Below are positions 1 to 64,000 of a stretch of 64,000 nucleotides of DNA, piece by piece. Position 1 is the first letter of the stretch, and every line of letters begins with the position of its first letter. The notes beneath the pieces were generated by a model. That model was not told where the DNA came from. It searched no databases and was given only the letters and a program-made list of their open reading frames with translations. This DNA is from a virus: the IMG/VR virus record IMGVR_UViG_3300045911_000602; one strand, written 5' to 3'. A program made the translations under genes and the position numbers.

Positions 1-53
1 AATGTTTTTGTTATGTGATCAATGTTTTTGTTATGTGATCAATGTTTTTGTTG
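1..53. repeat. 20-bp tandem direct repeat AATGTTTTTGTTATGTGATC: two full units plus a 13-nt partial. It may continue upstream of the window.
   Basis: Read directly: units at 1-20 and 21-40, partial at 41-53. Confidence 0.9.
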
Positions 54-135
54 AAAAAACGTATACAGAGAAGTATATTAATGTAATTTGTGAAAAAACT
101 GCCCCTCCACCATGATTATATGGAGAAAAATATTT

Positions 136-318
136 TTATTGCATATGATAGCAATATGGCTGATATCCACCAAACATCGACCATGTTCCAACAATATTAT
201 CGTTATAATAGATAACGAACTCAAAATGCTTACTGATACCAAACTGCTTAGCTTCCTCTTCAGATTGAAAAGTAATATCTGGACCGTAATTAAAATTAAC
301 GTATTTAATTGTATACAT
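136..318 (-). CDS. hypothetical protein (60 aa)
   Basis: The ORF has normal hydrophilic composition. The overlapping plus-strand ORF 112..378 looks like antisense noise. The RBS is weak. Confidence 0.4.
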   Translation of the reverse strand: MYTIKYVNFNYGPDITFQSEEEAKQFGISKHFEFVIYYNDNIVGTWSMFGGYQPYCYHMQ

Positions 319-417
319 GATTGCGTTCTGTTTTATAGGCGATTGAAGAATTTACTTAAAGTCTTTGGATACACCTAACGTAAATCAATTTGTATTTAAA
401 ATAAGGTAACCTTACGG

Positions 418-1545
418 TTATTCTTGTATTTCGTCAACAGATGTATCTTTCAATCCAAGTTCCTTCCACTTTCCCTTTAGGAAGTCTTTGTAGTCTATTG
501 ATTTGCCAACATATTTGTTCATGGCAAGCCCAAAGTACGAAATAGATTGATAACGAAGTGATTGATCTTGTTGAGCCTTAATAGCATAAGACTTACGATC
601 GAGATGTTTGTTTTCATTGTAAAAGTTCTCCACAAGAGAAACCATATGGTTGTAAATGTGATCGATTTTTGTTTGCATTTGATCGATCTGCTTGATTACA
701 TGATCGTCTGTATAGAACATTGAGCGAAGATCATCGATTCCTTCATCCAGGATTGTTTCGAAAAGACGACGTGGATTGGTGATGTTATCTTTAGCACGGT
801 GAAGAGAAAGATACCAATTGGTTTTGATCTTCACGCGTTGACCAGACTTAAGACGGATTACATATCCTTCAATGTTCTCGATTGATGAGATCGATGCAAC
901 GAATGCGGCAGGATCATCTACCTTTACCGATTGAACAGCATACATTGAGCATTCGTTTGAGTACTTCCAATCATAGGTGTACTCTCCATTGTAACGATTA
1001 CGTACGTTCAGGATTTTCAGTGAAGGTTCAGTATAACCAAGCACGATACGATGTTCGGGAGAACACCATTCAAGATTGACAGTGAAACCAAGATTCGTTA
1101 TATCTGTGAGTTTTTTCTTGAAATCGGGCTTCTTGCTTAACCATTCCATGGCAGCAAGTGCTTGTTGAGAAAAGATAGAACCTTTGGACTTTAGGCGAAG
1201 TTCACCATTGTGAATATAGGTTGACATTAATGAGCCATCAGCCTTCTCTTCGATCTCAACTACTTCTGAAAGATTTAAGTTTGTTGTGAGAGGATTTTCG
1301 TTTAGATTGAAAAACTTCTCCATTGGAAGTGCTGCTAGACAAATTGCTTCGTCATTCTGCACTTCAAACATCACACCTCGACATTCAATCGCAGAAGGCT
1401 CCAAGAAATCAGTGTAAGACGCAAGACGATAATTGAAGATACGATAAGTCTTTTCATCAAGTTGAAAGTCTTGAAAATAGAACGCTTCATTCTTCTTCGT
1501 AAGAAGAAGAAGATCTCTGTACAAAGATTGTTGATAATTGTTCAT
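418..1545 (-). CDS. rnlA: RNA ligase 1 (T4 Rnl1/gp63-like)
   Basis: Nucleotidyltransferase motif I EEKADGSL (KxDG). Blocks YRIFNYRLASYTDFLEPSAIECRGVMFE and PMEKFFNLNENP closely match recalled T4 Rnl1. Length is 375 aa versus 374 aa in T4. Confidence 0.9.
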   Translation of the reverse strand: MNNYQQSLYRDLLLLTKKNEAFYFQDFQLDEKTYRIFNYRLASYTDFLEPSAIECRGVMFEVQNDEAICLAALPMEKFFNLNENPLTTNLNLSEVVEIEEKADGSLMSTYIHNGELRLKSKGSIFSQQALAAMEWLSKKPDFKKKLTDITNLGFTVNLEWCSPEHRIVLGYTEPSLKILNVRNRYNGEYTYDWKYSNECSMYAVQSVKVDDPAAFVASISSIENIEGYVIRLKSGQRVKIKTNWYLSLHRAKDNITNPRRLFETILDEGIDDLRSMFYTDDHVIKQIDQMQTKIDHIYNHMVSLVENFYNENKHLDRKSYAIKAQQDQSLRYQSISYFGLAMNKYVGKSIDYKDFLKGKWKELGLKDTSVDEIQE

Positions 1546-1560
1546 CTGTTTTATTATCTG

Positions 1561-1749
1561 TTATTCAGAAACAACAGTAACTTTTTGATTATAGTCGAAA
1601 AACATGGACGAGTAATCATGAAACGAGATCCAAATACCATTCCCATTATCACGAACATCATCAATCGTTCGAATGTCATTACGACCAACTTGAAGTTGAA
1701 CTCCTTCGGAAACCCAGTTGCTGCAGACATTGACAGAGATTTGTTTCAT
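1561..1749 (-). CDS. hypothetical protein (62 aa)
   Basis: ORF lies in the minus-strand gene train. A TTGTCC-N17-TATTAT promoter-like sequence sits just upstream (about 1775-1805). Confidence 0.5.
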   Translation of the reverse strand: MKQISVNVCSNWVSEGVQLQVGRNDIRTIDDVRDNGNGIWISFHDYSSMFFDYNQKVTVVSE

Positions 1750-1878
1750 GATTTGTTCCTCAGTTAAGATAACTGCATAATACCTTAATTTTTACCCAAG
1801 GACAACAGCATGTACCGGGTTTTTATTATCTTTTGGGCTGAGAAAACTGCGTTGTTTTCAGCTATACAGTAGCTGATT

Positions 1879-2115
1879 TTAGTACTCTCCGAGTTCTTCC
1901 TTCCACCGCTCTCGAAAGGTCTCCTCCCCATCATCACCACTAACAAGCCAGTCGATACGCTGCACCATAGTACCTGTTTTCAGGCACATTTGATGTGCTT
2001 CTTTGAATTTAGCAAGAATATCATCAGGATATTCTGCTTGTTTAATCAGCTCTTCAAGTTGACGAGCAATGTCATGCAGACGGTATTGATTATAATCGAA
2101 ATGACCACCGCTCAT
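1879..2115 (-). CDS. hypothetical protein (78 aa)
   Basis: ORF abuts the stop of 2116..2442, consistent with coupled translation. Confidence 0.6.
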   Translation of the reverse strand: MSGGHFDYNQYRLHDIARQLEELIKQAEYPDDILAKFKEAHQMCLKTGTMVQRIDWLVSGDDGEETFRERWKEELGEY

Positions 2116-2442
2116 TTAATTACTCCTTTCTTCAAAGAAGTTCCTGATTTCTTCTTCGTCATCGCTCTCAAAAACGGGACAGCCACCATATTCAGCATTC
2201 AGCGTCCCATTAGAACCAATATAGACGAAGATAGTAGTCACATACATGCAAGGGTCTTCGTCGCATTCGAATGCTACGAGATAACGAGCTGCGTTGTCAA
2301 CAACACCACTGTACATGAAGTAATCGTTATCTTTTGCAAATTTAAACTCTGCAGCGTTCGTGAAATATCCCGTCGCATCAAGAATGCAACGAATGTCATC
2401 CACTTGAAGTTCACGAAAATTAATCAGAACAGACATTTGCAT
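2116..2442 (-). CDS. hypothetical protein (108 aa)
   Basis: ORF lies in the gene train. Confidence 0.6.
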   Translation of the reverse strand: MQMSVLINFRELQVDDIRCILDATGYFTNAAEFKFAKDNDYFMYSGVVDNAARYLVAFECDEDPCMYVTTIFVYIGSNGTLNAEYGGCPVFESDDEEEIRNFFEERSN

Positions 2443-2503
2443 TCCTTCATGCAGTGTTTACAATAACGCCATTGTAATGCTTTTTGTTGTTGAAGACAAC
2501 AGA

Positions 2504-2602
2504 TTATTCGTCGTCCTTGGAGACTTTTTGTGCTGCAGCGAAGAAACTAAGAATCAGTGCAACAACGACAACATATCCAAGCATCACAAGAATCAGGTAC
2601 AT
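2504..2602 (-). CDS. small membrane protein candidate (32 aa, MYLILVMLGYVVVVALILSFFAAAQKVSKDDE)
   Basis: Hand-translated and below the 60-aa track cutoff. One hydrophobic helix. GAGGA sits 8 nt upstream of the ATG. Confidence 0.4.
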   Translation of the reverse strand: MYLILVMLGYVVVVALILSFFAAAQKVSKDDE

Positions 2603-2614
2603 CTTTATGTCCTC

Positions 2615-2752
2615 TCAATATGGGTCAGACGGAAAAAAATCATCGGCGCTCTGAGGATCGGGATCACAATCAAACATTTCGTTGTAGTAAATGATATGTG
2701 AGCGCGGCGGTGGAAGTTGTTGAACTTGTTGCGGTTCTAGTTGCTCATTCAT
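2615..2752 (-). CDS. small acidic protein candidate (45 aa)
   Basis: Hand-translated. The ATG overlaps the end of the upstream gene by 8 nt. It fills an otherwise empty gap. Confidence 0.35.
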   Translation of the reverse strand: MNEQLEPQQVQQLPPPRSHIIYYNEMFDCDPDPQSADDFFPSDPY

Positions 2753-3191
2753 CTTCGTCATCATATTCCTCGAATCCCGTTTCAATGTCAATCCTCAAAT
2801 CTCCAGACACGAAAATGAACGTACCGTTTTCATCACGAATACAACGAAGAGGCTGATCCACTTCGATGATCCGTCCATAATCTTCCAAAGATTCGCCCTC
2901 ACGCTTCGAAACAAGCTCGAACGGTACAGCACCAATCGAACCGCTATCAACAGGGTACTTGAAGTTATCAAAGTCGTCGTACAACCCATCACCATAAGCA
3001 GTACTATACGCGAAAAAATGAATACCATCAACTACAATATCATGATTCTCGTAATCGGGATGACCAACGATTCCGGGGAACATCTGATCAGAAACTTCGT
3101 CCCACTTCTCATCGGCAATCACATAGCACGGATCACCAATGAAATACTTTCCGGCGGGAAGAGTAAGCTCAACATAGTCCTTGTTCGACAT
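2745..3191 (-). CDS. hypothetical protein (148 aa), acidic C-terminus
   Basis: Track ORF 2745..3302 trimmed to the internal ATG (MSNKDY), which has an AAGGAAA RBS and sits downstream of the stop of 3205..3447. Confidence 0.7.
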   Translation of the reverse strand: MSNKDYVELTLPAGKYFIGDPCYVIADEKWDEVSDQMFPGIVGHPDYENHDIVVDGIHFFAYSTAYGDGLYDDFDNFKYPVDSGSIGAVPFELVSKREGESLEDYGRIIEVDQPLRCIRDENGTFIFVSGDLRIDIETGFEEYDDEDE

Positions 3192-3204
3192 GATCGTTTC
3201 CTTT

Positions 3205-3447
3205 TTAAGAGAGTGCTGCAGTGAGAAGTTTGCTGTCTGCTTTTCGAGCATCAACACCAAGAGATGTACTCTTTCCATAGCAGGTATATTGTCCTTGTTC
3301 ATTCACATAACAAAACCCCGCTGAGATAACCTTTCCGCCAATCAATTGAGCAATATCCGCATGAACATCACTCTCGCTGAATACGTATGGTTTTTCAAGA
3401 CCATTTTTCATTACAACAATGTATTTTGCAGGCATTGCTTTCTTCAT
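3205..3447 (-). CDS. hypothetical protein (80 aa)
   Basis: Track ORF trimmed to MKKAMP. Its ATG overlaps the TGA of the dCMP deaminase gene (ATGA junction). Confidence 0.6.
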   Translation of the reverse strand: MKKAMPAKYIVVMKNGLEKPYVFSESDVHADIAQLIGGKVISAGFCYVNEQGQYTCYGKSTSLGVDARKADSKLLTAALS

Positions 3448-3860
3448 TCCGTTAAAGTTTCGATAGCATACCCAAGATTTGTCGTATATGCAACAGTTTT
3501 GATACCAAAATCTTTGATTGCTTTCATGCATGCAGGACAAGGACGGGACATCCCAAGTTTCCCTTCTCCTGTCATTCGGTAAGTATAGATTTCAGCTTTG
3601 GAGAGATCGTAATCCTTTGCTCGTACGATTGCTGCGATCTCTGCATGGAGATAGTGTGGTATGTTCTGCGGTGTCGTTGCACGAAAACGATCATATTTTT
3701 GTTGAAGCGGATGCGATTTCCTGATATTCGTCCCAACTGATACCACCTGTCCGTCAATGACAATTGCTGCACCAATTTTTGCACGAAATTCTGCGGTGGC
3801 AGAAACTGCTTTTGCCACTTCAAAGTGCTTGATTTGTTTCTTCGTAAGCATAGAGTACAT
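3444..3860 (-). CDS. cd: dCMP deaminase (cytidine/deoxycytidylate deaminase zinc-binding fold)
   Basis: HAEIAAI (H-A-E) and PCPACMKAI (PCxxC) zinc motifs. The start may be the second ATG at 3851 (see the near-leaderless finding). Confidence 0.85.
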   Translation of the reverse strand: MYSMLTKKQIKHFEVAKAVSATAEFRAKIGAAIVIDGQVVSVGTNIRKSHPLQQKYDRFRATTPQNIPHYLHAEIAAIVRAKDYDLSKAEIYTYRMTGEGKLGMSRPCPACMKAIKDFGIKTVAYTTNLGYAIETLTE

Positions 3861-3886
3861 TGTACCCTATTTTAGGAAAATGTCAA
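3859..3886 (-). promoter_or_regulatory. sigma70-type promoter: TTGACA, 16-nt spacer, TACAAT
   Basis: -35 at 3881-3886 and -10 at 3859-3864, read on the minus strand. The -10 overlaps the first ATG of cd. Confidence 0.5.
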
Positions 3887-3990
3887 CTCAAAATTCAAAC
3901 CCTAACGATCGCATTCTTGCAATTACCGGATCAACATCTGCACTCGGAGGATCACCAAACTTGGTATGTTACTATGATTTAATTGTTAAC

Positions 3991-4437
3991 TTAGGATAAT
4001 GTATTATCCTCCATGATTGTTATTTCATCAACAAGTTTAGCTGCTCTTCTACGCTTAGCTTCTGTCTCAATTGCAACAATGTCAGCCATGTCCATAAATC
4101 CTGTGTAATAAGCAATCATTCGGAGTCGTGCTCGCATAGACGCAAACGATGGATGGCTGGAAGGATATGTAGCATGGGCTATTTGTTGGCACACAGCCAG
4201 TCCACTTTTTGGTTGTGCATGCGAAAATGCGCCTTTGGCAATTAAGGTGCGACGAAGAGTTTCACCAATTTCATACCATTCCTTAGTTGTAACGCCAGGT
4301 GGTCGATCCGTCCAACCATCGCCATATCGACCAATTGGAGTTCCATTGTGTTTCAGCCGCATCAGTTCTTCAAACAACATTTCGTACGCAGCGTTCGTCC
4401 AAACTTTCTTTTTATTCACAATTTCACCTCTTTCCAA
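3991..4437 (-). CDS. hypothetical protein (148 aa)
   Basis: ORF overlaps the helicase stop by 14 nt, suggesting the same operon. Confidence 0.65.
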   Translation of the reverse strand: MERGEIVNKKKVWTNAAYEMLFEELMRLKHNGTPIGRYGDGWTDRPPGVTTKEWYEIGETLRRTLIAKGAFSHAQPKSGLAVCQQIAHATYPSSHPSFASMRARLRMIAYYTGFMDMADIVAIETEAKRRRAAKLVDEITIMEDNTLS

Positions 4438-5932
4438 GAGTCAAGTCGATAAACGAGTCTACGGGAGACAAAGCTACTTTCAACGTTGACAATTCTGCAA
4501 TGTCACGAATAATTCGGTCAGCGTTTTCTGCACTTTCAATTTCGTGTTTGATATCATCAAAGAATTCTACAAGCGTTGCTGCACGTTTATCTTTTTGATT
4601 AATCAACCCAATTTGTTCAGGAAGCTGCGAGCCACGCGACAACTTAGTCACAACATCTTCAGAAGGAATGAATCCGAACGTGCGAAGATTTACAACCATC
4701 TCGACGATTGTTGCTCGAAGATCATCACCGATTTCACCGTATGATGGCACGATAACCCACGCATATGGCTTGACAAACTCATCAAGGTCTGAAGGAACCA
4801 TCTCACTTTTATACAACCGTACACGGTCACCAGGATACAGACGCGTTGCACGACCAAGAGTCTGTAGGAATTTTGCTGGACCGAGATCGTTCATAATCAT
4901 CACACCGGTAATCCCTGGCACATCAATCCCTTCTGTCAGAATATCAATGTGCAGGATCAGAGCTTCATCATAGTCTTTCAAATTACGGAGGCGAGAAAGG
5001 AACACGTTTCGGTTGACAACATCACCATTGATCCGAGGCTCATACTTCGATGAGATGTCAAAGATTGTCAGGTTGGGACGCTGACGACGAAGTCGTTGAA
5101 TTTCAGCTGATTTCACCAGCTTATCCAGGTGTTCAGATCCTTTAGTAACGATCAACATCTTTGCACCAATTCGCAACAACGATCGGTGTTCAAGAAACGA
5201 TTCAACAATTGCCTTCGGATCAACACTATCACCGTCGGTGACAGGAACGGAGGTGTGAACGATATGCATCCGCGGGCGGACAATCTCACCAGCCTCGACC
5301 ATCTCGAGAGGAAACTTCTGATACAGAACAGGACCAAACCGGTCCTTGTTGTTCATCCCAAGACCTTCTTCACTTTTCGTTACACGCAACGTTGCGGTAT
5401 AAAAGTACTTGCGAGTAGATGGAAAATCTGTCGGAATCCAGTTGAACTCAGGACGGACAAGAAAGTGTGCTTCGTCGCAGTGGATCACAGTAACAGGAAT
5501 GTTAGATTGAACAATCCGTTGCAGCGAATCATACACTGCAGAAATCACAAGAGGGACACCTTCTCGTTGTGCCTTCTCGTACGTCACCCCGATGTCTTTT
5601 GATGAGGTTGTTGCTGTTAGCTCACGATACACCAGTAGTTCATTTTCTCCAAAATCGGGTGTTTGTCCACTCCGTACGCACAGATACTGGCAGTCAATTC
5701 TGTGCTCAATCAAACGCTCACGAACACTCTCAAGCAGCTGATTCGATAATAGGATTCGAGGGCTGGCAATGACATATACACCTGGCGCTTTTGCAGTGCA
5801 AATATCATTCACAATCGACTCAGCTTGAATCAGCGTCTTACCAGTACCTGTAGGTAGGTTAATGATACCCTTGGGCGCTGACGTGATCGCGCTAACCGCT
5901 TCTTGTTGATGGGGGCGAAGAATGTGAGTCAC
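4424..5932 (-). CDS. SF2 DEAD/DEAH-box helicase (ResIII-like N-lobe plus helicase C-lobe)
   Basis: Walker A LPTGTGKT and Walker B HCDEAHF (DEAH). C-terminal TEGIDVPG and QTLGRATR motifs. GTG start. Confidence 0.85.
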   Translation of the reverse strand: MTHILRPHQQEAVSAITSAPKGIINLPTGTGKTLIQAESIVNDICTAKAPGVYVIASPRILLSNQLLESVRERLIEHRIDCQYLCVRSGQTPDFGENELLVYRELTATTSSKDIGVTYEKAQREGVPLVISAVYDSLQRIVQSNIPVTVIHCDEAHFLVRPEFNWIPTDFPSTRKYFYTATLRVTKSEEGLGMNNKDRFGPVLYQKFPLEMVEAGEIVRPRMHIVHTSVPVTDGDSVDPKAIVESFLEHRSLLRIGAKMLIVTKGSEHLDKLVKSAEIQRLRRQRPNLTIFDISSKYEPRINGDVVNRNVFLSRLRNLKDYDEALILHIDILTEGIDVPGITGVMIMNDLGPAKFLQTLGRATRLYPGDRVRLYKSEMVPSDLDEFVKPYAWVIVPSYGEIGDDLRATIVEMVVNLRTFGFIPSEDVVTKLSRGSQLPEQIGLINQKDKRAATLVEFFDDIKHEIESAENADRIIRDIAELSTLKVALSPVDSFIDLTLGKR

Positions 5933-5968
5933 ATGTAGTCTTTCGTGATTAATTAGCGCTATTGTAAC

Positions 5969-6538
5969 CTATTCCTTACAAAAAGCCAACGCTCTGAACG
6001 CATTCCAAAACAATGTGTTGTTATCGATTAACGTTCGAAGTTGCTCATACCCAATACATTGTACTTTCTTCAGTAACATCTCTTCTTTCGTAAAGTAGTG
6101 TAGGTCGGCAGCTGTTGTAATCACCCACATGTTGTGAGCGGCATCAATGGGGACATTGTATCGGTTTTGAGATTGGAACGCAAATTGCGCAAGATCACGT
6201 TCTACAAGCAATTGCAGTGAATCACTGCGAAACTTGCATTGAACAGTAGCAGGAAAACCATTCATTCCGATTCCGAAACCGTCAACACCATAGTCCTGAC
6301 TCGCTTTACTGATTGGTTGATAATTACCAACCCACATTACAGGAAATAGTTTGAGTAGAGCTTCAACGAATAGCTCGAACCCATCTCCCTTGTACATGTT
6401 TGGATCATACCGATCAGGAAATAGCTCTGCCTGATGCTCAAGTCGACTACAGAACGTCGACATCTTTTTACAATCGTTCAACAGACCCGGCAGATCATGA
6501 CACCGCGTTCTGAATACATGTGTTAGTGCAATTTGCAT
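5969..6538 (-). CDS. Mrr-like PD-(D/E)xK restriction-endonuclease-fold protein
   Basis: Layout GDGFELFVEALL ... DYGVDGFG ... ATVQCKF ... WVITTA matches the recalled Mrr_cat pattern (FE, D-G-vD-G, QxK, iTT). Confidence 0.6.
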   Translation of the reverse strand: MQIALTHVFRTRCHDLPGLLNDCKKMSTFCSRLEHQAELFPDRYDPNMYKGDGFELFVEALLKLFPVMWVGNYQPISKASQDYGVDGFGIGMNGFPATVQCKFRSDSLQLLVERDLAQFAFQSQNRYNVPIDAAHNMWVITTAADLHYFTKEEMLLKKVQCIGYEQLRTLIDNNTLFWNAFRALAFCKE

Positions 6539-6750
6539 ATTGTTTCCAAATAATTAAGATTAGATGTCAACAAGAAAAGGTCTGGATTGTTTCTTCGGCA
6601 CAATCCAGAAAGCCATCAACGGAGTAGGTACTCTTTTCTTCTACTCCGCCACCGATTTCTGTCTTACTATCAACCTAACTGACGCTAGGGCTGCAGATCG
6701 GTGTCGTTTGAACTGTTTAGATTAGCATATTTATCAGTTATGCATTAATT

Positions 6751-7122
6751 TTAATCGACTTGATCAAAGTTGTCAACAGCAAAATTCTTTACGCGTGGAT
6801 TGTAGGATGCATCTTCCAGCTCGTAATCATAAAGCTCAGATGCACGCTTAACGAAAGCACCACGATATTTGTTCACATACCAATCGCGACCAAGAGTTGC
6901 ATAGACAGAAAGATCATAGAATCGACCTTCTTCATATGCAGCATCAAGTTCACGAGCAATTTCATGAGCTTTTTCGAGCGTTGGGAGATTGACCGCTACG
7001 ATTTCACCACCATCACCCTTGGACTTATACCGACCTTGGTTGCTGAGGGGATCATCATCTCCATACCACTCATAAGATTGAGCAGTCCAACCAACAACAT
7101 AGAGATCCTTGTTGATTTTCAT
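6751..7122 (-). CDS. hypothetical protein (123 aa)
   Basis: ORF whose overlapping plus-strand ORF has low-complexity antisense character. Confidence 0.7.
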   Translation of the reverse strand: MKINKDLYVVGWTAQSYEWYGDDDPLSNQGRYKSKGDGGEIVAVNLPTLEKAHEIARELDAAYEEGRFYDLSVYATLGRDWYVNKYRGAFVKRASELYDYELEDASYNPRVKNFAVDNFDQVD

Positions 7123-7170
7123 TGCAACTCCTTTTATGCAATATCGTTAATCAATGAAACGCATTATCCA

Positions 7171-7410
7171 TTAAATGGAGTCGGACGTCAACACCAACTG
7201 AAAATTAATTCCCCGGGGATAATGGTAATTTGCAACCTTGATAGCACCTCCAGGAGTACTTGCTTTCACACGCACCCAACGCTCGCACGCATCCCACATC
7301 ACTCCCTGTACAGCAGTCTTCGTGCTGGGTTGGTACCAACGAACACGAAACTCTTTTACAGGCTCTTCGATGTGGGGAGCTTCTAGGATGTGACCACTTT
7401 GGGGAATCAT
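7171..7410 (-). CDS. hypothetical protein (79 aa)
   Basis: ORF lies in the gene train. Confidence 0.55.
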   Translation of the reverse strand: MIPQSGHILEAPHIEEPVKEFRVRWYQPSTKTAVQGVMWDACERWVRVKASTPGGAIKVANYHYPRGINFQLVLTSDSI

Positions 7411-7435
7411 TTTATTCCTCCTATCAATCAGCTAA

Positions 7436-7756
7436 TTATGCACCCTTCTTCGCAAGATAGAAGTAAGTCGTTGCACCTTGCTTGCTCATATTCAACTTTT
7501 TTTCAAAAAGTTCAATCAGTTGAGCACGATCTCCTCCAAACTCTCGATACATCTCAATTGCTTGTTCAAGCTTGGTCCCTTGACGACCTTGCTTTGGAGC
7601 TTTGTTTTTGATTTTCGGAGGATTTTTGATACCGAACGTTTCCTTAAACCATTGATATTTTTCGGCTTGTTGCTTTTTCCATTGACGCTCATTTACTTCG
7701 ATCACATCGATGATCGTACCACAAACACCCGATTGAGTCGTGCAGAGGATTTGCAT
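7436..7756 (-). CDS. hypothetical protein (106 aa) with a C-terminal HTH-like motif MSKQGATTYFYLAKK
   Basis: The motif is shared with 12216..12845 and 41885..42493. Confidence 0.6.
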   Translation of the reverse strand: MQILCTTQSGVCGTIIDVIEVNERQWKKQQAEKYQWFKETFGIKNPPKIKNKAPKQGRQGTKLEQAIEMYREFGGDRAQLIELFEKKLNMSKQGATTYFYLAKKGA

Positions 7757-7788
7757 TTATCTGTCTCGATGCAGTTGAATTGAGATGC

Positions 7789-7817
7789 ATTGTACAGATA
7801 TCTATGGGGAATGTTAA
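7789..7817 (-). promoter_or_regulatory. sigma70-type promoter: TTAACA, 17-nt spacer, TACAAT
   Basis: -10 at 7789-7794 and -35 at 7812-7817 on the minus strand, about 30 nt upstream of the 7756 start. Confidence 0.45.
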
Positions 7818-7865
7818 CAGTTGACATTCCCCCCCTCTTTTTTAGGAAGCTACTTCACCTTCCTA

Positions 7866-8057
7866 TTATTCATCATCGTCTGCGTCGTTCTGACGCTGTG
7901 GTGCTGGCGCAACCTTACCTGCCAGTCGAGCAAACCAAGTATTCTTTTTCTTGTTCTTCTTTTGAGTCTTAGCAGGACCACCACCTCCATTTTTCCGTTG
8001 AGCGGTGTTTTGCTTACGAAGAGCTACAAGACGACGAGACTTATTGTTAGCAGACAT
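7866..8057 (-). CDS. small, highly basic protein (63 aa, K/R/N-rich with an acidic tail)
   Basis: ORF composition: RKQNTAQRKNGGGGPAKTQKKNKKKN. Confidence 0.5.
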   Translation of the reverse strand: MSANNKSRRLVALRKQNTAQRKNGGGGPAKTQKKNKKKNTWFARLAGKVAPAPQRQNDADDDE

Positions 8058-8131
8058 TTACATCTTCTCCTTGTTACGCGTAAATGAACATCATTACGAT
8101 AATGATACCAGAAACAACCAAAATCGTCCAC

Positions 8132-8299
8132 TCAATTGCATCGAATGTTGTAAACATTTTCATAATCTTCTTCATCTCGAATTTCACGATATGTCCTTTC
8201 ACGTTGTTCATGTTTCCGTCGACGATTGAGTTTTTGTTCGATTGGATCGAGAAACTGGCGACGAAAATCGTTGCGCTTCTGATGCTTCTTTCCGTGCAT
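8132..8299 (-). CDS. small basic protein candidate (55 aa)
   Basis: Hand-translated and below the track cutoff. It overlaps a second candidate, 8074..8163 (a 29-aa hydrophobic peptide). Confidence 0.3.
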   Translation of the reverse strand: MHGKKHQKRNDFRRQFLDPIEQKLNRRRKHEQRERTYREIRDEEDYENVYNIRCN

Positions 8300-8353
8300 T
8301 TTGTAACGTTCCTTTACTAGTAATTAGTCTGTTTCAGAAAGTTGGTCCATGTA

Positions 8354-8659
8354 CTAATCATAACTTACTTGCTTGGGTGGCTTTTGCATATGTTGACACC
8401 AGGCACGACCAACTTTATACAGCATCATCGATCGAATGTCAACAAATCCATCCTCAAGATGAAACCGAAGAGTTGGATGTTGACGAAATGTACCATTCTT
8501 ACCAAGACACATGTATTCGAACGCTTCCATGTGTTCTTGGTTGTAAGGATCGAAATGAACAAAATTCTTTTCAATCTTACGAAGGGTCGGACACAACATT
8601 TGATTTACTCCTTTGTGTGAAGGTAAAGACACTATATCTGATATCGTGTTTTTAGACAA
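8354..8659 (-). CDS. hypothetical protein (101 aa)
   Basis: ORF overlaps the stop of 8652..9443 by 8 nt. Confidence 0.6.
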   Translation of the reverse strand: MSKNTISDIVSLPSHKGVNQMLCPTLRKIEKNFVHFDPYNQEHMEAFEYMCLGKNGTFRQHPTLRFHLEDGFVDIRSMMLYKVGRAWCQHMQKPPKQVSYD

Positions 8660-9443
8660 CGCTATGTCTCATTGCATCTTTGAAGGTGTCAATGCAATAA
8701 AGAATTTCTTCAACACGAAATTGATAATCAACGTTGCCGATTGGTCGAAATTCAAAATAACGTTTTGTTTTTGAAAATGTATTTCTGTCCGCTACGAAAA
8801 CTGCTTTATCTTTTCTTTGTAGATGAGTCGTCATCATGTTGTCAAGTATATTAATCAAGCCTCGACGATATGCTTTTGCTAAGTCTTGATCTGATAAGTT
8901 AAGAATGTTCAATAACTTCTTGAAAGAATAACTTTTTACTTCGAAGAAGTCAACGCTTGCTGTACGAAGCAAGTAGTCAATTCTTTCATTGAGAGAGATC
9001 TCGAGGCAATACTTGTTGGTTGTTCTATCAAATAACTTCAGTATTTCACGCTGCGGAAGACGTTGAACAAGTAACGGATAGGAAACACGTGAATTCATTT
9101 CACGTTTTGCAAAAGACATGTTGACGTGAAGACCGCATGTATAATCAGTCTTGCAATATTGTTGCATCCACATAAGGATTGCTTCGAGTTGATCGATTGC
9201 TTCATTTTCTAGCAATGGGCGCGTGATAAGTTCACAGCATGCACGGCCTTCTTTTTCATAGGATTTTAAATGACGAATCGAATCGTCATCTTCAATACGA
9301 AGATGGTCAATCCAGTCTTCACCAATCGATTTGCGAAGATGTCGCCGAATACCTGAGAATGTGGGGGTCCCTTTCGGACCCACACATTCAAATTCAAAAC
9401 CTATGTTGAACTTATCTTTGATGTCGTGAGTCGTCATATTCAA
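8652..9443 (-). CDS. hypothetical protein (263 aa), with a weak resemblance to amidoligase-type enzymes
   Basis: The GFEFEC and CGLHVNMS blocks recall the ExE / GxHxH signature of the Amidoligase_2 family. This is from memory only. Confidence 0.6.
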   Translation of the reverse strand: MNMTTHDIKDKFNIGFEFECVGPKGTPTFSGIRRHLRKSIGEDWIDHLRIEDDDSIRHLKSYEKEGRACCELITRPLLENEAIDQLEAILMWMQQYCKTDYTCGLHVNMSFAKREMNSRVSYPLLVQRLPQREILKLFDRTTNKYCLEISLNERIDYLLRTASVDFFEVKSYSFKKLLNILNLSDQDLAKAYRRGLINILDNMMTTHLQRKDKAVFVADRNTFSKTKRYFEFRPIGNVDYQFRVEEILYCIDTFKDAMRHSVV

Positions 9444-9600
9444 AACCGGATTGTACTACAAAGTCGATTTGTAGATCATCTCCATAAATTTCATCAAATT
9501 TATCAAAGGCTTCTGAATGAGTGTTAGCGTGAATTGTTACAATTTTATCATTACCGTTTGAATCAAAACAATAAACCAACCACATCTTTTGTTCAGACAT
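9412..9600 (-). CDS. hypothetical protein (62 aa)
   Basis: ORF immediately downstream of tRNA-Leu. Confidence 0.5.
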   Translation of the reverse strand: MSEQKMWLVYCFDSNGNDKIVTIHANTHSEAFDKFDEIYGDDLQIDFVVQSGFEYDDSRHQR

Positions 9601-9620
9601 TCAATTACTCCCGGTTGTTG

Positions 9621-9705
9621 TGGTGCTCGTGGCCAGACTCGAACTGGCATGGCATGTGCCGATGGATTTTAAGTCCATTGTGTCTACCAATTTCACCACA
9701 CGAGC
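9621..9705 (-). tRNA. tRNA-Leu(UAA), class II, CCA encoded
   Basis: Folded by hand. Acceptor GCUCGUG/CACGAGC; anticodon arm AUGGA-CUUAAAA-UCCAU; long variable arm; T-arm GCCAG-UUCGAGU-CUGGC; ACCA end. Confidence 0.9.
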
Positions 9706-9727
9706 ATTAAACTCAGACATAGATGAA

Positions 9728-9757
9728 ATTATAACAGACTACTTACCTATTTGTCAA
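9728..9757 (-). promoter_or_regulatory. sigma70-type promoter: TTGACA, 18-nt spacer, TATAAT, upstream of tRNA-Leu
   Basis: -10 at 9728-9733 and -35 at 9752-9757 on the minus strand. Confidence 0.5.
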
Positions 9758-9758
9758 C

Positions 9759-10592
9759 TCACACTTCTACAAGAGCAATCTCGTAACGATCGTTTGCACT
9801 ACGCTCATGTCCAACATATCCACGTGGATTACATATCACGCGTGTAGCACCAATCATGTAATCAAACGGTGTATGTACATGGCCATGCGTCCACAATGCA
9901 ATCCTTGAAAAATTCATAATGAAATCATCAAGATCACTCTTAAATGCACCATTTAGCATCGTTTGGTTAGCATACTTTGGGTGAATGCTTCGGTTAGAAG
10001 GAGCATGATGCGTGCAAACAACAGCACACCGTCCTTTCTCTTCATTTAATCGATCAAAAATGTATTTCTTCGTCTTCTCAAATAGAGCAACAGTATGATG
10101 TGTGCGAAGCATACACTCTTCACCTGCAACGCGAATCATCCGATAATCGGCTATTAAACGATAAAGTTGCAGCATTGTAAGCGGATCATGTCGGTTGCAA
10201 TCAGTCCAGAGTGTACTACCGATGAAATGCACATCATTGATGATGATATCTTCCATCTCAAGAAGATGGATGTTGGGAAACACGCTAACTTCTTTGCGAA
10301 GAATTTCAAACGTTTGTTCCCATGTGCCATGATAATATTCATGATTTCCCATTATGTAGATTACATGTGGGAAACGCTCGCTACATCGTTGAAAGAACTG
10401 ACGATACGATTTAGCTGCAAGTTGACGTCGATTTTGATTATCAGGAAGCAATTGTTGTGATGCAGGAAAATCATGGAGATCTGCTGCAATACAAATATCA
10501 CCGCCTAGTACAAGTACATCAATTTCTTGGTCGTTTTGAAGATCAAGATCACCAAACTCAAGATGAAGATCGCTTACAACGCCAACTTTCAT
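9759..10592 (-). CDS. calcineurin-like metallophosphoesterase
   Basis: Motifs SDLHLEF, LGGDI, GNHEYY, THHAP and GHVHTP in canonical order. Confidence 0.85.
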   Translation of the reverse strand: MKVGVVSDLHLEFGDLDLQNDQEIDVLVLGGDICIAADLHDFPASQQLLPDNQNRRQLAAKSYRQFFQRCSERFPHVIYIMGNHEYYHGTWEQTFEILRKEVSVFPNIHLLEMEDIIINDVHFIGSTLWTDCNRHDPLTMLQLYRLIADYRMIRVAGEECMLRTHHTVALFEKTKKYIFDRLNEEKGRCAVVCTHHAPSNRSIHPKYANQTMLNGAFKSDLDDFIMNFSRIALWTHGHVHTPFDYMIGATRVICNPRGYVGHERSANDRYEIALVEV

Positions 10593-10621
10593 TGTTACTT
10601 TCCAAATAAGATAGTCCGTGA

Positions 10622-10650
10622 ATTATACGGACTATCTATCGTTTTATCAA
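10622..10650 (-). promoter_or_regulatory. sigma70-type promoter: TTGATA, 17-nt spacer, TATAAT, embedded in a 10-bp-arm inverted repeat (10610-10636)
   Basis: -10 at 10622-10627 and -35 at 10645-10650. The inverted repeat is GATAGTCCGT-N7-ACGGACTATC. Confidence 0.55.
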
Positions 10651-10664
10651 CGATTTTCAAAATT

Positions 10665-10977
10665 TGGTGGGCCCAGCAGGACTCGAACCTGCGACCCAGC
10701 GATTATTCGTTTACTTACTCGATTTTCTGTAAGTATGTGTTTGTGAATGATAAAACAGGACGAAATCAAACTGCATGTGATTATACGTTTCCTTCACAAA
10801 CACATGGTTGCCATCTTAGCAGCAGAACTTACATCCTCCATCTCGTAATTTACGAATTTCTCTTTTTGTCGCCATTGGCTCCCAAAGCATTCCTTTGGGA
10901 GCCATCTTAGACAAGAACACAGTTTATCATCTGTGTTCAAAAGAGTCGCTCGCTCTAACCATCTGAGCTATAGGCCC
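10665..10977 (-). tRNA. split tRNA gene: canonical 5' and 3' halves separated by about 236 nt inside the anticodon loop. The mature anticodon is most plausibly CAU (Ile2/Met-like) or CUU (Lys).
   Basis: 5' half: GGGCCUAUAGCUCAGAUGGUUAGAGCGAGCGACUC.. (10977 downward). 3' half: ..AAUAAUCGCUGGGUCGCAGGUUCGAGUCCUGCUGGGCCCACCA (ends at 10665). Acceptor, D, anticodon (AGCGA/UCGCU) and T stems all pair. Confidence 0.75.
10708..10943 (-). other. intervening sequence in the tRNA anticodon loop: an intron candidate or a small inserted element. Boundaries are good to +/-3 nt.
   Basis: Contains perfect helices of 8 bp (GAACACAG/CUGUGUUC), 11 bp (GGCUCCCAAAG/CUUUGGGAGCC), 13 bp (AUGUGUUUGUGAA/UUCACAAACACAU) and 6 bp (ACUUAC/GUAAGU). 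CUAAGAUGGC occurs twice. Confidence 0.6.
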
Positions 10978-11018
10978 AAATTTATCTAACAGTACTTATT
11001 TACTGCGACCTAACAATA

Positions 11019-11273
11019 CTATTCGTATTCCTCTTCATCTTCCGAAACGATTGGTTCTACCGAAGAAGCGTCACAAACAATATTGGTAATGAACATTGAA
11101 CACTTTTCGTCCCATACACCACCAACAAGCTTGACAATATAGACCAACCGTGCTTCATTACTTTCGTTGAGAACACAATGTCCAATAATTGTTCCAAGTG
11201 CATCTCCTGTAATCGTTGATTTTACTTTCATACCTACGGGAAGTGCACTAATCGTCATCGACTTAAATTCCAT
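11019..11273 (-). CDS. hypothetical protein (84 aa)
   Basis: ORF with its own promoter. Confidence 0.65.
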   Translation of the reverse strand: MEFKSMTISALPVGMKVKSTITGDALGTIIGHCVLNESNEARLVYIVKLVGGVWDEKCSMFITNIVCDASSVEPIVSEDEEEYE

Positions 11274-11313
11274 TGTTCGTCCTCAAAGATTAATTAATCA
11301 CGTCATGAAATAC

Positions 11314-11342
11314 ATTCTACAGAATTTGTTTGTTTCTGTCAA
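11314..11342 (-). promoter_or_regulatory. sigma70-type promoter: TTGACA, 17-nt spacer, TAGAAT
   Basis: -10 at 11314-11319 and -35 at 11337-11342 on the minus strand. Confidence 0.55.
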
Positions 11343-11599
11343 CTATTATTATTGTGCAGAAGAAGAGCAAGAAGAAGCATCGCGATTACTTCATCCATTT
11401 TGTTGAGAGGATCGACAGCATTGGCTATAATTGCTCCGTCAACAAAACTTTGAACATAAGAAGGTTGGAATAAACTATTGATTCCTTGATACAATTGGAT
11501 ACCCGACGCACCAAACAAAGACTGCGTGGGTGTGTTTCCGAGTGTTACCTTATCAACAACACCTGTTGATTTTTCAATCTGAAATTTCGTCATCTTCAT
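11339..11599 (-). CDS. hypothetical protein (86 aa), hydrophobic C-terminus
   Basis: ORF only. Confidence 0.5.
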   Translation of the reverse strand: MKMTKFQIEKSTGVVDKVTLGNTPTQSLFGASGIQLYQGINSLFQPSYVQSFVDGAIIANAVDPLNKMDEVIAMLLLALLLHNNNS

Positions 11600-11816
11600 T
11601 CGTTAGTTGATCGGAAGATTTCTTAAAGTGTATCGATTCAAAGATCTTATATGCTCTATCAGCACGAAGATTGTGCAAGCACATAATTGCTCGAAGAGAT
11701 TCAATCAGTTCCTTCTTGGAAGGGGTCTTCCTGTTAATTTGGTCAATCAACAGTTCAATATCGCTCGAAGTCCCCCATACTCCCACAAGTGCTGCTTCAA
11801 GTTCGTACTTGTCCAT
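11574..11816 (-). CDS. hypothetical protein (80 aa)
   Basis: ORF only. Confidence 0.55.
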   Translation of the reverse strand: MDKYELEAALVGVWGTSSDIELLIDQINRKTPSKKELIESLRAIMCLHNLRADRAYKIFESIHFKKSSDQLTNEDDEISD

Positions 11817-11818
11817 AA

Positions 11819-12136
11819 TTACACCTTCCTTCCCATTGTCTTAAAATCAGCTTCGTCGGTAATTACTTGATATGCTCCCTTATTACTGATTGGAGCAATT
11901 GTGTGCCTTACGGAACGAGCATCATTATCTCGTTTTTGTAAGATTGGGTCAACATATTTTTTTTCCTGCTTTTTGAATGCATTCCCAATACCTTCGCCAA
12001 CAGATATATGAGAAGCACGTTCCTTACGATATTCAGCCATTCTCATATTCGTTGGTGGTACATACACTTTTTTGGATACCTCCCGCTTAGGTTGCTTGCA
12101 GGAGCGGGGAGGTATCCATCCTCGAATAATGCTCAT
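11819..12136 (-). CDS. hypothetical protein (105 aa)
   Basis: ORF only. Confidence 0.6.
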   Translation of the reverse strand: MSIIRGWIPPRSCKQPKREVSKKVYVPPTNMRMAEYRKERASHISVGEGIGNAFKKQEKKYVDPILQKRDNDARSVRHTIAPISNKGAYQVITDEADFKTMGRKV

Positions 12137-12215
12137 AAATTATTGGTCGTTCTTCGGACGACCGGCTCCAATGTACCGAAATTCAGAACTAACTACAGAG
12201 CACATTATACGGACA

Positions 12216-12845
12216 TTACGGTTGTAGGTCAACTACTTTTTTCTTTCGACCGCGCGCGCTTTTTTCGTGAAAAAGTTGAACACCAGTTTCTTTCTCGTAT
12301 TCCTTGCGGACATTGTGCTCGTAGGTTGTGGCACCTGCTCTACTCATTTTGCACTGCTGCATTAGTTGTTCGATAAAATCTTTCTTCGACATTTTTTTAT
12401 CAACGACAAGCTCTTTAAAAAGTTGCTTTGCAATCAGAGCTTTACCGCCCTTCTTAATCTTGCCATTTTCATTTATAACAACCGAAACGCCAGCAATCTC
12501 CTGTGTTTCATGTTGTTGGAGTTGGTTCTCTGCAACATAGATATATTGTAGTGCAGGATTGTTTCGATATTGTTCAACACGTTTATGAGCTAATTCGAGT
12601 GCTTTTTCAGGCACAAAAGTCTCCTTCTGAAGAATAGCATTTTCCACAACGCTCTGTGCAATGTGCAGAGCATCGATGTTACTTTCTACATCGATCATTT
12701 CGCCAGTAATTTCACTAATAATCCGCAGTGCTTCGCTTTTTGGCGAAGGCGAAGTCTCTACACGCTGCCGTACATCTTGTACAGCACGAATAACAGAAGT
12801 TGTTGAAATATCAAGACGTTCAAGTATCCGAAAACTCTCTAGCAT
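12216..12845 (-). CDS. hypothetical protein (209 aa) with HTH-like motif MSRAGATTYEHNVRKEY and a basic tail
   Basis: ORF with the shared motif described for 7436..7756. Confidence 0.7.
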   Translation of the reverse strand: MLESFRILERLDISTTSVIRAVQDVRQRVETSPSPKSEALRIISEITGEMIDVESNIDALHIAQSVVENAILQKETFVPEKALELAHKRVEQYRNNPALQYIYVAENQLQQHETQEIAGVSVVINENGKIKKGGKALIAKQLFKELVVDKKMSKKDFIEQLMQQCKMSRAGATTYEHNVRKEYEKETGVQLFHEKSARGRKKKVVDLQP

Positions 12846-12859
12846 TAGAGCTTCTCCAT

Positions 12860-13285
12860 TTAAAGGACAGGAATTTGTTCATGAGGCCATTTTTCTTTCA
12901 CAAGATGTGCTTGGAGATCTTGCACGGACAAAAACGTCTTTTTTATATCCCAATACGTCTTGTGCCAATATGGCTTCGTTGTTTTTAGTTGTCGCATTTC
13001 TTTCAGTCGACGAATTTCCACATCACTGAACTTTCGGTCAAACTGTGTTGCAGTGATATCAATCACATAATGTTTGTACGTCAAAAACACGTGGTTATGA
13101 TTGTAACGAATCTTGACATCATATCCACGTTTAACGCATTCCACAAACAACATCGAAGATGCGATTGCACAAAATCCTGTTAGATCTTTACAAAAGCAGG
13201 AATCGTATTCTTCATCGAGCTTACAAATAAGCTTTTCACGAATTTCGTGAGCGATTTGTTCGATGTGTTGAAGTGTTGTATTCAT
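12860..13285 (-). CDS. hypothetical protein (141 aa)
   Basis: ORF whose promoter cassette ends only 8 nt before the ATG. Confidence 0.7.
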   Translation of the reverse strand: MNTTLQHIEQIAHEIREKLICKLDEEYDSCFCKDLTGFCAIASSMLFVECVKRGYDVKIRYNHNHVFLTYKHYVIDITATQFDRKFSDVEIRRLKEMRQLKTTKPYWHKTYWDIKKTFLSVQDLQAHLVKEKWPHEQIPVL

Positions 13286-13293
13286 ATGTGAGC

Positions 13294-13321
13294 ATTATAC
13301 AGGAATTTAGTTAAAAGACAA
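13294..13321 (-). promoter_or_regulatory. promoter cassette: TTGTCT, 16-nt spacer, TATAAT
   Basis: -10 at 13294-13299 and -35 at 13316-13321. Same 40-bp cassette as the MORN genes. Confidence 0.6.
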
Positions 13322-13327
13322 CTGTTT

Positions 13328-13750
13328 TTAACTAAACTTCAGAATCATATGTAGTTTTTCTTCATCGCTCAATTTCAGCTTCTTCAACCACTCATCAAAA
13401 CTATACTCAACACCATTCAAGAACCATTCACGTGTCCCATCAGCGTTGATAACAGCAGGTCCATCCTCACGATGGAGTTCTCCGTTCACATACCAGAACT
13501 TAGAACCATCATCGAGAACAGATGCAGGTCCATCTTCGCGGTGATATTTCCCGTGCTTGTACCAACGTTCAACACCGTCAGCATAGATAACGGCAGGTCC
13601 ATTTTCGCGATGAAATTTTCCATTGAACAACCAATACTGAGAACCATCGCTGCGAATAAATGCAGGTCCATCTTCGCGATGGAGTTTTCTGTTCAGGTAC
13701 CAAAACTGATTGCCTTCAGAATCTACGATTTGTTGAATCTCAGCATTCAT
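13328..13750 (-). CDS. MORN-repeat protein, paralog 1 (4 repeats plus conserved C-terminal tail)
   Basis: 23-aa repeat W[YF]LNGK[LF]HREDGPA. Start moved to the conserved MNAEI ATG behind an AGGAAC RBS. Confidence 0.85.
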   Translation of the reverse strand: MNAEIQQIVDSEGNQFWYLNRKLHREDGPAFIRSDGSQYWLFNGKFHRENGPAVIYADGVERWYKHGKYHREDGPASVLDDGSKFWYVNGELHREDGPAVINADGTREWFLNGVEYSFDEWLKKLKLSDEEKLHMILKFS

Positions 13751-13785
13751 GGCATCTGTTCCTGTCTTGTCGTACAAGATTGCGC

Positions 13786-13813
13786 ATTATACAGGAATTT
13801 GGGTTAAAGACAA
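13786..13813 (-). promoter_or_regulatory. MORN promoter cassette: TTGTCT, 16-nt spacer, TATAAT
   Basis: -10 at 13786-13791 and -35 at 13808-13813. Confidence 0.6.
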
Positions 13814-13819
13814 CAGTTT

Positions 13820-14302
13820 TCAACCAAACTTGAGAATCAAGTGCAGCTTCTCTTCTTCACTAAAATTGCTTTTCTCTAACCATTGATTAAAGGAATATTT
13901 AACATCATCCAGGTACCATTCAACAGAACCGTCGGCACAAACAATGCCAGGTCCATCTTCGCGATGGAGCTTCCCATGCAGGTACCAAAGTTGTGTTCCA
14001 TCAGCTAAAATACTTGCAGGTCCATCTTCACGATGAAATTTTCCGTTCAAGTACCAAATTTGTGTCCCATTGCCATAGATGGCTGCAGGTCCATTAACAC
14101 GGTGGAGTTCTCCATGTAGATACCATAGCTCAACCCCACCCGGGTCGATAAAGGCAGGACCATCTTCTCGATGCCGCTTTCCATTTAGGTACCATTCTTC
14201 GGTACCGTCAGCATAGATAACAGCAGGTCCATCTTGCCGATGGAATTTTCCATTCAAGTACCAGAATTGATTCCCACCGATATTTACGACTCGTGGATTC
14301 AT
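13820..14302 (-). CDS. MORN-repeat protein, paralog 2 (5 repeats plus tail)
   Basis: Same repeat and the tail SFNQWLEKSNFSEEEKLHLILKFG. Confidence 0.85.
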   Translation of the reverse strand: MNPRVVNIGGNQFWYLNGKFHRQDGPAVIYADGTEEWYLNGKRHREDGPAFIDPGGVELWYLHGELHRVNGPAAIYGNGTQIWYLNGKFHREDGPASILADGTQLWYLHGKLHREDGPGIVCADGSVEWYLDDVKYSFNQWLEKSNFSEEEKLHLILKFG

Positions 14303-14346
14303 GGTCTTTATGGCATCTGTTCCTGTCTTGCTAAATTATGTTCAGC

Positions 14347-14374
14347 ATTATACAGGAATTTGGGTAAAAGACAA
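14347..14374 (-). promoter_or_regulatory. MORN promoter cassette: TTGTCT, 16-nt spacer, TATAAT
   Basis: -10 at 14347-14352 and -35 at 14369-14374. Confidence 0.6.
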
Positions 14375-14380
14375 CTGCTT

Positions 14381-15010
14381 TTAACCAAATTTTAGAATCA
14401 AGTGCAGCTTCTCTTCTTCACTAAAATTGCTTTTCTCTAACCATTGATTAAAGGAATATTTAACATCATCCAGGTACCATTCTTTGGAACCATTAGTATT
14501 AATAATAGCAGGTCCATCAACACGATGGTGTTTTCCGTTCAAGTACCAAAGTTGCGTCCCATCAGCATTGATAACAGCAGGTCCATCTTCGCGATGAAGC
14601 TTTCCGTTCAAGTACCAGAACTGAGAACCATTACTATAGATAGCAGCAGGTCCGTCTTCCCGATGAAGTTTTCCATTCAAGTACCAATACTTGGTACCAT
14701 TATTATGGATAACAGCAGGTCCATCTATACGATGTCGCTTTCCATACAAGTACCAATACTGAGAACCATCACTATCAATAACAGCAGGTCCATTTTCTCG
14801 ATGTCGTTGTCCATTTAGATACCATTCTTCGAAACCATCACTATCAATAACAGCAGGTCCATTTTCTCGATGAAGTTTTCCATTCAGGAACCATTGTTCA
14901 AAACCGTAGCTATAGATAGCTGCAGGTCCATCCTCACGATGAAGCTTTCCGTTCAAATACCAGAACTGATCGCCTTTCGAATTTACAACGTATTCAATCT
15001 CAGTGTTCAT
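14381..15010 (-). CDS. MORN-repeat protein, paralog 3 (7 repeats plus tail)
   Basis: Repeat consensus; MNTEIEYVV start. Confidence 0.85.
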   Translation of the reverse strand: MNTEIEYVVNSKGDQFWYLNGKLHREDGPAAIYSYGFEQWFLNGKLHRENGPAVIDSDGFEEWYLNGQRHRENGPAVIDSDGSQYWYLYGKRHRIDGPAVIHNNGTKYWYLNGKLHREDGPAAIYSNGSQFWYLNGKLHREDGPAVINADGTQLWYLNGKHHRVDGPAIINTNGSKEWYLDDVKYSFNQWLEKSNFSEEEKLHLILKFG

Positions 15011-15045
15011 GGCATCTGTTCCTGTCTTGCTAAATTATGTTCAGC

Positions 15046-15073
15046 ATTATACAGGAATTTGGGTAAAAGACAA
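15046..15073 (-). promoter_or_regulatory. MORN promoter cassette: TTGTCT, 16-nt spacer, TATAAT
   Basis: -10 at 15046-15051 and -35 at 15068-15073. Confidence 0.6.
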
Positions 15074-15079
15074 CTGCTT

Positions 15080-15778
15080 TTAAGCAAGCTTGAGAATTAA
15101 GTGCAGCTTCTCTTCTTCATTCAAGTTCAATTTCTGTAACCATTCATTGAATGAAAATTTTTTATTATTTAAAAACCACTCCCTAGAACCATCACTATAG
15201 ATGATTGCAGGTCCATTGTTGTGATGAAGTTTTCCATTCAAGTACCAATACTTGGTACCATCACTGTCAATAATGGCAGGTCCATCTACCCGATGTCGTT
15301 TTCCATTCAAGTACCATTCTTCGGTACCGTCAGCATAGATGACAGCAGGTCCATCTTCACGATGTTGTTTTCCATTCAAGTACCAATACTTGGTACCATT
15401 ATTATGGATAACTGCAGGTCCATCTTCTCGGTGGAGTTTTCCATTCAAGTACCAATACTTGGTACCATCACTGTCAATAATGGCAGGTCCATCTACCCGA
15501 TGTCGTTTTCCATTCAAGTACCATTCTTCAGAATCATCATTATACACAATCGCAGATCCATCTTCCCGATGAAGCTTTCCGTTCAAGTACCAGAACTGAG
15601 AACCATTGCTATAGATAATTGCAGGTCCATCTTCCCGATGGAGTTTTCCATTTAAATACCAGAACTGAGAACCATTGCTATAGATAGCAGCAGGTCCATC
15701 TTCCCGATGAAGATTTTTATTCGAGTACCAGTACTGATTGCCTTCAGAATCTACAACGCGTCGGATCTCAGTATTCAT
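15080..15778 (-). CDS. MORN-repeat protein, paralog 4 (8 repeats plus tail)
   Basis: Repeat consensus; MNTEIRRVV start. Confidence 0.85.
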   Translation of the reverse strand: MNTEIRRVVDSEGNQYWYSNKNLHREDGPAAIYSNGSQFWYLNGKLHREDGPAIIYSNGSQFWYLNGKLHREDGSAIVYNDDSEEWYLNGKRHRVDGPAIIDSDGTKYWYLNGKLHREDGPAVIHNNGTKYWYLNGKQHREDGPAVIYADGTEEWYLNGKRHRVDGPAIIDSDGTKYWYLNGKLHHNNGPAIIYSDGSREWFLNNKKFSFNEWLQKLNLNEEEKLHLILKLA

Positions 15779-15813
15779 GGCACCTGTCCCTGTCTTGCTA
15801 AATTATGTTCAGC

Positions 15814-15841
15814 ATTATACAGGGATCTCATTTAAAGAGAA
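15814..15841 (-). promoter_or_regulatory. MORN promoter cassette with a weaker -35: TTCTCT, 16-nt spacer, TATAAT
   Basis: -10 at 15814-15819 and -35 at 15836-15841. Confidence 0.5.
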
Positions 15842-16544
15842 GTGGGTTTTGACTAAACTTTTCAATCAAGTGTTGTTTTTGTTCTTTGCTGAGTTTCAAC
15901 TTCTTCAACCATTCATTAAAGGAAAGTTTAACATTATCCAAGTACCAATAAATGGATCCATCAGAGTTGATAACAGCAGGTCCATCTTCGCGGTGAAGGT
16001 TTCCATTCAGGTACCACACTTCGGAACCATCATTATACACAATCGCAGGTCCATCTTCGCGATGGAGTTTTCCATTCAAATACCAGAACTTAGAACCATT
16101 GCTATAGATAATTGCAGGTCCATCTTCCCGATGGAGTTTCCCGTTCAAGTACCATTCTTCGAAACGGTTTCTATAGACAACTGCAGGTCCATTTTCCCGA
16201 TGAAGCTTCCCGTGCAAGTACCAATACTTGGTACCATCACTATACACAATCGCAGGTCCATCTTCACGATGTCGTTGTCCATTCAAGTACCAGAACTTAG
16301 AACCATTGTCAATAATGGCAGGTCCATCTTCCCGATGAAGTTTTCCGTTCAAATACCAATGCTCATTACCGTTACGATACACAATCGCGGGTCCATCTTC
16401 ACGATGAAGTTCCCCGTTCAAGTACCAGATCTGAGAACCATTGCTATAGATAGCTGCAGGTCCATCCTCACGATGAAGTTTTCCATTCAAATACCAGTAC
16501 TGATCGCCTTTCGAATTTACAACGTATTCAATCTCAGTGTTCAT
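15828..16544 (-). CDS. MORN-repeat protein, paralog 5 (8 repeats, variant tail ending NPLLFK)
   Basis: Start moved to the conserved MNTEI ATG at 16544. Confidence 0.85.
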   Translation of the reverse strand: MNTEIEYVVNSKGDQYWYLNGKLHREDGPAAIYSNGSQIWYLNGELHREDGPAIVYRNGNEHWYLNGKLHREDGPAIIDNGSKFWYLNGQRHREDGPAIVYSDGTKYWYLHGKLHRENGPAVVYRNRFEEWYLNGKLHREDGPAIIYSNGSKFWYLNGKLHREDGPAIVYNDGSEVWYLNGNLHREDGPAVINSDGSIYWYLDNVKLSFNEWLKKLKLSKEQKQHLIEKFSQNPLLFK

Positions 16545-16579
16545 GGCATCTGTTCCTGTCTTAGCACACAAGATTGAGC

Positions 16580-16607
16580 ATTATACGGGGATTTGGGTAA
16601 AAGACAA
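16580..16607 (-). promoter_or_regulatory. MORN promoter cassette: TTGTCT, 16-nt spacer, TATAAT
   Basis: -10 at 16580-16585 and -35 at 16602-16607. Confidence 0.6.
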
Positions 16608-16645
16608 CTGCTTTACGATATCGTTTTCCGTTCGAGTATCAATAC

Positions 16646-16978
16646 TCAGCACCAATACTCAGTACCATCACTATGCACAATTGCAGGTCCATCTTCCCGA
16701 TGGAGCTTCCCGTTCACATACCAGAATTCTGAACCATCAGCATGGATAATAGCAGGTCCATCTTTCCGGTGGCGATGTCCATTCAGGTACCATTCTTTGG
16801 AACCATCAGCGTTGATAATAGCAGGTCCATCTTCACGGTGGTATCTCCCATGTTTGTACCATTCTTCAGTACCGTCAGCATAGATGACAGCAGGTCCATC
16901 TTCCCGATGGAGTTTTCCATTCAAGTACCAGAGTTGATTCCCATCGAAATTTACGATTCGTCGATTCGTGGTCTTCAT
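16646..16978 (-). pseudogene. 3'-truncated MORN paralog 6 (4 repeats, no C-terminal tail)
   Basis: The ORF stops inside a repeat, right after a 13-nt direct duplication CAATACTCAG(C/T)AC on the plus strand at about 16652-16677. The out-of-frame repeat remnant is fused directly to the next promoter cassette. Confidence 0.55.
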
Positions 16979-17013
16979 GGCATCTGTTCCTGTCTTGTTA
17001 AATTATGTTCAGC

Positions 17014-17041
17014 ATTATACAGGTATTTAGTTAAAAGACAA
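17014..17041 (-). promoter_or_regulatory. MORN promoter cassette: TTGTCT, 16-nt spacer, TATAAT
   Basis: -10 at 17014-17019 and -35 at 17036-17041. Confidence 0.6.
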
Positions 17042-17047
17042 CTGCTT

Positions 17048-17401
17048 TTAACTAAACTTCAGAATCATATGTAGTTTTTCTTCTTCGCTAATTTTCAGCT
17101 TTTTCAACCATTGATCAAAACTGTATTCAACACCATTCAAGAACCATTCACGTGTCCCATCAGCATTGATAACAGCAGGTCCATCCTCACGATGAAGGTT
17201 CCCATTCAAGTACCAGAACTGAGAACCATCATCGAGAATAGCTGCAGGTCCGTCTTCGCGATGAAATTTCCCGTGCTTGTACCAACGTTCAACACCGTCA
17301 GCATAGATAACAGCAGGTCCGTCTTCGCGATGAAATTTTCCATTGAACAACCAATATTGATTGCCTTCAGAATCCACAACTGATTGAATCTCAGTATTCA
17401 T
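17048..17401 (-). CDS. MORN-repeat protein, paralog 7 (3 repeats plus tail)
   Basis: Start moved to the MNTEIQ ATG at 17401. Confidence 0.85.
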   Translation of the reverse strand: MNTEIQSVVDSEGNQYWLFNGKFHREDGPAVIYADGVERWYKHGKFHREDGPAAILDDGSQFWYLNGNLHREDGPAVINADGTREWFLNGVEYSFDQWLKKLKISEEEKLHMILKFS

Positions 17402-17436
17402 GGCATCTGTTCCTGTCTTGTTAAGCAATGTTCAGC

Positions 17437-17464
17437 ATTATACAGGGATTTGGGTAAAAGACAA
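17437..17464 (-). promoter_or_regulatory. MORN promoter cassette: TTGTCT, 16-nt spacer, TATAAT
   Basis: -10 at 17437-17442 and -35 at 17459-17464. Confidence 0.6.
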
Positions 17465-17470
17465 CTGCTT

Positions 17471-18100
17471 TTAACCAAACTTGAGAATCAAGTGCAGCTT
17501 CTCTTCTTTATTAGATTTGCTTTTCTCTAACCACTCATTAAAAGAAAGTTTAATATCGTTTAAAAACCACAACTTAGTACCATCTCTATGAACAATTGCA
17601 GGTCCATCTTCACGATGTCGTTTTCCGTGCTTGTACCAACGTTCAACACCGTTATCATAGATAACAGCAGGTCCATCTTCTCGGTGGAGTTTTCCGTTCA
17701 AATACCATTCTTCGGAACCATTGCTGTAGATAACAGCAGGTCCATCTTCACGATGTCGTTTTCCGTGCTTGTACCAACGTACAACACCGTTAGTATAGAT
17801 AACAGCAGGTCCATCTTCTCGGTGGAGTTTTCCATTCAAGTACCATTCTTGGTGACCATCATTGTGAATAACAGCAGGTCCATCTTCACGATGTCGTTGT
17901 CCATTCAAGTACCAACGTTGAGAACCATTGGTATAGATAATGGCAGGTCCATCTTCTCGGTGGAGTTTTCCATTCAAGTACCATTCTTGGTGACCATCGT
18001 TGAGAATAATAGCAGGTCCATCTTCACGATGGAGGTTCCCATTCAAGTACCAATATTGGTTTCCTACAGAATCCACAACTGATTGAATCTTAGCATTCAT
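17471..18100 (-). CDS. MORN-repeat protein, paralog 8 (7 repeats plus tail)
   Basis: Start moved to the MNAKIQ ATG at 18100. Confidence 0.85.
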   Translation of the reverse strand: MNAKIQSVVDSVGNQYWYLNGNLHREDGPAIILNDGHQEWYLNGKLHREDGPAIIYTNGSQRWYLNGQRHREDGPAVIHNDGHQEWYLNGKLHREDGPAVIYTNGVVRWYKHGKRHREDGPAVIYSNGSEEWYLNGKLHREDGPAVIYDNGVERWYKHGKRHREDGPAIVHRDGTKLWFLNDIKLSFNEWLEKSKSNKEEKLHLILKFG

Positions 18101-18135
18101 GGCATCTGTTCCTGTCTTGTTAAGCAATGTTGAGC

Positions 18136-18163
18136 ATTATACAGGGATTTGGGTAAAAGACAA
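18136..18163 (-). promoter_or_regulatory. MORN promoter cassette: TTGTCT, 16-nt spacer, TATAAT
   Basis: -10 at 18136-18141 and -35 at 18158-18163. Confidence 0.6.
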
Positions 18164-18186
18164 CTGCTTTTAACCAAATTACAATT

Positions 18187-18672
18187 TCAAACATCATCGT
18201 TAACTTTTCTTACTTCACGAATTGTAATTGATTTTTTTGAAATTCGGTTTGCCTTCCTGGCAGCCATACCATGCAAACTCCTTAGAGCCTTTGAAGAAGC
18301 CTCATATGTGCGGCGATAATACTTACCGTCTTGGCGACTTACGTAATATGCGAATACTTCAAACTTCTGTGGCTTTTCAAGAAAAAAGAATTCGGAAATC
18401 AAAGCTTCCAGATGTTCTTCGAATTCTTCGTTCGTATTAAACGCAGCCCGATCGCTTTCCAACCACTTTTCTACATCATCATGCGTCCTATACCCAATGC
18501 AACCATCCTGCAGAGCAATCGAAAGCTTCATCACGTCCCACTTATCGAAAATCATGATTGCTTCCATGTGATTCAGCATCCAATAAATATCTTCGTCCAC
18601 TGGATTGGATTTTGTTACTTCAGCGACCTTTGTCTTGAAAAACTCGAAGGTATATTTCATTGATTCGCTCAT
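18187..18672 (-). CDS. hypothetical protein (161 aa), non-MORN gene inside the array
   Basis: ORF with its own promoter. Confidence 0.7.
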   Translation of the reverse strand: MSESMKYTFEFFKTKVAEVTKSNPVDEDIYWMLNHMEAIMIFDKWDVMKLSIALQDGCIGYRTHDDVEKWLESDRAAFNTNEEFEEHLEALISEFFFLEKPQKFEVFAYYVSRQDGKYYRRTYEASSKALRSLHGMAARKANRISKKSITIREVRKVNDDV

Positions 18673-18693
18673 TTATTAATGAATTGAAACCGA

Positions 18694-18722
18694 ATTATAC
18701 ATATCCAACACTATAATGTCAA
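18694..18722 (-). promoter_or_regulatory. sigma70-type promoter: TTGACA, 17-nt spacer, TATAAT
   Basis: -10 at 18694-18699 and -35 at 18717-18722. Confidence 0.6.
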
Positions 18723-18729
18723 CAACTTT

Positions 18730-18805
18730 TGGCGCCCCTGGCAGGAATCGAACCCACACCTAAACGGGTAGAAGCCGTTCGCTCTTTCCATTAAGCTACA
18801 GGGGC
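18730..18805 (-). tRNA. tRNA-Arg(UCU), CCA encoded
   Basis: Folded by hand. Acceptor GCCCCUG/CAGGGGC; D stem GCUU/GAGC; anticodon arm AACGG-CUUCUAC-CCGUU; T-arm GUGGG-UUCGAUU-CCUGC. Confidence 0.9.
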
Positions 18806-18831
18806 GAAAAACTACATCAAACAATACCTCC

Positions 18832-18859
18832 ACTATACAGGAATTTGGGTAAATAACAA
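18832..18859 (-). promoter_or_regulatory. promoter cassette variant: TTGTTA, 16-nt spacer, TATAGT, upstream of tRNA-Arg
   Basis: -10 at 18832-18837 and -35 at 18854-18859. Confidence 0.5.
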
Positions 18860-18886
18860 CAGCTTTCAACCAAACTTCGGAATCAA

Positions 18887-19561
18887 TTAAAGTTTTTGTT
18901 TTTCGCTCAATTTTATTTGTTCCGACCATTGATCGAAAGTGAAATAGTCACCATCCAAGAACCAAAATTTACTAGTAACATCAAAAAAAACTGCAGGTCC
19001 ATCTTTCCGATGGAGTTTCCCATTCAAGTACCAGAACTTAAAACCGTTGCTATAGATAACGGCAGGTCCATCTTCACGATGAAGTTTTCCGTTCAAATAC
19101 CAATACTTAGAACCATCACTGCGAATAGCTGCAGGTCCATCTTTCCGATGGAGTTTCCCATTCAAGTACCATTCTTCGAGACCATTATTGCGAATAATGG
19201 CAGGTCCATCTTCACGATGTCGTTGTCCATTCAAGTACCATTCTTGTGTCCAATTAACGCAATTAACAGCGGGTCCATTTTCTCGATGGAGTTTTCCATT
19301 CAAGTACCAGTACTCTGAACCATCGCTATAAACAAGTGCAGGTCCATCCTCACGATGGTACTTTCCGTTCAGGAACCATTCTTGAAAACCATCACTATGC
19401 ACAATGGCAGGTCCGTCTTCCCGATGGAGCTTCCCGTCCTTATACCAACGTTCGGAACCATCAGCACCAATAATAGCAGGTCCATCTTCTCGGTGGAGAA
19501 CATCATTCATGTACCAGAACTGATTCCCTTTACGATCTACGCGTTGAATTCCAGCATTCAT
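18887..19561 (-). CDS. MORN-repeat protein, paralog 9 (8 repeats, slightly shortened tail)
   Basis: Start moved to the MNAGIQ ATG at 19561. Confidence 0.85.
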   Translation of the reverse strand: MNAGIQRVDRKGNQFWYMNDVLHREDGPAIIGADGSERWYKDGKLHREDGPAIVHSDGFQEWFLNGKYHREDGPALVYSDGSEYWYLNGKLHRENGPAVNCVNWTQEWYLNGQRHREDGPAIIRNNGLEEWYLNGKLHRKDGPAAIRSDGSKYWYLNGKLHREDGPAVIYSNGFKFWYLNGKLHRKDGPAVFFDVTSKFWFLDGDYFTFDQWSEQIKLSEKQKL

Positions 19562-19596
19562 GTGACATACTCCTGTCTTAGCACACAATATTGAGC

Positions 19597-19624
19597 ATTG
19601 TACAGGGATTTGAGTAAAAAACAA
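19597..19624 (-). promoter_or_regulatory. MORN promoter cassette variant: TTGTTT, 16-nt spacer, TACAAT
   Basis: -10 at 19597-19602 and -35 at 19619-19624. Confidence 0.5.
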
Positions 19625-19630
19625 CTGCTT

Positions 19631-20044
19631 TTAACCAAATTTCAGAATCAAGTGCAGCTTTTCTTCTTCGCTCAATTTCAGTTGTTCCAACCATTCGTTG
19701 AAGGCGAAATTGTCATCATGCAAGAACCAAAGTTTAGTACCATCGGCGTTAAAATAAGCAGGCCCATCTTCGCGGTGAAGCTCCCCATGCAGGTACCAAT
19801 ACTCTGAACCATCCATATAGGTAACAGCAGGTCCATTTTCACGATGGAGCTTTCCATGTTTATACCAATGTTTAGAACCACTAGCACCGATGACAGCAGG
19901 TCCGTCTTCGCGATGAAATTTTCCATTGAAGTACCATTCTTCAGGACCATGGCTGTAGATAGCGGCAGGTCCATCTTCTCGGTGGAGTTTTCCATTCAAG
20001 TACCAGAACTGATTTCCGTGGGCATCTACAATATGTCGTCTCAT
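19631..20044 (-). CDS. MORN-repeat protein, paralog 10 (4 repeats plus tail)
   Basis: Start moved to the MRRHIV ATG at 20044, which has an AGGTGA RBS. Confidence 0.8.
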   Translation of the reverse strand: MRRHIVDAHGNQFWYLNGKLHREDGPAAIYSHGPEEWYFNGKFHREDGPAVIGASGSKHWYKHGKLHRENGPAVTYMDGSEYWYLHGELHREDGPAYFNADGTKLWFLHDDNFAFNEWLEQLKLSEEEKLHLILKFG

Positions 20045-20083
20045 GGTATTCGTATCACCTGTTCTTGTCATACAACGTTGAGC

Positions 20084-20111
20084 ATTATAGAGGAATTTGG
20101 CTAAATAACAA
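20084..20111 (-). promoter_or_regulatory. MORN promoter cassette variant: TTGTTA, 16-nt spacer, TATAAT
   Basis: -10 at 20084-20089 and -35 at 20106-20111. Confidence 0.55.
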
Positions 20112-20117
20112 CCGCTT

Positions 20118-20738
20118 TTAACCAAATTTCAGAATCAAGTGCAGTTTTTCCTCTTCGCTCAATTTTATTTGTTCCAACCATTCTTTGAAAGTGAACTCAA
20201 CATCATTCAAGTACCATTCTTTAGTACCAGTAGCACTGATAATAGCAGGTCCATCTTCCCGGTGTCGTTTTCCGTTCAAATACCAGAACTGAGAACCATT
20301 GCTATGGATAACAGCAGGTCCATCTTCCCGGTGTCGTTTTCCGTTCACATACCAGAACTTAGAACCATTGCTATAGATAACAGCGGGTCCATCTTCGCGA
20401 TGAAATTTTCCATTCAAGTACCATTCTTCAGTACCATTACTATCAATAATGGCAGGTCCATCTTCCCGGTGTCGCTTTCCATTCAGGAACCATTCTACGG
20501 AACCCTCAGCAAAAACAACCGCAGGTCCATCTTCACGATGAAGTTTTCCGTGTTTGTACCAATATTTAGGACCATCAACATTGATAACTGCAGGTCCATC
20601 TTCACGGTGAAGTTTTCCGTTGAAGTACCATTCTTCGGAACCATCACTATGCACAATGGCAGGTCCATCTTCCCGGTGTCGTTTTCCGTTCAAGTACCAG
20701 AACTGATTCCCCTTATGATCTACAACACGTCGTCTCAT
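20118..20738 (-). CDS. MORN-repeat protein, paralog 11 (7 repeats plus tail)
   Basis: Start moved to the MRRRVV ATG at 20738. Confidence 0.8.
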   Translation of the reverse strand: MRRRVVDHKGNQFWYLNGKRHREDGPAIVHSDGSEEWYFNGKLHREDGPAVINVDGPKYWYKHGKLHREDGPAVVFAEGSVEWFLNGKRHREDGPAIIDSNGTEEWYLNGKFHREDGPAVIYSNGSKFWYVNGKRHREDGPAVIHSNGSQFWYLNGKRHREDGPAIISATGTKEWYLNDVEFTFKEWLEQIKLSEEEKLHLILKFG

Positions 20739-20777
20739 GGTATTCATATCACCTGTTCTTGTCATACAATGTTGAGC

Positions 20778-20805
20778 ATTATAGAGGAATTTGGCTAAAT
20801 AACAA
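20778..20805 (-). promoter_or_regulatory. MORN promoter cassette variant: TTGTTA, 16-nt spacer, TATAAT
   Basis: -10 at 20778-20783 and -35 at 20800-20805. Confidence 0.55.
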
Positions 20806-21089
20806 CCGCTTTTAACCCCCCATACAAATCATCTGTTGATCAATTACCCAATTTCACATACAATGCTGCTCATCTACAGAGAGCACCATAAGAGTGCAAC
20901 TGGATGCTAAGAGCCAAACCATGGCGGAGGCAGGGGGGAGCTATGGTTCTAATCCAAACCTGGACAAAATAACCATTTTCAAAAAAGTCAACAAAAAAAT
21001 AATGTTGTCATAATGTTTGTTTGTATTTTTCCAAATCTCGTTTTCTTGTATTATGGACACCATAAAATGAAGGATATAACAGCTTTCGC

Positions 21090-21156
21090 ATAAATCAATA
21101 AGTTAACAATATTTGTTAACAAACTTCCTTAACATACTCCCTATAGGTGCCTATAC
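21090..21156. repeat. 67-bp direct repeat, copy A, containing the 19-bp palindrome GTTAACAATATTTGTTAAC (21102-21120)
   Basis: Identical to 21209-21275; period 119 bp. Confidence 0.9.
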
Positions 21157-21208
21157 ATATCTACAACAAAATCAACAAATACATTAACATAAAAAACACA
21201 TGTTCTTT

Positions 21209-21275
21209 ATAAATCAATAAGTTAACAATATTTGTTAACAAACTTCCTTAACATACTCCCTATAGGTGCCTATAC
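21209..21275. repeat. 67-bp direct repeat, copy B (palindrome at 21221-21239)
   Basis: Identical to 21090-21156. Confidence 0.9.
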
Positions 21276-21299
21276 TTAATAGAAGCTTACACTATTTCA

Positions 21300-21449
21300 T
21301 TAATTAGTAGACAATGCGAATAACTTTTTTACTGCTGCTACAGTATAATCTGCTGTATAAAGACTTATTAACAATGTCATGCTAACAATGACAAGAACAA
21401 AAGTAAAAACAACTTCCCACGGGCTAAATAAACGAATATTTTTCATCAT
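21300..21449 (-). CDS. small membrane protein candidate (49 aa)
   Basis: Hand-translated: MMKNIRLFSPWEVVFTFVLVIVSMTLLISLYTADYTVAAVKKLFALSTN. An AAGGAT RBS sits 5 nt upstream. Confidence 0.35.
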   Translation of the reverse strand: MMKNIRLFSPWEVVFTFVLVIVSMTLLISLYTADYTVAAVKKLFALSTN

Positions 21450-21562
21450 GAAAATCCTTTAAAAATAAAGTGTTGATATAAAAATATTATTATGATTGTT
21501 CGTCTGAAGGTATGAAGGTATGAACAGCAATATGATTATCAAAACATAAATTTTATATTGAT

Positions 21563-21756
21563 ATTTACTAGTAAACAGTTTTATAAGTATGTTCTCGCAC
21601 GGGAAAGCTGTTATTTACTAGTAAACATTACAGAAATATTCTCGCACGGGAAATTATTTATATTGTTGTTATTATTTATTTTAAATATTTTCCGTGCGAA
21701 AAAATTGTTGGTTTGTTGCACGGGAAATTTAATTTTTCCTTCAAAACCCGCACGAA
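21563..21756. promoter_or_regulatory. iteron cluster. The 12-15-nt palindromic box ATTTACTAGTAAACA occurs twice, 50 bp apart. The CGCACGG(G)AAA core occurs 4-5 times, one copy inverted.
   Basis: Palindromic boxes at 21563-21577 and 21613-21627. Cores at 21592-21606, 21639-21653, 21688-21701 (inverted), 21716-21727 and 21748-21756 (degenerate). Confidence 0.6.
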
Positions 21757-22012
21757 TTCACGAAATTTCGCCCAATATTAATCACAATACCAAAGAAACG
21801 TCACAGCCTAGCAATGAATTTTCTATTGATAAATCAATAGTTTATAAGAACTTTTTCAATGTTTTTTATCAATATTTTCATTACTAACCTGATTAGGTTG
21901 ATCAATATATTTTTAAGGGTTTTTACACTATACATTGTATTTATTATAGTTGTTAGTCTACGGAAATTTAATTTGTAAATAGTTGTAACCATACGGTAAA
22001 GGAAAAGATTTT

Positions 22013-22537
22013 ATGTTATCTCAAATCCCAAAAAGAAATGTTGTAATGTCTCTTCATCATTATAGGCTGAATGAGTTTACTTTACATGAAAGTAATGTTG
22101 TAGGAAAGGAGATATGGTATCTTGATAATAATAATAAGAGGGTTGAATTTGTTGTTGATAATGTTTATAGAATTGATGTTGATTGTGTGAAAGAATATTT
22201 GCCTTCTAAGGTATTATGGTCAAGGAAGGATGATACTTTTCATTTGATTTATTATACGAATGATGAGTTTTTACCAAGACCTTTTGCTGGGGAGGAGAAT
22301 GTATATTGTTTTTATGTAAGGTGTTGTTCTCATAATATGGTATTACAATATGATGGACGTGTGCAGAAGTTATTTTTAGATCAGACTATTGCTGGTGAAG
22401 ATATTTGTTATATGTTTTTTGTTGGTGAGAGCGATTATCAATACTTGATGAGAGGTGATTTGAAAGAGAGTGTGAGTGAGGTGTGGAATGGGCTTGATGA
22501 ATGTTTGACAAAGTTATCTGAGTTATCAAGAAGATAG
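22013..22537 (+). CDS. hypothetical protein (174 aa)
   Basis: ORF with a GGTAAAGGAAAAG RBS region. It is the first plus-strand gene after the non-coding hub. Confidence 0.65.
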   Translation: MLSQIPKRNVVMSLHHYRLNEFTLHESNVVGKEIWYLDNNNKRVEFVVDNVYRIDVDCVKEYLPSKVLWSRKDDTFHLIYYTNDEFLPRPFAGEENVYCFYVRCCSHNMVLQYDGRVQKLFLDQTIAGEDICYMFFVGESDYQYLMRGDLKESVSEVWNGLDECLTKLSELSRR

Positions 22538-22975
22538 AGTTGTTTTTTCATGTGATTTTTCATGTTTGGTTTTTATGATGTTGTAAATATTAGGATAAAT
22601 TTTATTTACATATTGTGCAAAGAATTGTGGAATGTTGTAAACAATAAGAAACCAGGTAGAAAAGATAAATGATGTGATGAAAAATTGATATTGTGGTTCG
22701 GGGTCTGGAATGTGAAAAGTTACAAGGTAAATAACGATATAAATCCAATATGTAAGGAAAAATACGGATGCATGAAAAAATGTTTGGATTCGTTTTTCAT
22801 AATGTTGGAATTTCGCTAGTAATGATGGGTGTTCATCAAGTAGTGTGGAATTTTTTTGCAAAACTTTTCTGATATTTTTGAAATTGTTTGTATAAAGGGA
22901 ACGGATGTAAAAATGTCCATTAAGAAAATGGATTGTGATCCCAATAATTGCAAGAACGATCAGGATGTCTTTCAT
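22526..22975 (-). CDS. multi-pass membrane protein (149 aa)
   Basis: Three or four hydrophobic segments. Confidence 0.65.
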   Translation of the reverse strand: MKDILIVLAIIGITIHFLNGHFYIRSLYTNNFKNIRKVLQKNSTLLDEHPSLLAKFQHYEKRIQTFFHASVFFLTYWIYIVIYLVTFHIPDPEPQYQFFITSFIFSTWFLIVYNIPQFFAQYVNKIYPNIYNIIKTKHEKSHEKTTLSS

Positions 22976-22976
22976 A

Positions 22977-23168
22977 TTATAGGACCTTTATGACATTATC
23001 ATGCTTGATTGTATGACGTGTAGATAAATAATACCAGTATCCGCTTTGGTTGTGAATTACTTTGAGTATCTTACCACGAACTTCTTGTGGTTGTCCACCT
23101 GTACATGCACAGGTTTTTATTTTTGCTAGTACTTGATCGCCTTCCTTTAGAGGATGATTTATAATCAT
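22977..23168 (-). CDS. hypothetical protein (63 aa)
   Basis: ORF abuts 22526..22975. Confidence 0.55.
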   Translation of the reverse strand: MIINHPLKEGDQVLAKIKTCACTGGQPQEVRGKILKVIHNQSGYWYYLSTRHTIKHDNVIKVL

Positions 23169-23356
23169 TTTGTTTTACTCCTGTAAAACGTATTCTACAT
23201 CACTTGTAGAAGATTTTGCAAATGGTGTTTTGTGTGTAGTCCCCTATATTTATGGACGATAAATTCGGGGAACAAGATTAATGTTGAAAATCAGGTGAAA
23301 ATGGTGAGCGAATTATCATGAATTCGCTCACCCTATTGTTAACCGCTTCTTGATCT

Positions 23357-24376
23357 TTACTTCATCATTGTGTGTTCAACAAGACTTTTCCAATCGTCCC
23401 CAAGTTTGTAAAGAGAACATACTTGTTTTAGAGCACGAAGGGAGAGTTCACGAAAACGCGGTTGATTTTCAAATACAAACTGAAGAATCTCTTCCCCTTC
23501 TTCCTTTGTCAACTGTTCATCCTTGCACATGCTGTTTGTAAAAATATCACGAATCCGAAGAGTACGGGCGCGCTGAGAGGAGAGCGTTAGGTCAAGATAA
23601 ATTGACCGAGAGATCAGCGCTTGAAAATGTGGAGAACTTTTCCGATCTTCAAGTGCTTTGTCTGCCATGTTGATGTTTGTGATAAAAATAACACCTCCCT
23701 CAAACTCAAACTCGTTTGGAACCTTGTTGTCGGTGTTGATTACATAGTCTTGTTGTTGACGAGCATCATAAATCCATGTTGCTTGCTTCCTCCAAGAGAT
23801 TGTACGTGTGTTTGTGGAATCAAGAGCGCTTTTTAGAATATTGAACGCTTGTTCATCATTAAAAATACTGTCACAATCATCAAGAACAATAACTCCACCT
23901 TCACGAGCATGATAGAGAGCCTGATAAAGACCAGGAGCAGAACAAGTACCTTTGATAATGTGATAATAAAGATGATTTTCTTTGTGTGCTTTCTTTAGGG
24001 CACGCTCAATGTCATAGGTCTTACCAATACCAGGAGGACCATAAACAATCATTGATCGAATCTTTTGATTGAGCATCCCATTTACCATCCGGTTCATTAC
24101 ATCGAACTTTGCATTGACACGATCAAGAATTTGTTGATCGCTCAAATCATCATCTGCATTTTTTTGTTCAGTGCTGATCACTTCAGCAGAAATAGGTGCT
24201 CGATTTCCAGCAATCTGCGAAATAAGTGCATTATATTTGACAGGAATTTCAGCACTTTTTGAAAGTTGGTACACGCGCTGTTCTGAGAGCGAAAGAAGAC
24301 TTGCCATTTCCTTTTTCCATGCAGAACCAAACTTCAGCTGAGCAATTTCAGTAAATTCAGTACCGGAAATATTCAT
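23357..24376 (-). CDS. AAA+ ATPase with an N-terminal HTH-like region
   Basis: Walker A VYGPPGIGKT and Walker B VIVLDDCD. Track ORF (TTG start at 24496) trimmed to the ATG MNISGTEF, which has a GAGGAC RBS. Confidence 0.8.
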   Translation of the reverse strand: MNISGTEFTEIAQLKFGSAWKKEMASLLSLSEQRVYQLSKSAEIPVKYNALISQIAGNRAPISAEVISTEQKNADDDLSDQQILDRVNAKFDVMNRMVNGMLNQKIRSMIVYGPPGIGKTYDIERALKKAHKENHLYYHIIKGTCSAPGLYQALYHAREGGVIVLDDCDSIFNDEQAFNILKSALDSTNTRTISWRKQATWIYDARQQQDYVINTDNKVPNEFEFEGGVIFITNINMADKALEDRKSSPHFQALISRSIYLDLTLSSQRARTLRIRDIFTNSMCKDEQLTKEEGEEILQFVFENQPRFRELSLRALKQVCSLYKLGDDWKSLVEHTMMK

Positions 24377-24492
24377 CTGTAATGTCCTCGTTGAGATTCG
24401 TTGCCACATGCTTGCAACATGACGCACAGTATATCTGATTGATAAGCATGTGTCAACTGACAGATTTGAAGAAAAATATTTCTTGCGCCGAA

Positions 24493-24762
24493 TCAATATG
24501 AATATATAATAGATTGTTTAATCTTGACAGACTTTATCAGCTGAATATCATCAAGCTTGATAAGCTGATCATTTTCTGAACTATCCTCTGTTGTCAATAA
24601 AAACACATTTATTTTTGGATTTGGCTTCCCGCAGTCCGTGTCTTTGATTGTGTTGATTTGATAGCAGCGAGAACGATCGCCGGAAAGATCATGACAATCC
24701 ACAACTAGATATTGTGATTTTTTAATTTTTAAAACATCGCCTTTTGTCGGATACCTTTTCAT
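24493..24762 (-). CDS. hypothetical protein (89 aa)
   Basis: ORF only. Confidence 0.55.
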   Translation of the reverse strand: MKRYPTKGDVLKIKKSQYLVVDCHDLSGDRSRCYQINTIKDTDCGKPNPKINVFLLTTEDSSENDQLIKLDDIQLIKSVKIKQSIIYSY

Positions 24763-24793
24763 TGAACTTTCTTTCTTGAATGATTACATGAGA

Positions 24794-25048
24794 TCAACGG
24801 AATGGAATTTCTTTCACCGGTGTTTCTTCCGGCGAAAGGATTCTTTCAACAATAAACACATCATAAATTTTATCATCTTCTGGGTGCTTGATTTCTTCTA
24901 AAAAGAAATCTCCAAAACTATATCTCCAATACACAAACACTTCCCTTTCACCGTTCCAACGAGCAACGCTTGCATTACGACAGCTGCCTTGATAATATGC
25001 ACCATCAACGAGATCTTTTTTAGCAATTCTGCATGGAATATTTCTCAT
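24794..25048 (-). CDS. hypothetical protein (84 aa)
   Basis: ORF only. Confidence 0.6.
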   Translation of the reverse strand: MRNIPCRIAKKDLVDGAYYQGSCRNASVARWNGEREVFVYWRYSFGDFFLEEIKHPEDDKIYDVFIVERILSPEETPVKEIPFR

Positions 25049-25608
25049 TATGCCAGCCCTTCTTCAATGTATTTTTTGTACGGCTTCCTTGGTTGATAAG
25101 CAATAAGCTCAATACCAACCGCTTCATATGCTTTCTTCCAATTCCCGAAATCGCTTTTGTTCTTCCTTGTGTACTGATCAAGAAGACGATTTTCTTCTGC
25201 AGAAACAAGATGAACCATCCGAAACATATTCAACCAGCGAATAATGTAGCTTTTGTTGATCGGACGCTTTTTTTGCTTCTGACGCTTGACATAGTTAAGA
25301 ATGAATGTGCCAGCACCCTGGCGATTGTAATAATGTTCTTCGGTGGGATATTTTTGATCGCCTGAAGCAATGGCACGGATTGCTCCCTTGCTGATAAATC
25401 CGGATTTGATCACCGAAAGCTCATAAATGTCATTCCCAATACCTCTTGCTCGAGCAGAAAAACGCTTTTCGTTTTCCCAGACTTCGTTTGGAATGTTTTC
25501 AATTTTACAAAAAATTTGATCGATAAAATCAAGATCACGATCACAAAAAACAATTTCCATGATTGACTTTGCCTGAATTGAAAATTGATGGTGTGAACTA
25601 TCAAACAA
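25048..25608 (-). CDS. hypothetical protein (186 aa)
   Basis: ORF only. Confidence 0.65.
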   Translation of the reverse strand: MFDSSHHQFSIQAKSIMEIVFCDRDLDFIDQIFCKIENIPNEVWENEKRFSARARGIGNDIYELSVIKSGFISKGAIRAIASGDQKYPTEEHYYNRQGAGTFILNYVKRQKQKKRPINKSYIIRWLNMFRMVHLVSAEENRLLDQYTRKNKSDFGNWKKAYEAVGIELIAYQPRKPYKKYIEEGLA

Positions 25609-25621
25609 AATTCAATTGGGG

Positions 25622-26173
25622 TCAACGATTTTCATTTTTCCGATTTTCGGAATTTGTTTCATGTGAACTTGTAAGCGAACGAATGATTGTTTCCATTCTG
25701 TGATTAGCAAGAGTGGCAGCAATGTTCCAGATTTTACAAGCTTCATTATATGTTGCTACATGATCAGGATTATTTCTACTGAACACACTTTGATATAAAT
25801 TGATGAAATCGGTGTGATCTTTTGCAGCTGTAAGCAACCTTCCTTCAAGCTCACCAATATATTTTTGGTTCGCTTTCCAGTTTCCTACCGGGATTTCTTC
25901 ATCAAGAGAAAGCAAAATTTCTTTTGCTCTCTTATCAAGAGAATCTAACCAATAATAATAGTCAATTGAATCTTCGCTCCCTTGTTTTTTAGCAAAATCA
26001 AGAGATATGTGTTCTATATCTGTTGAATATTGTGTTTTTGCAATCCACCAACCGGTGTTCCAGTCAAGGTGGTCTCGCAGAGTTTGTTTGTAAGGATTTT
26101 CGGAACTTGCTAATCCTAGCAAGTAACTTTCGTGTCCTTCTCTTACTGCTTTTGATAAGAATTTTTGTTTCAT
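25622..26173 (-). CDS. hypothetical protein (183 aa)
   Basis: The palindrome TTTACTAGTAAA (26179-26190) sits just upstream of the start. Confidence 0.65.
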   Translation of the reverse strand: MKQKFLSKAVREGHESYLLGLASSENPYKQTLRDHLDWNTGWWIAKTQYSTDIEHISLDFAKKQGSEDSIDYYYWLDSLDKRAKEILLSLDEEIPVGNWKANQKYIGELEGRLLTAAKDHTDFINLYQSVFSRNNPDHVATYNEACKIWNIAATLANHRMETIIRSLTSSHETNSENRKNENR

Positions 26174-26240
26174 CGTTGTTTACTAGTAAAGATAAATCAC
26201 GAATAACTTATTTCTGAATTTGTGTACTTGACTACCAATA

Positions 26241-26510
26241 TTAACAAGACGACATTGCTTTTACTTTACGAACAGAAGTTGTATGAGGCTTCTGTGACGA
26301 ACTTAATAAAAAGTTTACTCTATCTGCAATTTTCTTGTCAACGGATAAACTGTAAAATTCTAGGCGCGCTTGTGGAGTCATACAAAGTTGTCCTTTTAAA
26401 CTATTTACATGAAGCAACCTGAGGAAATTCAAATAAACCTCGGGGTGAATTATTGCTCCCTTGTAAATATATTCTTGAATTTGTTCGGGTGATATGTTAT
26501 TAGGCTTCAT
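26241..26510 (-). CDS. hypothetical protein (89 aa)
   Basis: ORF only. Confidence 0.5.
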   Translation of the reverse strand: MKPNNISPEQIQEYIYKGAIIHPEVYLNFLRLLHVNSLKGQLCMTPQARLEFYSLSVDKKIADRVNFLLSSSQKPHTTSVRKVKAMSSC

Positions 26511-26530
26511 AATATATCACCCCTGTTAAT

Positions 26531-27325
26531 TTATTTCTTGTTATGAGCCCCGCAACACATTTTCCAAAGAGTGTTGACGATTTGTGATTTAGTTTTATCA
26601 CTCACAGGGTGTGAATCTAGTAAGGGATCATTGTCAAGAACTTCAAATGCTATATCTGTAAATACTGATCTTTTTCTAAGATCAACACTACGATCATCAC
26701 CTTCTTCTTTGATTACTCTGAGCCATGTTTCGTAATCGGATTGTGTAATAAAGTTTGTTGCTTCTTCCATTGGAAGTGCTTGAATTTCATCTCTTAATGT
26801 ATCTAACAGTTCGCGTGAAGCTTCGATCCACTTGTCTTTTGTGTTAATATCTGACATATCAGAATAATTATTCATTGCATGGTCATGGATCTGTTGAATT
26901 GCTTTTTCTTCAGAAATATTTTTGGTAAAAATCAGATTGTTTAGCTTCATCAAAAGCGTTTCAATTTCTTTATCTGTCCAATACTTTAAATTATATACAT
27001 TATGTGATTCAACCAAAACATGTTCAGCAAGAGATGTCAAAACATCATATTGTTTTTTTGTAATGATTCCCGACCAAAAGTCTTTGTTTGCGTCCCATCC
27101 GCCTTCAAAAATATAGCCTTCGCTTTTAAGACCTTCAATAATTAAATTATCGTCTTCAGATATCAGTCTGTGAGTTCCTGAGAAGAAATTCATCCATCCA
27201 TGAAGCGACGAATTAATCCCATGCTCTTTAGCCATTATATATTGTACTTTTTGTAAAAGTTTTACTTTTTCGCTTCCTATTTCTTCCATTAATGAAAGTT
27301 GTTTCATGAATTCAAACGTTGCCAT
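26531..27325 (-). CDS. hypothetical protein (264 aa)
   Basis: ORF only. Confidence 0.65.
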   Translation of the reverse strand: MATFEFMKQLSLMEEIGSEKVKLLQKVQYIMAKEHGINSSLHGWMNFFSGTHRLISEDDNLIIEGLKSEGYIFEGGWDANKDFWSGIITKKQYDVLTSLAEHVLVESHNVYNLKYWTDKEIETLLMKLNNLIFTKNISEEKAIQQIHDHAMNNYSDMSDINTKDKWIEASRELLDTLRDEIQALPMEEATNFITQSDYETWLRVIKEEGDDRSVDLRKRSVFTDIAFEVLDNDPLLDSHPVSDKTKSQIVNTLWKMCCGAHNKK

Positions 27326-27362
27326 AATTTATCTACTCCGTTGTTTAATATATTTATTATTT

Positions 27363-27683
27363 TTAAGCAAAAATTGTTGAGAGTAGTTGTGATAGAGTGC
27401 CAGTTGAGATCGCTCCAGTTTTCGTTGAAACAATGTCATTGTCTTTAATGACAACTATTGAAGGAATACCACGAATATGATATTTTCGAGCAATGTCAGA
27501 ATACTGATCAATATCAATTTTTACAAAGTCGAGCATAGGAGTTTTCATTGATACTTCTTCGACACTAGGTGCAAATGTTTTACACGGACCACACCACTTT
27601 GCTGTAAAGTATAAAACAAGATTTTTTGAATTGTTTATAATTTTTTGTAATTCTTCCTGCGACTGTGGGACTACTAACATCAT
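27363..27683 (-). CDS. trxA: thioredoxin
   Basis: WCGPCK active site and a size of about 105 aa. Confidence 0.9.
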   Translation of the reverse strand: MMLVVPQSQEELQKIINNSKNLVLYFTAKWCGPCKTFAPSVEEVSMKTPMLDFVKIDIDQYSDIARKYHIRGIPSIVVIKDNDIVSTKTGAISTGTLSQLLSTIFA

Positions 27684-27773
27684 TTTTCCTTTTTAAATGT
27701 TAAACTTTTGTCAATCAATGCGTGAGAAATTCAGTTGAAGATGCTAGTTGTTCTTAAGAACAACTAGCAGTTT

Positions 27774-28280
27774 TCACTCAAACAAGTCTTCATTCCATTC
27801 ACGGTGCCCTTCGCGCCATGCCATATTGCTTTCTGTTTCTCGAACTTCGACACGGAAGCACCAAACTCGTTCCGCTTCACCAGGCCCCCAGTAATCAGGA
27901 ATAAAAACACCATTAATAAATTTATACAACATATCAGCTAATCCTTCACACCCGAGCTTAGGAAGAATTGTTAATTTTGCAAGTTTCTTTTCCTCCAAAA
28001 GCTTAAACGTTTCAATTTCAGGATCGTCTTCTGCAACAAGAAGAGTGTGGTCAAATTGGTCTTGTAAAATTTCTTTTAATTCTTTTAGACCACCATAATC
28101 AGCAACCCAGTTTCGAACATCAAGGCTGTTTGATCCAAAATAAAATTTCATAGTAAAAGCATAACCATGAATTAAATTGCAATGACTGTCTGCTCTCCAC
28201 TGACGATATGCACAAGGAAATGCATCCACATATTGTTTTGTGGAAACATATTTGTATGTGATTGGTTGATAAGATGTCAT
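27774..28280 (-). CDS. queD: 6-pyruvoyl-tetrahydropterin synthase / QueD-family protein
   Basis: The SHCNLIHGYAF block resembles the CxxxHGH zinc/catalytic motif, with the last His replaced by Tyr. It lies two genes from a QueE-like radical-SAM gene. Confidence 0.6.
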   Translation of the reverse strand: MTSYQPITYKYVSTKQYVDAFPCAYRQWRADSHCNLIHGYAFTMKFYFGSNSLDVRNWVADYGGLKELKEILQDQFDHTLLVAEDDPEIETFKLLEEKKLAKLTILPKLGCEGLADMLYKFINGVFIPDYWGPGEAERVWCFRVEVRETESNMAWREGHREWNEDLFE

Positions 28281-28353
28281 AATTTTGTCCTCCCAAAAAA
28301 ATGATTATGACGGCAGAATTTTTAGAGAGGGATGACGCCAAGACCTCTGTTGA

Positions 28354-28656
28354 TTATTTACTTACACATTCCTCCAAAAACATTGAAGCAATTTCGTTTC
28401 CGGTTTTATTACTATCCCACACAATATCAATATATTTCAACAAAAAAAGTTGTTCTTCTTTTGAAAAATCTTGTATTCTTGGCAAAAACATTTCTAAAAA
28501 TATTTGTTTTGGAATGTCTTCGTCGTTTTTCAGTTTGTTTGTGTCGAGAATAAAATTCGAACCATCAATACATTCTCCTACAGAAAATGTTCGAGAAAAA
28601 CACGTCAATGGAAACAAAAAAGTTATTAGTAAAGAGAGCGATATAATTGTTTTCAT
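28354..28656 (-). CDS. small secreted protein (100 aa), paralog of 28653..28994
   Basis: Signal peptide MKTIISLSLLITFLFPLTCFS. Shared block ECI/YxGSxF. Confidence 0.6.
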   Translation of the reverse strand: MKTIISLSLLITFLFPLTCFSRTFSVGECIDGSNFILDTNKLKNDEDIPKQIFLEMFLPRIQDFSKEEQLFLLKYIDIVWDSNKTGNEIASMFLEECVSK

Positions 28657-28994
28657 TGTTTAATATAAATGAGACAGTCAAATAAAAACTCTTCTCTGTG
28701 TTTTGAGGGTTCTTTTTTATTTTCCCAGACTTTAAGTGCTTGATTTAAAATGAAAAATTCATCGTTTTCGTTTTGAACGAACCATCTTAATTCTTCAGGA
28801 ACAGACTTTAGTTTTTCAAAGTCTTCAAACATTTGAGAAATAAAATTTTCTTTAACTCCCTCAATTTTTCCACTCTCTCTCAACAACGCAGCGTTTTCAA
28901 TAAATTGAGAACCTTCATAACACTCATCCGTTGTTACAGCATTGACAACACATGGAATTAATAAACCGAATACTAATAATAGTTTAAAAATCAT
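28653..28994 (-). CDS. small secreted protein (113 aa), paralog of 28354..28656
   Basis: Signal peptide. Start trimmed from the TTG at 29006 to the ATG at 28994. Confidence 0.6.
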   Translation of the reverse strand: MIFKLLLVFGLLIPCVVNAVTTDECYEGSQFIENAALLRESGKIEGVKENFISQMFEDFEKLKSVPEELRWFVQNENDEFFILNQALKVWENKKEPSKHREEFLFDCLIYIKQ

Positions 28995-29430
28995 TTTCAG
29001 CACCAATCCCTTCCATTGATAAAATTTTTCTATACGTTGCTTTTACAACTGGAACATGAAGTTCACGACCTTCGTCAATGAATTTTTCGAGCGTCATCCA
29101 TTGCGTTGAACTTGTTTCATATGAAGGTTCGCCAAACAACAATTTTTCTTTTACCTTGCATGTAAAGATTGTTGTTCTTCCCATGAAAACACCAACTTCT
29201 TCAATTTTAATAATGTTTCCTTTAAATAAACCGAGCTCTTCTTGACCTTCACGTAACGCTGCATCTAGGTGTGTTTTGTCTTCGGGATCGACTTTTCCCT
29301 TGGCAATTTGAAATTTTTCGCCACCAAATTCTACGTTTGATGGTTTCATAAACAACATAATAATATCGCTTCCATCAATAAAGTATGGAATTATTCCTGC
29401 TCTATAAATTATTTTTCGTTCTTGTTCCAT
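28984..29430 (-). CDS. Nudix hydrolase
   Basis: Nudix box GKVDPEDKTHLDAALREGQEELGL (Gx5Ex7REUxEExGU). Confidence 0.85.
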   Translation of the reverse strand: MEQERKIIYRAGIIPYFIDGSDIIMLFMKPSNVEFGGEKFQIAKGKVDPEDKTHLDAALREGQEELGLFKGNIIKIEEVGVFMGRTTIFTCKVKEKLLFGEPSYETSSTQWMTLEKFIDEGRELHVPVVKATYRKILSMEGIGAENDF

Positions 29431-29454
29431 GACATTTATCCTTTATTGTATTTA

Positions 29455-30333
29455 TCATGTTCCTACACCGTTACCAAATACAGAATTTTGTATACGATGA
29501 CAATAAATATATCCCTTTTCTATGCACATCTTTGCAACTTTGGCAGAAATTTCTTGTTGTTGTTCTTCGGTGCAAGCCGTTGGCATAATATATACATCTA
29601 TATCTTTAGGAATACCGACGCTATAATATTCGTTCATTGCATCTTCAACTTCTTTAAAATCTTGTTCGTTGGGACCACATACAAATTTGAAATATTGTTC
29701 ACTTGTAGCATACGGGTCCTCGAATTGTTGAAGTGCAACGGCTGGGTTAACAGCTCGATGCCATTTTTCGCCGCTTGCTGAAGGAAGTTTCGGTGAATTT
29801 GACCACGTAACAAAAATATAGTTTTCGTGGCAAAATTTGTAAAAATTAATCACATCTTCTTTACGTAATGGAACACTACAATTTGTTTCAATCAGGACAT
29901 GAGACACATCTTGGAATTGTGGAGCGTATAGAAGGTTTGTGAAATTTTTCATTCGTAGGGTAGGTTCCCCACCAGTTAAACTTAAAATGATTGGTTTATT
30001 TGTGCTGGGATTAACAAACGAATTATGAGGCAATACTTTTAAAACTTCTTCTCCAAGTTCTTCTGCAGATCCTTTTTTCCACATGTGAGAAAATTTTTCA
30101 TCCCACGAATAAATGCTGTCGCATCCTTTGTGGATAAGCGGAATTGAATAAATGTCTTTGTAATCTTTTGGATTAAAACCAAGAACTTCTATTGAAGTTG
30201 TATCTAAATTTTCTGGATTATTGAATTTACGACATTGAAAATTGCAGCGAGCGAAACGAATATATGCTGTAGGATGTCCTGAATATTTTGCTTCACCTTC
30301 AATTGACATAAACACTTCTGACCATTCAAACAT
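29455..30333 (-). CDS. queE: 7-carboxy-7-deazaguanine synthase-like radical-SAM enzyme
   Basis: Motifs EVFMSIEGEAKYSGHPTAYIRFARCNFQC, LTGGEPTL, LIETNCS and a C-terminal HRIQNS. The third cluster cysteine appears displaced about 36 residues (GCDS). Confidence 0.65.
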   Translation of the reverse strand: MFEWSEVFMSIEGEAKYSGHPTAYIRFARCNFQCRKFNNPENLDTTSIEVLGFNPKDYKDIYSIPLIHKGCDSIYSWDEKFSHMWKKGSAEELGEEVLKVLPHNSFVNPSTNKPIILSLTGGEPTLRMKNFTNLLYAPQFQDVSHVLIETNCSVPLRKEDVINFYKFCHENYIFVTWSNSPKLPSASGEKWHRAVNPAVALQQFEDPYATSEQYFKFVCGPNEQDFKEVEDAMNEYYSVGIPKDIDVYIMPTACTEEQQQEISAKVAKMCIEKGYIYCHRIQNSVFGNGVGT

Positions 30334-30426
30334 AATTATCTCCTCAGGATAATTATATTATATATGACAAAACTTTATGCGTCAACTTTAATCTCTATAG
30401 TTATGGTGGAACAAATTCTTGTTTAT

Positions 30427-30540
30427 TCACACCATTTCAATACAAGCAACAATTATTCTGTAAACAATAAATACAATTAAAAAACAACACAACGACACAA
30501 GTCCATAATAAATTATATTGTTTCTCGTTGTTGTATTCAT
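30427..30540 (-). CDS. small membrane peptide candidate (37 aa)
   Basis: Hand-translated: MNTTTRNNIIYYGLVSLCCFLIVFIVYRIIVACIEMV. The RBS is weak. Confidence 0.3.
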   Translation of the reverse strand: MNTTTRNNIIYYGLVSLCCFLIVFIVYRIIVACIEMV

Positions 30541-30564
30541 TTTTCTTTATCCCAAAAACGTTTG

Positions 30565-30636
30565 CGTCCCCACAAGGAATCGAACCCTGAACTCAACGTT
30601 CGAAGCGTTGTATGATATCCATTTCACCATAGAGAC
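30565..30636 (-). tRNA. tRNA-Arg(UCG), no encoded CCA
   Basis: Folded by hand. Acceptor GUCUCUA/UGGGGAC; anticodon arm CAACG-CUUCGAA-CGUUG; T-arm CAGGG-UUCGAUU-CCUUG. Confidence 0.85.
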
Positions 30637-30641
30637 GATTT

Positions 30642-30836
30642 TTAATTGCTGAACAAGTCAATTAAATCTCGTTTTAACGAAGACTTGAGTTTATTGTTAA
30701 GGTAATGATACCTAGGCAGTTCAAGAAATTCGTCAACAGTGATATTTAATTCTTCTAATGTTGGGGGGTTTAAACCAAACCTGCTGGAAATATATTTTGT
30801 TGCTAACTTTCTAACATCTTGATATGAAGGTTTCAT
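30642..30836 (-). CDS. hypothetical protein (64 aa)
   Basis: ORF between tRNA genes. Confidence 0.5.
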   Translation of the reverse strand: MKPSYQDVRKLATKYISSRFGLNPPTLEELNITVDEFLELPRYHYLNNKLKSSLKRDLIDLFSN

Positions 30837-30960
30837 TTTATCGCGTTCTAATAATTCTAACAGTTTTGTTGCAAATCTTCTTGCGTCAGGCTTTAGAAGT
30901 ATTTATACAATCTTAAGAGATAACAAATTTTTCTTATGGCAGTTCCGTGTGACAACTTTG

Positions 30961-31047
30961 CGGAAAGTGTGAGATTCGAACTCACGAACTCTGCAAAGAG
31001 TTTTCTGCTTTCGAGACAGATGCCTTAAACCACTCGGCCAACTTTCC
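30961..31047 (-). tRNA. tRNA-Ser(CGA), class II, no encoded CCA
   Basis: Acceptor GGAAAGU/ACUUUCC; loop CUCGAAA; long variable arm; T-arm GUGAG-UUCGAAU-CUCAC. Confidence 0.85.
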
Positions 31048-31054
31048 ATTTCAA

Positions 31055-31140
31055 TGGTGCTCAGCGCGAGATTCGAACTCGCACGCTGTTTAGGCGGGAG
31101 GGTTTGAGCCTCCTGGGTCTACCGATTCCCCCAGCTGAGC
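31055..31140 (-). tRNA. tRNA-Leu(CAA), class II, CCA encoded
   Basis: Acceptor GCUCAGC/GCUGAGC; anticodon arm GGAGG-CUCAAAC-CCUCC; long variable arm; T-arm GCGAG-UUCGAAU-CUCGC. Confidence 0.9.
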
Positions 31141-31165
31141 ACATTTAAAAATTATATATTAAAAA

Positions 31166-31651
31166 TTATCTGTTTGGAACTGGTGAAGGTATTTTATTTA
31201 AGCAAGCGACAGAATAAATTGCGTTACCAATTGTGCCGATTTCTTTGGTGTTGACTATATCATTAGCAGCATTTTTATGTTCATGCCATCCAACTACATT
31301 GTCCGTAGCGGTTGTATAGAAATCTGTTATTGGTAAAAGATATCCTGTTCCACAATGTAAAATACCTTCACTATAAATTTTTTTAATGTTTCTTCCAACA
31401 CCAGGAACAACTTTTGCTTCACCCGTAAAATTAATCATTGCCATTACGTGACGCAAGTTTTCATATTCTTGAATATCACTCATATTAATCCAATACTCAA
31501 GACCGTTTTCTTCATTTAGTTTAAACCAGTTGTTTTCATCAAAAGTAATTGTTTCGGGTCTTCCAGCATCATTATAATTAACAATCCAATCGTTAGCGGA
31601 AGCCACTGAAGCAATTAACCCAAAAAATAAACCAATAATAATTTTATTCAT
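31166..31651 (-). CDS. secreted protein (161 aa)
   Basis: Signal peptide MNKIIIGLFFGLIASVASA. Confidence 0.7.
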   Translation of the reverse strand: MNKIIIGLFFGLIASVASANDWIVNYNDAGRPETITFDENNWFKLNEENGLEYWINMSDIQEYENLRHVMAMINFTGEAKVVPGVGRNIKKIYSEGILHCGTGYLLPITDFYTTATDNVVGWHEHKNAANDIVNTKEIGTIGNAIYSVACLNKIPSPVPNR

Positions 31652-31666
31652 TGATAATCTCCTTTA

Positions 31667-32158
31667 TTAAATTTCATATTTAACTGTTGGTTGTTTGTTG
31701 CAAAGGAATGGAAACAATAATCCTGCAACATTTTCTGGAATAACTTGTTCCATTTTCGGTGTTTCGGGCTCATATGTATACAATGTTTTTAGATTCGAGT
31801 TGAAAAATTGTTTTTTGACAACATGAAATGTTTCGAATGTGCAATTCATTTCAATTGTATCAACTAACTTACTAACAGGCTCGGAAAATTTATGTAGAAC
31901 TTGATTATCTTCAACATAATCGTTTTGTTGAGGTCTGATAAAATTTGCATGAAGTTTAAAACGTCTAGTCGATCCTATAAATGTTATCGAAGTTGTTTCG
32001 ATTTCAATAATTACATTATCAACTTTAGCAATTTCTACTAAGTTTGGCTTTGGACCAGCAAACGCTTGTATCCCAACGAGTGAAAGAACAATAAAAGTAA
32101 TTAAAACTACTTGTTGAATAACAAAGAAACGATAAATTTTTAAAGCTTGTATTTTCAT
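31667..32158 (-). CDS. membrane-anchored or secreted protein (163 aa)
   Basis: Track ORF trimmed to MKIQALK because the longer version runs into tRNA-Ser. N-terminal hydrophobic segment. Confidence 0.65.
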   Translation of the reverse strand: MKIQALKIYRFFVIQQVVLITFIVLSLVGIQAFAGPKPNLVEIAKVDNVIIEIETTSITFIGSTRRFKLHANFIRPQQNDYVEDNQVLHKFSEPVSKLVDTIEMNCTFETFHVVKKQFFNSNLKTLYTYEPETPKMEQVIPENVAGLLFPFLCNKQPTVKYEI

Positions 32159-32182
32159 AATTCCGCACCCCACAAAAGCGTG

Positions 32183-32267
32183 CGGAAGGTGAGGGATTTG
32201 AACCCCCGTGTCCTCTCGGACCATCTGTTTTCAAGACAGCGCCATTAAGCCTCTCTGGCAACCTTCC
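32183..32267 (-). tRNA. tRNA-Ser(UGA), class II, no encoded CCA
   Basis: Acceptor GGAAGGU/ACCUUCC; loop CUUGAAA; long variable arm; T-arm GGGGG-UUCAAAU-CCCUC. Confidence 0.85.
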
Positions 32268-32358
32268 GTATTACTTTATTTATGTGATTGCTGCATTGTT
32301 TATTTTTAAATACTTATTCAATTTATCTTGTTGTTTAAACAACATTGGGGTTTTTGAA

Positions 32359-32670
32359 TTATTTTATAACTTTTAAAACCGGTTTTGTTTTTTCTTTTAC
32401 ACCTAGAGCATTAATACTACTTTGAAGTTCTTCTAATTTTTCTTTTAGATCATAAAATGACTCCCACATTAGTTTTGAAATTTGAATTGTTGCAGCCAAT
32501 CCATTTTTAGTTTTGTGAATACCGTTAAGTTTCCATTGAATTTGTTTAAGCTTTGTTTGGTGTTCTTCGGGAGCAGAATTAATCATTTCATCGATTAATT
32601 GATTTCGATAAATTTCAAACTCTTCAACGTTTGTTCGATAAAGTTCGCTTAACTCATCAAATGTTTTCAT
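32359..32670 (-). CDS. hypothetical coiled-coil protein (103 aa)
   Basis: ORF only. Confidence 0.6.
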   Translation of the reverse strand: MKTFDELSELYRTNVEEFEIYRNQLIDEMINSAPEEHQTKLKQIQWKLNGIHKTKNGLAATIQISKLMWESFYDLKEKLEELQSSINALGVKEKTKPVLKVIK

Positions 32671-33137
32671 TTGAAAACTCGCTTTGGTTGTCTTGCTTGA
32701 TATTCATATGTACGTCCAAATGTGAGGTGATGAAACCAACCGGTTTTAAGTTGGAGCTCATTACGTATTTTATCAATGATATCGCACTGAACTTCAACAA
32801 TAAAATAATTACCATCGTCAGGTGAATCAGTCAGGCCACTTCGTACAATTTGATAATCACCAACGTGTCTATAAAAAAATTCAACGCGTTGTTGATGATA
32901 TTTTTTCCATAAATGTTGAACTTCTGGTTTTATTTTTTCGCCCCTAACAATCGAAATGTGAGCGTCCCATGATGGTCTTTGTAAAAGAATATGTTTTTCA
33001 TACTTTATCCACCATCTATAATAACGCGTAATTTCTCTGTCAAGATCAATTACACACCAATTTTCCGTGCGACGTTTCATTGGACCACGAAAAGGATCAT
33101 ATACAATAACACCGCTTCCTTTATGATAACCGACCAC
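32667..33137 (-). CDS. putative 2H phosphoesterase (LigT / cyclic phosphodiesterase-like)
   Basis: Two H-x-[ST]-x motifs, AHISIV and HHLTFG, lie about 85 aa apart. Start set to the GTG at 33137 (AAGGA RBS) because the track start lies inside tRNA-Gly. Confidence 0.5.
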   Translation of the reverse strand: MVGYHKGSGVIVYDPFRGPMKRRTENWCVIDLDREITRYYRWWIKYEKHILLQRPSWDAHISIVRGEKIKPEVQHLWKKYHQQRVEFFYRHVGDYQIVRSGLTDSPDDGNYFIVEVQCDIIDKIRNELQLKTGWFHHLTFGRTYEYQARQPKRVFK

Positions 33138-33155
33138 GGTATTGATTCCTTGTAT

Positions 33156-33232
33156 TGGAGCAGACAGAGAGATTCGAACTCTCACCTCAAGTTTGGAAGA
33201 CTCGCATGCTAACCGTTAAACACCATGCCTGC
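33156..33232 (-). tRNA. tRNA-Gly(UCC), CCA encoded
   Basis: Acceptor GCAGGCA/UGUCUGC; anticodon arm CGAGU-CUUCCAA-ACUUG; T-arm GAGAG-UUCGAAU-CUCUC. Confidence 0.85.
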
Positions 33233-33347
33233 AATGTATTGAAAACATTGTTGCCTTTATTTAGGCTATCAGTAATACTTTATTATTTGTTATAAAACTT
33301 AAAATATATAAATATATTATATAGCATATAATTTAGGATGTCAATGA

Positions 33348-33933
33348 ATGTATTTATCGGCGAAACAAGTTAAAGAAACATATCAGATAACAAGTTAAAC
33401 ACTCCATAACTGGAGAAAAAACAACAAAATTGAATTCAAAAGATTACCTTCTGGTAGAATCGTCTATAAGACGTTGGAAGAAGCTCCTATTGTTAAAAAG
33501 AAAAAATGTTCTTTATGCTAGGGTTAGTAATACAAAACAAAAGGATGATTTGGAACGGCAGAAACAAATTTTACGGCAATTTATGGCATCTAATGGATTT
33601 GTAGTGGATGAAGAATATTCTGACATAGCATCCGGGATGAACGAATCAAGAGCAGGCTTTACTAAGCTGGTCAAAGAATGTCTCGAAGGAAAAATAGATA
33701 CAATTTTCGTAACTTATAAAGATCGATTGACACGTTTTGGTTTTGGTTACATTGAATCAATCTTATCTAGCCTTGGGACAAAAATAGTAATCATTAATGC
33801 AACAAAAGAGGAAGATTTCCAGCAAGAACTAACTCAAGATCTAGTTTCAATCATTCACCACTTCTCGATGAAAATGTATTCAAATAGAAGAAAAATTCTC
33901 AAAGAAGTAGAAGAAAAAATCAAAAACATATAA
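33348..33933 (+). pseudogene. tnpA: IS607-type serine recombinase TnpA, disrupted by an in-frame TAA and a frameshift
   Basis: The MerR-like HTH frame MYLSAKQVKETYQITS*TLHNWRKNNKIEFKRLPSGRIVY has a TAA at 33396-33398. The catalytic frame (NVLYARVSNTKQKDDLERQ...) is +1 relative to it. The switch is in the A-run at 33495-33506. Confidence 0.7.
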
Positions 33934-33962
33934 ATCTATTATAACCAATATAATTTCTTAAA

Positions 33963-35216
33963 ATGATTACTTACAAACTTCCAATTCAACTAACCGACGA
34001 CGAAAAGAAGATGATCCTTGAATTCCAAAGGATTCAATCTTCAATGATTCGTTCTGCATATAAGCAAGCTGAATATGGTTGTGCTGAAATCTCTATAAGA
34101 CAGGAAATTCGAGACAGATTTAAAGATCAACTCGATTCCTGGTTCCAACAATCAGCGGTCAAATGTGGAATCGGAATGTTCAAATCCGATCACGAAACTG
34201 GTCGATCTGGTCGAATCTTTGGTGGCAAAGGCAATCTGATTAGACGTGCAAAAGGATTGATCAGCAATGAAGAATGGAAACAAAAACGCCTTCTTCCATT
34301 GTATCTCGTTGGTGAAGCACCAACCAAAGGAAATCGTAAGTTCGAGTTCCGTGAAGACCATGTTGTCTTCAAGCCATATAATGGCTGTAAAATCAAAATT
34401 AATCTACCATCAATGAGAAAAAACTGGTCAAAGATTTGGAAACAATTATTAATTATGACATCTGAGAAGCAAATACCAATCACTGTTTCTTTGACCATTG
34501 ACTCCATTTCCTTTTCTTTTGATGACACCAAGGTAAAACAAGAAATCAAAAAAATTCCAAAACCAATCAAGAATAGATATGCTGGAATTGATATGAATCC
34601 AAATTATATTGGCATTTCTGTTTTTAATGGAACAGAGTTGATTGAAACTAAGCTGTTCTCGTTGAAATCACTGACTGGGAAAAATGCCAGTGCTTCAAAA
34701 CTTGAACATGAAACAAGAGAAATTGGGCATGCAATAGGTAAGTGGCTTCAGCATCTACGAGTTGACAAGTTGTTCATCGAAAAGCTAAAATTTAAACAAG
34801 GCGATAAAAGGATAGGTAAGAATTTTAATCGCTTAACACAGAACCAATGGAAGAAAATAACTTTAAGGTCAATTCTAGCCAAATACTTTAAGTTATATGA
34901 AATCAATGCTGCCTATTCCTCAACAATTGGCAATACTTTACATCCCGAATTACCAGACCCGATAGCCGCAAGTACTGAGATTGCACAACGAGGCTACCGG
35001 CTTGTGATACTCAAGAACAAACAGTTCTATCCAAAACTACCAGCAATAAAGTATCTAGAGGACCTATGGAAGGAAACCAAGATACCTTTGGTCAATAACT
35101 GGAAAGAACTACATTCTTGGGTCAAAAACTCGAAATTGAAATATCGAGTTCCGGTTCCAGACGAATCGGTTTTTAGAATTTTTCAGTCACCAGCTAGTTT
35201 GGTTGGTGTTCTATAG
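33963..35216 (+). CDS. tnpB: TnpB-like RuvC nuclease (IS607-associated type) with no zinc-finger cysteines, copy 1
   Basis: RuvC-like triad candidates are AGIDMNPN (D), LFIEKLKF (E) and ELPDPIAASTEIAQRG (D). AAYSSTIG replaces the usual PxYTSQxC. There are no CxxC pairs in the C-terminal half. Confidence 0.75.
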   Translation: MITYKLPIQLTDDEKKMILEFQRIQSSMIRSAYKQAEYGCAEISIRQEIRDRFKDQLDSWFQQSAVKCGIGMFKSDHETGRSGRIFGGKGNLIRRAKGLISNEEWKQKRLLPLYLVGEAPTKGNRKFEFREDHVVFKPYNGCKIKINLPSMRKNWSKIWKQLLIMTSEKQIPITVSLTIDSISFSFDDTKVKQEIKKIPKPIKNRYAGIDMNPNYIGISVFNGTELIETKLFSLKSLTGKNASASKLEHETREIGHAIGKWLQHLRVDKLFIEKLKFKQGDKRIGKNFNRLTQNQWKKITLRSILAKYFKLYEINAAYSSTIGNTLHPELPDPIAASTEIAQRGYRLVILKNKQFYPKLPAIKYLEDLWKETKIPLVNNWKELHSWVKNSKLKYRVPVPDESVFRIFQSPASLVGVL

Positions 35217-35298
35217 ATTTGTATTGCTTATATGAATTTATATGGAAAATTTATTTTATATTGTTCAGTAATAGTCAACTGTTCAGTTTTATGACAGA

Positions 35299-36075
35299 TT
35301 ATGTTTCTTCTTTTCCAAACAATTTAGCGTAATGTGTTTTAAATTTGTTTAAATATTTTTGATCATACTTGCCTTTTTTAAAAGCAGTAATTCCTTTATT
35401 ATAAGCAATAATAGCACTTTCTTTATCTTTCAATTTGTCAAAATAATGAGCTAATATATCAGCACCATGTTTAATTTGATTTTCAATGTTGTTTAATTCT
35501 TCTTTTGGTATATTCCATACACCCGGTCGTATTTGGGTTAATCCGATAGCGGGATCTTTTTTTAATTTTGATTTGGCGCTTGGATCAAAGCTAGACTCAA
35601 TTGCAACGATAGAAAGTATGTCTTTTGCGCGAGGAAAATCAGGCCTTTCATACTTATGAGCAAGATCAACAACCTGTCGAACTACGTTTTTGTCTGCACC
35701 CTTGAATATATTATTAATTGTCGAAACGTAAGTTTCTTTTTTTTGTTTTTCTTCTTTATATAGTTTAAATTGAGCATCAACAGCTCTTAACATTTGTTCT
35801 TTTGTAATTTTTGTTTTATCGTCTGTGCCCGGAAACAAATCAACAATTTTTGAAATTTGTTCTTGTGTAATATTATCAATAGTATTTTTTACATCTAATA
35901 ACTGATCTTTTGAAAAATTAAATGTGAGCGATGGAAATAATATTAATGCTGCAGCGATTGCGATCTTTTTATACTTTGTTGGTAGTTTTCGAATAATATT
36001 TGCAACGCCTTCTGGCAAATATTGCAAATGTTCTTCGAGGAGTTGATCTTCTAACAAAATTTCGTTTAGTTTCAT
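35299..36075 (-). CDS. lytic transglycosylase (SLT domain) with an N-terminal membrane anchor
   Basis: VAIESSFDPSAKS ... AIGLTQI (E-S ... GLxQ) signature. Confidence 0.75.
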   Translation of the reverse strand: MKLNEILLEDQLLEEHLQYLPEGVANIIRKLPTKYKKIAIAAALILFPSLTFNFSKDQLLDVKNTIDNITQEQISKIVDLFPGTDDKTKITKEQMLRAVDAQFKLYKEEKQKKETYVSTINNIFKGADKNVVRQVVDLAHKYERPDFPRAKDILSIVAIESSFDPSAKSKLKKDPAIGLTQIRPGVWNIPKEELNNIENQIKHGADILAHYFDKLKDKESAIIAYNKGITAFKKGKYDQKYLNKFKTHYAKLFGKEET

Positions 36076-36395
36076 TTTGCTTCTTCTATATCAAATTTTA
36101 AAGGGTGTCCGTTTTCTTTAGCGTAGTTTTCTGCTTTAGCAACTTTTGATTCAGCAACGTCTTTTGTATAGGTTCCAACAATTCCTTTTCCGTTGCGGTG
36201 TGTTGTTATCATTAGTTGAGATGCGTGCTGAAGGTTTAAATTAAAAACTTCGTTCAATACGAAAACAACAAAAAAAGCGGGTGTAAAATCGTCGTTTAAT
36301 AAAACGACATTATACATTTTTGGTTTATCATATTTTGTATCTTGTTTTTCAATATCGATGACACCAACTCGTGGGTTCAACGTTTCCAAATTCAT
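36072..36395 (-). CDS. clpS: ClpS-like ATP-dependent Clp protease adaptor
   Basis: YNVVLLNDDFTPAFFVVFVLNEVF ... ASQLMITTHRNGKGIVGTYTKDVAESK matches the ClpS core pattern. Length is 107 aa. Confidence 0.8.
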   Translation of the reverse strand: MNLETLNPRVGVIDIEKQDTKYDKPKMYNVVLLNDDFTPAFFVVFVLNEVFNLNLQHASQLMITTHRNGKGIVGTYTKDVAESKVAKAENYAKENGHPLKFDIEEAK

Positions 36396-36438
36396 TTACT
36401 TACTCCACACATTTCTTAATAAAATATTTATTAAAATA

Positions 36439-36630
36439 TTATTTTTCTTGTTCTAATTTAATACATTTTGCGGTTTTCAGTGTTGTTTGTTCATTATTAA
36501 TTAAAATTGTTTTTGAAGGTAAAACATCAACAATTTTATCACAAAAAAATTTGCTCACTGGTTTTATTTCGATTGTATATTGAGTGTTTTGATAGAATAT
36601 AAATAGTAAAAACCAATAAAGATTAGTCAA
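36439..36630 (-). CDS. hypothetical small protein (63 aa); it may be spurious within the left end of the IS element
   Basis: ORF with a hydrophobic N-terminus that abuts the tnpB start on the opposite strand. Confidence 0.3.
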   Translation of the reverse strand: MTNLYWFLLFIFYQNTQYTIEIKPVSKFFCDKIVDVLPSKTILINNEQTTLKTAKCIKLEQEK

Positions 36631-37875
36631 ATGGTCCTAAGAGCATACAAGTATCGGTTATATCCAACCAAAGAACAAGAACAGTTCTTGTTGCAAAACT
36701 TTGGTGCAGTCCGCTTTGTTTGGAACCAACTTGTAGCTAACTTCAATTCTTGGTCTAAGGACAAACCAGTTCAGACGGTCACAGAAAAGACCTTAAAAGA
36801 CGATCCTAGATATCCTTGGTTGAACGAAGCCATCAGCTACGCTTTGCAACAAAAGCGAATGGACTTTGATGAGACCAAGAAGCAATTCTTCAACAAGAAA
36901 CGAGCAATCAAACTTGGACGGATGAAGTTCAAATGCAAAGGTCGCTCTAGAGATTCTTTTAGGATTCCTGGTTCTGTGCTTCCAAAAGCAAATCTTGAGA
37001 TGTGCGAGACTGGTCAAATTGTCATCCCAAAGATGACTCCAATGAAGATGGTTGTTGATCGGAAGTTCCATGGCATCATCAAGAACATCACCGTTTCTCG
37101 CAACAAAGCAAATCAGTATTTTGTAAGTGTTCTGGTCGAAGAAGCAAAACCAGAGCCTTTACCAAATACCTATCGTGCTGTAGGTATTGATCTTGGGTTG
37201 AAAGATTTGGCTGTCCTTAGTGACGGCCATAGACTAACTAATCCGAGATGGTTTAGAGAAAGCCAATCTAAACTAAAAAGAGCACAACAGCATTTAAGTC
37301 GCAAACAAAAGGGAAGCAATCGTCGTAAGAGACAGCAGCTGAAGGTCAATCGTATCTATTTGAAAATCATCAATCAACGGAACCATCTACATCATGAGTT
37401 TTCCAAGTGGCTTGTTGAGAATTATGACTACATCTATCTTGAAGATCTAGCTGTTCAAGAGATGATGCAATCTAAGTCAAAGACTAGAAACAAGAACATT
37501 GCAGATGCGAGTTGGTCATCATTGGTATCTAAAATTGAGTACAAAGCAAATTGGTATGGCAAGGAATTTGCCAAGGTTGATCGTTACTTTGCTTCTAGTC
37601 AAGTTTGTTCTACTTGTGGTCATCATGATGGAAAGAAATCGCTAGATGTCCGTCAATGGACCTGCTCATCTTGTGGTTCAGTTCATGATCGAGACTTGAA
37701 TGCTGCCAAGAACATTGAACAAGAAGCCTCGAGAGATTTGGTTAATTGGATTAAAAGAGGCAACAGAGAATTAAGCAACTCGGCCGAATCAGTCGAGAAC
37801 AGACATCGAGAAGTGCTAAGACCAGTGGTCGGTACGACATTGGCTGCTTCGTTGAAGTGTCCAGCGATTTTATAA
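36631..37875 (+). CDS. tnpB: TnpB (IS200/IS605-IS1341 type) with a zinc finger; no adjacent tnpA
   Basis: YKYRLYPTKEQ N-terminus, GIDLGLKD (D), IYLEDLAV (E), CSTCG...CSSCG zinc finger and HDRDLNAAKNI (D). Confidence 0.9.
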   Translation: MVLRAYKYRLYPTKEQEQFLLQNFGAVRFVWNQLVANFNSWSKDKPVQTVTEKTLKDDPRYPWLNEAISYALQQKRMDFDETKKQFFNKKRAIKLGRMKFKCKGRSRDSFRIPGSVLPKANLEMCETGQIVIPKMTPMKMVVDRKFHGIIKNITVSRNKANQYFVSVLVEEAKPEPLPNTYRAVGIDLGLKDLAVLSDGHRLTNPRWFRESQSKLKRAQQHLSRKQKGSNRRKRQQLKVNRIYLKIINQRNHLHHEFSKWLVENYDYIYLEDLAVQEMMQSKSKTRNKNIADASWSSLVSKIEYKANWYGKEFAKVDRYFASSQVCSTCGHHDGKKSLDVRQWTCSSCGSVHDRDLNAAKNIEQEASRDLVNWIKRGNRELSNSAESVENRHREVLRPVVGTTLAASLKCPAIL

Positions 37876-37935
37876 GATTTTATGGAATCGCATGATTATC
37901 ATGATAACAAGCAACCAATTCATAAGTTTCTTGTT

Positions 37936-38175
37936 TTACCAAAAATAAGATACGTTGCCGTGGTTATTTGTTTCGACACGAATTCTTGTTTCGTGTTGTT
38001 TTACTTTTTCTTTAATTAAATCAATTATTTCTTTTCCAAAGATAGCATAACCTTCTTCACCAAAAAGATCAGCAAGAGCAACATTTTCTGGAGTGATTGT
38101 ACCTTCTAGTACAAAAGTAATTTCCGGTCGGTATGTTTGTTTATTGTATTTTATATCAAAATGAGTAATCTTCAT
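37936..38175 (-). CDS. hypothetical protein (79 aa)
   Basis: ORF immediately downstream, on the minus strand, of copy 1 of the 197-nt element. Confidence 0.6.
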   Translation of the reverse strand: MKITHFDIKYNKQTYRPEITFVLEGTITPENVALADLFGEEGYAIFGKEIIDLIKEKVKQHETRIRVETNNHGNVSYFW

Positions 38176-38212
38176 AGTGTGAGATCTCCTGCAATTATTT
38201 ATCGTCTTTTAA

Positions 38213-38409
38213 GCCGAGAAACCCATGTGATCTTCAGTCACGTGGATGAATCGGCCCATTGGTATCTAATTAATTTGTAGTCATAAATAGTAATGTCTGG
38301 TTGTGGGACGCAGTCGGACATTAAACAAAAACCGAAGGAGGCGTCGATGCTGTTAGGTCGAGTCAATGAGTTCGGAAACCGTGTCGTGTTTAGCTACGCG
38401 GTAGTTCAT
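38213..38409 (-). ncRNA. conserved noncoding element of about 197 nt, copy 1: a candidate structured RNA. Strand is tentative.
   Basis: About 80 percent identical to 42540-42735, with long invariant cores (AGTAATGTCTGGTTGT, GGACGCAGTCG, TTAAACAAAAACCGAAGGAGGCGTCGATGC, GAGTTCGGAAACC, TTTAGCTACGCGGTAGTT). No conserved ORF. Confidence 0.45.
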
Positions 38410-38426
38410 GTGCTAATTGATGTTGA

Positions 38427-38499
38427 TAGCAAACGCGGGATTCGAACCCACGGTTCGTACTACTAGAAACAACGCTTTAAATACATTTAACCCTTTGCC
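38427..38499 (-). tRNA. tRNA-like element (73 nt) with anticodon loop UU-CUA-GU, as in an amber suppressor. It is non-canonical and may be a pseudo-tRNA.
   Basis: The T-arm GUGGG-UUCGAAU-CCCGC is good, and acceptor GGCAAAG/GUUUGCU has 6 of 7 pairs. The anticodon stem has U.U and G.G mismatches. The D-arm is UUAA/UUAA and lacks the GG. Confidence 0.35.
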
Positions 38500-38596
38500 G
38501 CCTCGTGACTAGCACGATATTGTTGGATTTCGCCGGGCGGCTGATTAACTATCAAACACGTAAATGAACTATAAAAATTAGAGTATTAATTTTTAG

Positions 38597-38668
38597 TATC
38601 CCCCCACGGACTCGAACCGCGACTAAAAGTTTTGGAGACAATTGTGCTAGCCATTACACCAAGGGGAT
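38597..38668 (-). tRNA. tRNA-Trp(CCA), no encoded CCA end
   Basis: Acceptor AUCCCCU/GGGGGAU; D-arm GUGU-AAUGGCUA-GCAC; loop CUCCAAA; T-arm CGCGG-UUCGAGU-CCGUG. The anticodon stem has two U.U mismatches. Confidence 0.6.
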
Positions 38669-38766
38669 AAATTTAGCCTCACTATCTGAACTTGATAAAG
38701 TTGCAGCACTGAGTGCTATTCAAACCAACGTTGCGTTTAATTTTTAAAGAGCAGCATAACAAATAA

Positions 38767-38798
38767 AAAGGGCGACTTGATTTTTCGAGCCGCCCTTT
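38767..38798. terminator. bidirectional Rho-independent terminator hairpin AAAGGGCG-N16-CGCCCTTT, flanked by A/T runs
   Basis: Read directly. T-runs follow the stem on both strands. It lies downstream of the 42493-to-39015 minus-strand operon. Confidence 0.6.
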
Positions 38799-39014
38799 CT
38801 TTTTGTTCTATTTTGGTTTTTTGTTTATTTGATAGATTCTCCAAAAAGGGCGAAGCGTGGAAGATGGCTGTGCCATTCGAGGCCAAAATGCTTTCCTAGC
38901 CAAATTAAGCTATCTGAACGATTTGAGGATGATAATATTTTAAATCTCTTAAACATTTTTTAGTTAAATTGTGAGTTTATTTTATAATATTTAGGAAATT
39001 TCGTCAACAAATTT

Positions 39015-39314
39015 TTATTTATTTTTTAAATTTTTTATAACTTGTTGATTTACATATTTTTTAAATTTGCTTACAAAATCTTCAATTAAAATATCTCTTT
39101 CGTGTTGAAGATATTCTTCGCTTGAATCATATTTGTTTCTTAAATTTGAGCTCTTTTGATATTGTTCTTCAGCATATACTTTTATCATTTCGGCCAGATG
39201 CTTACCTACAATTTCGGTGAGCGTTTTTTCTTTCTCTCGCATCTGATCCAAACGAGACGATACAGATGATTCAGTTATATTAAAGTTAAATCCCTTGTAA
39301 AGATCAAAATTCAT
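39015..39314 (-). CDS. hypothetical protein (99 aa)
   Basis: ORF coupled to the upstream gene. Confidence 0.65.
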   Translation of the reverse strand: MNFDLYKGFNFNITESSVSSRLDQMREKEKTLTEIVGKHLAEMIKVYAEEQYQKSSNLRNKYDSSEEYLQHERDILIEDFVSKFKKYVNQQVIKNLKNK

Positions 39315-39703
39315 TTGTTTTCCATTTTTGCAAGTTTGGTGTAATAGTTTGGATCTTCAAGTAAATGATCAAGTGCTATTTCGCGAGCAACCTTAATATT
39401 GGTGGTATGCTCCATTTCCACTTGTATTCCTTTTTTTAGTTGATCCATAATATGTTTAAAACTTACTCCATGGAAATTAGCAATATATGTTGGTGTGTAT
39501 GTTTTAACATCGAGCACTTTTTTGTTTTCATACATTTCTCTTCTTGATTTTTGTTTTTCTTTTGCTCTCGAAAAATCATGTTTTTGATCAAAGTGCGCTC
39601 CGCCTTTCTTTGTACGAAGAACGTCATGAAGAGTTTTGCTTCCTGCTGGCTTTTGTTTTTTTAGTTCTTCGACATAATCCTTAAAAGTTAGATTTTTTTT
39701 CAT
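39311..39703 (-). CDS. hypothetical protein (130 aa)
   Basis: Track ORF trimmed to MKKNLTF (AAGGA RBS). C-terminal block EMEHT...ALDHLLEDPNYYTKL. Confidence 0.65.
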   Translation of the reverse strand: MKKNLTFKDYVEELKKQKPAGSKTLHDVLRTKKGGAHFDQKHDFSRAKEKQKSRREMYENKKVLDVKTYTPTYIANFHGVSFKHIMDQLKKGIQVEMEHTTNIKVAREIALDHLLEDPNYYTKLAKMENK

Positions 39704-39713
39704 AATTTTTTCC

Positions 39714-40016
39714 TTACCACATTTTACATGACCAATATCTTGGTGTTGTTTTATCCGTTGCTTGATCACACTTATGTCTTGCTCTAAACGCTTTTCTTCT
39801 TTCCGGAATATGTTTTTTAATTTTTAAATTCGGATCACCAAATCTAACAATAATGACATTTCCTTGTTCATTTTTTACATAAACAGCAAATTTTTTTGGA
39901 CCTCCTGGAGTTCTGAATGGTTTATTTAATTGAACTTTACGACCTTTATATTCTGTCTCTTCAATTAAATCCCATTCAGTAAGTAAGTCTTCTGTTAAAA
40001 TTTGCTCCAACAACAT
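39714..40016 (-). CDS. hypothetical protein (100 aa)
   Basis: Track ORF trimmed to MLLEQIL, just after the stop of 40018..40587. Confidence 0.65.
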   Translation of the reverse strand: MLLEQILTEDLLTEWDLIEETEYKGRKVQLNKPFRTPGGPKKFAVYVKNEQGNVIIVRFGDPNLKIKKHIPERRKAFRARHKCDQATDKTTPRYWSCKMW

Positions 40017-40017
40017 T

Positions 40018-40587
40018 TTATTCTTTGGCCTGTTTAATAACAATCATATTGTCAATTAAATTTGGATAGGGACGTCCCGCTCTTCTTGCTCTAGCTTTTG
40101 CTTTTTTGATTTGTTGTGAAGTCATTTTTCTTCCTTTAGAAGGGGAATCCTTTTCCCAAGGGTTTTCATCTTCTTTAATTGTTTTCTCCCAACGTTCAGC
40201 ATAATCGGTTGAAAATTTTTCTGCTTTTATTTTATATTGTTTTATTCGAGCACCAGCAAAGTATAAATCCATTTCTAGTGGATCTTTTTGAGATTTTATT
40301 GTTCCTTTAAACTCAACATCAAACACATAAAAGTCGTTTTGTTTTTTGAAGTTTGAAATTTTTAATGTTTCGTGATCGACATGTATTTTTAAATCATCAA
40401 GAGTGAAATGATTACCATAACGAATTTCATCGGCAATATGTTCTTTATCTATCTGTTTTACAGGATATTTCACATGTGCTTTTACATTGATGTGATATTT
40501 TTGTTTTTCAGAAGGTTGTCTATCAACGGATGATATTTCATCAGCTTCAATTACAAATTTGTTAACAAGTAATTTAGACAACTTCAT
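40018..40587 (-). CDS. hypothetical protein (189 aa)
   Basis: ORF only. Confidence 0.7.
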   Translation of the reverse strand: MKLSKLLVNKFVIEADEISSVDRQPSEKQKYHINVKAHVKYPVKQIDKEHIADEIRYGNHFTLDDLKIHVDHETLKISNFKKQNDFYVFDVEFKGTIKSQKDPLEMDLYFAGARIKQYKIKAEKFSTDYAERWEKTIKEDENPWEKDSPSKGRKMTSQQIKKAKARARRAGRPYPNLIDNMIVIKQAKE

Positions 40588-40598
40588 AACAATACCTT

Positions 40599-41867
40599 TT
40601 AATTTTTTTCGCTTCGCTTAAAATCAAATAAATCTTTAAGAGAGGGCTTACGACCGCCTCGATAAATAAAATCTCTTACTTTTTCAGGAATGTTGCTAGT
40701 AATTGGATTCATAAAACTTGACAGTTTTATCTGTGCCATCTTTATTGCTTCAACAGTACCTATTTCTAAGTAATCATATAATTCAGTCATTGCAGCGTGC
40801 ACTGTCATACAGAATGATGCTTTTGTGTCATCTCTTGTGTTGTTAAAGTCTGCACAACGTTTAAATACTTCAATAGCATTCTTTAATTCATTTTTAATTT
40901 CTTGAGGAACTTTTACGTTGTTGCCATGAGGATAGGCACCCGAGTAATCTAAGTCTGTTTCGGGTTTTTCTTCTGTGCCAACAGGATCTTTAAATTGGAT
41001 TTCGTCGACTTTTGGCTCGGTTAAGTTAGGGATAATATTAACCTTTTCGTCGGGTTGAGCAGGATTATCACCTGGCTTCGGCATCGTAAAGTTTTCCTTT
41101 ACGGGATGTTGTTTGACAAAGTCATCATATTTCATAAATTTGCCATTTGCAAATTCAATATATTTTGTTCCATCTTTTGCTTGAATAATTTTTGCGCCTA
41201 GAGGAAGCTTTGGTCTTTTGTCCTTTGCTTCACCTCTCCAAACAAGTTCTGAATGTCTTTCACGACCTTGCATCTGTTCAGAAACTAATGTCAATGCTGC
41301 CGTTTTTACATTTAGTGGTTGAGCGTTTGGAGCATCTTTAATAATAATAACATTGCCCGTACCTGAATCTTGAACGACATTGTATGTTTCGTCTTGATAA
41401 TTAACTTTCTGGCCTGTAAAAAATCGGGCACGTGAAAATGCTCTTTCTTCGTTTTCAGAAGAAGTTGATGACTGTAATTCGCCTTGAGGGACCATTTTTA
41501 CTTTGCCGTCAACTTCTATTCCAACAAAATCTGCTTTACCATCTGGTACCACTACCTTGTATGATTTTCCCTTCCACATTACATGTTGACCGGCTGTAAA
41601 TATTGGTGGAACTGCTGCTCGTTCTTCATCTTCACATCCCGCTTGTTTTCCAAATGTTACTTCCATCTCTTCTGTCAATGGAAGAACTTTTGCTCCATAA
41701 AAACCATAGTTTTGAAGTTTGAGAGCGGCAGCCTCAGCTCTTTCAGGCGAATAGTAAACAGTTGCTTCTTCTAAAGATGTCCACGTTGGTTTATCAAAAG
41801 AAGAAGCAGCTGTAAAATATTCTTTAACGTTTTTTGAACGTGCAATTACATAACCGGTCTTATTCAT
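40599..41867 (-). CDS. hypothetical protein (422 aa)
   Basis: Long ORF with no motif I recognise. Confidence 0.75.
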   Translation of the reverse strand: MNKTGYVIARSKNVKEYFTAASSFDKPTWTSLEEATVYYSPERAEAAALKLQNYGFYGAKVLPLTEEMEVTFGKQAGCEDEERAAVPPIFTAGQHVMWKGKSYKVVVPDGKADFVGIEVDGKVKMVPQGELQSSTSSENEERAFSRARFFTGQKVNYQDETYNVVQDSGTGNVIIIKDAPNAQPLNVKTAALTLVSEQMQGRERHSELVWRGEAKDKRPKLPLGAKIIQAKDGTKYIEFANGKFMKYDDFVKQHPVKENFTMPKPGDNPAQPDEKVNIIPNLTEPKVDEIQFKDPVGTEEKPETDLDYSGAYPHGNNVKVPQEIKNELKNAIEVFKRCADFNNTRDDTKASFCMTVHAAMTELYDYLEIGTVEAIKMAQIKLSSFMNPITSNIPEKVRDFIYRGGRKPSLKDLFDFKRSEKN

Positions 41868-41884
41868 GTTTGTTCCTTAATTTT

Positions 41885-42493
41885 TTATTGTTCGACAACA
41901 ATTTTAATAACTTTACCGGCACCGATTTCTTCAAGTGCGTCAAACGCTTTTTCTTTTGTTTCGAAAATCATAGCATCGCGAGCTTTTGGATCTTCAAATT
42001 CTGTCCACTTTGTTGTGTAAGAGTCGAATTCGCAAAGAACGCGTAAATCGTGAGATGGGTGTGAAACAATATAGTATTCTGTTAGTTTTTTCTTTAATGA
42101 ATAAAACATTGTGTTTGCGTGTGGAACTGAGATCCCAAGTTCCATAACAGCAAAGGTAATAAAATCTTTTCTTTTGGCTTCAGGATTTGCTTTAATCCAT
42201 TCACGAATCTTAGTTGATATTTCGCCGCGTGGTCTTTTTGCCTTCTCAGTTGATTCTTCTTTCTTGACAGAAGAAGGTTTTGTATTTGGTGTTTGTTTTT
42301 TTGGTGCTTCGCTAGCTGGCGTTGTCTTTTTCTTTATTGGAAGTTCTTCATCGACATCAATCCCCTTTGCTTTTAATTCTTTTTCGGAACGCTTAATTAA
42401 CTCGCGCTCAGAAGGAGAAAGATCGTCTTCATCGTCAAAACCAAATTGTTTATTGAACCAATTTTCTTTAATCAGTTGCTTAAGAATGCTCAT
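41885..42493 (-). CDS. hypothetical protein (202 aa) with a K/E-rich linker and HTH-like motif ISVPHANTMFYSLKKKL
   Basis: ORF downstream, on the minus strand, of copy 2 of the 197-nt element. Confidence 0.7.
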   Translation of the reverse strand: MSILKQLIKENWFNKQFGFDDEDDLSPSERELIKRSEKELKAKGIDVDEELPIKKKTTPASEAPKKQTPNTKPSSVKKEESTEKAKRPRGEISTKIREWIKANPEAKRKDFITFAVMELGISVPHANTMFYSLKKKLTEYYIVSHPSHDLRVLCEFDSYTTKWTEFEDPKARDAMIFETKEKAFDALEEIGAGKVIKIVVEQ

Positions 42494-42539
42494 TTTTGTC
42501 TCCTGAATATATAAATGTATTTAACTATTTATAAATCGA

Positions 42540-42735
42540 GCTGAGAAAAACACATGATTTTTAGTCGCGTGGATGAAACAACACATTGGTATTTAACCGG
42601 TTTGTGATCATAAACAGTAATGTCTGGTTGTAGGACGCAGTCGAACGTTAAACAAAAACCGAAGGAGGCGTCGATGCGGTTAGGTTGAGTCGATGAGTTC
42701 GGAAACCACGAAGTCTTTAGCTACGCGGTAGTTTA
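42540..42735 (-). ncRNA. conserved noncoding element of about 197 nt, copy 2: a candidate structured RNA. Strand is tentative.
   Basis: See 38213-38409. It lies between the bS21 gene and 41885..42493. Confidence 0.45.
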
Positions 42736-42791
42736 TCTTAAAAGAGACAAAAAGAAGTGAAATGCTGCCGATTATTAGTTTTTTGCTGTTT

Positions 42792-43016
42792 TTAATACAT
42801 CTTTTCTGGGAGCTTTTGCTTTGCTAGATCACGTTTCCAACGCATGATAGCAGCAGCTTTCTTACGATTTTTTCTAATGCCGGGTCTTTCATAAAACGCT
42901 TTTTCTTGCAAGGTTTTAAGAATACCACAATCGTCAACTTTCTTTTTTAACTTACGTAGTGCAATTTCGATGTGCTTTATTTCTTGTTTTTCTGGGTCTA
43001 GGTATACTTTTGGCAT
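42792..43016 (-). CDS. rpsU: ribosomal protein bS21
   Basis: MPKV...IEIALRKLKKKVDDCGILKTLQEKAFYERPGIRKNRKKAAAIMRWKR aligns with recalled E. coli S21 ([41 protein letters not shown]). Confidence 0.85.
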   Translation of the reverse strand: MPKVYLDPEKQEIKHIEIALRKLKKKVDDCGILKTLQEKAFYERPGIRKNRKKAAAIMRWKRDLAKQKLPEKMY

Positions 43017-43090
43017 AAAATTTCCTTTTTGTCGTGTTATGAATTATTACAAAACCAAAAATTTCGATAAAGTTTCTGTCCTTATGGTTA

Positions 43091-43663
43091 TCAGTCGTGT
43101 GTGCAACTGTTACACCAGTCCACGCTTGTTATTAATTTTACAATTTTTTCTGCCGTTTTAAGCGGATCGTAAGATTCAAAAGAAAAATATTGTATGTAAT
43201 TTTTGTTTAGAAAATCAACAATATTTTTATCTATTTGCTTTGCTTGTTCTTCTGTTTCATTTCTTCCGAACTGCACATAATTATCAGGTCGTGATAACAA
43301 TATATTTATGTTTGTATATGTAGAATATACACTTCTTACAAAAGAATCAAACGAATCGTTTTCATAAAAATTTTGTGGTCTATAAAATAAACTTAATAAC
43401 AAAGAAGTGTCGGTGATTGCCCATTCCACTTTTGACTTTACTAAACGACGAAGACGTTTATTTTGTTGTGCAAAAATATAATCTTGTTCGGCGAACATGT
43501 CGGGACGATTTTCGTAAACAAGATCTTTTGGGTATTCATTTACGTATTCAACGTTTAGCTTATTTGCTTTCATTAAGCCAGCAACCAAGAGAGCAGTGGT
43601 CGATTTACGACATCCTGGCCCTCCCAGCATATTAACAACTTTCAAGTTTTTATTGTTTTTCAT
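43091..43663 (-). CDS. P-loop NTPase (kinase/ATPase-like)
   Basis: Walker A-like GGPGCRKST at the N-terminus. Size is 190 aa. Confidence 0.55.
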   Translation of the reverse strand: MKNNKNLKVVNMLGGPGCRKSTTALLVAGLMKANKLNVEYVNEYPKDLVYENRPDMFAEQDYIFAQQNKRLRRLVKSKVEWAITDTSLLLSLFYRPQNFYENDSFDSFVRSVYSTYTNINILLSRPDNYVQFGRNETEEQAKQIDKNIVDFLNKNYIQYFSFESYDPLKTAEKIVKLITSVDWCNSCTHD

Positions 43664-43871
43664 TTTGTTGACAAATGACTATAAAATCTTCGTTGTTTTC
43701 TATCTTCATTTGATAAATTTTGTTGCTTTGTTGTAAACACTGTTCATATGTTAAACCTGCAATTCGTTGACTAACATCGTATAGTTGTGTATTTTCTAAA
43801 GCAGCAATTTCTGACGCAGATGGGTTAGAAAGTGTTAAAACGATAAGGGTATAAAGAGTAATTTGTTCCAT
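43650..43871 (-). CDS. hypothetical protein (73 aa)
   Basis: ORF only. Confidence 0.55.
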   Translation of the reverse strand: MEQITLYTLIVLTLSNPSASEIAALENTQLYDVSQRIAGLTYEQCLQQSNKIYQMKIENNEDFIVICQQNEKQ

Positions 43872-44010
43872 TGTTTTATCCTCTGCATAAAATATTATAA
43901 TTTTATTATTGTATTATGTTTTATGATAAAAAACAACAAAAAATTAGTATGTTTAATCTTTTTTGTGCTTACAGCATAATTATGTATTATTAGAAGCAAA
44001 ACTGAAATTG

Positions 44011-45342
44011 TATAAATACATTATAACCAATATAAATTTCTAAGAATGATCACCTACAAACTTCCAATTCAGCTAACTGATGAAGAAAAGAAAATGGTCC
44101 TTGAATTCCAGAGGATCCAGTCTTCAATGATCCGTTCTGCATATAAGCAAGCCGAATTTGGTTGTACCGAAATTTCTATAAGACAGGAAATTCGAGATAG
44201 GTTCAAAAGTCAGCTTGATTCCTGGTTCCAGCAATCTGCTGTTAAATATGGAATAGGGATGTTCAAATCAGATCATGAAACTGGTCGATTGGGTCGGGTT
44301 TTTGGTGGCAAAGGCAATCTGATTAGACGTGCAAAGGGACTTATTTCAAAAGAAGAATGGAAACAAAAACGACTTCTTCCGTTGTATCTAATTGGTGAAG
44401 CACCAGCTAAGGGGAATCGCAAGTTTGAGTTCCGGGAAGACCATGTTGTCTTCAAGCCATATAACGGTTGTAAAATCAAAATCGATCTTCCTAACATAAG
44501 GAAGAACTGGTCGAGAATGTGGAACCAGCTCTTAGTTATGGCTTCTGAGAAGCAATTGCCGATCACTGTTTCTTTAACTATTGAATCCATCTCTTTTTCT
44601 TTTGATGACGTTAAGGTGAAACAAGAGATCAGAAAAATACCAAAACCAATCAAGAATAGATATGCAGGCATTGATCTGAACCCAAATTATATTGGCATTT
44701 CTGTTTTTGATGGAACAAAACTGATTGAAACCAGATTGTTTTCATTAAAGACATTAACTGGAAAGAATGCCAGTGCTTCAAAACTTGAACATGAAACAAG
44801 AGAAATTGGGCATGCAATAGGTAAGTGGCTTCAACATCTACGAGTTGATAAGTTATTTATTGAAAAGCTAGAATTTAAACAAGGCGATAAAGGCATTGGC
44901 AAAAACTTCAATCGCTTAACACAGAACCAATGGAAGAAAATAACTTTAAGGTCAATTCTAGCCAAATACTTCAAGCTATACGAAATCAATGCTGCCTATT
45001 CATCAACTATTGGCAACATCTTACATCCGGAATTACCAGACCCGGTAGCAGCTAGTACTGAGATTGCACAACGAGGCTACCGGCTTGTGATACTCAAGAA
45101 CAAACAGTTCTATCCAAAACTACCAGCAATAAAGTATCTAGAGGACCTATGGAAGGAAACCAAGATACCTTTGGTAGAGACTTGGAAAGAGCTACATTCT
45201 TGGGTCAAAAACTCGAAATTGAAATATCGGGTTCCGGTTCCAAATGAGTCGGTTTTTAGAATTTTCCAGTCACCAGCTAGTTTGGTTGGTGTTTTATAGA
45301 TTTGTATTGCTTATATGAATTTATATGGAAAATTTATTTTAT
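44011..45342 (+). mobile_element. tnpA-less copy of the IS607-type tnpB unit
   Basis: Homology with copy 1 starts at TATAAAT..ATTATAACCAATATA (about 25 nt of the tnpA 3' end is retained). It ends after ...AAAATTTATTTTAT at 45342, overlapping the stop codon of the ligase C-terminal gene. Confidence 0.6.
44046..45299 (+). CDS. tnpB: TnpB-like RuvC nuclease (IS607-associated type) with no zinc finger, copy 2
   Basis: About 90 percent amino-acid identity to 33963..35216. Both ORFs are intact, and most 5' differences are synonymous. Confidence 0.75.
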   Translation: MITYKLPIQLTDEEKKMVLEFQRIQSSMIRSAYKQAEFGCTEISIRQEIRDRFKSQLDSWFQQSAVKYGIGMFKSDHETGRLGRVFGGKGNLIRRAKGLISKEEWKQKRLLPLYLIGEAPAKGNRKFEFREDHVVFKPYNGCKIKIDLPNIRKNWSRMWNQLLVMASEKQLPITVSLTIESISFSFDDVKVKQEIRKIPKPIKNRYAGIDLNPNYIGISVFDGTKLIETRLFSLKTLTGKNASASKLEHETREIGHAIGKWLQHLRVDKLFIEKLEFKQGDKGIGKNFNRLTQNQWKKITLRSILAKYFKLYEINAAYSSTIGNILHPELPDPVAASTEIAQRGYRLVILKNKQFYPKLPAIKYLEDLWKETKIPLVETWKELHSWVKNSKLKYRVPVPNESVFRIFQSPASLVGVL

Positions 45343-46154
45343 GTGATCATACCCTTTAATTGTTCAACGTCAATAATTTTTACATTTAGTTGTTTTGCTT
45401 TATCAAGTTTTGTGGACGATCCATTAATATTTTCGGCAACAACAAAAGATGTTGTTTTTGAAACAGATCCAGACACCTTTCCGCCCAATAAAACAATCTG
45501 TTCTTCGAGTTCTTTGGAACGAAAGCCCGTAAAAACAAAAGTAAGATTGTTTAATTTACCTTGTGGTTTTGGTTGATATGGAGCCAATATAATATATTTG
45601 CTTACTTTACCAAAGAATTCAACAAATTTTGAATAACCATTAGCAATTTTTGTTGCTGTTTTATGATCAAACCCATCAACGAGTGTAATATCAAGAACCG
45701 ATTGACATTTGGTCATATCTCCTTCAAACGCTTCGTAAAGTTTTTTCATTTTACGAATACCAATCCCGCGACCGAACGCAGGATGTGCCCCCATTAAAAC
45801 ATATAAAGGAATGTTTGTCAGTTTGTCTCGGAGCCCCTTGTAGATCTTTTTTCCGTTTGCTTTTCCAATTACACCACAAACTTCACTTTCAGTAATTGAA
45901 ATAATATCTTCTGGTTTCGTAAAACCAACATTATATAAAGCACGAAGACTTCCTTCCTTAAGAGAAGGAATATCAAGCTCTGCAAAGAAATCAAGAAGTT
46001 GCTGGAACAGTACTTCTTCATGAGTATCTTTGTTCTTTAAAACAATATCTACGGCAGTATCATTCCAGCACCAGTTTCCAGCACCAACGAGTTGATCAAT
46101 TTGTTGATTAAACCACTTGAGGTATTTTTCGTTATATGAATTCATTATTTTCAT
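45339..46154 (-). CDS. ligA: NAD-dependent DNA ligase, C-terminal fragment (HhH plus BRCT domains)
   Basis: BRCT block LTFVFTGFRSKELEEQIVLLGGKVSGSVSKTTSFVVAEN, preceded by HhH-like GxG repeats. Confidence 0.7.
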   Translation of the reverse strand: MKIMNSYNEKYLKWFNQQIDQLVGAGNWCWNDTAVDIVLKNKDTHEEVLFQQLLDFFAELDIPSLKEGSLRALYNVGFTKPEDIISITESEVCGVIGKANGKKIYKGLRDKLTNIPLYVLMGAHPAFGRGIGIRKMKKLYEAFEGDMTKCQSVLDITLVDGFDHKTATKIANGYSKFVEFFGKVSKYIILAPYQPKPQGKLNNLTFVFTGFRSKELEEQIVLLGGKVSGSVSKTTSFVVAENINGSSTKLDKAKQLNVKIIDVEQLKGMIT

Positions 46155-46201
46155 GACACAAAAAGTTATTTAAAAAGAAGTTCAACACTCAACAAGTACA
46201 A

Positions 46202-47386
46202 TTATGAAATAGGCATAGATTTAATAACTTTGGTTATTAACGGAATAACATCTCCGCTACGGACTATACCAACGATAGCGCCAGGTCCAATATTATTTTC
46301 AACAATGAACTTTGCATTGAATGCTGTGCAATAATTAATTTCTACACCAAGAAGTTTAATTGGGTTTACTTTGAGGCGCGGTTTGAGATAACCATCTTTA
46401 CTTACAGACCACTGAACTTCAATCACTTCTGTTTCAGCGTAATTATTAGCATCAGCAATTTTAAATTTTCGTGCATACTCAGGATTTAATGTATCTTTGG
46501 TTGGTACAATTTTATTTCGTAAGTCGATGTCATTCACTTCAATCACAACACCATCAATTTCGTAAGAAGTTGGAGCGCGAAATTCGTTGAGAATCTCTGT
46601 AAGGGATCCGTCATTTACATCCCTTCCATAAATTAGTTTGTTTTGAGGAATTTTGAAATCGTTTTTTTCGTGTAAACTATAAAGAGTTTCGCGTTTGTTA
46701 AAATTATGACCGCCAACAACTACTTCATATGCAATAATGTCAATATATTGATAGACAATGTCTGGATTGGTTTCAGCATTCATTACACCAGCCATCATAT
46801 TACGAGGATTTTTGTATGGTTGTCCAGCGCGATTTTTTACTAGCGGTTGAATTTTAGCAAAATTTTCTTTACTGATAATAGCTTCTGCTCTAATAACCAT
46901 TGGTTCTTTTTCAACAACTCGCATGGGCACCTGTTTGATTTTCATTAAATGACGCGTAATATCAGCACCTTCAATTCCGTCGCCACGAGAATAAGCAATT
47001 TTGAATTGGCCACCTTCTCCATACACTAGAAGAACACTAACGCCATCAAGTTTTTCGGTGACAAATAAATTTTGACTATATAGATTATACTTTTTAATCC
47101 ATTTTTCAATGTCGCCCTCGTACGCTTGTGTAAGAGAACCCATAGAAAAAGGAAGTTTTACTTTACTGCCACGAACTTCACTTCCCACTTTTGCAAAATA
47201 AGGGTGCGAAGGCTGCAGCGTTTCTGCATACCTTTTTACAGAGTCGTACTGCTCATCGGACAAAAAGCTTTCTGCTTCATTAAAGTACATTTCGTCAGCA
47301 TTTTTGAGCATGTCTATGATCTCTTCAAAAGAAAGAGATTCAATGCCAAAAGCTTCAAAAGTATCAATAATTTTTCGGGAAAACAT
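46202..47386 (-). CDS. ligA: NAD-dependent DNA ligase, N-terminal fragment (domain Ia, adenylation, OB fold)
   Basis: Motif I EKLDGVSV (KxDG), an Ia-like FLSDEQYDSVKRY, and an OB-fold end VRSGDVIPLI. Start set to the ATG at 47386; the track start at 47449 is TTG. Confidence 0.8.
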   Translation of the reverse strand: MFSRKIIDTFEAFGIESLSFEEIIDMLKNADEMYFNEAESFLSDEQYDSVKRYAETLQPSHPYFAKVGSEVRGSKVKLPFSMGSLTQAYEGDIEKWIKKYNLYSQNLFVTEKLDGVSVLLVYGEGGQFKIAYSRGDGIEGADITRHLMKIKQVPMRVVEKEPMVIRAEAIISKENFAKIQPLVKNRAGQPYKNPRNMMAGVMNAETNPDIVYQYIDIIAYEVVVGGHNFNKRETLYSLHEKNDFKIPQNKLIYGRDVNDGSLTEILNEFRAPTSYEIDGVVIEVNDIDLRNKIVPTKDTLNPEYARKFKIADANNYAETEVIEVQWSVSKDGYLKPRLKVNPIKLLGVEINYCTAFNAKFIVENNIGPGAIVGIVRSGDVIPLITKVIKSMPIS

Positions 47387-47445
47387 AAAAGTATCTTTTT
47401 GCACGCAGGAGATAAAAGCTACTATAGATGTGTTATTAACAAGTG

Positions 47446-47697
47446 TCAACTGTTGATATATTTCTGGGTTGTAAGTTTAACGTGTTCGTGTAAACTTTGA
47501 TTGTCTTGTAAGTACGGAACCAAATAATATATAACCGGTTCATCGTGTGATGAATAACTTACATTAAAAATCCCAGGTATTTTGTTAATTAAATCAAACA
47601 ATTTAGTTTCAGAAACGTTGTCCTTTTCAATAATTTTGTTAAATTCATTTACAGAAAGAAGTAATTTGTAATGTGTTTTATCAATTTCAGTAATCAT
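47446..47697 (-). CDS. hypothetical protein (83 aa)
   Basis: ORF only. Confidence 0.6.
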   Translation of the reverse strand: MITEIDKTHYKLLLSVNEFNKIIEKDNVSETKLFDLINKIPGIFNVSYSSHDEPVIYYLVPYLQDNQSLHEHVKLTTQKYINS

Positions 47698-47699
47698 AG

Positions 47700-48566
47700 T
47701 TATACTGCCATTGGTGCTTTAATAGTTGAATGAGAAAAATATCCTTCGAGGTGAATGTCATTCATTGTAAAATCATCAATATCTTTAATATCAGGATTTA
47801 AAATAACTTTTGGAGACTGAAAAATCACATTTCTCGAAAGTTGTTCATGTATTTGTTCAATGTGATTTAAATAAATGTGTGCATCACCTGATACGTGTGT
47901 AAATGTTCCAGGTTGCAAGTCGCAACATTGTGCTATTAAGTGGGTAAATAAAGAATAACTTGCAATGTTGAACGGGCAACCAAGAAAAAAATCGTTTGAG
48001 CGTTGATACATTAAGCAATCAAGAAACTTGTCTTGACGGACATAAAATTGAGCAAAAGCATGACAGGGCGGTAAGGCCATTTCATCAAGTTCTCCGGGAT
48101 TCCAAGCCGTAATGATGTGTCTACGATCGTGTGGTTTTGTTTTGATATTTTCAATCAATTTTTTTAATTGATCAATTGTTTCTCCGTGACTATTTTGCCA
48201 TGACCGCCACTGCACCCCATAAATTCTTCCAAGATCACCTTCAAATCTTGCGCGCGGTTTCCAATAGTCTGCTTCAGTATTTAATGTCCAAATTGTTGTC
48301 TTTTCAGAATTTCTGTCGCCAAATAAAATTTCGCGCAATCTTTTTTCGTCATTAGAACCTTCAATGAACCAAAGAAGTTCGCTCACAATTGCCTTCCAGG
48401 CCATCTTTTTTGTTGTCAATAAAGGAAAACCTTTTGTTAAATTATACTTTTGTGTTATTCCAAATAATGACTTTGTTCCTACAGAAGTTCGGTCGTTGCG
48501 AACTTCACCGTGTTCGAGAATATTTTTTAATGCACTTAAGTAAGTGTAATCGTGATTAGTATTCAT
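47700..48566 (-). CDS. thyA: thymidylate synthase (ThyA type)
   Basis: RSNDFFLGCPFNIASYSLFTHLIA and ALPPCHAFAQFYV motifs. Trimmed to the MNTNHDY start. Confidence 0.9.
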   Translation of the reverse strand: MNTNHDYTYLSALKNILEHGEVRNDRTSVGTKSLFGITQKYNLTKGFPLLTTKKMAWKAIVSELLWFIEGSNDEKRLREILFGDRNSEKTTIWTLNTEADYWKPRARFEGDLGRIYGVQWRSWQNSHGETIDQLKKLIENIKTKPHDRRHIITAWNPGELDEMALPPCHAFAQFYVRQDKFLDCLMYQRSNDFFLGCPFNIASYSLFTHLIAQCCDLQPGTFTHVSGDAHIYLNHIEQIHEQLSRNVIFQSPKVILNPDIKDIDDFTMNDIHLEGYFSHSTIKAPMAV

Positions 48567-48580
48567 TTTATTATATGTTA

Positions 48581-48769
48581 TTATATGATTTTGTATAATT
48601 GATCTGTTCTTACCCACTTTTTCCAGGTACCATAAGACATATCGACAGGAGTAATTTCATATAAAATATCATCTTTACCGCTTGGTAGTTTTTTAATAGC
48701 AGTGCGTGATGTTAATTTTACTTCCGTGTTTTCAAAAACATATGTCTGCTGTAAATCGTACAGATCCAT
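48581..48769 (-). CDS. hypothetical protein (62 aa)
   Basis: ORF only. Confidence 0.55.
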   Translation of the reverse strand: MDLYDLQQTYVFENTEVKLTSRTAIKKLPSGKDDILYEITPVDMSYGTWKKWVRTDQLYKII

Positions 48770-48828
48770 GGTTTATAATCTCCTTCTACTATGAAGGATA
48801 CAACACTTTTACAAAGATGTCAATATTT

Positions 48829-49206
48829 TTATCTAAAACTTAAGAAATAATAATTTTTATGCGTTTCAACTACATGAGTGGGATCTACTTTAACCAAAGA
48901 CGTATAAATTTTTATTGTTGCAAAAAACAAATATACTGTATACCAAAAAGCAATACTGAAGAAAATATCAATCAATAATGATGATACAAATATTGAAAAT
49001 AACACACCCATTGTTGTCGTAAACATTCCCGTTCCAAGTATGAAAAGTAAGTGTTTATCAGATTTTCGTATGTCACTATGAAATTTATGTATTAAATTAA
49101 ACAATCGATTAAGATCAACTAATAAAATTAATGACCACGAAATACAAAAACCCATCCAGTAAGCATATATTGTTGGTATATGTTCTATTAAAGTAAAAGG
49201 CATCAT
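48829..49206 (-). CDS. multi-pass membrane protein (125 aa)
   Basis: Three or four hydrophobic helices. Confidence 0.65.
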   Translation of the reverse strand: MMPFTLIEHIPTIYAYWMGFCISWSLILLVDLNRLFNLIHKFHSDIRKSDKHLLFILGTGMFTTTMGVLFSIFVSSLLIDIFFSIAFWYTVYLFFATIKIYTSLVKVDPTHVVETHKNYYFLSFR

Positions 49207-49217
49207 TTTTTATCTCT

Positions 49218-49511
49218 TTATTCTGATTCGAGTTTTTCTAACCTCTTTTGATGATATTTCAAGAGTTGATTTTGGTCATCAATTTTGCCGTCTAGGTTAT
49301 CTAATCTAAAATCTTGCTCTTCGTTTTTTAAATTTATATCGTTTAAACTTTTTGCTATCATTGCTGATGGTGGTATTTTAATATTTTTGTTGATGACAAA
49401 ACCAACAGCAATCCCAAGAATAATAATCAACATTATTCTTACAGACCAATATTTGAGGCAAGCATGAAATCCTTTTTTGTCTCGTGATAAAAGAAACCAA
49501 GTTTTTTTCAT
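49218..49511 (-). CDS. single-pass membrane protein with a coiled-coil tail (97 aa)
   Basis: Trimmed to MKKTWFLL (AAGGA RBS). Confidence 0.6.
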   Translation of the reverse strand: MKKTWFLLSRDKKGFHACLKYWSVRIMLIIILGIAVGFVINKNIKIPPSAMIAKSLNDINLKNEEQDFRLDNLDGKIDDQNQLLKYHQKRLEKLESE

Positions 49512-49618
49512 TTTTGCGTCCTTATTTTTTGATCTTGACATTATATATTTATTTATGTGAACTATATTAATCATCATATCTTAATTTTTGAAGTGTTTTG
49601 TATAAATACATATAAGTT

Positions 49619-50020
49619 ATGAAAACAGAGACATCAAAGATGACAGAACGAAGAATAATGAACGAAGACGCAAACTCAAATTCATTGTTGGTATCTCAAA
49701 AAGCGTCTGTTGTCTTGGATATAAAAGATATAATTGTTGTTGTTAGTACCGCTATATCAATCACGCTTTCGTGGGCAACGATGAGTTCAAGAATTACTCT
49801 CTTAGAACAAAGAATTCAGCAGTACGAAAAACAATTCGAAAAACTTGAAAATAAATATGAATCTTTGGGAAATAAAGTCGATGGTGGTGTCAAATATTTA
49901 ACACCACCAAATAATCAATACGAAAAACAAATCGAAAAGCTTGAAAATAAATATGAATCCTTGGAAAATAAAGTCAATAGTGGCGTCAAATATTTGACGC
50001 CACCAAACAATCAACACTAA
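49619..50020 (+). CDS. membrane-anchored coiled-coil protein (133 aa) with an internal 32-aa tandem duplication
   Basis: One TM segment. QYEKQ[FI]EKLENKYESL.NKV..GVKYLTPPNN occurs twice. Confidence 0.65.
   Translation: MKTETSKMTERRIMNEDANSNSLLVSQKASVVLDIKDIIVVVSTAISITLSWATMSSRITLLEQRIQQYEKQFEKLENKYESLGNKVDGGVKYLTPPNNQYEKQIEKLENKYESLENKVNSGVKYLTPPNNQH
49820..50011 (+). repeat. in-frame 96-bp tandem duplication (2 units)
   Basis: Read directly. Unit 2 contains the perfect 20-bp palindrome GGCGTCAAATATTTGACGCC (49981-50000). Confidence 0.85.
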
Positions 50021-50775
50021 ACCGAAATTCCTAAATCTTCACAGGCAACAATCCAGTTTTTGACTTTTTCGCTTCTAACAATATCGTTAGATGTAAATTT
50101 AATAACACTAAATGAAGAAATTCGGTTTGCAACTTGAATAAATTTGTCAAATCCTGTTTCTTCGTGGCGGCTTCTTAGATCAGTTTGTGGTAGATCGCCA
50201 ACGATAATAATACGTGAATATTCGCCGAGTCTTGTCATAATTGAATTTAACTCATGGAAGTTCATGTTTTGAGCCTCATCAACAATAACAATTGTTCTGT
50301 CCCATGTTAAGCCACGAATGAATGATGTTACTGAAAAATGAACTTTCCCAGCATCTTTCATATCTCTATATGTGCTAAGTCTACCAATCAGTTCATAAAA
50401 CATGTTTTCGTATGGTAATTCATAATGCATAATTTTTTCGTCAAGCGTTCCGGGCATGTGTCCAATATTTCTTGTTGCAACAGCAGAACGAATAATAATA
50501 ATTTTATCTATCGCACTATCTTTTCTTAAGAGTTCATTTAAAGCAAGATACACAGCAAGAAATGTTTTCCCCGTTCCTGCTGAACCATGGCCACATATAT
50601 CTTTTCCAGATATAAAGTCATGCATCATTTCACGTTGCGTATCCGTAAGAGGTTGCACGTGCTGTAAATCGTGATAAGACCATACTTTTCTTGCAGGACC
50701 TTCTCTCATTGCTTGTTCATTAAGGACAAGCGCTTGCGTAAGCTCAATAACATTGCTTCTGCGTTTTTTAGACAT
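50017..50775 (-). CDS. phoH: PhoH-like ATPase
   Basis: Walker A GSAGTGKT and Walker B IVIVDEAQN, with PhoH-like flanks. Confidence 0.9.
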   Translation of the reverse strand: MSKKRRSNVIELTQALVLNEQAMREGPARKVWSYHDLQHVQPLTDTQREMMHDFISGKDICGHGSAGTGKTFLAVYLALNELLRKDSAIDKIIIIRSAVATRNIGHMPGTLDEKIMHYELPYENMFYELIGRLSTYRDMKDAGKVHFSVTSFIRGLTWDRTIVIVDEAQNMNFHELNSIMTRLGEYSRIIIVGDLPQTDLRSRHEETGFDKFIQVANRISSFSVIKFTSNDIVRSEKVKNWIVACEDLGISV

Positions 50776-50937
50776 TGTTTTCCTCCTAAAAGTAAAAGAA
50801 TAAGTGTACTACCAGGAATCAAGATAAAGAAAAGAAAAAGCAGAGTGGTGTGGAAAAGAGAAAATTTAAAAAACAATTTTTTTATTCTCTGTGGTTGAGG
50901 TACACTTTTATTTATTTTTGTGGGGCATAAAAATAAA

Positions 50938-50971
50938 AAAGGCTGATCAATCAATATGTTGATCAGCCTTT
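50938..50971. terminator. Rho-independent terminator: 13-bp stem AAAGGCTGATCAA/TTGATCAGCCTTT
   Basis: On the minus strand the stem is followed by TTTTTTATTTTT. It lies just after the rhodanese gene stop. Confidence 0.75.
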
Positions 50972-50990
50972 TAGGAGGAAAAATAATTAA

Positions 50991-51284
50991 TTATGACCAG
51001 TTATCTTTTGATCCTAAATTATAAACGTTACTATAACCAAATTGGATTAAATAATTGCCGGCTGCTTTAACGTTTTCGTCATCATCACTTTCTCCAAACA
51101 GAATAAAGTTAGTAGTCTTTGGATGTTTAAATAAAGATGAAACATTTCTCAAAGAGACGTTAATTGCATTTGGTAAAGATCCGTCTCTAAATTGAACAGG
51201 ACTTCTCACATCAATTAACAACCCGCCCTTATCAATTAATTTCTTTGCTTTCTGTGGTGTAATTCTTTGTACATTAAACATCAT
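50991..51284 (-). CDS. rhodanese-like domain protein (no obvious active-site Cys)
   Basis: LLIDVRSPVQFRDGSLPNAINV pattern. Confidence 0.6.
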   Translation of the reverse strand: MMFNVQRITPQKAKKLIDKGGLLIDVRSPVQFRDGSLPNAINVSLRNVSSLFKHPKTTNFILFGESDDDENVKAAGNYLIQFGYSNVYNLGSKDNWS

Positions 51285-51844
51285 ACTTCTCCTTCAAGAG
51301 CCTTGCGTTCGCTTTCAAGGTTGCGGTTAATTGCTCGATTTGCATCAAACTTATCGGGAAATCTCACACGTAGCTTTTCAATACCTCGATCTAATAGCCG
51401 TTCCCAATCTAAATTGTTTGCATCGCAAAGTATAGCTTGATACCAGTTTAAGTCAAACATTTCTTCACCAAGATGAACACGATTTAATGGTTTTCCTTGA
51501 ATTACTTGTTGAAGGATTTCAACTAATTCCGTGCTTTCCGTAGCAATTCCTAAAATTCCATGAAATAAACGTGGATCAACATTAATTTCAGGTTGAAGAA
51601 GTAGTGGTGTGTTTCCTCTCTTGTTTAATTGTTGAGAAATAAGCTCAATTGTGCTTGAACATTCAGACCACGTTTCGGATGAAATTGGTTTACCATAAAA
51701 GACATTCTTTTTAACCATATCAAGCATGGTTCCGACAGCTATATAAATTTGCAGCAATCGGACTAGACTGTTTTTATCAAAACTTACTTTTTCAATCGTG
51801 CTTTCTGTCCGTGTTGCCAAAGGAATGAATTCTTGCAAATTCAT
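51281..51844 (-). CDS. mazG: MazG-like nucleotide pyrophosphohydrolase
   Basis: GIATESTELVEIL ... LGEEMFDLNWYQAIL matches the E..E ... EE..D..WY metal-binding pattern. Confidence 0.55.
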   Translation of the reverse strand: MNLQEFIPLATRTESTIEKVSFDKNSLVRLLQIYIAVGTMLDMVKKNVFYGKPISSETWSECSSTIELISQQLNKRGNTPLLLQPEINVDPRLFHGILGIATESTELVEILQQVIQGKPLNRVHLGEEMFDLNWYQAILCDANNLDWERLLDRGIEKLRVRFPDKFDANRAINRNLESERKALEGEV

Positions 51845-51913
51845 GGTAAGCCTCCACTAAAATAGTAACAGGGGGGATTATATATGATAAGATTTATTTT
51901 GACAACTAGCAGC

Positions 51914-52129
51914 TCACTTAAAAATTCTTTCAAAAGAATCAGCTGTTTGTTTTGCTAATTTAATTTTTGTGTTAATAATATCAGTTGTCCATTGTATGGA
52001 CAACTCAATCGATTTGTTGTACAAATTATATTGATGTTGAAAGTACTTTAGAGTGTTAACAGGAGCAGTAGCAAATGGTTCAAACCATTTGCTGTTTTGT
52101 TTAAAAAGGTCTTGTTGAAAAGTATCCAT
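51914..52129 (-). CDS. hypothetical protein (71 aa)
   Basis: ORF only. Confidence 0.55.
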   Translation of the reverse strand: MDTFQQDLFKQNSKWFEPFATAPVNTLKYFQHQYNLYNKSIELSIQWTTDIINTKIKLAKQTADSFERIFK

Positions 52130-52193
52130 ATTTGTTTTTGATGAATTAACAACGATTAGTTTTGGTCCACCTGTTTTGTTTTAAGTTAATTTG

Positions 52194-52266
52194 AGCGGCT
52201 GGCCGGTCTCGAACCGGCGACATTCTGCTTGGCAAGCAGATATTCTTCCAACTGAATTACAGCCGC
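52194..52266 (-). tRNA. tRNA-Gly(GCC), no encoded CCA
   Basis: Acceptor GCGGCUG/CAGCCGC; D-arm AUUC-AGUUGGAA-GAAU; anticodon arm UCUGC-UUGCCAA-GCAGA; T-arm GCCGG-UUCGAGA-CCGGC. Confidence 0.9.
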
Positions 52267-52377
52267 AAAATATTTTTTGTCAACTACTAGTTTTTGTTTT
52301 AAGACGACCAGCAGTTCACAATATACTTTATTTATATTAAAATTTCTAAATATTTATTGTTATTGAGAGTATATGTT

Positions 52378-53133
52378 ATGGTACAAAAATATAGGACAAT
52401 TTGGGTTTCAGATATTCACCTTGGTACAAAAGGATGTCAGGCAAATTTGTTGTTAGATTTCTTAAAACACACCGAAACAGATTATTTGATATTAGTTGGT
52501 GATATTATAGATTTTTGGGCATTGAAACGAAGTTCTTATTGGCCTGCCGAACACAACACAGTTATTCAAAAAATTCTTAAATTGTCAAGACATGGAACTA
52601 AAGTAATTTTTATACCAGGTAACCACGACGAAACGTTGAGAAGTTATGTTGGTCATAATTTTGGTGATATACAACTTCATGAAGAATATATACATCAATT
52701 AGCTGACGGAAAAAAAATTTTATGTATTCACGGCGATTTGTTTGATGCTGTAACAGCATATCATAAATGGTTAGCAATTGCTGGTGATATAAGTTATAAT
52801 TTTTTGTTGTGGTTAAATAGACACTTTAATTGCTTAAGAAACAGAATTGGTCTTGGATATTGGTCTTTATCTGCTTTTATTAAGTTAAAAGTAAAAAAAG
52901 CTGTTAATTTTATCAGTAATTATGAAGAAAATGTTGTAAAATATGCAAAGATTAAAAATGTTGATGGTGTTTTGTGTGGTCACATACATCACGCTGAAAT
53001 GAAAATGATAGATAATATTTTATACTTAAATGATGGTGATTGGGTTGAATCCTGCACCGCAATAGTGGAGAACTATAATGGAAAACTTGAACTCATACGC
53101 TGGACTACCAAAAAGAATATTAATAATAACTGA
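52378..53133 (+). CDS. LpxH-like metallophosphoesterase (UDP-2,3-diacylglucosamine diphosphatase family)
   Basis: Motifs WVSDIHLG, LVGDIIDFW, IPGNHDE, IHGDLFD and GHIHH. Start set to the ATG at 52378. Confidence 0.7.
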   Translation: MVQKYRTIWVSDIHLGTKGCQANLLLDFLKHTETDYLILVGDIIDFWALKRSSYWPAEHNTVIQKILKLSRHGTKVIFIPGNHDETLRSYVGHNFGDIQLHEEYIHQLADGKKILCIHGDLFDAVTAYHKWLAIAGDISYNFLLWLNRHFNCLRNRIGLGYWSLSAFIKLKVKKAVNFISNYEENVVKYAKIKNVDGVLCGHIHHAEMKMIDNILYLNDGDWVESCTAIVENYNGKLELIRWTTKKNINNN

Positions 53134-54142
53134 TGCGTGGCAGCCTCAGATAAATGGAGTCGTAAGAACATTACAAACAACGGTTGATTTAATTACCAAA
53201 AAGGGAATTGACGTTTTTGTAATTCATCCAAAAATGTTCGATACGATTGAGTGTCCGTTTTATAAAGAAATTTCTCTTGTAATAAGTCAAAAACAAGCAA
53301 CTGAAAAAATTAAGCAAACGGTTGAAACTTTTCGTCCGTTATATATCCACATTGTTACAGAAGGTCCGTTGGGCTACGCAGGAAGAAAGTTTTGCATTAA
53401 AAATAACTTGCGATTTACTACAGCATACCATACCAAATATCCTGAATATATGCAAAAAATGTTTCCTTGGATTCCATTTATTAAACAAATAACTTATGCA
53501 TATGTTAAAAATTTCCACAATGCATCATCAAATGTGATGGTTGCTTCAACTGCCCTGCAAGATGAACTTGCAATGAAAGGATTTAAAAATTTGGTCCTTT
53601 GGGGAAGGGGAGCAAATTTGTTGTTGTTTAACCCAGCGGTTCAATCAACTTCTCCTTTTGACCACAAATATGCTTTATATGTCGGTCGGATTTCCAAAGA
53701 AAAACAAATTGAGAATTTTCTTAATACCAACACAAAAAAATATGACAACATGAAAAAAGTTGTTGTTGGTGATGGACCAGAACTAAATCGCTTAATGAAA
53801 AAATATCCAAACGTAATTTTTGTAGGAAAAAAGACCGGATTGGAGCTAGCAAATTATTATAGACATGCTTCAGTTTTTTGCTTTCCAAGCAAGACTGATA
53901 CATATGGTTTGGTTGTGGCAGAAGCGTTAGCTTCAGGTGTTCCGGTTGCTGCTTACAAAACTCCAAATATTGAAGCTATAGTAAATGATCAAGTTGCTGG
54001 ACTGCACGAAACTGATTTCCAACAAGCAATTGATCTTGCATTGAAAAAAGACAGAACTGCATGCAGAAAGTATGCTGAAAAGCAGTTTCATTGGGACAAA
54101 TGTACTAGACAATTCCTTATAAATTTAATATCGGTACAGTGA
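53078..54142 (+). CDS. GT4-family glycosyltransferase
   Basis: N-terminal ILIITDAWQPQINGVV and C-terminal FPSKTDTYGLVVAEALASGVPV (E-x7-E-type block). It overlaps the upstream gene by 56 nt. Confidence 0.75.
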   Translation: MENLNSYAGLPKRILIITDAWQPQINGVVRTLQTTVDLITKKGIDVFVIHPKMFDTIECPFYKEISLVISQKQATEKIKQTVETFRPLYIHIVTEGPLGYAGRKFCIKNNLRFTTAYHTKYPEYMQKMFPWIPFIKQITYAYVKNFHNASSNVMVASTALQDELAMKGFKNLVLWGRGANLLLFNPAVQSTSPFDHKYALYVGRISKEKQIENFLNTNTKKYDNMKKVVVGDGPELNRLMKKYPNVIFVGKKTGLELANYYRHASVFCFPSKTDTYGLVVAEALASGVPVAAYKTPNIEAIVNDQVAGLHETDFQQAIDLALKKDRTACRKYAEKQFHWDKCTRQFLINLISVQ

Positions 54143-54212
54143 ACTGAACTACCACTTGTCTAACGAACAATAAATATTTCTATGTAAACGGAGAAGTTTT
54201 TAAGAGAAAAAA

Positions 54213-54632
54213 ATGAAAATCAATGAAATTTTGTCAGAAAGTTTTTGGAGCACTGCAAAGGCTGTCGGTTCTGCATTGGCAGGTGCAGCAACTGGTACTG
54301 GCCGAGAGATTGTGAGGGGAGCCAAAGCAGTTGTTTTGCCTGGGGTTCGAATTGTAAAAGCAGGAGCTGAAGGTTATTCGAGATCTAAAATTAAAACATC
54401 TAAACAATCAATTGTGCAGGCCATTGATGAGTTGCTGGCGCGTGGTCTTTCAGATAATGAAATTCAACAACTGATTTCTCAACGTATTCAATATCAAAAA
54501 ATGAAAGCGGCAGGTATGTCAGATCAACAAATTCATGATAAACTTAAGTTCGATCAAGAAACAGAAAATTTTGTGAAAAAACAACTAGAAAAGCAAAAAT
54601 CTGAAAAACAACAAACGGCTCGAATTAAATAA
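54213..54632 (+). CDS. hypothetical protein (139 aa)
   Basis: ORF with a GGAGAAG RBS region. Confidence 0.6.
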   Translation: MKINEILSESFWSTAKAVGSALAGAATGTGREIVRGAKAVVLPGVRIVKAGAEGYSRSKIKTSKQSIVQAIDELLARGLSDNEIQQLISQRIQYQKMKAAGMSDQQIHDKLKFDQETENFVKKQLEKQKSEKQQTARIK

Positions 54633-54751
54633 GCAACTCAAACAGATACAACCCAAGCTACTAAGGCAACACAAACATCTCAAGCAACTAAAGCTGCTAA
54701 AGCAGCATAATAACTGAAAAGAAAAAGGTGCATGTGAAGTAGTATGAAAGT

Positions 54752-55147
54752 TTAATTGCTTTGGCTACAAGCAAGTTTCATTGTATTTGCGCCGTGTCCT
54801 GGTTGAACATTTTCCCAAAGTCTATTTTTTGCGTTTAAAACTTCAAAAACGACATTTGCATTTTCGTCGTATCCAACAATTGAAACAACTCTGTTAATTT
54901 TTCTTTTACAATCAATTTCGATAATACCATCAATTAGAAATATTTGTGTTATTTTTTGGTGCGCTTCTGTCGTTTGACCAATTTTGTGGATTGAAATTGT
55001 TTCAGGATCTATATATGTAACGGAAGTTATATCAACAAAATAATCAATGTATTGATCTCTTCCCACAAATATATAATTTGAATCTTCAGCCTGTACACTA
55101 CCACAAAATAAGTTAATTAATAATATCAAAATTATTTTTTTCATCAA
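54752..55147 (-). CDS. small secreted protein (131 aa)
   Basis: Signal peptide MMKKIILILLINLFCGSVQA, with two distal cysteines. Confidence 0.65.
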   Translation of the reverse strand: MMKKIILILLINLFCGSVQAEDSNYIFVGRDQYIDYFVDITSVTYIDPETISIHKIGQTTEAHQKITQIFLIDGIIEIDCKRKINRVVSIVGYDENANVVFEVLNAKNRLWENVQPGHGANTMKLACSQSN

Positions 55148-55646
55148 AGTTTCTCCTTTTTATAAGTTTTTGTTGTTGCTTTTTGGCTATCTGTAGTTTC
55201 AACGGTGAAAGATAATCCACAAATAAAATTCCATTTAAATGGTCAATTTCATGTTGAACACAAACGCTCAATAAGCCGTTAAGCGTCATGGTTTTATGTT
55301 CTTGTTCTGGTGTATAATATGAAACTACAATTTCGTTTGCTCGTTTAACACTAGCAAACAATCCCGGAAAAGAAAGACACCCTTCTTTTAAATTTTGGGT
55401 GTCTTTTTTTGACATAATTACAGGATTAATTAAAATAAGTGAGTTATTTAAACTATCTTTTCCTAAACTTTGGTCAATAACTATAATTTTTTGTTCTAAA
55501 CCAACCTGAGGTGCTGAAATTCCAATACCAGAATGTTTATACATTACAGATACCATTTGTTTACCAATATAACCAGCATCTGTAAAGTTATCTACTTCTT
55601 TACATTTTTTACGTAAGATATCATCAGGGTAATATTTTAATTCCAT
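55113..55646 (-). CDS. def: peptide deformylase
   Basis: All three motifs are present: GIGISAPQVG, EGCLSFPG and HEIDHLNG. Confidence 0.9.
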   Translation of the reverse strand: MELKYYPDDILRKKCKEVDNFTDAGYIGKQMVSVMYKHSGIGISAPQVGLEQKIIVIDQSLGKDSLNNSLILINPVIMSKKDTQNLKEGCLSFPGLFASVKRANEIVVSYYTPEQEHKTMTLNGLLSVCVQHEIDHLNGILFVDYLSPLKLQIAKKQQQKLIKRRNFDEKNNFDIIN

Positions 55647-55708
55647 TTTAAAAATTTAACTTTATATTATGCACCCGAATCTCATTTGTTTTTAACACAA
55701 GCGATAGT

Positions 55709-56290
55709 TCAGGATAGTTTAAGTTTGTGTGCTCTGCTGTGTCGAGGAATTTTTGTTAATAAAAATTCCATTTGATCAGCCAAAATTCTCCTATTCATTA
55801 ATAAAAGATATTCAGCTCTTACAGGAGCATAAGGTACGTATAGTAACTTCATGTCTGCTTCCTCAGGAGTTCTGTTATCTTTTAATTTGTTGCATGAACT
55901 ACAAGCAGCCACAACATTTTCCCACCTATTTTTACCTCCGCGAGATTTTGGAAGTATATGATCTCGTGTTAATTTGTCGGGAGTAAATTCACCACCGCAA
56001 TATGCACAAATGTTGTGGTCGCGTCTAAAAAGAGCGCGATTGGTTAATATGGGCGTTTTATACAAATGTTTGTTGCCCATTTCTCCTTTTGTTGCAATAA
56101 TTGTATTGAAGTCAAGAAATGAGCGCTCGCCGGTGGCTTTAGAAACGCCACCATAAATTCTATATCCATCAACACCAATTGACCACGCAATCAATTCTTT
56201 ACAGTAATAATATGCTGCATTTTCATATGTAATCCAACGCTGTGGATTACCAGTAATGTCAAGCTGCAAAATTAATGGCCGTTCGATCAT
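55709..56290 (-). CDS. HNH endonuclease
   Basis: CAYCGG ... RDHILPKSRGGKNRWENVVAACSSCN (H-N-H with CxxC pairs). Confidence 0.85.
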   Translation of the reverse strand: MIERPLILQLDITGNPQRWITYENAAYYYCKELIAWSIGVDGYRIYGGVSKATGERSFLDFNTIIATKGEMGNKHLYKTPILTNRALFRRDHNICAYCGGEFTPDKLTRDHILPKSRGGKNRWENVVAACSSCNKLKDNRTPEEADMKLLYVPYAPVRAEYLLLMNRRILADQMEFLLTKIPRHSRAHKLKLS

Positions 56291-56471
56291 GTTATTACCT
56301 GTCGAAGAAGTTGTTAATGGTATTTACTGAACTACCGCTTGTATTAACAACTTTTCAAATAATAAAGCAAAGTTATAACTTTACGATACACAAAAACATT
56401 TGAAGAGTCAAGTGTTTTGGCGTTAGCATCCGAACTTGTTATTTCCAGCAACAGCAATTCGCAGATTCTTT

Positions 56472-57434
56472 TCAGTCTAAGATTAAACTAATAGACTGTT
56501 TATGATCAATTCGTGTAATTGTCTCAGCGAGCAGCCCAGATATTGATATTTGTTCAATCTTTGGATTATTTTTCATACTATCAGGTAATTTAACACTATC
56601 AGTTATAAACAACATTTTTAGTTTTGAGTTTAAAATGTTTTCGTTTGCTTTTCCCGATAATACACCATGTGTAGCATATGCAACTACTTGCTTAGCACCC
56701 TTTTCTATCAAAGCATCAGCAGCTTTACCAAGCGTTCCAGCAGTATCGACCATATCGTCTATAATAATACAAGTTTTGTTTTCAACATCACCAATAATGT
56801 TCATTACTTCAGAAACGTTTGCGTTTGGTCTTCTTTTATCAACAATTGCCAAATCAATATTATCCAGATGTTTGGCAACTGACCTGGCTCTTGCTACACC
56901 CCCAACGTCTGGGGAAATAATAATTGGATTTTCAGATATCCAGTTCTTATAAATTGATGCAACAAACAAATGTGTTGCTGAAATGTTATCGACAGGGATT
57001 TTATAAAACCCTTGAATTTGTGTAGCGTGTAAATCGACAGTAATCAAGTGATCAATACCAGAATACTGCAAAATATCAGCAACAACTCTCGCTGATATTG
57101 GCACTCGTGAATAACCTGGTCTTCTATCTTGTCTTGAATAACCCAAGTATGGGATTACAGCAATGACTCTTTTTGCACTAGAACGTTTGAGAGCATCAGC
57201 AAGGAGCGCCGTTTCCATTAACGAATCGTTACAGGGCGGCGAAATGCTGGAAACAATAAAAGCTCTTTGGCCTCTTACGTTTTGTTGAATTTCAATTCGT
57301 GTTTCGCCATCACTAAATTTTTCATTAATAAATTTACTTACATAAGTTTGGGTTCGCTCAATTTCTGTTTTAAGATGTTTACAAATTCCATCTTTTATAG
57401 ATGAAGAAACGTTTCCAAAAAATAAAACGCTCAT
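56472..57434 (-). CDS. prs: ribose-phosphate pyrophosphokinase (PRPP synthetase)
   Basis: DLHATQIQGFY, the PRPP-binding loop CIIIDDMVDTAGT, and a size of 320 aa. Confidence 0.9.
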   Translation of the reverse strand: MSVLFFGNVSSSIKDGICKHLKTEIERTQTYVSKFINEKFSDGETRIEIQQNVRGQRAFIVSSISPPCNDSLMETALLADALKRSSAKRVIAVIPYLGYSRQDRRPGYSRVPISARVVADILQYSGIDHLITVDLHATQIQGFYKIPVDNISATHLFVASIYKNWISENPIIISPDVGGVARARSVAKHLDNIDLAIVDKRRPNANVSEVMNIIGDVENKTCIIIDDMVDTAGTLGKAADALIEKGAKQVVAYATHGVLSGKANENILNSKLKMLFITDSVKLPDSMKNNPKIEQISISGLLAETITRIDHKQSISLILD

Positions 57435-57504
57435 GGTTATAATTCCTTTATTTTCTTAATTAGATTATAAATACAGTAACAATAAATGTCAAGGAGATTT
57501 TATT

Positions 57505-57759
57505 ATGAATTTACAACAACTACGCGAGCTTGCAGGTATTAAAAGAAATGAAGATGAAATTCTTTTGGATGAAGCAATTGAAATTCCAGAAAATATTACT
57601 TTAGAAGAAGTTAATAAAATGTTTGATGCTGCAAAAAAAGCTCTTGGTCTAGCCAACAAGTTACGTGACCCAGACGAAAAGAAAAAGCATATGAGCCAAG
57701 TAATGAGTGGACTCAATAAAATTAGAGCTGCGGTTCAAAAATTATCTAAACAACAATAA
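57505..57759 (+). CDS. hypothetical protein (84 aa)
   Basis: AAGGAG RBS. TATAAATA lies 31 nt upstream. The antisense ORF 57489..57716 is low-complexity. Confidence 0.65.
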   Translation: MNLQQLRELAGIKRNEDEILLDEAIEIPENITLEEVNKMFDAAKKALGLANKLRDPDEKKKHMSQVMSGLNKIRAAVQKLSKQQ

Positions 57760-57791
57760 CTTTTTTATTAATTGTTCAACATTACGCACTT

Positions 57792-57814
57792 GAACTACCG
57801 CTAAGCGGTAGTTC
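57792..57814. terminator. perfect 10-bp hairpin GAACTACCGC-TAA-GCGGTAGTTC between convergent genes
   Basis: Read directly. It has no strong U-run, so the terminator function is tentative. Confidence 0.45.
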
Positions 57815-57828
57815 AGTTATGCGGTAGT

Positions 57829-59085
57829 TCATTCAAATTTCACTGTAGTGCCATGTGGTGCAACAACATTAGTCTTATAAGCAAGCCAAAGAGTGGGAGC
57901 ATAGTCAGGATCCCCCCATGTACTACATTCCATGTCAGTGAAACAAACTAATTGCTTGGGCACAATTTCTTCCCCTTTCAGAAATTCCCAGATGCAATTG
58001 AAGTCTGTTCCTCCATCACCTTTAATTTCATAATCGTAAATTTCTTGGACATTTTCCTCGGTGAACGTCTGGCGGTTGTAGACTTGAGTATCAAAAGATG
58101 CAACGTTAATTTTAAATGAAGCGTGCTGTTGCATAATGCCAACTACTTCTGACATGAATACCTTGATTTCGTCAGGTCCAATGGACCCAGACGCGTCCAA
58201 GAATATATCAGCTTCTACTGTAGGTTCGCGTTGCATTGAAGGAAGAACTGCATCACACAACCAACCACGACGATTCGGGCGCATATAGGTGAAATCATTC
58301 TTAATTTGAGATTCAATTTGTTGAACCAAGAGTTCTTTCCAATTCATCTTGGGTTCTGTCAAATCCTTGATCAAGCGACGGACACCAAGGGGAACATTGC
58401 CTACGCCATGAGCCTGGACCGAAGACATTATCGCATCACGAAGTTCGTCCCTGATCTCCGACAGTTCTTTCTCAGACAGACGTGGTTTTCCATTTGGATC
58501 TTCATCATCTCCCTCAGTGTCATTACCAGCATCAGATTCCAGGTGCTCATCAAGCACTTGAGATAACAGACTGTCGATAGAAATTTTCTCTGCATCTTCC
58601 ATGAGCCTCTCGTAGATCTCTTCCGCAGACATGTCTTTGAATTGCGGATCAAAGAGGCAAGGAAACGTGGTGATTTTCTCGCCGATCTTGAATTCAATTA
58701 GATCTCGGTTGACTGCATAGTCAGCAGCAATGTTCCAAAGTTGGGCATTGCGATCAAGGCAACGTCCGCTTTTGCCCACATGTTCATAGACAGCATGAAG
58801 AATTTCATGTCCTATTAAGAAAATCACTTCTCGAGGTTTGAGCATATTGACAAATTTAGAATTGTACCAAAGTGTCCGCCCATCGGTTGCGGCAGTGGGA
58901 CACCAGTCAACATCACTCACTAGTCTCAAGCGAGATGCAATATTGCCCCAGAACGGGGTGTGCATAAGCATCGCAATTCGCGCTACTATGATTGCTTGTT
59001 CTGCTTGGCTTTTCTCGGCAGCAGTAGGTTCGCCTTTGATTTTTTCCAACAACGTTGGATCATTGATTTTGGATTTAGACGTCAT
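57829..59085 (-). CDS. VWA-domain protein with an N-terminal zincin-like metallopeptidase motif (CobT-like / DUF2201-type partner of the MoxR ATPase)
   Basis: HEILHAVYEH (HExxH) and a MIDAS-like FLDASGSIG. Confidence 0.75.
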   Translation of the reverse strand: MTSKSKINDPTLLEKIKGEPTAAEKSQAEQAIIVARIAMLMHTPFWGNIASRLRLVSDVDWCPTAATDGRTLWYNSKFVNMLKPREVIFLIGHEILHAVYEHVGKSGRCLDRNAQLWNIAADYAVNRDLIEFKIGEKITTFPCLFDPQFKDMSAEEIYERLMEDAEKISIDSLLSQVLDEHLESDAGNDTEGDDEDPNGKPRLSEKELSEIRDELRDAIMSSVQAHGVGNVPLGVRRLIKDLTEPKMNWKELLVQQIESQIKNDFTYMRPNRRGWLCDAVLPSMQREPTVEADIFLDASGSIGPDEIKVFMSEVVGIMQQHASFKINVASFDTQVYNRQTFTEENVQEIYDYEIKGDGGTDFNCIWEFLKGEEIVPKQLVCFTDMECSTWGDPDYAPTLWLAYKTNVVAPHGTTVKFE

Positions 59086-59251
59086 CTGTGGTTTTCCTTG
59101 AACGATCGTACTTTAATAGGTAGTAGACTTTAACTTGTTCCAGCATTTCTTTCAACACCAAATCATTCTCTGCTTGCATTCTGATCGAGTGCCAAAGCTG
59201 ACTCTCTTTCATGGAATTGCGTAGCTTAGATATAGTATTTGGGTCTACCAT
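59075..59251 (-). CDS. small protein candidate (58 aa) between the MoxR and VWA genes
   Basis: Hand-translated and below the track cutoff. The ATG is 3 nt after the MoxR stop. It overlaps the VWA start by 11 nt. Confidence 0.5.
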   Translation of the reverse strand: MVDPNTISKLRNSMKESQLWHSIRMQAENDLVLKEMLEQVKVYYLLKYDRSRKTTDDV

Positions 59252-59254
59252 TTC

Positions 59255-60346
59255 TTAAACTTGTGTGGCCTTAAGGATCAATGAACCAAAGCGTTCATGG
59301 AACTCCTTAAAGTTGGTCAGTTTAGAAGGCGTGAACGGAAGGTGATACTGTTGCAACATGACGCGAATTGCCATCACCATCACTTCAGTCGTCAAACAAT
59401 CCATAAAGAACCGTAGTACATTGTCTGCCTTGTTGTACCAGTTTTTATCCTTTTCGTCGTGTGCTGCCTTGAGTTCATAAGCACAGGAAATTGCCAAAGA
59501 ATACATCGCAGAGATTTCTTTGGTTTTCAACTTTTTGACTTTTCCTTCCAGCACATCCTTCGGATTTGGAAGATTCGATGAATTCTTACGGTGAGCCAGG
59601 AACTTCAATGCCATCCCCTCACCGACGGTGCCTGCAATTAAATCCGCAATCACAGATTCGTCGAGTTGTGGGTCTTTTAGGAATTCTGAAACGAATTCCC
59701 ATGAACGAGGAGTAGCAAAGGATCTGCTAGAGCTTTTTGGATCGAAATCAAATAGACTGTTCTTGCTAAACTCGATAAAGCTCACTACGTCTGGGTGGAT
59801 TTGATTATCCATTGCCCAGCGTGACCAAGAATCTGCGTCAACCCGCAACTCAACGTGAACAAACCGATTGGCTAGTGGAGCAGGTTGACGATAAGTCACG
59901 CCCCTATCTGAGTCTCGGTTACCTGCAGCGAAAATTACACAATTCTCAGGGAGCTTGTATGTCCCAACTCCTCGATCAAGGACTAGTTGATATGCCGCAG
60001 CTTGTACAGAAGGCGCAGCTGAGTTCATTTCGTCGAGGAAAAGGAACACCACAGGGTACTTGGACGCTTCCTCTTCCGTAGGAAGATCGACCGGAGGAGC
60101 CCATTCCATCTTATTGGATTCTTTGTTATAGTATGGAATACCTCGGAGGTCGGTCTGTTCACATTGCGAAAGACGCACATCATAAAACCTACCGCCCATC
60201 TCAGCGCAAAGTTGCGCTACCATAGAACTCTTACCTACACCCATCGGACCCCAGATGAATACTGGTCGCTTAATACGAGCACACGAACGCAACACTTTCA
60301 TAAGTTGTTGACCAGTCACAGTACGGGTCGTTGAAATTTCAGCCAT
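59255..60346 (-). CDS. MoxR/CobS-like AAA+ ATPase (AAA_5 type)
   Basis: Walker A GPMGVGKSS and Walker B VVFLFLDEMN. It is paired with the VWA gene. Confidence 0.85.
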   Translation of the reverse strand: MAEISTTRTVTGQQLMKVLRSCARIKRPVFIWGPMGVGKSSMVAQLCAEMGGRFYDVRLSQCEQTDLRGIPYYNKESNKMEWAPPVDLPTEEEASKYPVVFLFLDEMNSAAPSVQAAAYQLVLDRGVGTYKLPENCVIFAAGNRDSDRGVTYRQPAPLANRFVHVELRVDADSWSRWAMDNQIHPDVVSFIEFSKNSLFDFDPKSSSRSFATPRSWEFVSEFLKDPQLDESVIADLIAGTVGEGMALKFLAHRKNSSNLPNPKDVLEGKVKKLKTKEISAMYSLAISCAYELKAAHDEKDKNWYNKADNVLRFFMDCLTTEVMVMAIRVMLQQYHLPFTPSKLTNFKEFHERFGSLILKATQV

Positions 60347-60404
60347 TCTGGTTTCTCCTTGATTAAATGAGAGGGTTTAGTGTTGGTTATCACCGTTATG
60401 GAGC

Positions 60405-60432
60405 ATTGTATAGAAATTTAGGTAAAAGTCAA
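60405..60432 (-). promoter_or_regulatory. promoter cassette: TTGACT, 16-nt spacer, TACAAT. Same 40-bp cassette family as the MORN genes.
   Basis: GCATTGTATAGAAATTTAGGTAAAAGTCAACT here, compared with GCATTATACAGGAATTTGGGTAAAAGACAACT in the array. Confidence 0.6.
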
Positions 60433-60551
60433 CTAATTTTTTAATTCACTGATTTGAAAAGATTTTTTTAAAAAACACCGACATGGTACAGACTAACAGC
60501 AAGAGCTTGTTTGTTCCAGTTATCAAAGCAGCCCTCTTAGACCGACGAAAT

Positions 60552-60926
60552 TCAATCGTCGAAAAAATGTGCCAACATCAAATGTGGATTTTTAATCCAG
60601 TCTTGTAAGCCTTCGTTTGCTTTTGAATCGTACACTTTTTTAAATAGAAAGCTGAATAATTGATCGGGACTATACTTGGTGAGATCAAACGGAAGGTGCA
60701 TTCCTAAATCAATGCCTTTCTTTTGAGCTTCAATCTGAAGGTTCTTCAAGCCGACCTTTTGTGACTGTGTAATTCTATTATGCATGCAGAAAACTGAAGC
60801 GATGGACAATGCCATGTGTCTATGCATGAATAGACCTCTCCAATAGCACATTTCGTCACCAAAAAGAACTGGTTTAAGACTTAGTAAGCTAAAAGTCATT
60901 TCCATTTCAAATGGTTGCATAGTCAT
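60552..60926 (-). CDS. hypothetical protein (124 aa)
   Basis: ORF only. Confidence 0.6.
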   Translation of the reverse strand: MTMQPFEMEMTFSLLSLKPVLFGDEMCYWRGLFMHRHMALSIASVFCMHNRITQSQKVGLKNLQIEAQKKGIDLGMHLPFDLTKYSPDQLFSFLFKKVYDSKANEGLQDWIKNPHLMLAHFFDD

Positions 60927-61515
60927 TTATTCCTCTAAAGTCTACATTGACAGAACCAGATACAAGCAGCGCCTTTAATTCAGGGCAAGGTACATACCCC
61001 ATTGTCATGTACTTGATTGTTCTCGAAACCAAAGAAGGTGTAACTTTTAAAACCCTAAGAGTTTTGGTCTTTATATCTTCTAAGGTGTGCTCTCCAAAAA
61101 GAAATTGCTTCCCATCAGTCAAGACCTTACATACTTCAAAATCAAATGTATCAAGCACTTTCTGAGGGCTGTCGAAGAATTCTTTTTGTATCAGCTGAAC
61201 GATATGTTTAGAATTGTTGTTGAAAATGGTAATAGCGTTTGGTGAAACGTGAAGAATATCCCATGTTTCAAGAGTTTTAACTTCAAATTCAATTAAAGGC
61301 CAGCTACCGATGCTTGTTTCACGGTTTTTCTGGTGAGTCATTTTTTGTTTTAATCTATCAAACGATTCTTGATCTTTGAACCAAACATCAATGTCTGAAC
61401 CCCCGGCAGGAAGCCCTTGATACCATTTCAGTGCTGCTCCACCCGCAATCCAAGGACCTCGCTCCATGTCTGGAGCAATTAACTCAACAATCTCTCGATC
61501 GTCTGCATGAATCAT
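60907..61515 (-). CDS. hypothetical protein (202 aa), possibly a Pol-beta-superfamily nucleotidyltransferase
   Basis: IAGGAALKWYQGLPAGGSDIDVWF resembles the GG...DxD head motif. The match is weak. Confidence 0.55.
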   Translation of the reverse strand: MIHADDREIVELIAPDMERGPWIAGGAALKWYQGLPAGGSDIDVWFKDQESFDRLKQKMTHQKNRETSIGSWPLIEFEVKTLETWDILHVSPNAITIFNNNSKHIVQLIQKEFFDSPQKVLDTFDFEVCKVLTDGKQFLFGEHTLEDIKTKTLRVLKVTPSLVSRTIKYMTMGYVPCPELKALLVSGSVNVDFRGINDYATI

Positions 61516-61637
61516 TTTAACCTCATGAAAGTTCTAAACTACCATTAGAGGACTATCAATTGCATTTCCAATTGCCTGATGTTTCTTGATGAAATGAGAA
61601 TTGATTTTTCTTTCCGCTGATCGCTAAAACTAACGCT

Positions 61638-61871
61638 TTAAATGTCTCTTTGGGAGGTAATGTTTGAAGTGTTGACACCACGTTCAAACATTGAGAACAG
61701 TTTTTCAAATTCTAGATTATAGATCTCTTTCAATCCAATTAGCGCATTGGCGACTTTATCGTTTGTCCAATCGCGATCCAACACTCCTTCAGAAATTGAA
61801 CCCAGGTGATCCACAAGACCCCAACAGGTCATGAGTTGTTGTTCAAATTCAAACCGATCAAATTTTTGCAT
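61638..61871 (-). CDS. hypothetical protein (77 aa)
   Basis: ORF only. Confidence 0.55.
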   Translation of the reverse strand: MQKFDRFEFEQQLMTCWGLVDHLGSISEGVLDRDWTNDKVANALIGLKEIYNLEFEKLFSMFERGVNTSNITSQRDI

Positions 61872-61978
61872 CGTCTGTTTCCTTTCCCAAAGTTAAATTT
61901 TTTGCGCTCTGTGGACAAACAAATTCTCCCCAGTTGAAAAATTATACTCCAACTGGGGAGACAATTGCAACGATTTGA

Positions 61979-62131
61979 TCAAAGATTAAAATACTTTCTG
62001 CTTTGGGCAAGAAAATACTTTTTTTCTCTTTCTTCCAAATCAAAATTATTTTGTGATTGAGAAAGATACATTTCCAAATCGCTGCGATACTTTAGACGAT
62101 CTTGAAACCAAGAAATAATTTTGGAAAACAT
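61979..62131 (-). CDS. small protein candidate (50 aa)
   Basis: Hand-translated. A perfect AAGGAG RBS sits 8 nt upstream, directly after the Hsp20 stop. Confidence 0.5.
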   Translation of the reverse strand: MFSKIISWFQDRLKYRSDLEMYLSQSQNNFDLEEREKKYFLAQSRKYFNL

Positions 62132-62143
62132 ATTTAATCTCCT

Positions 62144-62599
62144 TTATTCGATTGTTAGTTTTCTAATTGTTTCCTGCGGTTCGTTGCGTTTGATGTTGAT
62201 GTGAAGTAAACCATCCTCGAGTTTAGCGGACGTAATTTCATCACCATCACTTAACTGCCACTTACGGACGAATTGACGTGAAGCAATACCCTTTACAAGA
62301 TATTTTTCATCCGTTTTTGTTTCCTTTTTTGCAGCGATTGTAAGAACGTTTGTTGAATTTACTTCAATAGTAATTTCTTCTTTCTTAAAACCAGCAACAG
62401 CAAGAGAAATTACATAACCATCTTCAGTTTTAATAATATCGTATGGTGGATAGTTTACTGAACGGATTCCAACGGGGAACGTTTTATCGAGCGTTTCAAA
62501 CGCTCTTTCAGCATCTAACCACATTGAATTAATATCAGAAATCCACTTGTTAATGTCTGTTGTTGTATTTTTGAAAAGGGTTGGAAAGTATTTTGTCAT
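62144..62599 (-). CDS. small heat-shock protein (Hsp20 / alpha-crystallin, IbpA-like)
   Basis: YPPYDIIKTEDGYVISLAVAGFKKEEITIEV ... LEDGLLHINIKR alpha-crystallin domain pattern. AAGGAG RBS. Confidence 0.85.
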   Translation of the reverse strand: MTKYFPTLFKNTTTDINKWISDINSMWLDAERAFETLDKTFPVGIRSVNYPPYDIIKTEDGYVISLAVAGFKKEEITIEVNSTNVLTIAAKKETKTDEKYLVKGIASRQFVRKWQLSDGDEITSAKLEDGLLHINIKRNEPQETIRKLTIE

Positions 62600-62687
62600 A
62601 ATAATATTCTCCTTTGAGCAATATTGTTTTTATAACTTCTATAACATCTCCACCACGGCTGATGTTATAGTTTCTCGATAATTTGTT

Positions 62688-63542
62688 TTAGTGCTCTTTG
62701 AGCCACTCTAACAAATTATCTTGAATACTTTTACCTGCACTAAACTCTTCTGTATTTATAATTGCAACACGTTTCCATTTATTTACATTATTACAATTAT
62801 CAAATCTCGTGTCCATCATATTCGGATATGATGGAAGTGTGTTTGGTATTTTATCATGCCACACTGGGAAACTATATCCCTTAGGTACTGTTTGTATTAC
62901 ACCTGAACGTTTGTATTTATATAAATTAATTAATGCTGTAAACCAATCATCTCCATAAAATTCACACCACTGCGAAGCAAAACGAAAATGTATTTCAATT
63001 ATTCCATTTCCCAAAAATTCAAAATTCATTGCTCCATTATAATATGGGAATAGTTGTATATTCCATGTAAGTACTTTGTTAATTATATCGAGATGTTCTT
63101 TTTTAGTTTCAGTAAGTTCCCAACACCAAAACCTATTTTCTGGTAAAGTGTGACCTATTGCCGTCGCTGACCAAAAAACAACATTATCATGTACCAATAC
63201 GTCTACCGAACGATGCTCTCCTTCAAACAGAGGCATAAAATAATACCCGGGTTTATATTTTGCTACATATTCTTGTTCGTTTTCGATTTTGAAGCCGCCA
63301 CCCATTCCATAAAGATTATATATGGGTTTACAAAAAACAGGATATTTCTTTGGAAGAATACCCATTGGACCAGATTCATAATTCAGTAGTTGTGAAACGA
63401 CTAGTTTGTTTGAGTACTGACGTAAATTAATACATTTTTCCCAGACAGCCTCATCATAAATTGGTATGTCGACGCTTTCGGCTTGTCGACTCCACTTTTC
63501 ATATTTGAAAGTTTCCCACGGTTCTGGAGTTAAAAAGGGCAT
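62688..63542 (-). CDS. hypothetical protein (284 aa), possibly ATP-grasp-like
   Basis: The PVFCKPIYNLYGMGGGF ... GEHRSVD pattern is reminiscent of ATP-grasp cores. This is from memory only. Confidence 0.6.
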   Translation of the reverse strand: MPFLTPEPWETFKYEKWSRQAESVDIPIYDEAVWEKCINLRQYSNKLVVSQLLNYESGPMGILPKKYPVFCKPIYNLYGMGGGFKIENEQEYVAKYKPGYYFMPLFEGEHRSVDVLVHDNVVFWSATAIGHTLPENRFWCWELTETKKEHLDIINKVLTWNIQLFPYYNGAMNFEFLGNGIIEIHFRFASQWCEFYGDDWFTALINLYKYKRSGVIQTVPKGYSFPVWHDKIPNTLPSYPNMMDTRFDNCNNVNKWKRVAIINTEEFSAGKSIQDNLLEWLKEH

Positions 63543-63543
63543 T

Positions 63544-64000
63544 TTATTTTTTATTTAAATTCATTTTAACTATATCAAACATATGCTTAACGTCTTCTTC
63601 TTTGACGTTGCCGATGTTTAACGGAGAGGCTTTTTTAAATGTGTCGAAATTATCACGCAAGACTGCATAACGCAAATCTGTTCCTGATATTCCTGGTGTT
63701 CGTTCACCAGAACTTATTGCTATTAAGTCTAATCCTTTTTCGTTAGCATATTTTTTCAGCCTATCGAAGAGACTTCTTTCTTTTTCGTCTTCAAAATAAT
63801 CACCACCCGCAAAGTAAATTAATTTTTTAATATTTGGTTTTTTGGATACTTCATCAACAACAGAAAACATATTTGATGTTGCATCGATGTTGATATCCGG
63901 AATTGCTTTTTTGATATACATAACTTTATCTTCTAAGCGAACAGGGTTTTTTTGATTATCAAAAGTTTTAGATACGTAAATTTTATACGGAATATTTTCT
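63544..64000 (-). CDS. hypothetical protein, 5'-partial at the window edge (contains ISGTDLR, a nucleotidyltransferase-like motif)
   Basis: The frame stays open from the track start (63921) to position 63999, so the gene probably begins beyond the window. Confidence 0.55.
   Translation of the reverse strand, partial: ENIPYKIYVSKTFDNQKNPVRLEDKVMYIKKAIPDINIDATSNMFSVVDEVSKKPNIKKLIYFAGGDYFEDEKERSLFDRLKKYANEKGLDLIAISSGERTPGISGTDLRYAVLRDNFDTFKKASPLNIGNVKEEDVKHMFDIVKMNLNKK

Follow-up and report, generated by a model that had tools for sequence, protein, structure and literature searches.

Introduction

Several described systems resemble the phage locus analyzed here in part. The TnpB of ISCaje4 from Campylobacter phage CP220 (ISfinder; Timms et al., 2010, PMC2853527) belongs to the same family as the proteins reported below (34% identity over 98% of the query) and, like the first of our two copies, resides in a large virulent phage with a truncated, resolvase-like tnpA directly upstream. 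Its original authors filed the element under IS200/IS605 (IS608 subgroup) despite the resolvase-like upstream gene, and their description mentions neither an RNA nor the loss of a zinc finger (PMC2853527).

ISDra2 TnpB (Nakagawa et al., 2023, PMC10097598; PDB 8H1J, 8EXA) has a minimal WED-REC-RuvC architecture with a D/E/D catalytic triad and carries a 33-residue CCCC zinc finger (TNB) between beta5 and alpha4. ISDra2 travels with a Y1 (HUH) TnpA. Its RNA scaffold overlaps the 3′ end of tnpB and stops at the right end of the element, and a pseudoknot pairs positions –5 to –3 with –103 to –105 (PMC10097598). ISFba1 encodes an IS607 TnpB of 387 aa with a RAGATH-18-derived, pseudoknotted right-end reRNA, accompanied by a serine-recombinase tnpA (Ren et al., 2024, PMC11061315; PDB 8IAZ). 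Characterized IS607 elements have GG at their ends as well as at their insertion sites, and their TAMs are AGGAG or GAGGG (PMC13565253, PMC11061315).

According to published surveys, the zinc finger was lost in some bona fide TnpB branches, and it is normal for TnpB elements to include solo tnpB genes that evolve under purifying selection (PMC10691335). In one clade, RIIIr-4, which is specifically represented in viruses, the C4 finger is absent, the RuvC-III Asp is changed to His, and some members are associated with MazE (Altae-Tran et al., 2023, PMC10691335). TldR and other exapted, immobilized TnpB derivatives are likewise found without a transposase; TldR-type proteins have lost catalytic residues and occupy fixed gene neighborhoods.

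Here, we analyzed a 64,000-nt stretch of viral DNA (IMG/VR record IMGVR_UViG_3300045911_000602, hereafter the window). The original prediction, made from the sequence alone, had proposed two intact copies of an IS607-type TnpB without a zinc finger, one of them beside a decayed tnpA, and had interpreted them as a domesticated RNA-guided nuclease. We conclude that the window probably holds an IS607-like OMEGA element of phages in two copies that diverged long ago. Its biological category, an IS607-like transposon with an RNA-guided retention nuclease, is already known and is not a new domesticated system.

The Two tnpB Copies and the Ends of the Element

The two tnpB genes, copy 1 at 33963–35216 and copy 2 at 44046–45299, lie on the plus strand, as do all features described below, and no further copies of this type were found in the window. 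Both reading frames are intact, as the original prediction stated, and each encodes a zinc-finger-less TnpB-family protein of 417 aa. The RuvC residues of copy 1 (D210, E273, and D332) are all kept in copy 2, which is 92% identical. The genes differ at 153 of 1,254 nucleotides (29, 12, and 112 at the first, second, and third codon position, respectively), and 35 amino acids are changed. With a dN/dS of 0.083 (dS 0.57), purifying selection on both copies, earlier suggested from the excess of third-position differences, was borne out.

Close to their 3′ ends the two genes share an identical block of 122 nt (34971–35092 and 45054–45175), which at this divergence would arise by chance with a probability of about 1e-7 per position. 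The block is real, but its proposed use as evidence for an RNA failed: most of it precedes the covarying core described below, and it varies in distant homologs. In comparison with the homologous locus L058, 21% of the block differs against 24% over the entire gene; for L001, the values are 30% and 34%. Because a third locus, L002, is a mosaic of both window copies, a gene-conversion tract appears to be the better explanation of the block than RNA constraint.

Copy 1 is preceded by a tnpA pseudogene of the IS607-type serine-recombinase class (33348–33933). As predicted, the gene starts with an ATG at 33348 and is broken by an in-frame TAA (33396; Gln in the intact homolog of L001) and by a frameshift in an A-run near 33495–33506 (three-frame translation). 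Its catalytic part is recognized by NCBIfam transpos_IS607 (3e-46) and by Pfam Resolvase. A serine-recombinase tnpA, coding for an N-terminal HTH and a resolvase catalytic domain, upstream of tnpB on the same strand is an IS607 trait, and in L001 the homolog at this position is an intact gene of 197 aa.

The left end (LE) of copy 1 (33281–33347) comprises the outer 27 nt TATTATTTGTTATAAAACTTAAAATAT, a TATAAATA box at 33307–33314 and the leader to the tnpA ATG; its outer limit is uncertain by up to ~35 nt leftward. Homologs with tnpA also have the ATAAATA box in their LE, and L058 keeps a copy 1-type LE through GTCAAT. A second TATAAAT box, which overlaps the stop codon of tnpA and forms a direct repeat with the LE box, is located together with the tnpB leader at 33929–33962. 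The internal ATAAATCTATTATAACCAATATAATTT of copy 1 is similar to the LE box region and differs very little from the left end of copy 2, and in most close relatives a TATAAAT box is found ~25–45 nt upstream of the tnpB ATG.

At copy 2, tnpA is absent and the left end (43985–44045) consists of the outer 27 nt, a TATAAATA box at 44011–44018 and the tnpB leader. The ~25 nt to the left of this copy had been regarded as the remaining 3′ end of tnpA; however, only 16 of 30 positions match the tnpA 3′ end, while 20 of 30 match the LE of copy 1 in register, a value reached by just 5 of ~128,000 30-mers in the window. By Smith-Waterman alignment with stringent scoring, the similarity of the two left ends was not significant. 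We nevertheless accepted their homology because of the in-register 30-mer test and because L002 contains the 27 nt of copy 2 (43985–44011) at 100% identity but differs in the flanks outside. These bases are best read as the element’s own left end and not as tnpA remains, and by its sequence copy 2 evidently had its tnpA deleted between the two TATAAAT-box repeats. A left boundary between T and ATAAATA, with the preceding ..TGT or ..TAT as TAM, was rejected, as L002 places at least 27 nt farther left inside the element.

On the right side, homology extends 43 nt beyond the stop codon, with a sharp limit at 35258/35259 and 45341/45342, in agreement with the original prediction. The same sharp boundary is common to all homologs and is seen in the multi-copy sets L061/62/63, L075/85, and L080, with the terminal motif AAAWTTTAYTTTA exactly at the recombination boundary. 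The right end finishes with ...TTTATTTTA(T); the left end and the sequence outside it (...TAATACTT, ...AATTATG, or ...TAAATAC) are both AT-rich. Unlike the characterized IS607 elements, the window element therefore has AT-rich ends and flanks (ATAAATA... and ...TTTATTTTA) without a GG terminus or a G-rich TAM, and its transposition chemistry may differ from theirs.

The first bases past the right end are the putative guide-equivalent flanks, placed at 35259–35278 in copy 1 (TATTGTTCAGTAATAGTCAA) and at 45342–45361 in copy 2 (TGTGATCATACCCTTTAATT), both of presumed length. The flank of copy 2 is unrelated to that of copy 1; by analogy with ISDra2 TnpB (PMC10097598), the right flank would act as guide. 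The proposed search for empty sites in related phage genomes came back negative: patterns of joined flanks for both copies were not found in IMG/VR, the flanking transglycosylase had no close relative there, and L153, the sole useful relative of the ligase, was not syntenic. A second contig with an identical protein carries the same insertion.

Distribution of the Family and Behavior of the Element

When clustered at 50% identity, the family forms at least 1,500 clusters, and nearly all of its members are carried by phages. Just 14 loci were detected in the genomes of 185,579 species, mostly on viral-looking MAG contigs, and among 50,697 phage records none matched the element in a megablast search. 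A serine-recombinase tnpA lies upstream of tnpB in 27 of the 115 assessable loci and is near full length in 21 loci, which supports the association of the window element with IS607.

Relatives occur in up to 4–5 copies per phage contig with differing flanks, and their gene neighborhoods vary, none being conserved. Decayed copies are represented by L002 and by P0061, an internally deleted, nuclease-dead copy on the 288-kb source contig itself. In L002, a unit of the tnpA-less copy 2 type sits at another site.

These data bear on the proposal that the phage has domesticated the nuclease as a fixed, host-serving, RNA-guided weapon for homing or competitor exclusion, which is no longer a selfish transposon. 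In its favor, copy 2 lacks tnpA altogether and that of copy 1 is dead, purifying selection acts on both tnpB genes, hardly any family members are found outside phage contigs, and the TATAAATA box upstream of tnpB also precedes a phage gene. However, the element has kept both of its ends, and the unit without tnpA occupies more than one insertion site; related phages differ in how many copies they carry and where, without a conserved neighborhood; deleted, nuclease-dead copies occur alongside intact ones; and about a quarter of the family still has tnpA. Moreover, a solo tnpB is the norm for TnpB (PMC10691335), and the putative guides simply match the own flank of each copy, as in any OMEGA element. 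The window family also differs from TldR-type proteins in its intact triad, its two retained ends and its varying number and position. Because of the multiple copies, the decayed copies and the presence of tnpA in about a quarter of the loci, we favor a selfish IS607-like element and consider domestication unlikely. Homing between co-infecting phages is plausible, but it would be an ordinary OMEGA function and not a sign of domestication.

A Predicted RNA Scaffold at the 3′ End of tnpB

RNAalifold and covariation analysis predicted an omega-RNA scaffold at 35051–35258 of copy 1. It contains stem B (35051–35056 with 35080–35085), which has separate covariation support, stem C (35130–35133 with 35144–35147), hairpin E (35151–35157 with 35163–35169) and the long-range stem D (35176–35184 with 35244–35252), which encloses two hairpins (35188–35208 and 35212–35242). 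In addition, the loop UGAAAU (35137–35142) is predicted to form a pseudoknot with the terminal AUUUUA (35253–35258). The scaffold of copy 2 (45134–45341) has the same helices, shifted by +10083, and the covariance model matches copy 2 at 45204–45341 with 139 bits. Matches to this model are confined to the 3′ ends of tnpB homologs and include the TnpB 3′ end of ISCaje4, a distant member whose annotated right end is without the AAAWTTTAYTTTA terminus.

In alignment A5, 98.3% of cells were paired for stems C and D and the pseudoknot together, compared to 82% in shuffles, none of the 500 reaching the observed value; 10 pairs had changed on both sides, and slid controls gave 38–59%. The pseudoknot had been left out of the covariance model and was also tested separately. 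Among 82 distinct sequences it was paired in 93% of cells, with 24 cells changed on both sides vs. 5.8 in shuffles (0 of 500 as high). Matched variants of loop and tail were UGAAGUA/ACUUUA, UGAGAUA/AUCUUA, UGAUGUA/ACAUUA, and UGAGGUA/ACCUUA, and a synonymous change of Lys from AAA to AAG in the loop was paired with a change from U to C in the non-coding tail. The local hairpins are folded by every homolog. The frequency of identical codons at synonymous sites was 0.58–0.73 over codons 361–417 (baseline ~0.5), and the non-coding tail of 43 nt is conserved, ending with the same terminal motif across the close clade.

The original prediction of an omega-RNA overlapping the 3′ end of tnpB would have been undermined by a lack of RNA structure or covariation in homologs; instead, covariation was found in stems B, C, and D and in the pseudoknot, and the predicted RNA ends exactly at the right end. 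Single-sequence folding energy was rejected as evidence for an RNA, as the 3′ region folded no better than the rest of the gene: the last 300 nt had a z-score of –3.4, and a scan along both genes gave equally low values elsewhere. An Rfam 15 scan of positions 33000–46500 (E ≤ 1) gave no match in either element, RAGATH-18 included; two tRNA genes were significant, and five weak sub-threshold matches to other families were obtained.

The predicted layout resembles that of the described systems. In ISDra2 and the window elements alike, the scaffold overlaps the 3′ end of tnpB and stops at the right end, and a pseudoknot connects the bases immediately 5′ of the guide with others ~105–120 nt upstream, in the window elements positions –1 to –6 with –117 to –122. 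ISFba1 shares with them a pseudoknotted RNA at the right end.

Alternatively, the paired elements might be signals at the DNA level, such as a transposase-binding or recombination site or a terminator. Subterminal repeats serve as binding sites for serine transposases, AAAWTTTAYTTTA coincides exactly with the recombination boundary, and the hairpins are followed by a T-rich sequence, as in a terminator. Yet the helices and the pseudoknot contain invariant G-U pairs, which are C-A mismatches on the opposite strand; a ~120-nt pseudoknot and a junction reaching ~165 nt (~56 codons) into the reading frame are unlike double-stranded recombinase sites; and the layout is the guide-pseudoknot-stem architecture of TnpB/Cas12 RNAs. 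We regard DNA signals as very improbable. Because of the invariant G-U pairs, the structure was assigned to the sense strand.

Slightly less probable still is that recent gene conversion and coding constraint alone account for the 3′ conservation, with no functional RNA involved. The 122-nt block indeed behaves as a conversion tract, L002 is a mosaic of the window copies, and the folding z-scores are unremarkable. Against this stand compensatory changes in four helices and the pseudoknot among proteins ~30–90% identical, the synonymous Lys change in the loop that is matched in the tail, and the conserved 43-nt non-coding tail with a common terminal motif in the close clade. This explanation is already disfavored because of the covariation, and the alignments support a structured sense-strand RNA at 35051–35258 with the guide-pseudoknot-stem layout of TnpB omega-RNAs.

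Fold of the Protein and Absence of the Zinc Finger

Profile searches with the 417-aa protein gave no match in Pfam (E ≤ 1, library without PF27229), NCBIfam (E ≤ 0.1), or PHROGs (E ≤ 0.01). The newer Pfam accession PF27229 is assigned to some relatives, and a Pfam search of the relatives flagged in this way (library without PF27229) also gave no match. The family profile matched none of the PDB sequences at E ≤ 10 (HMMER), and no sequence similarity between ISDra2 TnpB and the window protein was detectable by HMMER. The profile check suggested earlier, with Pfam, PHROG, and NCBIfam models, did not place the protein.

A placement was obtained by structure prediction. The AlphaFold2 model of the copy 1 protein (pLDDT 86) gave full-length Foldseek matches to AsCas12f, Cas12k, ISFba1 TnpB, ISDra2 TnpB, and Fanzor2 with E-values from 6e-8 to 4e-4 (ISFba1 TnpB, 2e-6). 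The top 30 PDB matches were all Cas12f, Cas12k, Cas12g, TnpB, or Fanzor2 (336–522 columns, probability ~1.0). TM-scores against solved TnpB and Cas12f structures were just ~0.3, as is expected when flexible two-lobe proteins are modeled in the absence of RNA. The modeled protein appears to share the WED-REC-RuvC architecture of TnpB and Cas12f, as well as the D/E/D triad known from ISDra2.

In an hhalign comparison with canonical TnpBs (E 0.005), GIDxN was aligned with GIDLG and FIEKL with YLEDL (motifs I and II). In the model, D210 ends strand 205–211, E273 ends strand 269–274 and D332 begins helix 332–350. The RuvC candidates named in the original prediction are strongly conserved: among 244 full-length relatives, D210 is present in all 244, and E273 and D332 in 243 each. 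His327, close to D332, is not conserved in these relatives (Y 95, N 76, H 53).

The absence of the zinc finger was confirmed as well. While the canonical TnpB at 36631–37875 of the window carries CxxC..CxxC and matches Pfam OrfB_IS605 and TNB, neither of the two 417-aa proteins has such a motif, and none of the 244 relatives contains two CxxC motifs in the C-terminal half. At the position of the TNB insert, between beta5 and the following helix, the window family has a linker of 15–22 aa without a CxxC pair. As some bona fide TnpB branches lost the finger (PMC10691335), its absence is compatible with membership in TnpB. The family shares with RIIIr-4 the lack of the C4 finger and the representation in viruses; however, an assignment to this clade was rejected, since the defining Asp-to-His change is absent.

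That the protein is another RuvC-fold enzyme, a resolvase-like or structure-specific nuclease merely resembling TnpB, is the least probable explanation: no TnpB profile matched and bacterial RuvC resolvases are among the fold matches (TM ~0.6 over the RuvC core), but the best matches span 390–520 columns including the N-terminal WED/REC lobe and are all Cas12f, Cas12k, TnpB, or Fanzor, the gene lies downstream of an IS607 tnpA exactly like tnpB, and the 3′ RNA has omega-RNA architecture. The predicted fold supports assignment of the 417-aa protein to the TnpB/Cas12 superfamily.

Discussion

The association with a serine-recombinase tnpA is shared with ISFba1 and separates the window element from ISDra2, and at 417 aa the protein is similar in size to ISFba1 TnpB (387 aa). 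In the mechanism that we propose, each copy would encode a compact TnpB-family nuclease in which a WED/REC lobe is joined to the RuvC domain that bears D210, E273, and D332. The 3′ end of the tnpB transcript, ~130–210 nt ending at 35258 or 45341, would fold into the guide-RNA scaffold, with a UGAAAU-loop stem-loop pseudoknotted to the last six bases, a hairpin and a long-range helix closing a two-hairpin junction. Transcription may run into the flank and thereby provide a guide of ~16–20 nt. The RNA-protein complex would then cut the genomes of sister or co-infecting phages at the empty site, where the motif found left of the element adjoins the right-flank sequence, and recombinational repair could restore the element by copying, resulting in retention or homing. 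TnpA would move the element and be dispensable for this cycle of cutting and repair. We infer here the expression and processing of the RNA, the use of the flank as guide, DNA cleavage by a TnpB without the finger and the identity of the target-adjacent motif.

A more specific reading, which we put forward only tentatively, is that of a finger-less OMEGA lineage specialized for phages. Such a lineage might spread mainly by homing among co-infecting large phages and not by TnpA, with the TATAAATA box as a phage-type promoter, an AT-rich TAM and a dispensable TNB. The homing in this reading can be likened to marker exclusion by the homing endonucleases of T4.

For the TnpB family, our analysis means that profile annotation misses a sizeable clade of at least 1,500 clusters at 50% identity, which is almost exclusive to phages. 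This clade keeps the RuvC triad, has no zinc finger and carries a compact scaffold supported by covariation, the 3′ end of which can be read from the sequence. If the nuclease is active, the TNB finger would be dispensable for RNA-guided cleavage, and the protein of ~415 aa would represent a naturally minimal scaffold. An active nuclease of this kind could also provide a small enzyme with an AT-rich TAM for genome editing, and a tractable system in which to examine whether OMEGA elements act as homing endonucleases in the competition between phages.

Two tnpB copies of a zinc-finger-less family

Two intact 417-aa open reading frames had been predicted on the plus strand at 33963–35216 (copy 1) and 44046–45299 (copy 2); these coordinates were verified, and a window-wide search returned only these two copies of the gene. 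They differ at 153 of 1,254 nt (29, 12, and 112 at codon positions 1, 2, and 3), with 35 amino acid changes, a dN/dS of 0.083, and a dS of 0.57. The copies are therefore old, and purifying selection has maintained both, as predicted.

The 417-aa protein had no match in Pfam, PHROGs, or NCBIfam, and a 38-sequence family profile had none among all PDB sequences. When solved structures were searched with an AlphaFold2 model based on the family alignment (pLDDT 86.4, pTM 0.74), the best full-length matches were Cas12f, Cas12k, ISFba1 TnpB, ISDra2 TnpB, Cas12g, and the mimivirus Fanzor2 (E values 6e-8 to 4e-4); bacterial RuvC structures aligned to the core alone. In a profile–profile comparison (E 0.005) against six canonical TnpBs, drawn from the window and from flanking loci, GIDMNPN aligned to GIDLG and FIEKL to YLEDL. 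In the model, D210 is predicted at the end of beta1, E273 at the end of beta4, and D332 at the opening of the helix after beta5. Among 244 full-length relatives, down to about 25–30% identity, this triad is conserved in at least 243 (D210 in all 244, E273 and D332 in 243 each), and two CxxC motifs in the C-terminal half occur in none. Together with the fold matches, these counts bear out the original prediction of a zinc-finger-less TnpB with a D/E/D triad. ISDra2 TnpB carries a 33-residue CCCC finger between beta5 and the following helix (PMC10097598), whereas the equivalent segment measures 15–22 residues in every family member examined. Judged from these sequences, absence of the finger is a trait of the whole family rather than a recent loss.

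Among 1.84 billion cluster representatives searched by profile, 1,508 family members were identified at E ≤ 1e-3 (1,034 at E ≤ 1e-10), nearly all of 400–500 aa. The family was present at 56 IMG/VR loci, many on contigs of 100–380 kb, a single contig carrying at most four copies, and on 177 confirmed metagenome stretches; 185,579 prokaryote genomes, one per species, held it at 14 loci only, most of them on viral-looking MAG contigs. Annotated phages with the family form two groups, the Campylobacter phages CP220, F379, CJLB-13, and WX1, and the Prevotella Lak megaphages, each of the latter with 1–5 copies. The CP220 homolog is annotated as 'ISCaje4 transposase TnpB' and has an 81-aa resolvase-like remnant directly 5'; this element was described by Timms et al. 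(2010; PMC2853527). Loss of the C4 finger in some large TnpB branches was described by Altae-Tran et al., whose RIIIr-4, a major virus-associated finger-less clade, is defined by a RuvC-III Asp to His change (PMC10691335). We rejected an identity with RIIIr-4, as the family lacks the defining change and keeps D332 in 243 of 244 sequences.

A structured RNA at the tnpB 3' end

The non-coding tail is conserved far above synonymous sites, and identical codons at synonymous sites, with a frequency of about 0.5 elsewhere, reach 0.58–0.73 over the last 57 codons. Single-sequence folding energies were uninformative for this region. From an alignment of 19 non-redundant elements (proteins 44–92% identical) over their final 230 nt, RNAalifold and a helix scan identified stem C, the long-range stem D, and a pseudoknot. 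On the plus strand of copy 1, stem C lies at 35130–33/35144–47. In stem D (35176–84/35244–52) the 'RIF' codons pair with the non-coding GGAAAAUUU, and in the pseudoknot (35137–42/35253–58) the invariant loop UGAAAU of stem C, which encodes Leu-Lys-Tyr, pairs with the terminal AUUUUA, the last six bases of the element. Together, these helices were 98.3% paired, compared to 82% in column shuffles (0/500 as high) and 38–59% when slid, and ten pairs showed changes on both sides. Stem C covaries through Ser TCG/Arg CGA, Ser TCT/Arg AGA, and Thr ACG/Arg CGT; where Lys AAA in the loop becomes the synonymous AAG, the tail changes from U to C, and UGAGAUA/AUCUUA, UGAUGUA/ACAUUA, and UGAGGUA/ACCUUA are further loop/tail combinations that match. 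Three hairpins, one lying between C and D and two enclosed by D, form in all sequences from unrelated sequence, and stem B (35051–56/35080–85, plus strand), upstream of the other helices, covaries as well. Because G-U pairs within it are invariant, the structure can be assigned to the sense strand.

A covariance model built from stems C and D only gave 86 matches in 0.84 Mb, each in the sense orientation and at the 3' terminus of a tnpB homolog; in the window it matched only 35121–35258 and 45204–45341. The pseudoknot, left out of the model, was 93% paired over the 82 distinct sequences of the model-hit alignment, with both-side changes in 24 cells versus 5.8 in shuffles (0/500 as high). Covariation and model matches thus support the proposal that a structured RNA, whose expression we infer, spans the tnpB 3' end up to the right end. 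Rfam holds no model for it. Its order of guide, pseudoknot, and stems, in which the pseudoknot pairs to a site about 120 nt 5', is also that of ISDra2, where positions −5 to −3 pair with −103 to −105 in a 116-nt scaffold, a layout stated to be conserved in all Cas12 guide RNAs (PMC10097598). A distant subgroup on rumen jumbo-phage contigs (loci L008, L009, L010, L017, L110, and others) has loop UCAAAUA and tail AUUUUG, and its pseudoknot may pair one base out of register.

The identical 122-nt block shared by the copies (34971–35092 in copy 1) is present as originally described, and had been read as a signature of the omega-RNA. It lies mostly 5' of the covarying core, and differs at 26/122 nt (21%; whole gene 24%) from the homologous locus L058 and at 37/122 nt (30%; whole gene 34%) from L001; the RNA core and stem B, unlike the block, diverge less than the gene average. 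As another homolog, L002, is a mosaic that changes from copy-1-like to copy-2-like along its length, the best explanation of the identity is that copies sharing a genome recombined or underwent gene conversion; the evidence for the RNA is separate from this block.

Ends and forms of the element

DNA similarity between the copies begins a few tens of nt 5' of the ATG and stops 42–43 nt past the stop codon, at 35258/9 and 45341/2, confirming the predicted sharp right boundary. Multi-copy sets (L061/62/63, L075/85, the two copies in L080, the two window copies, and L002) likewise diverge straight after the conserved terminus AAAWTTTAYTTTA. In locus L084 (3486–3515) this motif stands in tandem, AAATTTACTTTAG GAATTTACTTTAG, as if offering two alternative pseudoknot partners or boundaries.

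The complete form is seen in L001 (292-kb IMG/VR contig, 69% protein identity), where an intact 197-aa tnpA is followed after 24 nt by tnpB. A tnpA lies directly 5' on the same strand at 27 of 115 fetched loci and is near full length in 21 of these. The tnpA 5' of copy 1 proved to be IS607-type and decayed, as predicted, with its ATG at 33348, an in-frame TAA at 33396 replacing a Gln of the intact homolog, and a frameshift in an A-run near 33500; its catalytic half matches NCBIfam transpos_IS607 (3e-46).

A TATAAATA-like box occurs twice per element, at the left end before tnpA and, overlapping the stop codon of tnpA, about 25–45 nt 5' of the tnpB ATG; in copy 1 the direct TATAAAT repeats lie at 33307–33314 and 33929–33936. 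Members without tnpA resemble products of deletion between these boxes (L059/L060 compared to L077, copy 2 compared to copy 1); recombination at short repeats, or excision of tnpA as its own module, could account for such precise loss. Locus L058 has another deletion, retaining the whole left end and, from the 3' end of tnpA, about 100 nt. The 27 nt to the left of the copy 2 box (43985–44011) match their copy 1 equivalent (33281–33307) in register, at a level equalled by only 5 of about 128,000 window 30-mers. They are 100% identical in L002, whose outer left and right flanks both differ; copy 2 thus forms a whole unit without tnpA (43985–45341), and units of this type have inserted at more than one site. 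Searches for empty insertion sites found none. Characterized IS607 elements have GG ends, GG insertion, and G-rich target-adjacent motifs (TAMs; PMC13565253, PMC11061315), whereas the ends and flanks of this family are AT-rich.

Two copies are decayed: one in L002 (4975–5747) lacks codons 1 to about 190, and P0061, on the same 288-kb contig outside the window, lacks residues 131–310 including D210 and E273, and so has no RuvC-I or RuvC-II. Since the 3' RNA scaffold and right end survive in both, either could still provide TnpB from the intact copies with guide RNAs.

Phage surroundings

The source contig is a large phage (288 kb), and window genes include a T4-type RNA ligase 1 (418–1545), a thymidylate synthase, an NAD-dependent DNA ligase, and nine tRNA genes. 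The latter (Leu, Arg, Ser, and Gly twice each, and Trp) lie within 9621–52266, all on the minus strand, with tRNA-Gly(TCC) (33156–33232) about 50 nt from copy 1. The ligase (45339–47449, minus strand) is split into two frames 47 nt apart, one with adenylation and OB domains (46202–47449) and a C-terminal part with BRCT (45339–46154), the end of which adjoins the copy 2 element; a relative, L153, encodes one 647-aa protein. A ClpS-like adaptor lies at 36072–36395 (Pfam annotation of the identical locus L152).

The canonical TnpB (36631–37875, 414 aa) was recognized at once by profiles (HTH_OrfB_IS605, OrfB_IS605, zinc-finger TNB). It stands alone without tnpA (36598–37875), has an exact TATAAATA 26 nt before its ATG, and, lying about 1.4 kb from copy 1, is a second OMEGA element unrelated to the first. 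The box TATAAATA, which equals the T4 late-promoter consensus, occurs 11 times in the window (4.25 expected; 0/100 shuffles reach 11), including 33307, 36598, 42526, and 44011. Several sites lie about 25–35 nt 5' of start codons, those of phage genes as well as those of all three tnpA/tnpB units; these elements may be transcribed from phage-type promoters.

A probable selfish element in phages

The best-supported reading of the two copies is an IS607-like OMEGA element. Where TnpA is intact, it moves the unit; cleavage of the empty site would fall to TnpB and its 3'-end RNA, after which recombinational repair would restore the element. Like RNA expression, guide use, cleavage, and the TAM are inferred. 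In a phage, the 'sister' can be a co-infecting genome, so the homing proposed originally is reasonable, although as ordinary OMEGA function and not as domestication. Retention of both ends, variable sites and copy number, decayed beside intact copies, and tnpA at about a quarter of loci speak against a domesticated nuclease and argue for a selfish element.

This kind of element is known, as is the specific family (ISCaje4 in ISfinder, and some members with a recent Pfam accession), and finger-less TnpB branches were already reported (PMC10691335). The covariation-supported RNA architecture, the AT-rich ends, and the near-exclusive phage distribution of the finger-less clade appear to be undescribed in the searchable literature. 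The family has a modest chance of becoming useful, as a nuclease that is minimal and finger-less by nature or for modeling RNA-guided homing between phages.

Follow-up and report, generated by a model that had tools for sequence, protein, structure and literature searches.

A repeated intergenic element in a phage genome is probably a gene-less, PATE-like IS200/IS605 element carrying an omegaRNA scaffold

The repeat pair and its surroundings

The window analysed here is a stretch of 64,000 nucleotides of viral DNA (IMG/VR virus record IMGVR_UViG_3300045911_000602), in which two intergenic segments of about 197 nt, some 80% identical, had been predicted from the letters alone to be copies of one conserved noncoding element. 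Both segments are present where the original prediction placed them, 38212–38409 and 42539–42736 being 84% identical over 198 nt and gap-free except for one base. The count of exactly two copies was also borne out: nhmmer run on the 64-kb window gave significant matches to the two copies alone, and the covariance model described below found both and nothing else significant. A 19-mer search with three mismatches allowed returned three matches against 0.00 expected. The full units run slightly past the low-coordinate edge noted before, to 38203–38409 (copy 1) and 42533–42736 (copy 2).

Both copies sit within minus-strand transcription units and, as had been noted, each lies upstream of a minus-strand gene start, the ORFs in question being 37936..38175 (79 aa, copy 1) and 41885..42493 (202 aa, copy 2), which begin 38–46 nt from the copies. 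Copy 1 adjoins a tRNA-Trp gene and a tRNA-like T-arm and copy 2 a bS21 homolog (Pfam Ribosomal_S21), the same neighbours that had been named from the sequence. A full-length phage TnpB gene (36631–37875) is on the same strand as copy 1, which starts 335 nt downstream of it. The sole plus-strand reading frame of the element is interrupted in copy 2 after four codons, and the statement that no ORF is common to the copies holds, none being intact in both. The motif (A/T)GAACTACCGC, which had been described as recurring, does exist: its reverse complement is a transposon right-end tip, GCGGTAGTTCAY, found again at 57790–57832 and 56327–56338. Elsewhere in the window, a region of 69-nt periodicity at 13.3–20.8 kb was considered as a CRISPR-like array and rejected, since it is a 23-aa coding repeat.

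The original prediction had matched the element to no RNA family, and the search of Rfam 15 (4227 models) was equally empty, with zero matches for either copy at the gathering threshold or at E ≤ 10. Among the INPHARED cultured-phage records nothing matched the repeat in a blastn 'distant' search.

Homologs of the repeat and their link to tnpB

Scanning of IMG/VR with exact cores revealed two true homologs, at loci designated L002 and L048; most of the matches to cores of 15–17 nt were due to chance and lay in unrelated or high-GC contigs. The L002 copy is 92% identical to copy 1. The L048 homolog is more distant and spans one half of the element alone, the one ending in GAACTACCGC. On the strand of L048 equivalent to the plus strand of the window, an ORF reads ...REWTYPAYGEHHDRDVNAAKNILCKRLNQMSGCGMQSDFKHELKEA...; these residues form a TnpB C-terminus with zinc finger and RuvC-III (Pfam Cas12f1-like_TNB), and this RuvC/Zn-finger remnant continues directly into the element. 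The core of copy 1, translated on the plus strand (MSGCGTQSDIKQKPKEAS...), is homologous to the L048 TnpB tail and aligns to TnpB C-terminal tails of the form ...HDRDVNAAKNILKQGLNILSGCGMQSD.KQK..EA.... A protein search returned TnpB C-terminal fragments, every one ending ...NAAKNILKQGLNILSGCGMQSD.KQK..EA..., and a search with a profile of the tail gave 52 viral-contig loci and 29 genome loci, the latter chiefly in MAGs of Bacteroidota and otherwise in archaeal and other MAGs.

In 50+ matching loci, all of them oriented like tnpB and placed at its 3' end, the homologous stretch stops within about 10 nt of the tnpB stop codon. The 3' 120 nt of the repeat (38290–38409; 42617–42736) have their homolog in the final ~120 nt of full-length IS605-type tnpB genes specifying proteins of ~400 aa, with an nhmmer E-value of 2.3e-41 for this part of copy 1. 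Intact tnpB ORFs of 392–442 aa are found in about 20 loci, including L165, L160, L161, L150, L156, L162, L144 and L116. The two of them that were tested against Pfam (L165 and L150) possess HTH_OrfB_IS605, OrfB_IS605 and Cas12f1-like_TNB domains, and this cognate lineage is homologous to ISDra2 TnpB over the full length (E 6e-65). Many viral contigs carry a truncated tnpB remnant beside the matching RNA region (L048, L169, L191, L184). Since the core shares the position of the tnpB 3' end and the right end, it occupies the site of the gene for the TnpB guide RNA (omegaRNA or reRNA). The original prediction had also allowed for a decayed protein-coding remnant; half of this is true, in that the core is derived from tnpB, but the same stretch doubles as an omegaRNA gene.

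Fold and strand of the omegaRNA scaffold

An alignment of 39 sequences (A4) was folded using RNAalifold, which gave four helices. Their positions in copy 1, together with the two scaffolds, are as follows.

38290–38409, plus strand: omegaRNA (reRNA) scaffold of copy 1, recognised by covariance model, nhmmer and consensus pairs
38294–38320, plus strand: stem 1 of copy 1, a long hairpin
38332–38336 with 38371–38375, plus strand: stem 2 of copy 1, enclosing stem 3
38340–38347 with 38358–38364, plus strand: stem 3 of copy 1
38378–38402, plus strand: stem 4 of copy 1, which is also the right-end (RE) hairpin, followed by AGUUCAU
38306–38308 (GGA) with 38405–38407 (UUC), plus strand: candidate pseudoknot of copy 1
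42617–42736, plus strand: omegaRNA scaffold of copy 2, matched by the covariance model over its full length

Stems 1 and 2 are separated by single-stranded AAACAAAAAC. Canonical pairs fill 96.0% of the 1202 cells of the alignment, and 19–20 pairs show compensatory changes on both sides (19/31 in the main four-helix count). Doubly changed cells number 204, against 56 ± 6 in shuffled alignments, and the observed values were reached by 0 of 500 shuffles, while in slid controls, with the 3' partner moved by 1–3 columns, about 27–44% of cells were paired. Of the consensus pairs, 29/31 are canonical in copy 1 and 27/31 in copy 2, and the minimum free energy structure of the single copy 1 sequence (−38.9 kcal/mol, z −2.43) matches the consensus fold. 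A covariance model (R1) built from 34 sequences from outside the window, the window copies and L002 being left out, matched 38290–38409 with 101.8 bits (E 2.7e-23, plus strand, model positions 1–116 of 116) and 42617–42736 with 90.9 bits (E 1.4e-20, plus strand, all 116 positions); the third-best match in the window reached 14.8 bits (E 0.13). With its homologs and its covariation, the repeat is what the original prediction took it for in the broad sense, a conserved structured element of noncoding RNA type.

The candidate pseudoknot joins GRA (columns 98–100) to UUC (columns 204–206). It is 98% paired and rests mostly on conserved bases, with one compensatory change (L164); across the homologs the pair 98–206 is GC in 37 cases and GU in one.

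The helices proposed earlier fared less well. Of the three, AAUGUC/GACAUU alone survives, as the base of stem 1; UCGG/CCGA does not, and GACGC/GCGUC is unsupported, its halves lying in different stems, GACGC near the apex of stem 1 and GCGUC in stem 3. Nor is there a place for the H-type pseudoknot that was to interleave AAUGUC/GACAUU with GACGC/GCGUC, covariation backing one long hairpin (stem 1) instead. As to the strand, the original prediction had made no choice; its helices were drawn on the minus strand, and one patch was said to be more compatible with the plus strand. Canonical pairing in the alignment drops from 96.0% on the plus strand to 76.5% on the minus strand, where 250 G.U cells turn into A.C mismatches, and the RNA strand is therefore the plus strand, in the tnpB sense. 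As judged from the alignment, the structured element is antisense to all of the neighbouring phage genes.

Transposon ends

The left end (LE), the right end and the adjoining sites have the following positions.

38198–38202, plus strand: TTTAT, putative TAM/target site of copy 1, immediately 5' of the LE
38203–38262, plus strand: LE of copy 1, with a hairpin shared with full-length tnpA/tnpB elements
38213–38217 (GCCGA) with 38251–38255 (TCGGC), plus strand: outer stem of the LE of copy 1
38223–38230 (CCATGTGA) with 38238–38245 (TCACGTGG), plus strand: inner hairpin of the LE of copy 1, with loop TCTTCAG, then GGATGAA
38405–38409, plus strand: TTCAT, right-end terminus of copy 1, the transposon-encoded motif (TEM) and the last bases of the element
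42528–42532, plus strand: TTTAT, putative TAM of copy 2, immediately 5' of the LE
42533–42590, plus strand: LE of copy 2, degenerate, aligning with other LEs
42732–42736, plus strand: TTTAT, mutated right-end terminus of copy 2

Both copies thus have the layout TTTAT, LE, linker, omegaRNA scaffold (which is the RE) and flank, the terminal ~118 nt being right end and guide-RNA scaffold region at once. The 5' ~80 nt are common to copy 1, copy 2 and L002. These were considered as a decayed tnpB C-terminus and the idea was rejected: nhmmer with the 80 nt alone matches no tnpB, but the stretch aligns to the left ends of L162, L150 and L154. The same two-tier hairpin, with loop TCTTTAG and GGATG.AA, lies upstream of the full-length elements L162, L150, L154, L151, L117, L116, L149 and L156, and the LE unit is also present in the gene-less L186. 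Its parts follow one another in the order ~17–20 nt, outer stem, GAAAA, inner hairpin, GGATG.AA and closing strand of the outer stem. Copy 1 has GCCGA/TCGGC as its outer stem where L002 has GCTGA/TCAGC, a compensatory change. The loop of the LE hairpin (TCTTCAG/TCTTTAG) is the same as that of stem 4 (family consensus TCTTTAG), and the subterminal hairpins at the two ends are alike, terminal inverted repeats being absent; the hairpins are intact in copy 1 and L002.

Similarity among the loci begins at TTTAT, and the sequence upstream is unrelated. In all but one of the 13 independent left ends (12), TTTAT stands at the aligned position, 16–20 nt upstream of the LE hairpin; the thirteenth has TATAT. 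By the rules of the IS200/IS605 family, TTTAT would be the TAM and target of the element. At the 3' edge TAGTTCA(T/C) is nearly invariant in all 38 homologs that reach it, similarity ends there, and the right ends finish in TTCAT or TTCAC. No direct repeat flanks either copy, as expected for insertion that leaves no target-site duplication. A 136-aa Y1 tnpA gene is located between LE and tnpB in L150, L154, L116 and L117, and the one TnpA tested (L150) matched Pfam Y1_Tnp with an E-value of 1.9e-33. The presence of tnpA and tnpB together in these relatives therefore makes this a bona fide IS200/IS605 family. We regard it as very probable (roughly 0.87) that each copy in the window is a gene-less, non-autonomous, PATE-like IS200/IS605 element of ~205 bp possessing LE, linker and omegaRNA scaffold.

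State of the copies, predicted guides and helper genes

The remaining features of the two units are predicted guides and candidate promoters.

38410–38425, plus strand: predicted 16-nt guide of copy 1, GTGCTAATTGATGTTG
42737–42752, plus strand: predicted guide of copy 2, CTTAAAAGAGACAAAA
38259–38264 (TTGGTA) and, after 17 nt, 38282–38287 (CATAAA), plus strand: candidate internal promoter of copy 1
42586–42591 and 42609–42614, plus strand: candidate promoter of copy 2, with hexamers and 17-nt spacing kept

Copy 1 looks intact, with all of its parts kept, including the fold of the LE. Copy 2, to judge by its bases, is decaying in the LE, in stem 4 and at the terminus. Its inner LE hairpin (CACATGA, 42551–42557; TCGCGTG, 42565–42571) has one mismatch and the outer stem is lost, so that folding fails to give the canonical two-tier structure (−6.5 kcal/mol versus −16 to −29 for other LEs), and stem 4 has two mismatches. 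Its terminus, TTTAT, carries the sole T-for-C at that column among the 38 homologs, the others having TTCAY. The change makes the terminus identical to the putative TAM, and it converts the G-C of the pseudoknot to a weakened G.U. With such a terminus a copy 2 RNP would therefore target its own locus. The sequence suggests that a cognate TnpB is not currently acting on copy 2, and argues that this copy, at least, is not in use.

The guides were assigned by analogy with ISDra2 (PMC10097598), and neither of them has a second target in the window at ≤ 2 mismatches. The weak promoter-like pair TTGGTA-17-CATAAA would start an RNA roughly where stem 1 begins; its spacer varies in sequence between the copies. 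A scan with the sigma-70 consensus called no promoter on the plus strand inside the element. A Y1 tnpA or a cognate tnpB was sought in the window and none was found; for any activity at present, a helper would therefore be needed from the host or from another part of the phage genome. The full-length phage TnpB at 36631–37875 was considered as the cognate partner and is unsupported in that role, being 34% identical to the cognate lineage and having a different 3' RNA region, which ends ...CAATTCAT and gives no significant match to covariance model R1.

Mobility and origin of the gene-less elements

Besides the element, the 12.9-kb L002 locus has just one short repeat of 28–32 nt in common with the window, in comparisons of DNA and of translations. 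The L002 copy has the same two boundaries as copy 1, and the occurrence of a 92%-identical copy in this otherwise unrelated phage contig therefore argues, from distribution, that the unit is mobile. A recent duplication within the window is not the origin of its two copies, since copy 1 has 92% identity to L002 and 84% to copy 2. The genes that flank the element differ at every locus. The predicted empty site of L002 was searched for and none was found, the search with the L002 flank matching L002 itself alone; relatives of the 202-aa flanking gene were sought in IMG/VR and none was found, with no empty site there. A 27-mer core had no matches in the metagenome collection.

Other gene-less types have informative junctions. 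In L186 the LE motif GGGATGTAA is joined to the tnpB codons GAT GTA AAT (D-V-N), a microhomology deletion, and in L185, L189 and L190 a mere 11 nt of LE are joined to ...AAKNIL. A metagenome scan with a 21-mer yielded 21 contigs with many more gene-less copies, none closer to the window type; up to four copies of a short element per contig start ~10 nt before stem 1, some of them after TTTAT. The junctions indicate that gene-less derivatives of the transposon carrying the guide RNA arose several times, independently, and that one route of derivation was deletion between GATGTAA in the LE and GATGTAA (D-V-N) in tnpB. Every gene-less type seen has retained the whole scaffold, stem 1 included; this is no proof of selection, since stem 1 or the sequence beside it was the anchor in two of the three orphan searches, which are biased accordingly.

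Comparison with known systems

The ISDra2 TnpB omegaRNA (reRNA) was reportedly described by Karvelis and by Altae-Tran, both in 2021. In structures of the Deinococcus radiodurans complex (8H1J, 8EXA) it possesses a 116-nt scaffold with stems 1–4 and a pseudoknot of −5U..−3C with −103A..−105G, just before the guide (PMC10097598). The window RNA resembles it in consisting of the last part of tnpB and the right end on the tnpB strand, in its ~116–118-nt scaffold with stem 1, stem 2 enclosing stem 3 and a terminal stem 4, in the candidate 3-bp pseudoknot of G-N-A from the apical region of stem 1 with U-U-C at −5..−3, and in a cognate protein lineage homologous to ISDra2 TnpB over its full length. 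It differs in that primary-sequence similarity is undetected by Rfam models, that the putative TAM is TTTAT and not TTGAT, and that the window RNA gene is without a tnpB in cis.

Palindrome-associated transposable elements (PATEs) are gene-less IS200/IS605 derivatives of haloarchaea and Geobacillus stearothermophilus that 'often encode omegaRNAs' for use in trans by TnpB (PMC10055086). Like them, the window element lacks a protein gene, bears a subterminal hairpin at its left and at its right end, exists in several copies in different contexts, and carries an omegaRNA that would need a TnpB in trans. Unlike the PATEs of cellular chromosomes it resides in a phage genome; it belongs to another IS605 sub-lineage than those described (loop TCTTTAG, putative TAM TTTAT), and the case for its mobility comes from its distribution.

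Phage T4 has two stable RNAs, species 1 and 2 (rnaC/rnaD), in its tRNA cluster. A stable RNA of this kind, cotranscribed with tRNAs, had been offered as a precedent, and the window element is likewise a small noncoding element beside phage tRNA genes. The comparison goes no further: the structure is on the strand opposite to the tRNAs, the homologs of the sequence are tnpB 3' ends, transposon ends are its bounds, and the second copy is not beside a tRNA gene.

The transposon-associated RNAs of Rfam include the HEARO/IscB omegaRNA, RAGATH-18 of IS607 TnpB and the IS605-orfB motifs. The window RNA shares their functional class, guide-RNA scaffolds that lie at one end of OMEGA-type transposons; none of the models, however, reaches E = 10 on either copy. 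The omegaRNA lineage of the window element is not represented in Rfam 15. Some of the family names used here for Rfam transposon-associated RNAs are from PMC11061315.

Alternative explanations

The repeats might be inert scars, that is, full-length tnpB elements that decayed in place to leave solo right ends or tnpB pseudogene remnants, immobile and without function. Truncated tnpB remnants do stand next to the same RNA region in many viral contigs, copy 2 is degenerate and helper genes are absent from the window. Independent decay would not, however, yield copies with shared boundaries and a shared LE-linker-scaffold order in three unrelated contexts (copy 1, copy 2 and L002); moreover, the 5' 80 nt match left ends and are not tnpB-coding, and every helix is retained in copy 1, so we hold this history to be very unlikely. 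A structured RNA of the minus strand, either a stable RNA processed from a tRNA transcript or the 5' leader or riboswitch that the original prediction gave as its second suggestion, has for it the placement of the copies shortly upstream of minus-strand ORF starts inside minus-strand units, and most helices are formally possible on the complement. Its probability is nevertheless close to nil. The G.U cells would be mismatches on that strand, the homologous sequence lies inside an intact tnpB ORF in about 20 loci, and no Rfam riboswitch or leader matches. A cis-acting leader is further opposed by the downstream gene, which differs from locus to locus: it specifies a 79-aa and a 202-aa protein in the window and a gp25-like baseplate protein in L002, and in L048 the element follows the end of a gene and has no minus-strand gene downstream.

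It is also conceivable, at a very low probability of its own, that the phage has kept the repeats as domesticated stand-alone guides, loaded by the TnpB at 36631–37875 or by a host TnpB and cutting competitors or the host, or else acting as decoys that would absorb the host TnpB. The phage's own full-length TnpB gene does lie close upstream of copy 1 in the same orientation, every orphan type seen retains the scaffold in full from stem 1 onwards, and a preprint (10.64898/2026.06.01.729453) reportedly describes phage-encoded guide-RNA mimics that subvert Cas9. Against this, the phage TnpB shares 34% identity with the cognate lineage and has a 3' RNA region of another kind, the predicted guides have no further match in the window, transposon ends that a domesticated guide would not need are retained, and the orphan sample is biased towards elements keeping stem 1 by the peptide-pattern searches made there. 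The preferred reading remains that of gene-less, PATE-like transposable elements.

Proposed mechanism

If these PATE-like elements behave as the family does, a Y1 (HUH) TnpA transposase supplied in trans by a full-length relative would recognise both hairpins on the top strand and cut that strand after TTTAT and after TTCAT. The element would leave as a single-stranded circle and re-insert beside another TTTAT in single-stranded DNA, such as the lagging-strand template. Precise excision of copy 1 would leave the donor joint TTTAT|GTGCTAATTG. Such a route of insertion fits the AT-rich intergenic sites, and it fits the orientation shared by both copies and the neighbouring TnpB element, which is opposite to that of the genes. 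The scaffold transcript would cross the right end into the flank and so gain a guide of ~16 nt, with which a cognate TnpB in trans would cut element-free alleles (TTTAT plus a match to the guide); recombination would then restore the element, giving retention and homing.

A bolder proposal, which we consider unlikely, is that phage-borne omegaRNAs devoid of a protein gene work in trans with a host or phage TnpB, either as a guide-only homing 'gene drive' within a phage population or as decoys that reprogram or titrate the host TnpB, the latter by analogy with the phage mimics of Cas9 sgRNAs reported of late. The omegaRNA would in that case be transcribed from its own internal promoter during infection, and the targets of homing would be element-free genomes of co-infecting phages.

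Significance

A conserved RNA that was formerly unassigned now has an identity, a strand, boundaries and a fold. It is not a new class of RNA, the window repeat being a member of a known one, the omegaRNA-bearing PATEs of an ISDra2-like IS605 lineage. What novelty remains lies in an unrepresented omegaRNA lineage, in the putative TTTAT TAM and in the possible use in trans of phage-borne orphan guides. The alignment of 39 sequences with its 19–20 covarying pairs could seed an RNA family, and the putative TAM may be useful in mining for compact TnpB editors, since the cognate proteins of ~400 aa are close relatives of ISDra2 TnpB. For phage biology, gene-less derivatives carrying a guide RNA appear to travel between unrelated phage genomes; if such orphan guides were used in trans during infection, they would constitute a minimal selfish homing system in phages.

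Gene-less derivatives at other loci

Copies 1 and 2, the gene-less mini-elements of the window, have counterparts of the same IS605 lineage at homologous loci outside it, all of them independent derivatives.

L186, 2956-3165: gene-less derivative
L185, L189 and L190, about 2990-3158: gene-less derivatives
L208 (four copies), L202 and L196: further gene-less derivatives

The L186 derivative originated by a deletion running from the GATGTAA of the left end to the GATGTAA of tnpB (codons D-V-N), and in L185, L189 and L190 the left end is reduced to 11 nt. In the metagenome contigs BBPD and BBPE there are up to four short copies per contig, some of which have a different short left end 3' of TTTAT, the inferred TAM.

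Candidate mobile elements in the window

36631-37926 including the 3' region, plus strand: full-length TnpB, 414 aa (HTH_OrfB_IS605, OrfB_IS605 and Cas12f1-like_TNB domains; PHROG 506 'transposase')
33952-35265 and 44035-45344, plus strand: 417-aa gene, two copies, 87% identical

Copy 1 lies 335 nt downstream of the 414-aa TnpB gene on the same strand. The 3' region of this gene is closed by TTCAT (...CAACCAATTCAT at about 37926), the terminus also found in the mini-element. With the cognate TnpB lineage the protein shares only 34% identity; the sequence of its RNA region is unrelated.

The right-end tip, GCGGTAGTTCAY, gave six hits in total against 0.36 expected. Three are packed into 43 nt of the space separating two convergent genes (57790-57832), one of them inverted to form the hairpin GAACTACCGC-taa-GCGGTAGTTC, and another lies at 56327-56338. 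The covariance model, built from omegaRNA homologs outside the window, gave no significant match at either site. Either the same transposon family may have left these recurrences as a footprint or fragment, or they may belong to a terminator mimicking it.

The 417-aa gene had no match in Pfam, PHROG or PDB sequence searches; inspection by eye revealed the RuvC-like motifs GIDLNPNY and NAAYSS. The 5' flanks of the two copies are conserved (family D15), as is a 3' flank of 28-32 nt, which is also present at the locus end (12866-12897) in L002, an otherwise unrelated phage contig with a 92%-identical mini-element. Gene and flanks together look like another mobile element, the gene itself being possibly a very divergent TnpB-like gene.

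Repeat genes and translation-related features

13273-20820, minus strand: about 13 tandem paralogous genes built of a 23-aa (69-nt) repeat (..WYLNGKLHREDGPA..)
38430-38560, minus strand: tRNA-like 3' end, consisting of T-arm GTGGGTTCGAATCCCGC and an acceptor-like strand
42792-43016, minus strand: homolog of ribosomal protein bS21 encoded by the phage (Pfam Ribosomal_S21, E=1.2e-10)

The repeat genes show weak MORN_2 and DUF6745 matches and end in a conserved 61 nt, an extra copy of which occurs at 60384-60444. The superficial resemblance of this region to a repeat/spacer array was dismissed, the region being coding. tRNA-Arg (18730-18805) is located among these genes.

The tRNA-like 3' end weakly matches the Rfam tmRNA 3' end (E=0.017); neither ARAGORN nor the Rfam tRNA model called a tRNA here. 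It lies between copy 1, whose inferred guide points towards it, and tRNA-Trp. The presence of nine tRNA genes, each encoded on the minus strand, alongside the bS21 homolog suggests that the phage is large and carries auxiliary genes related to translation.
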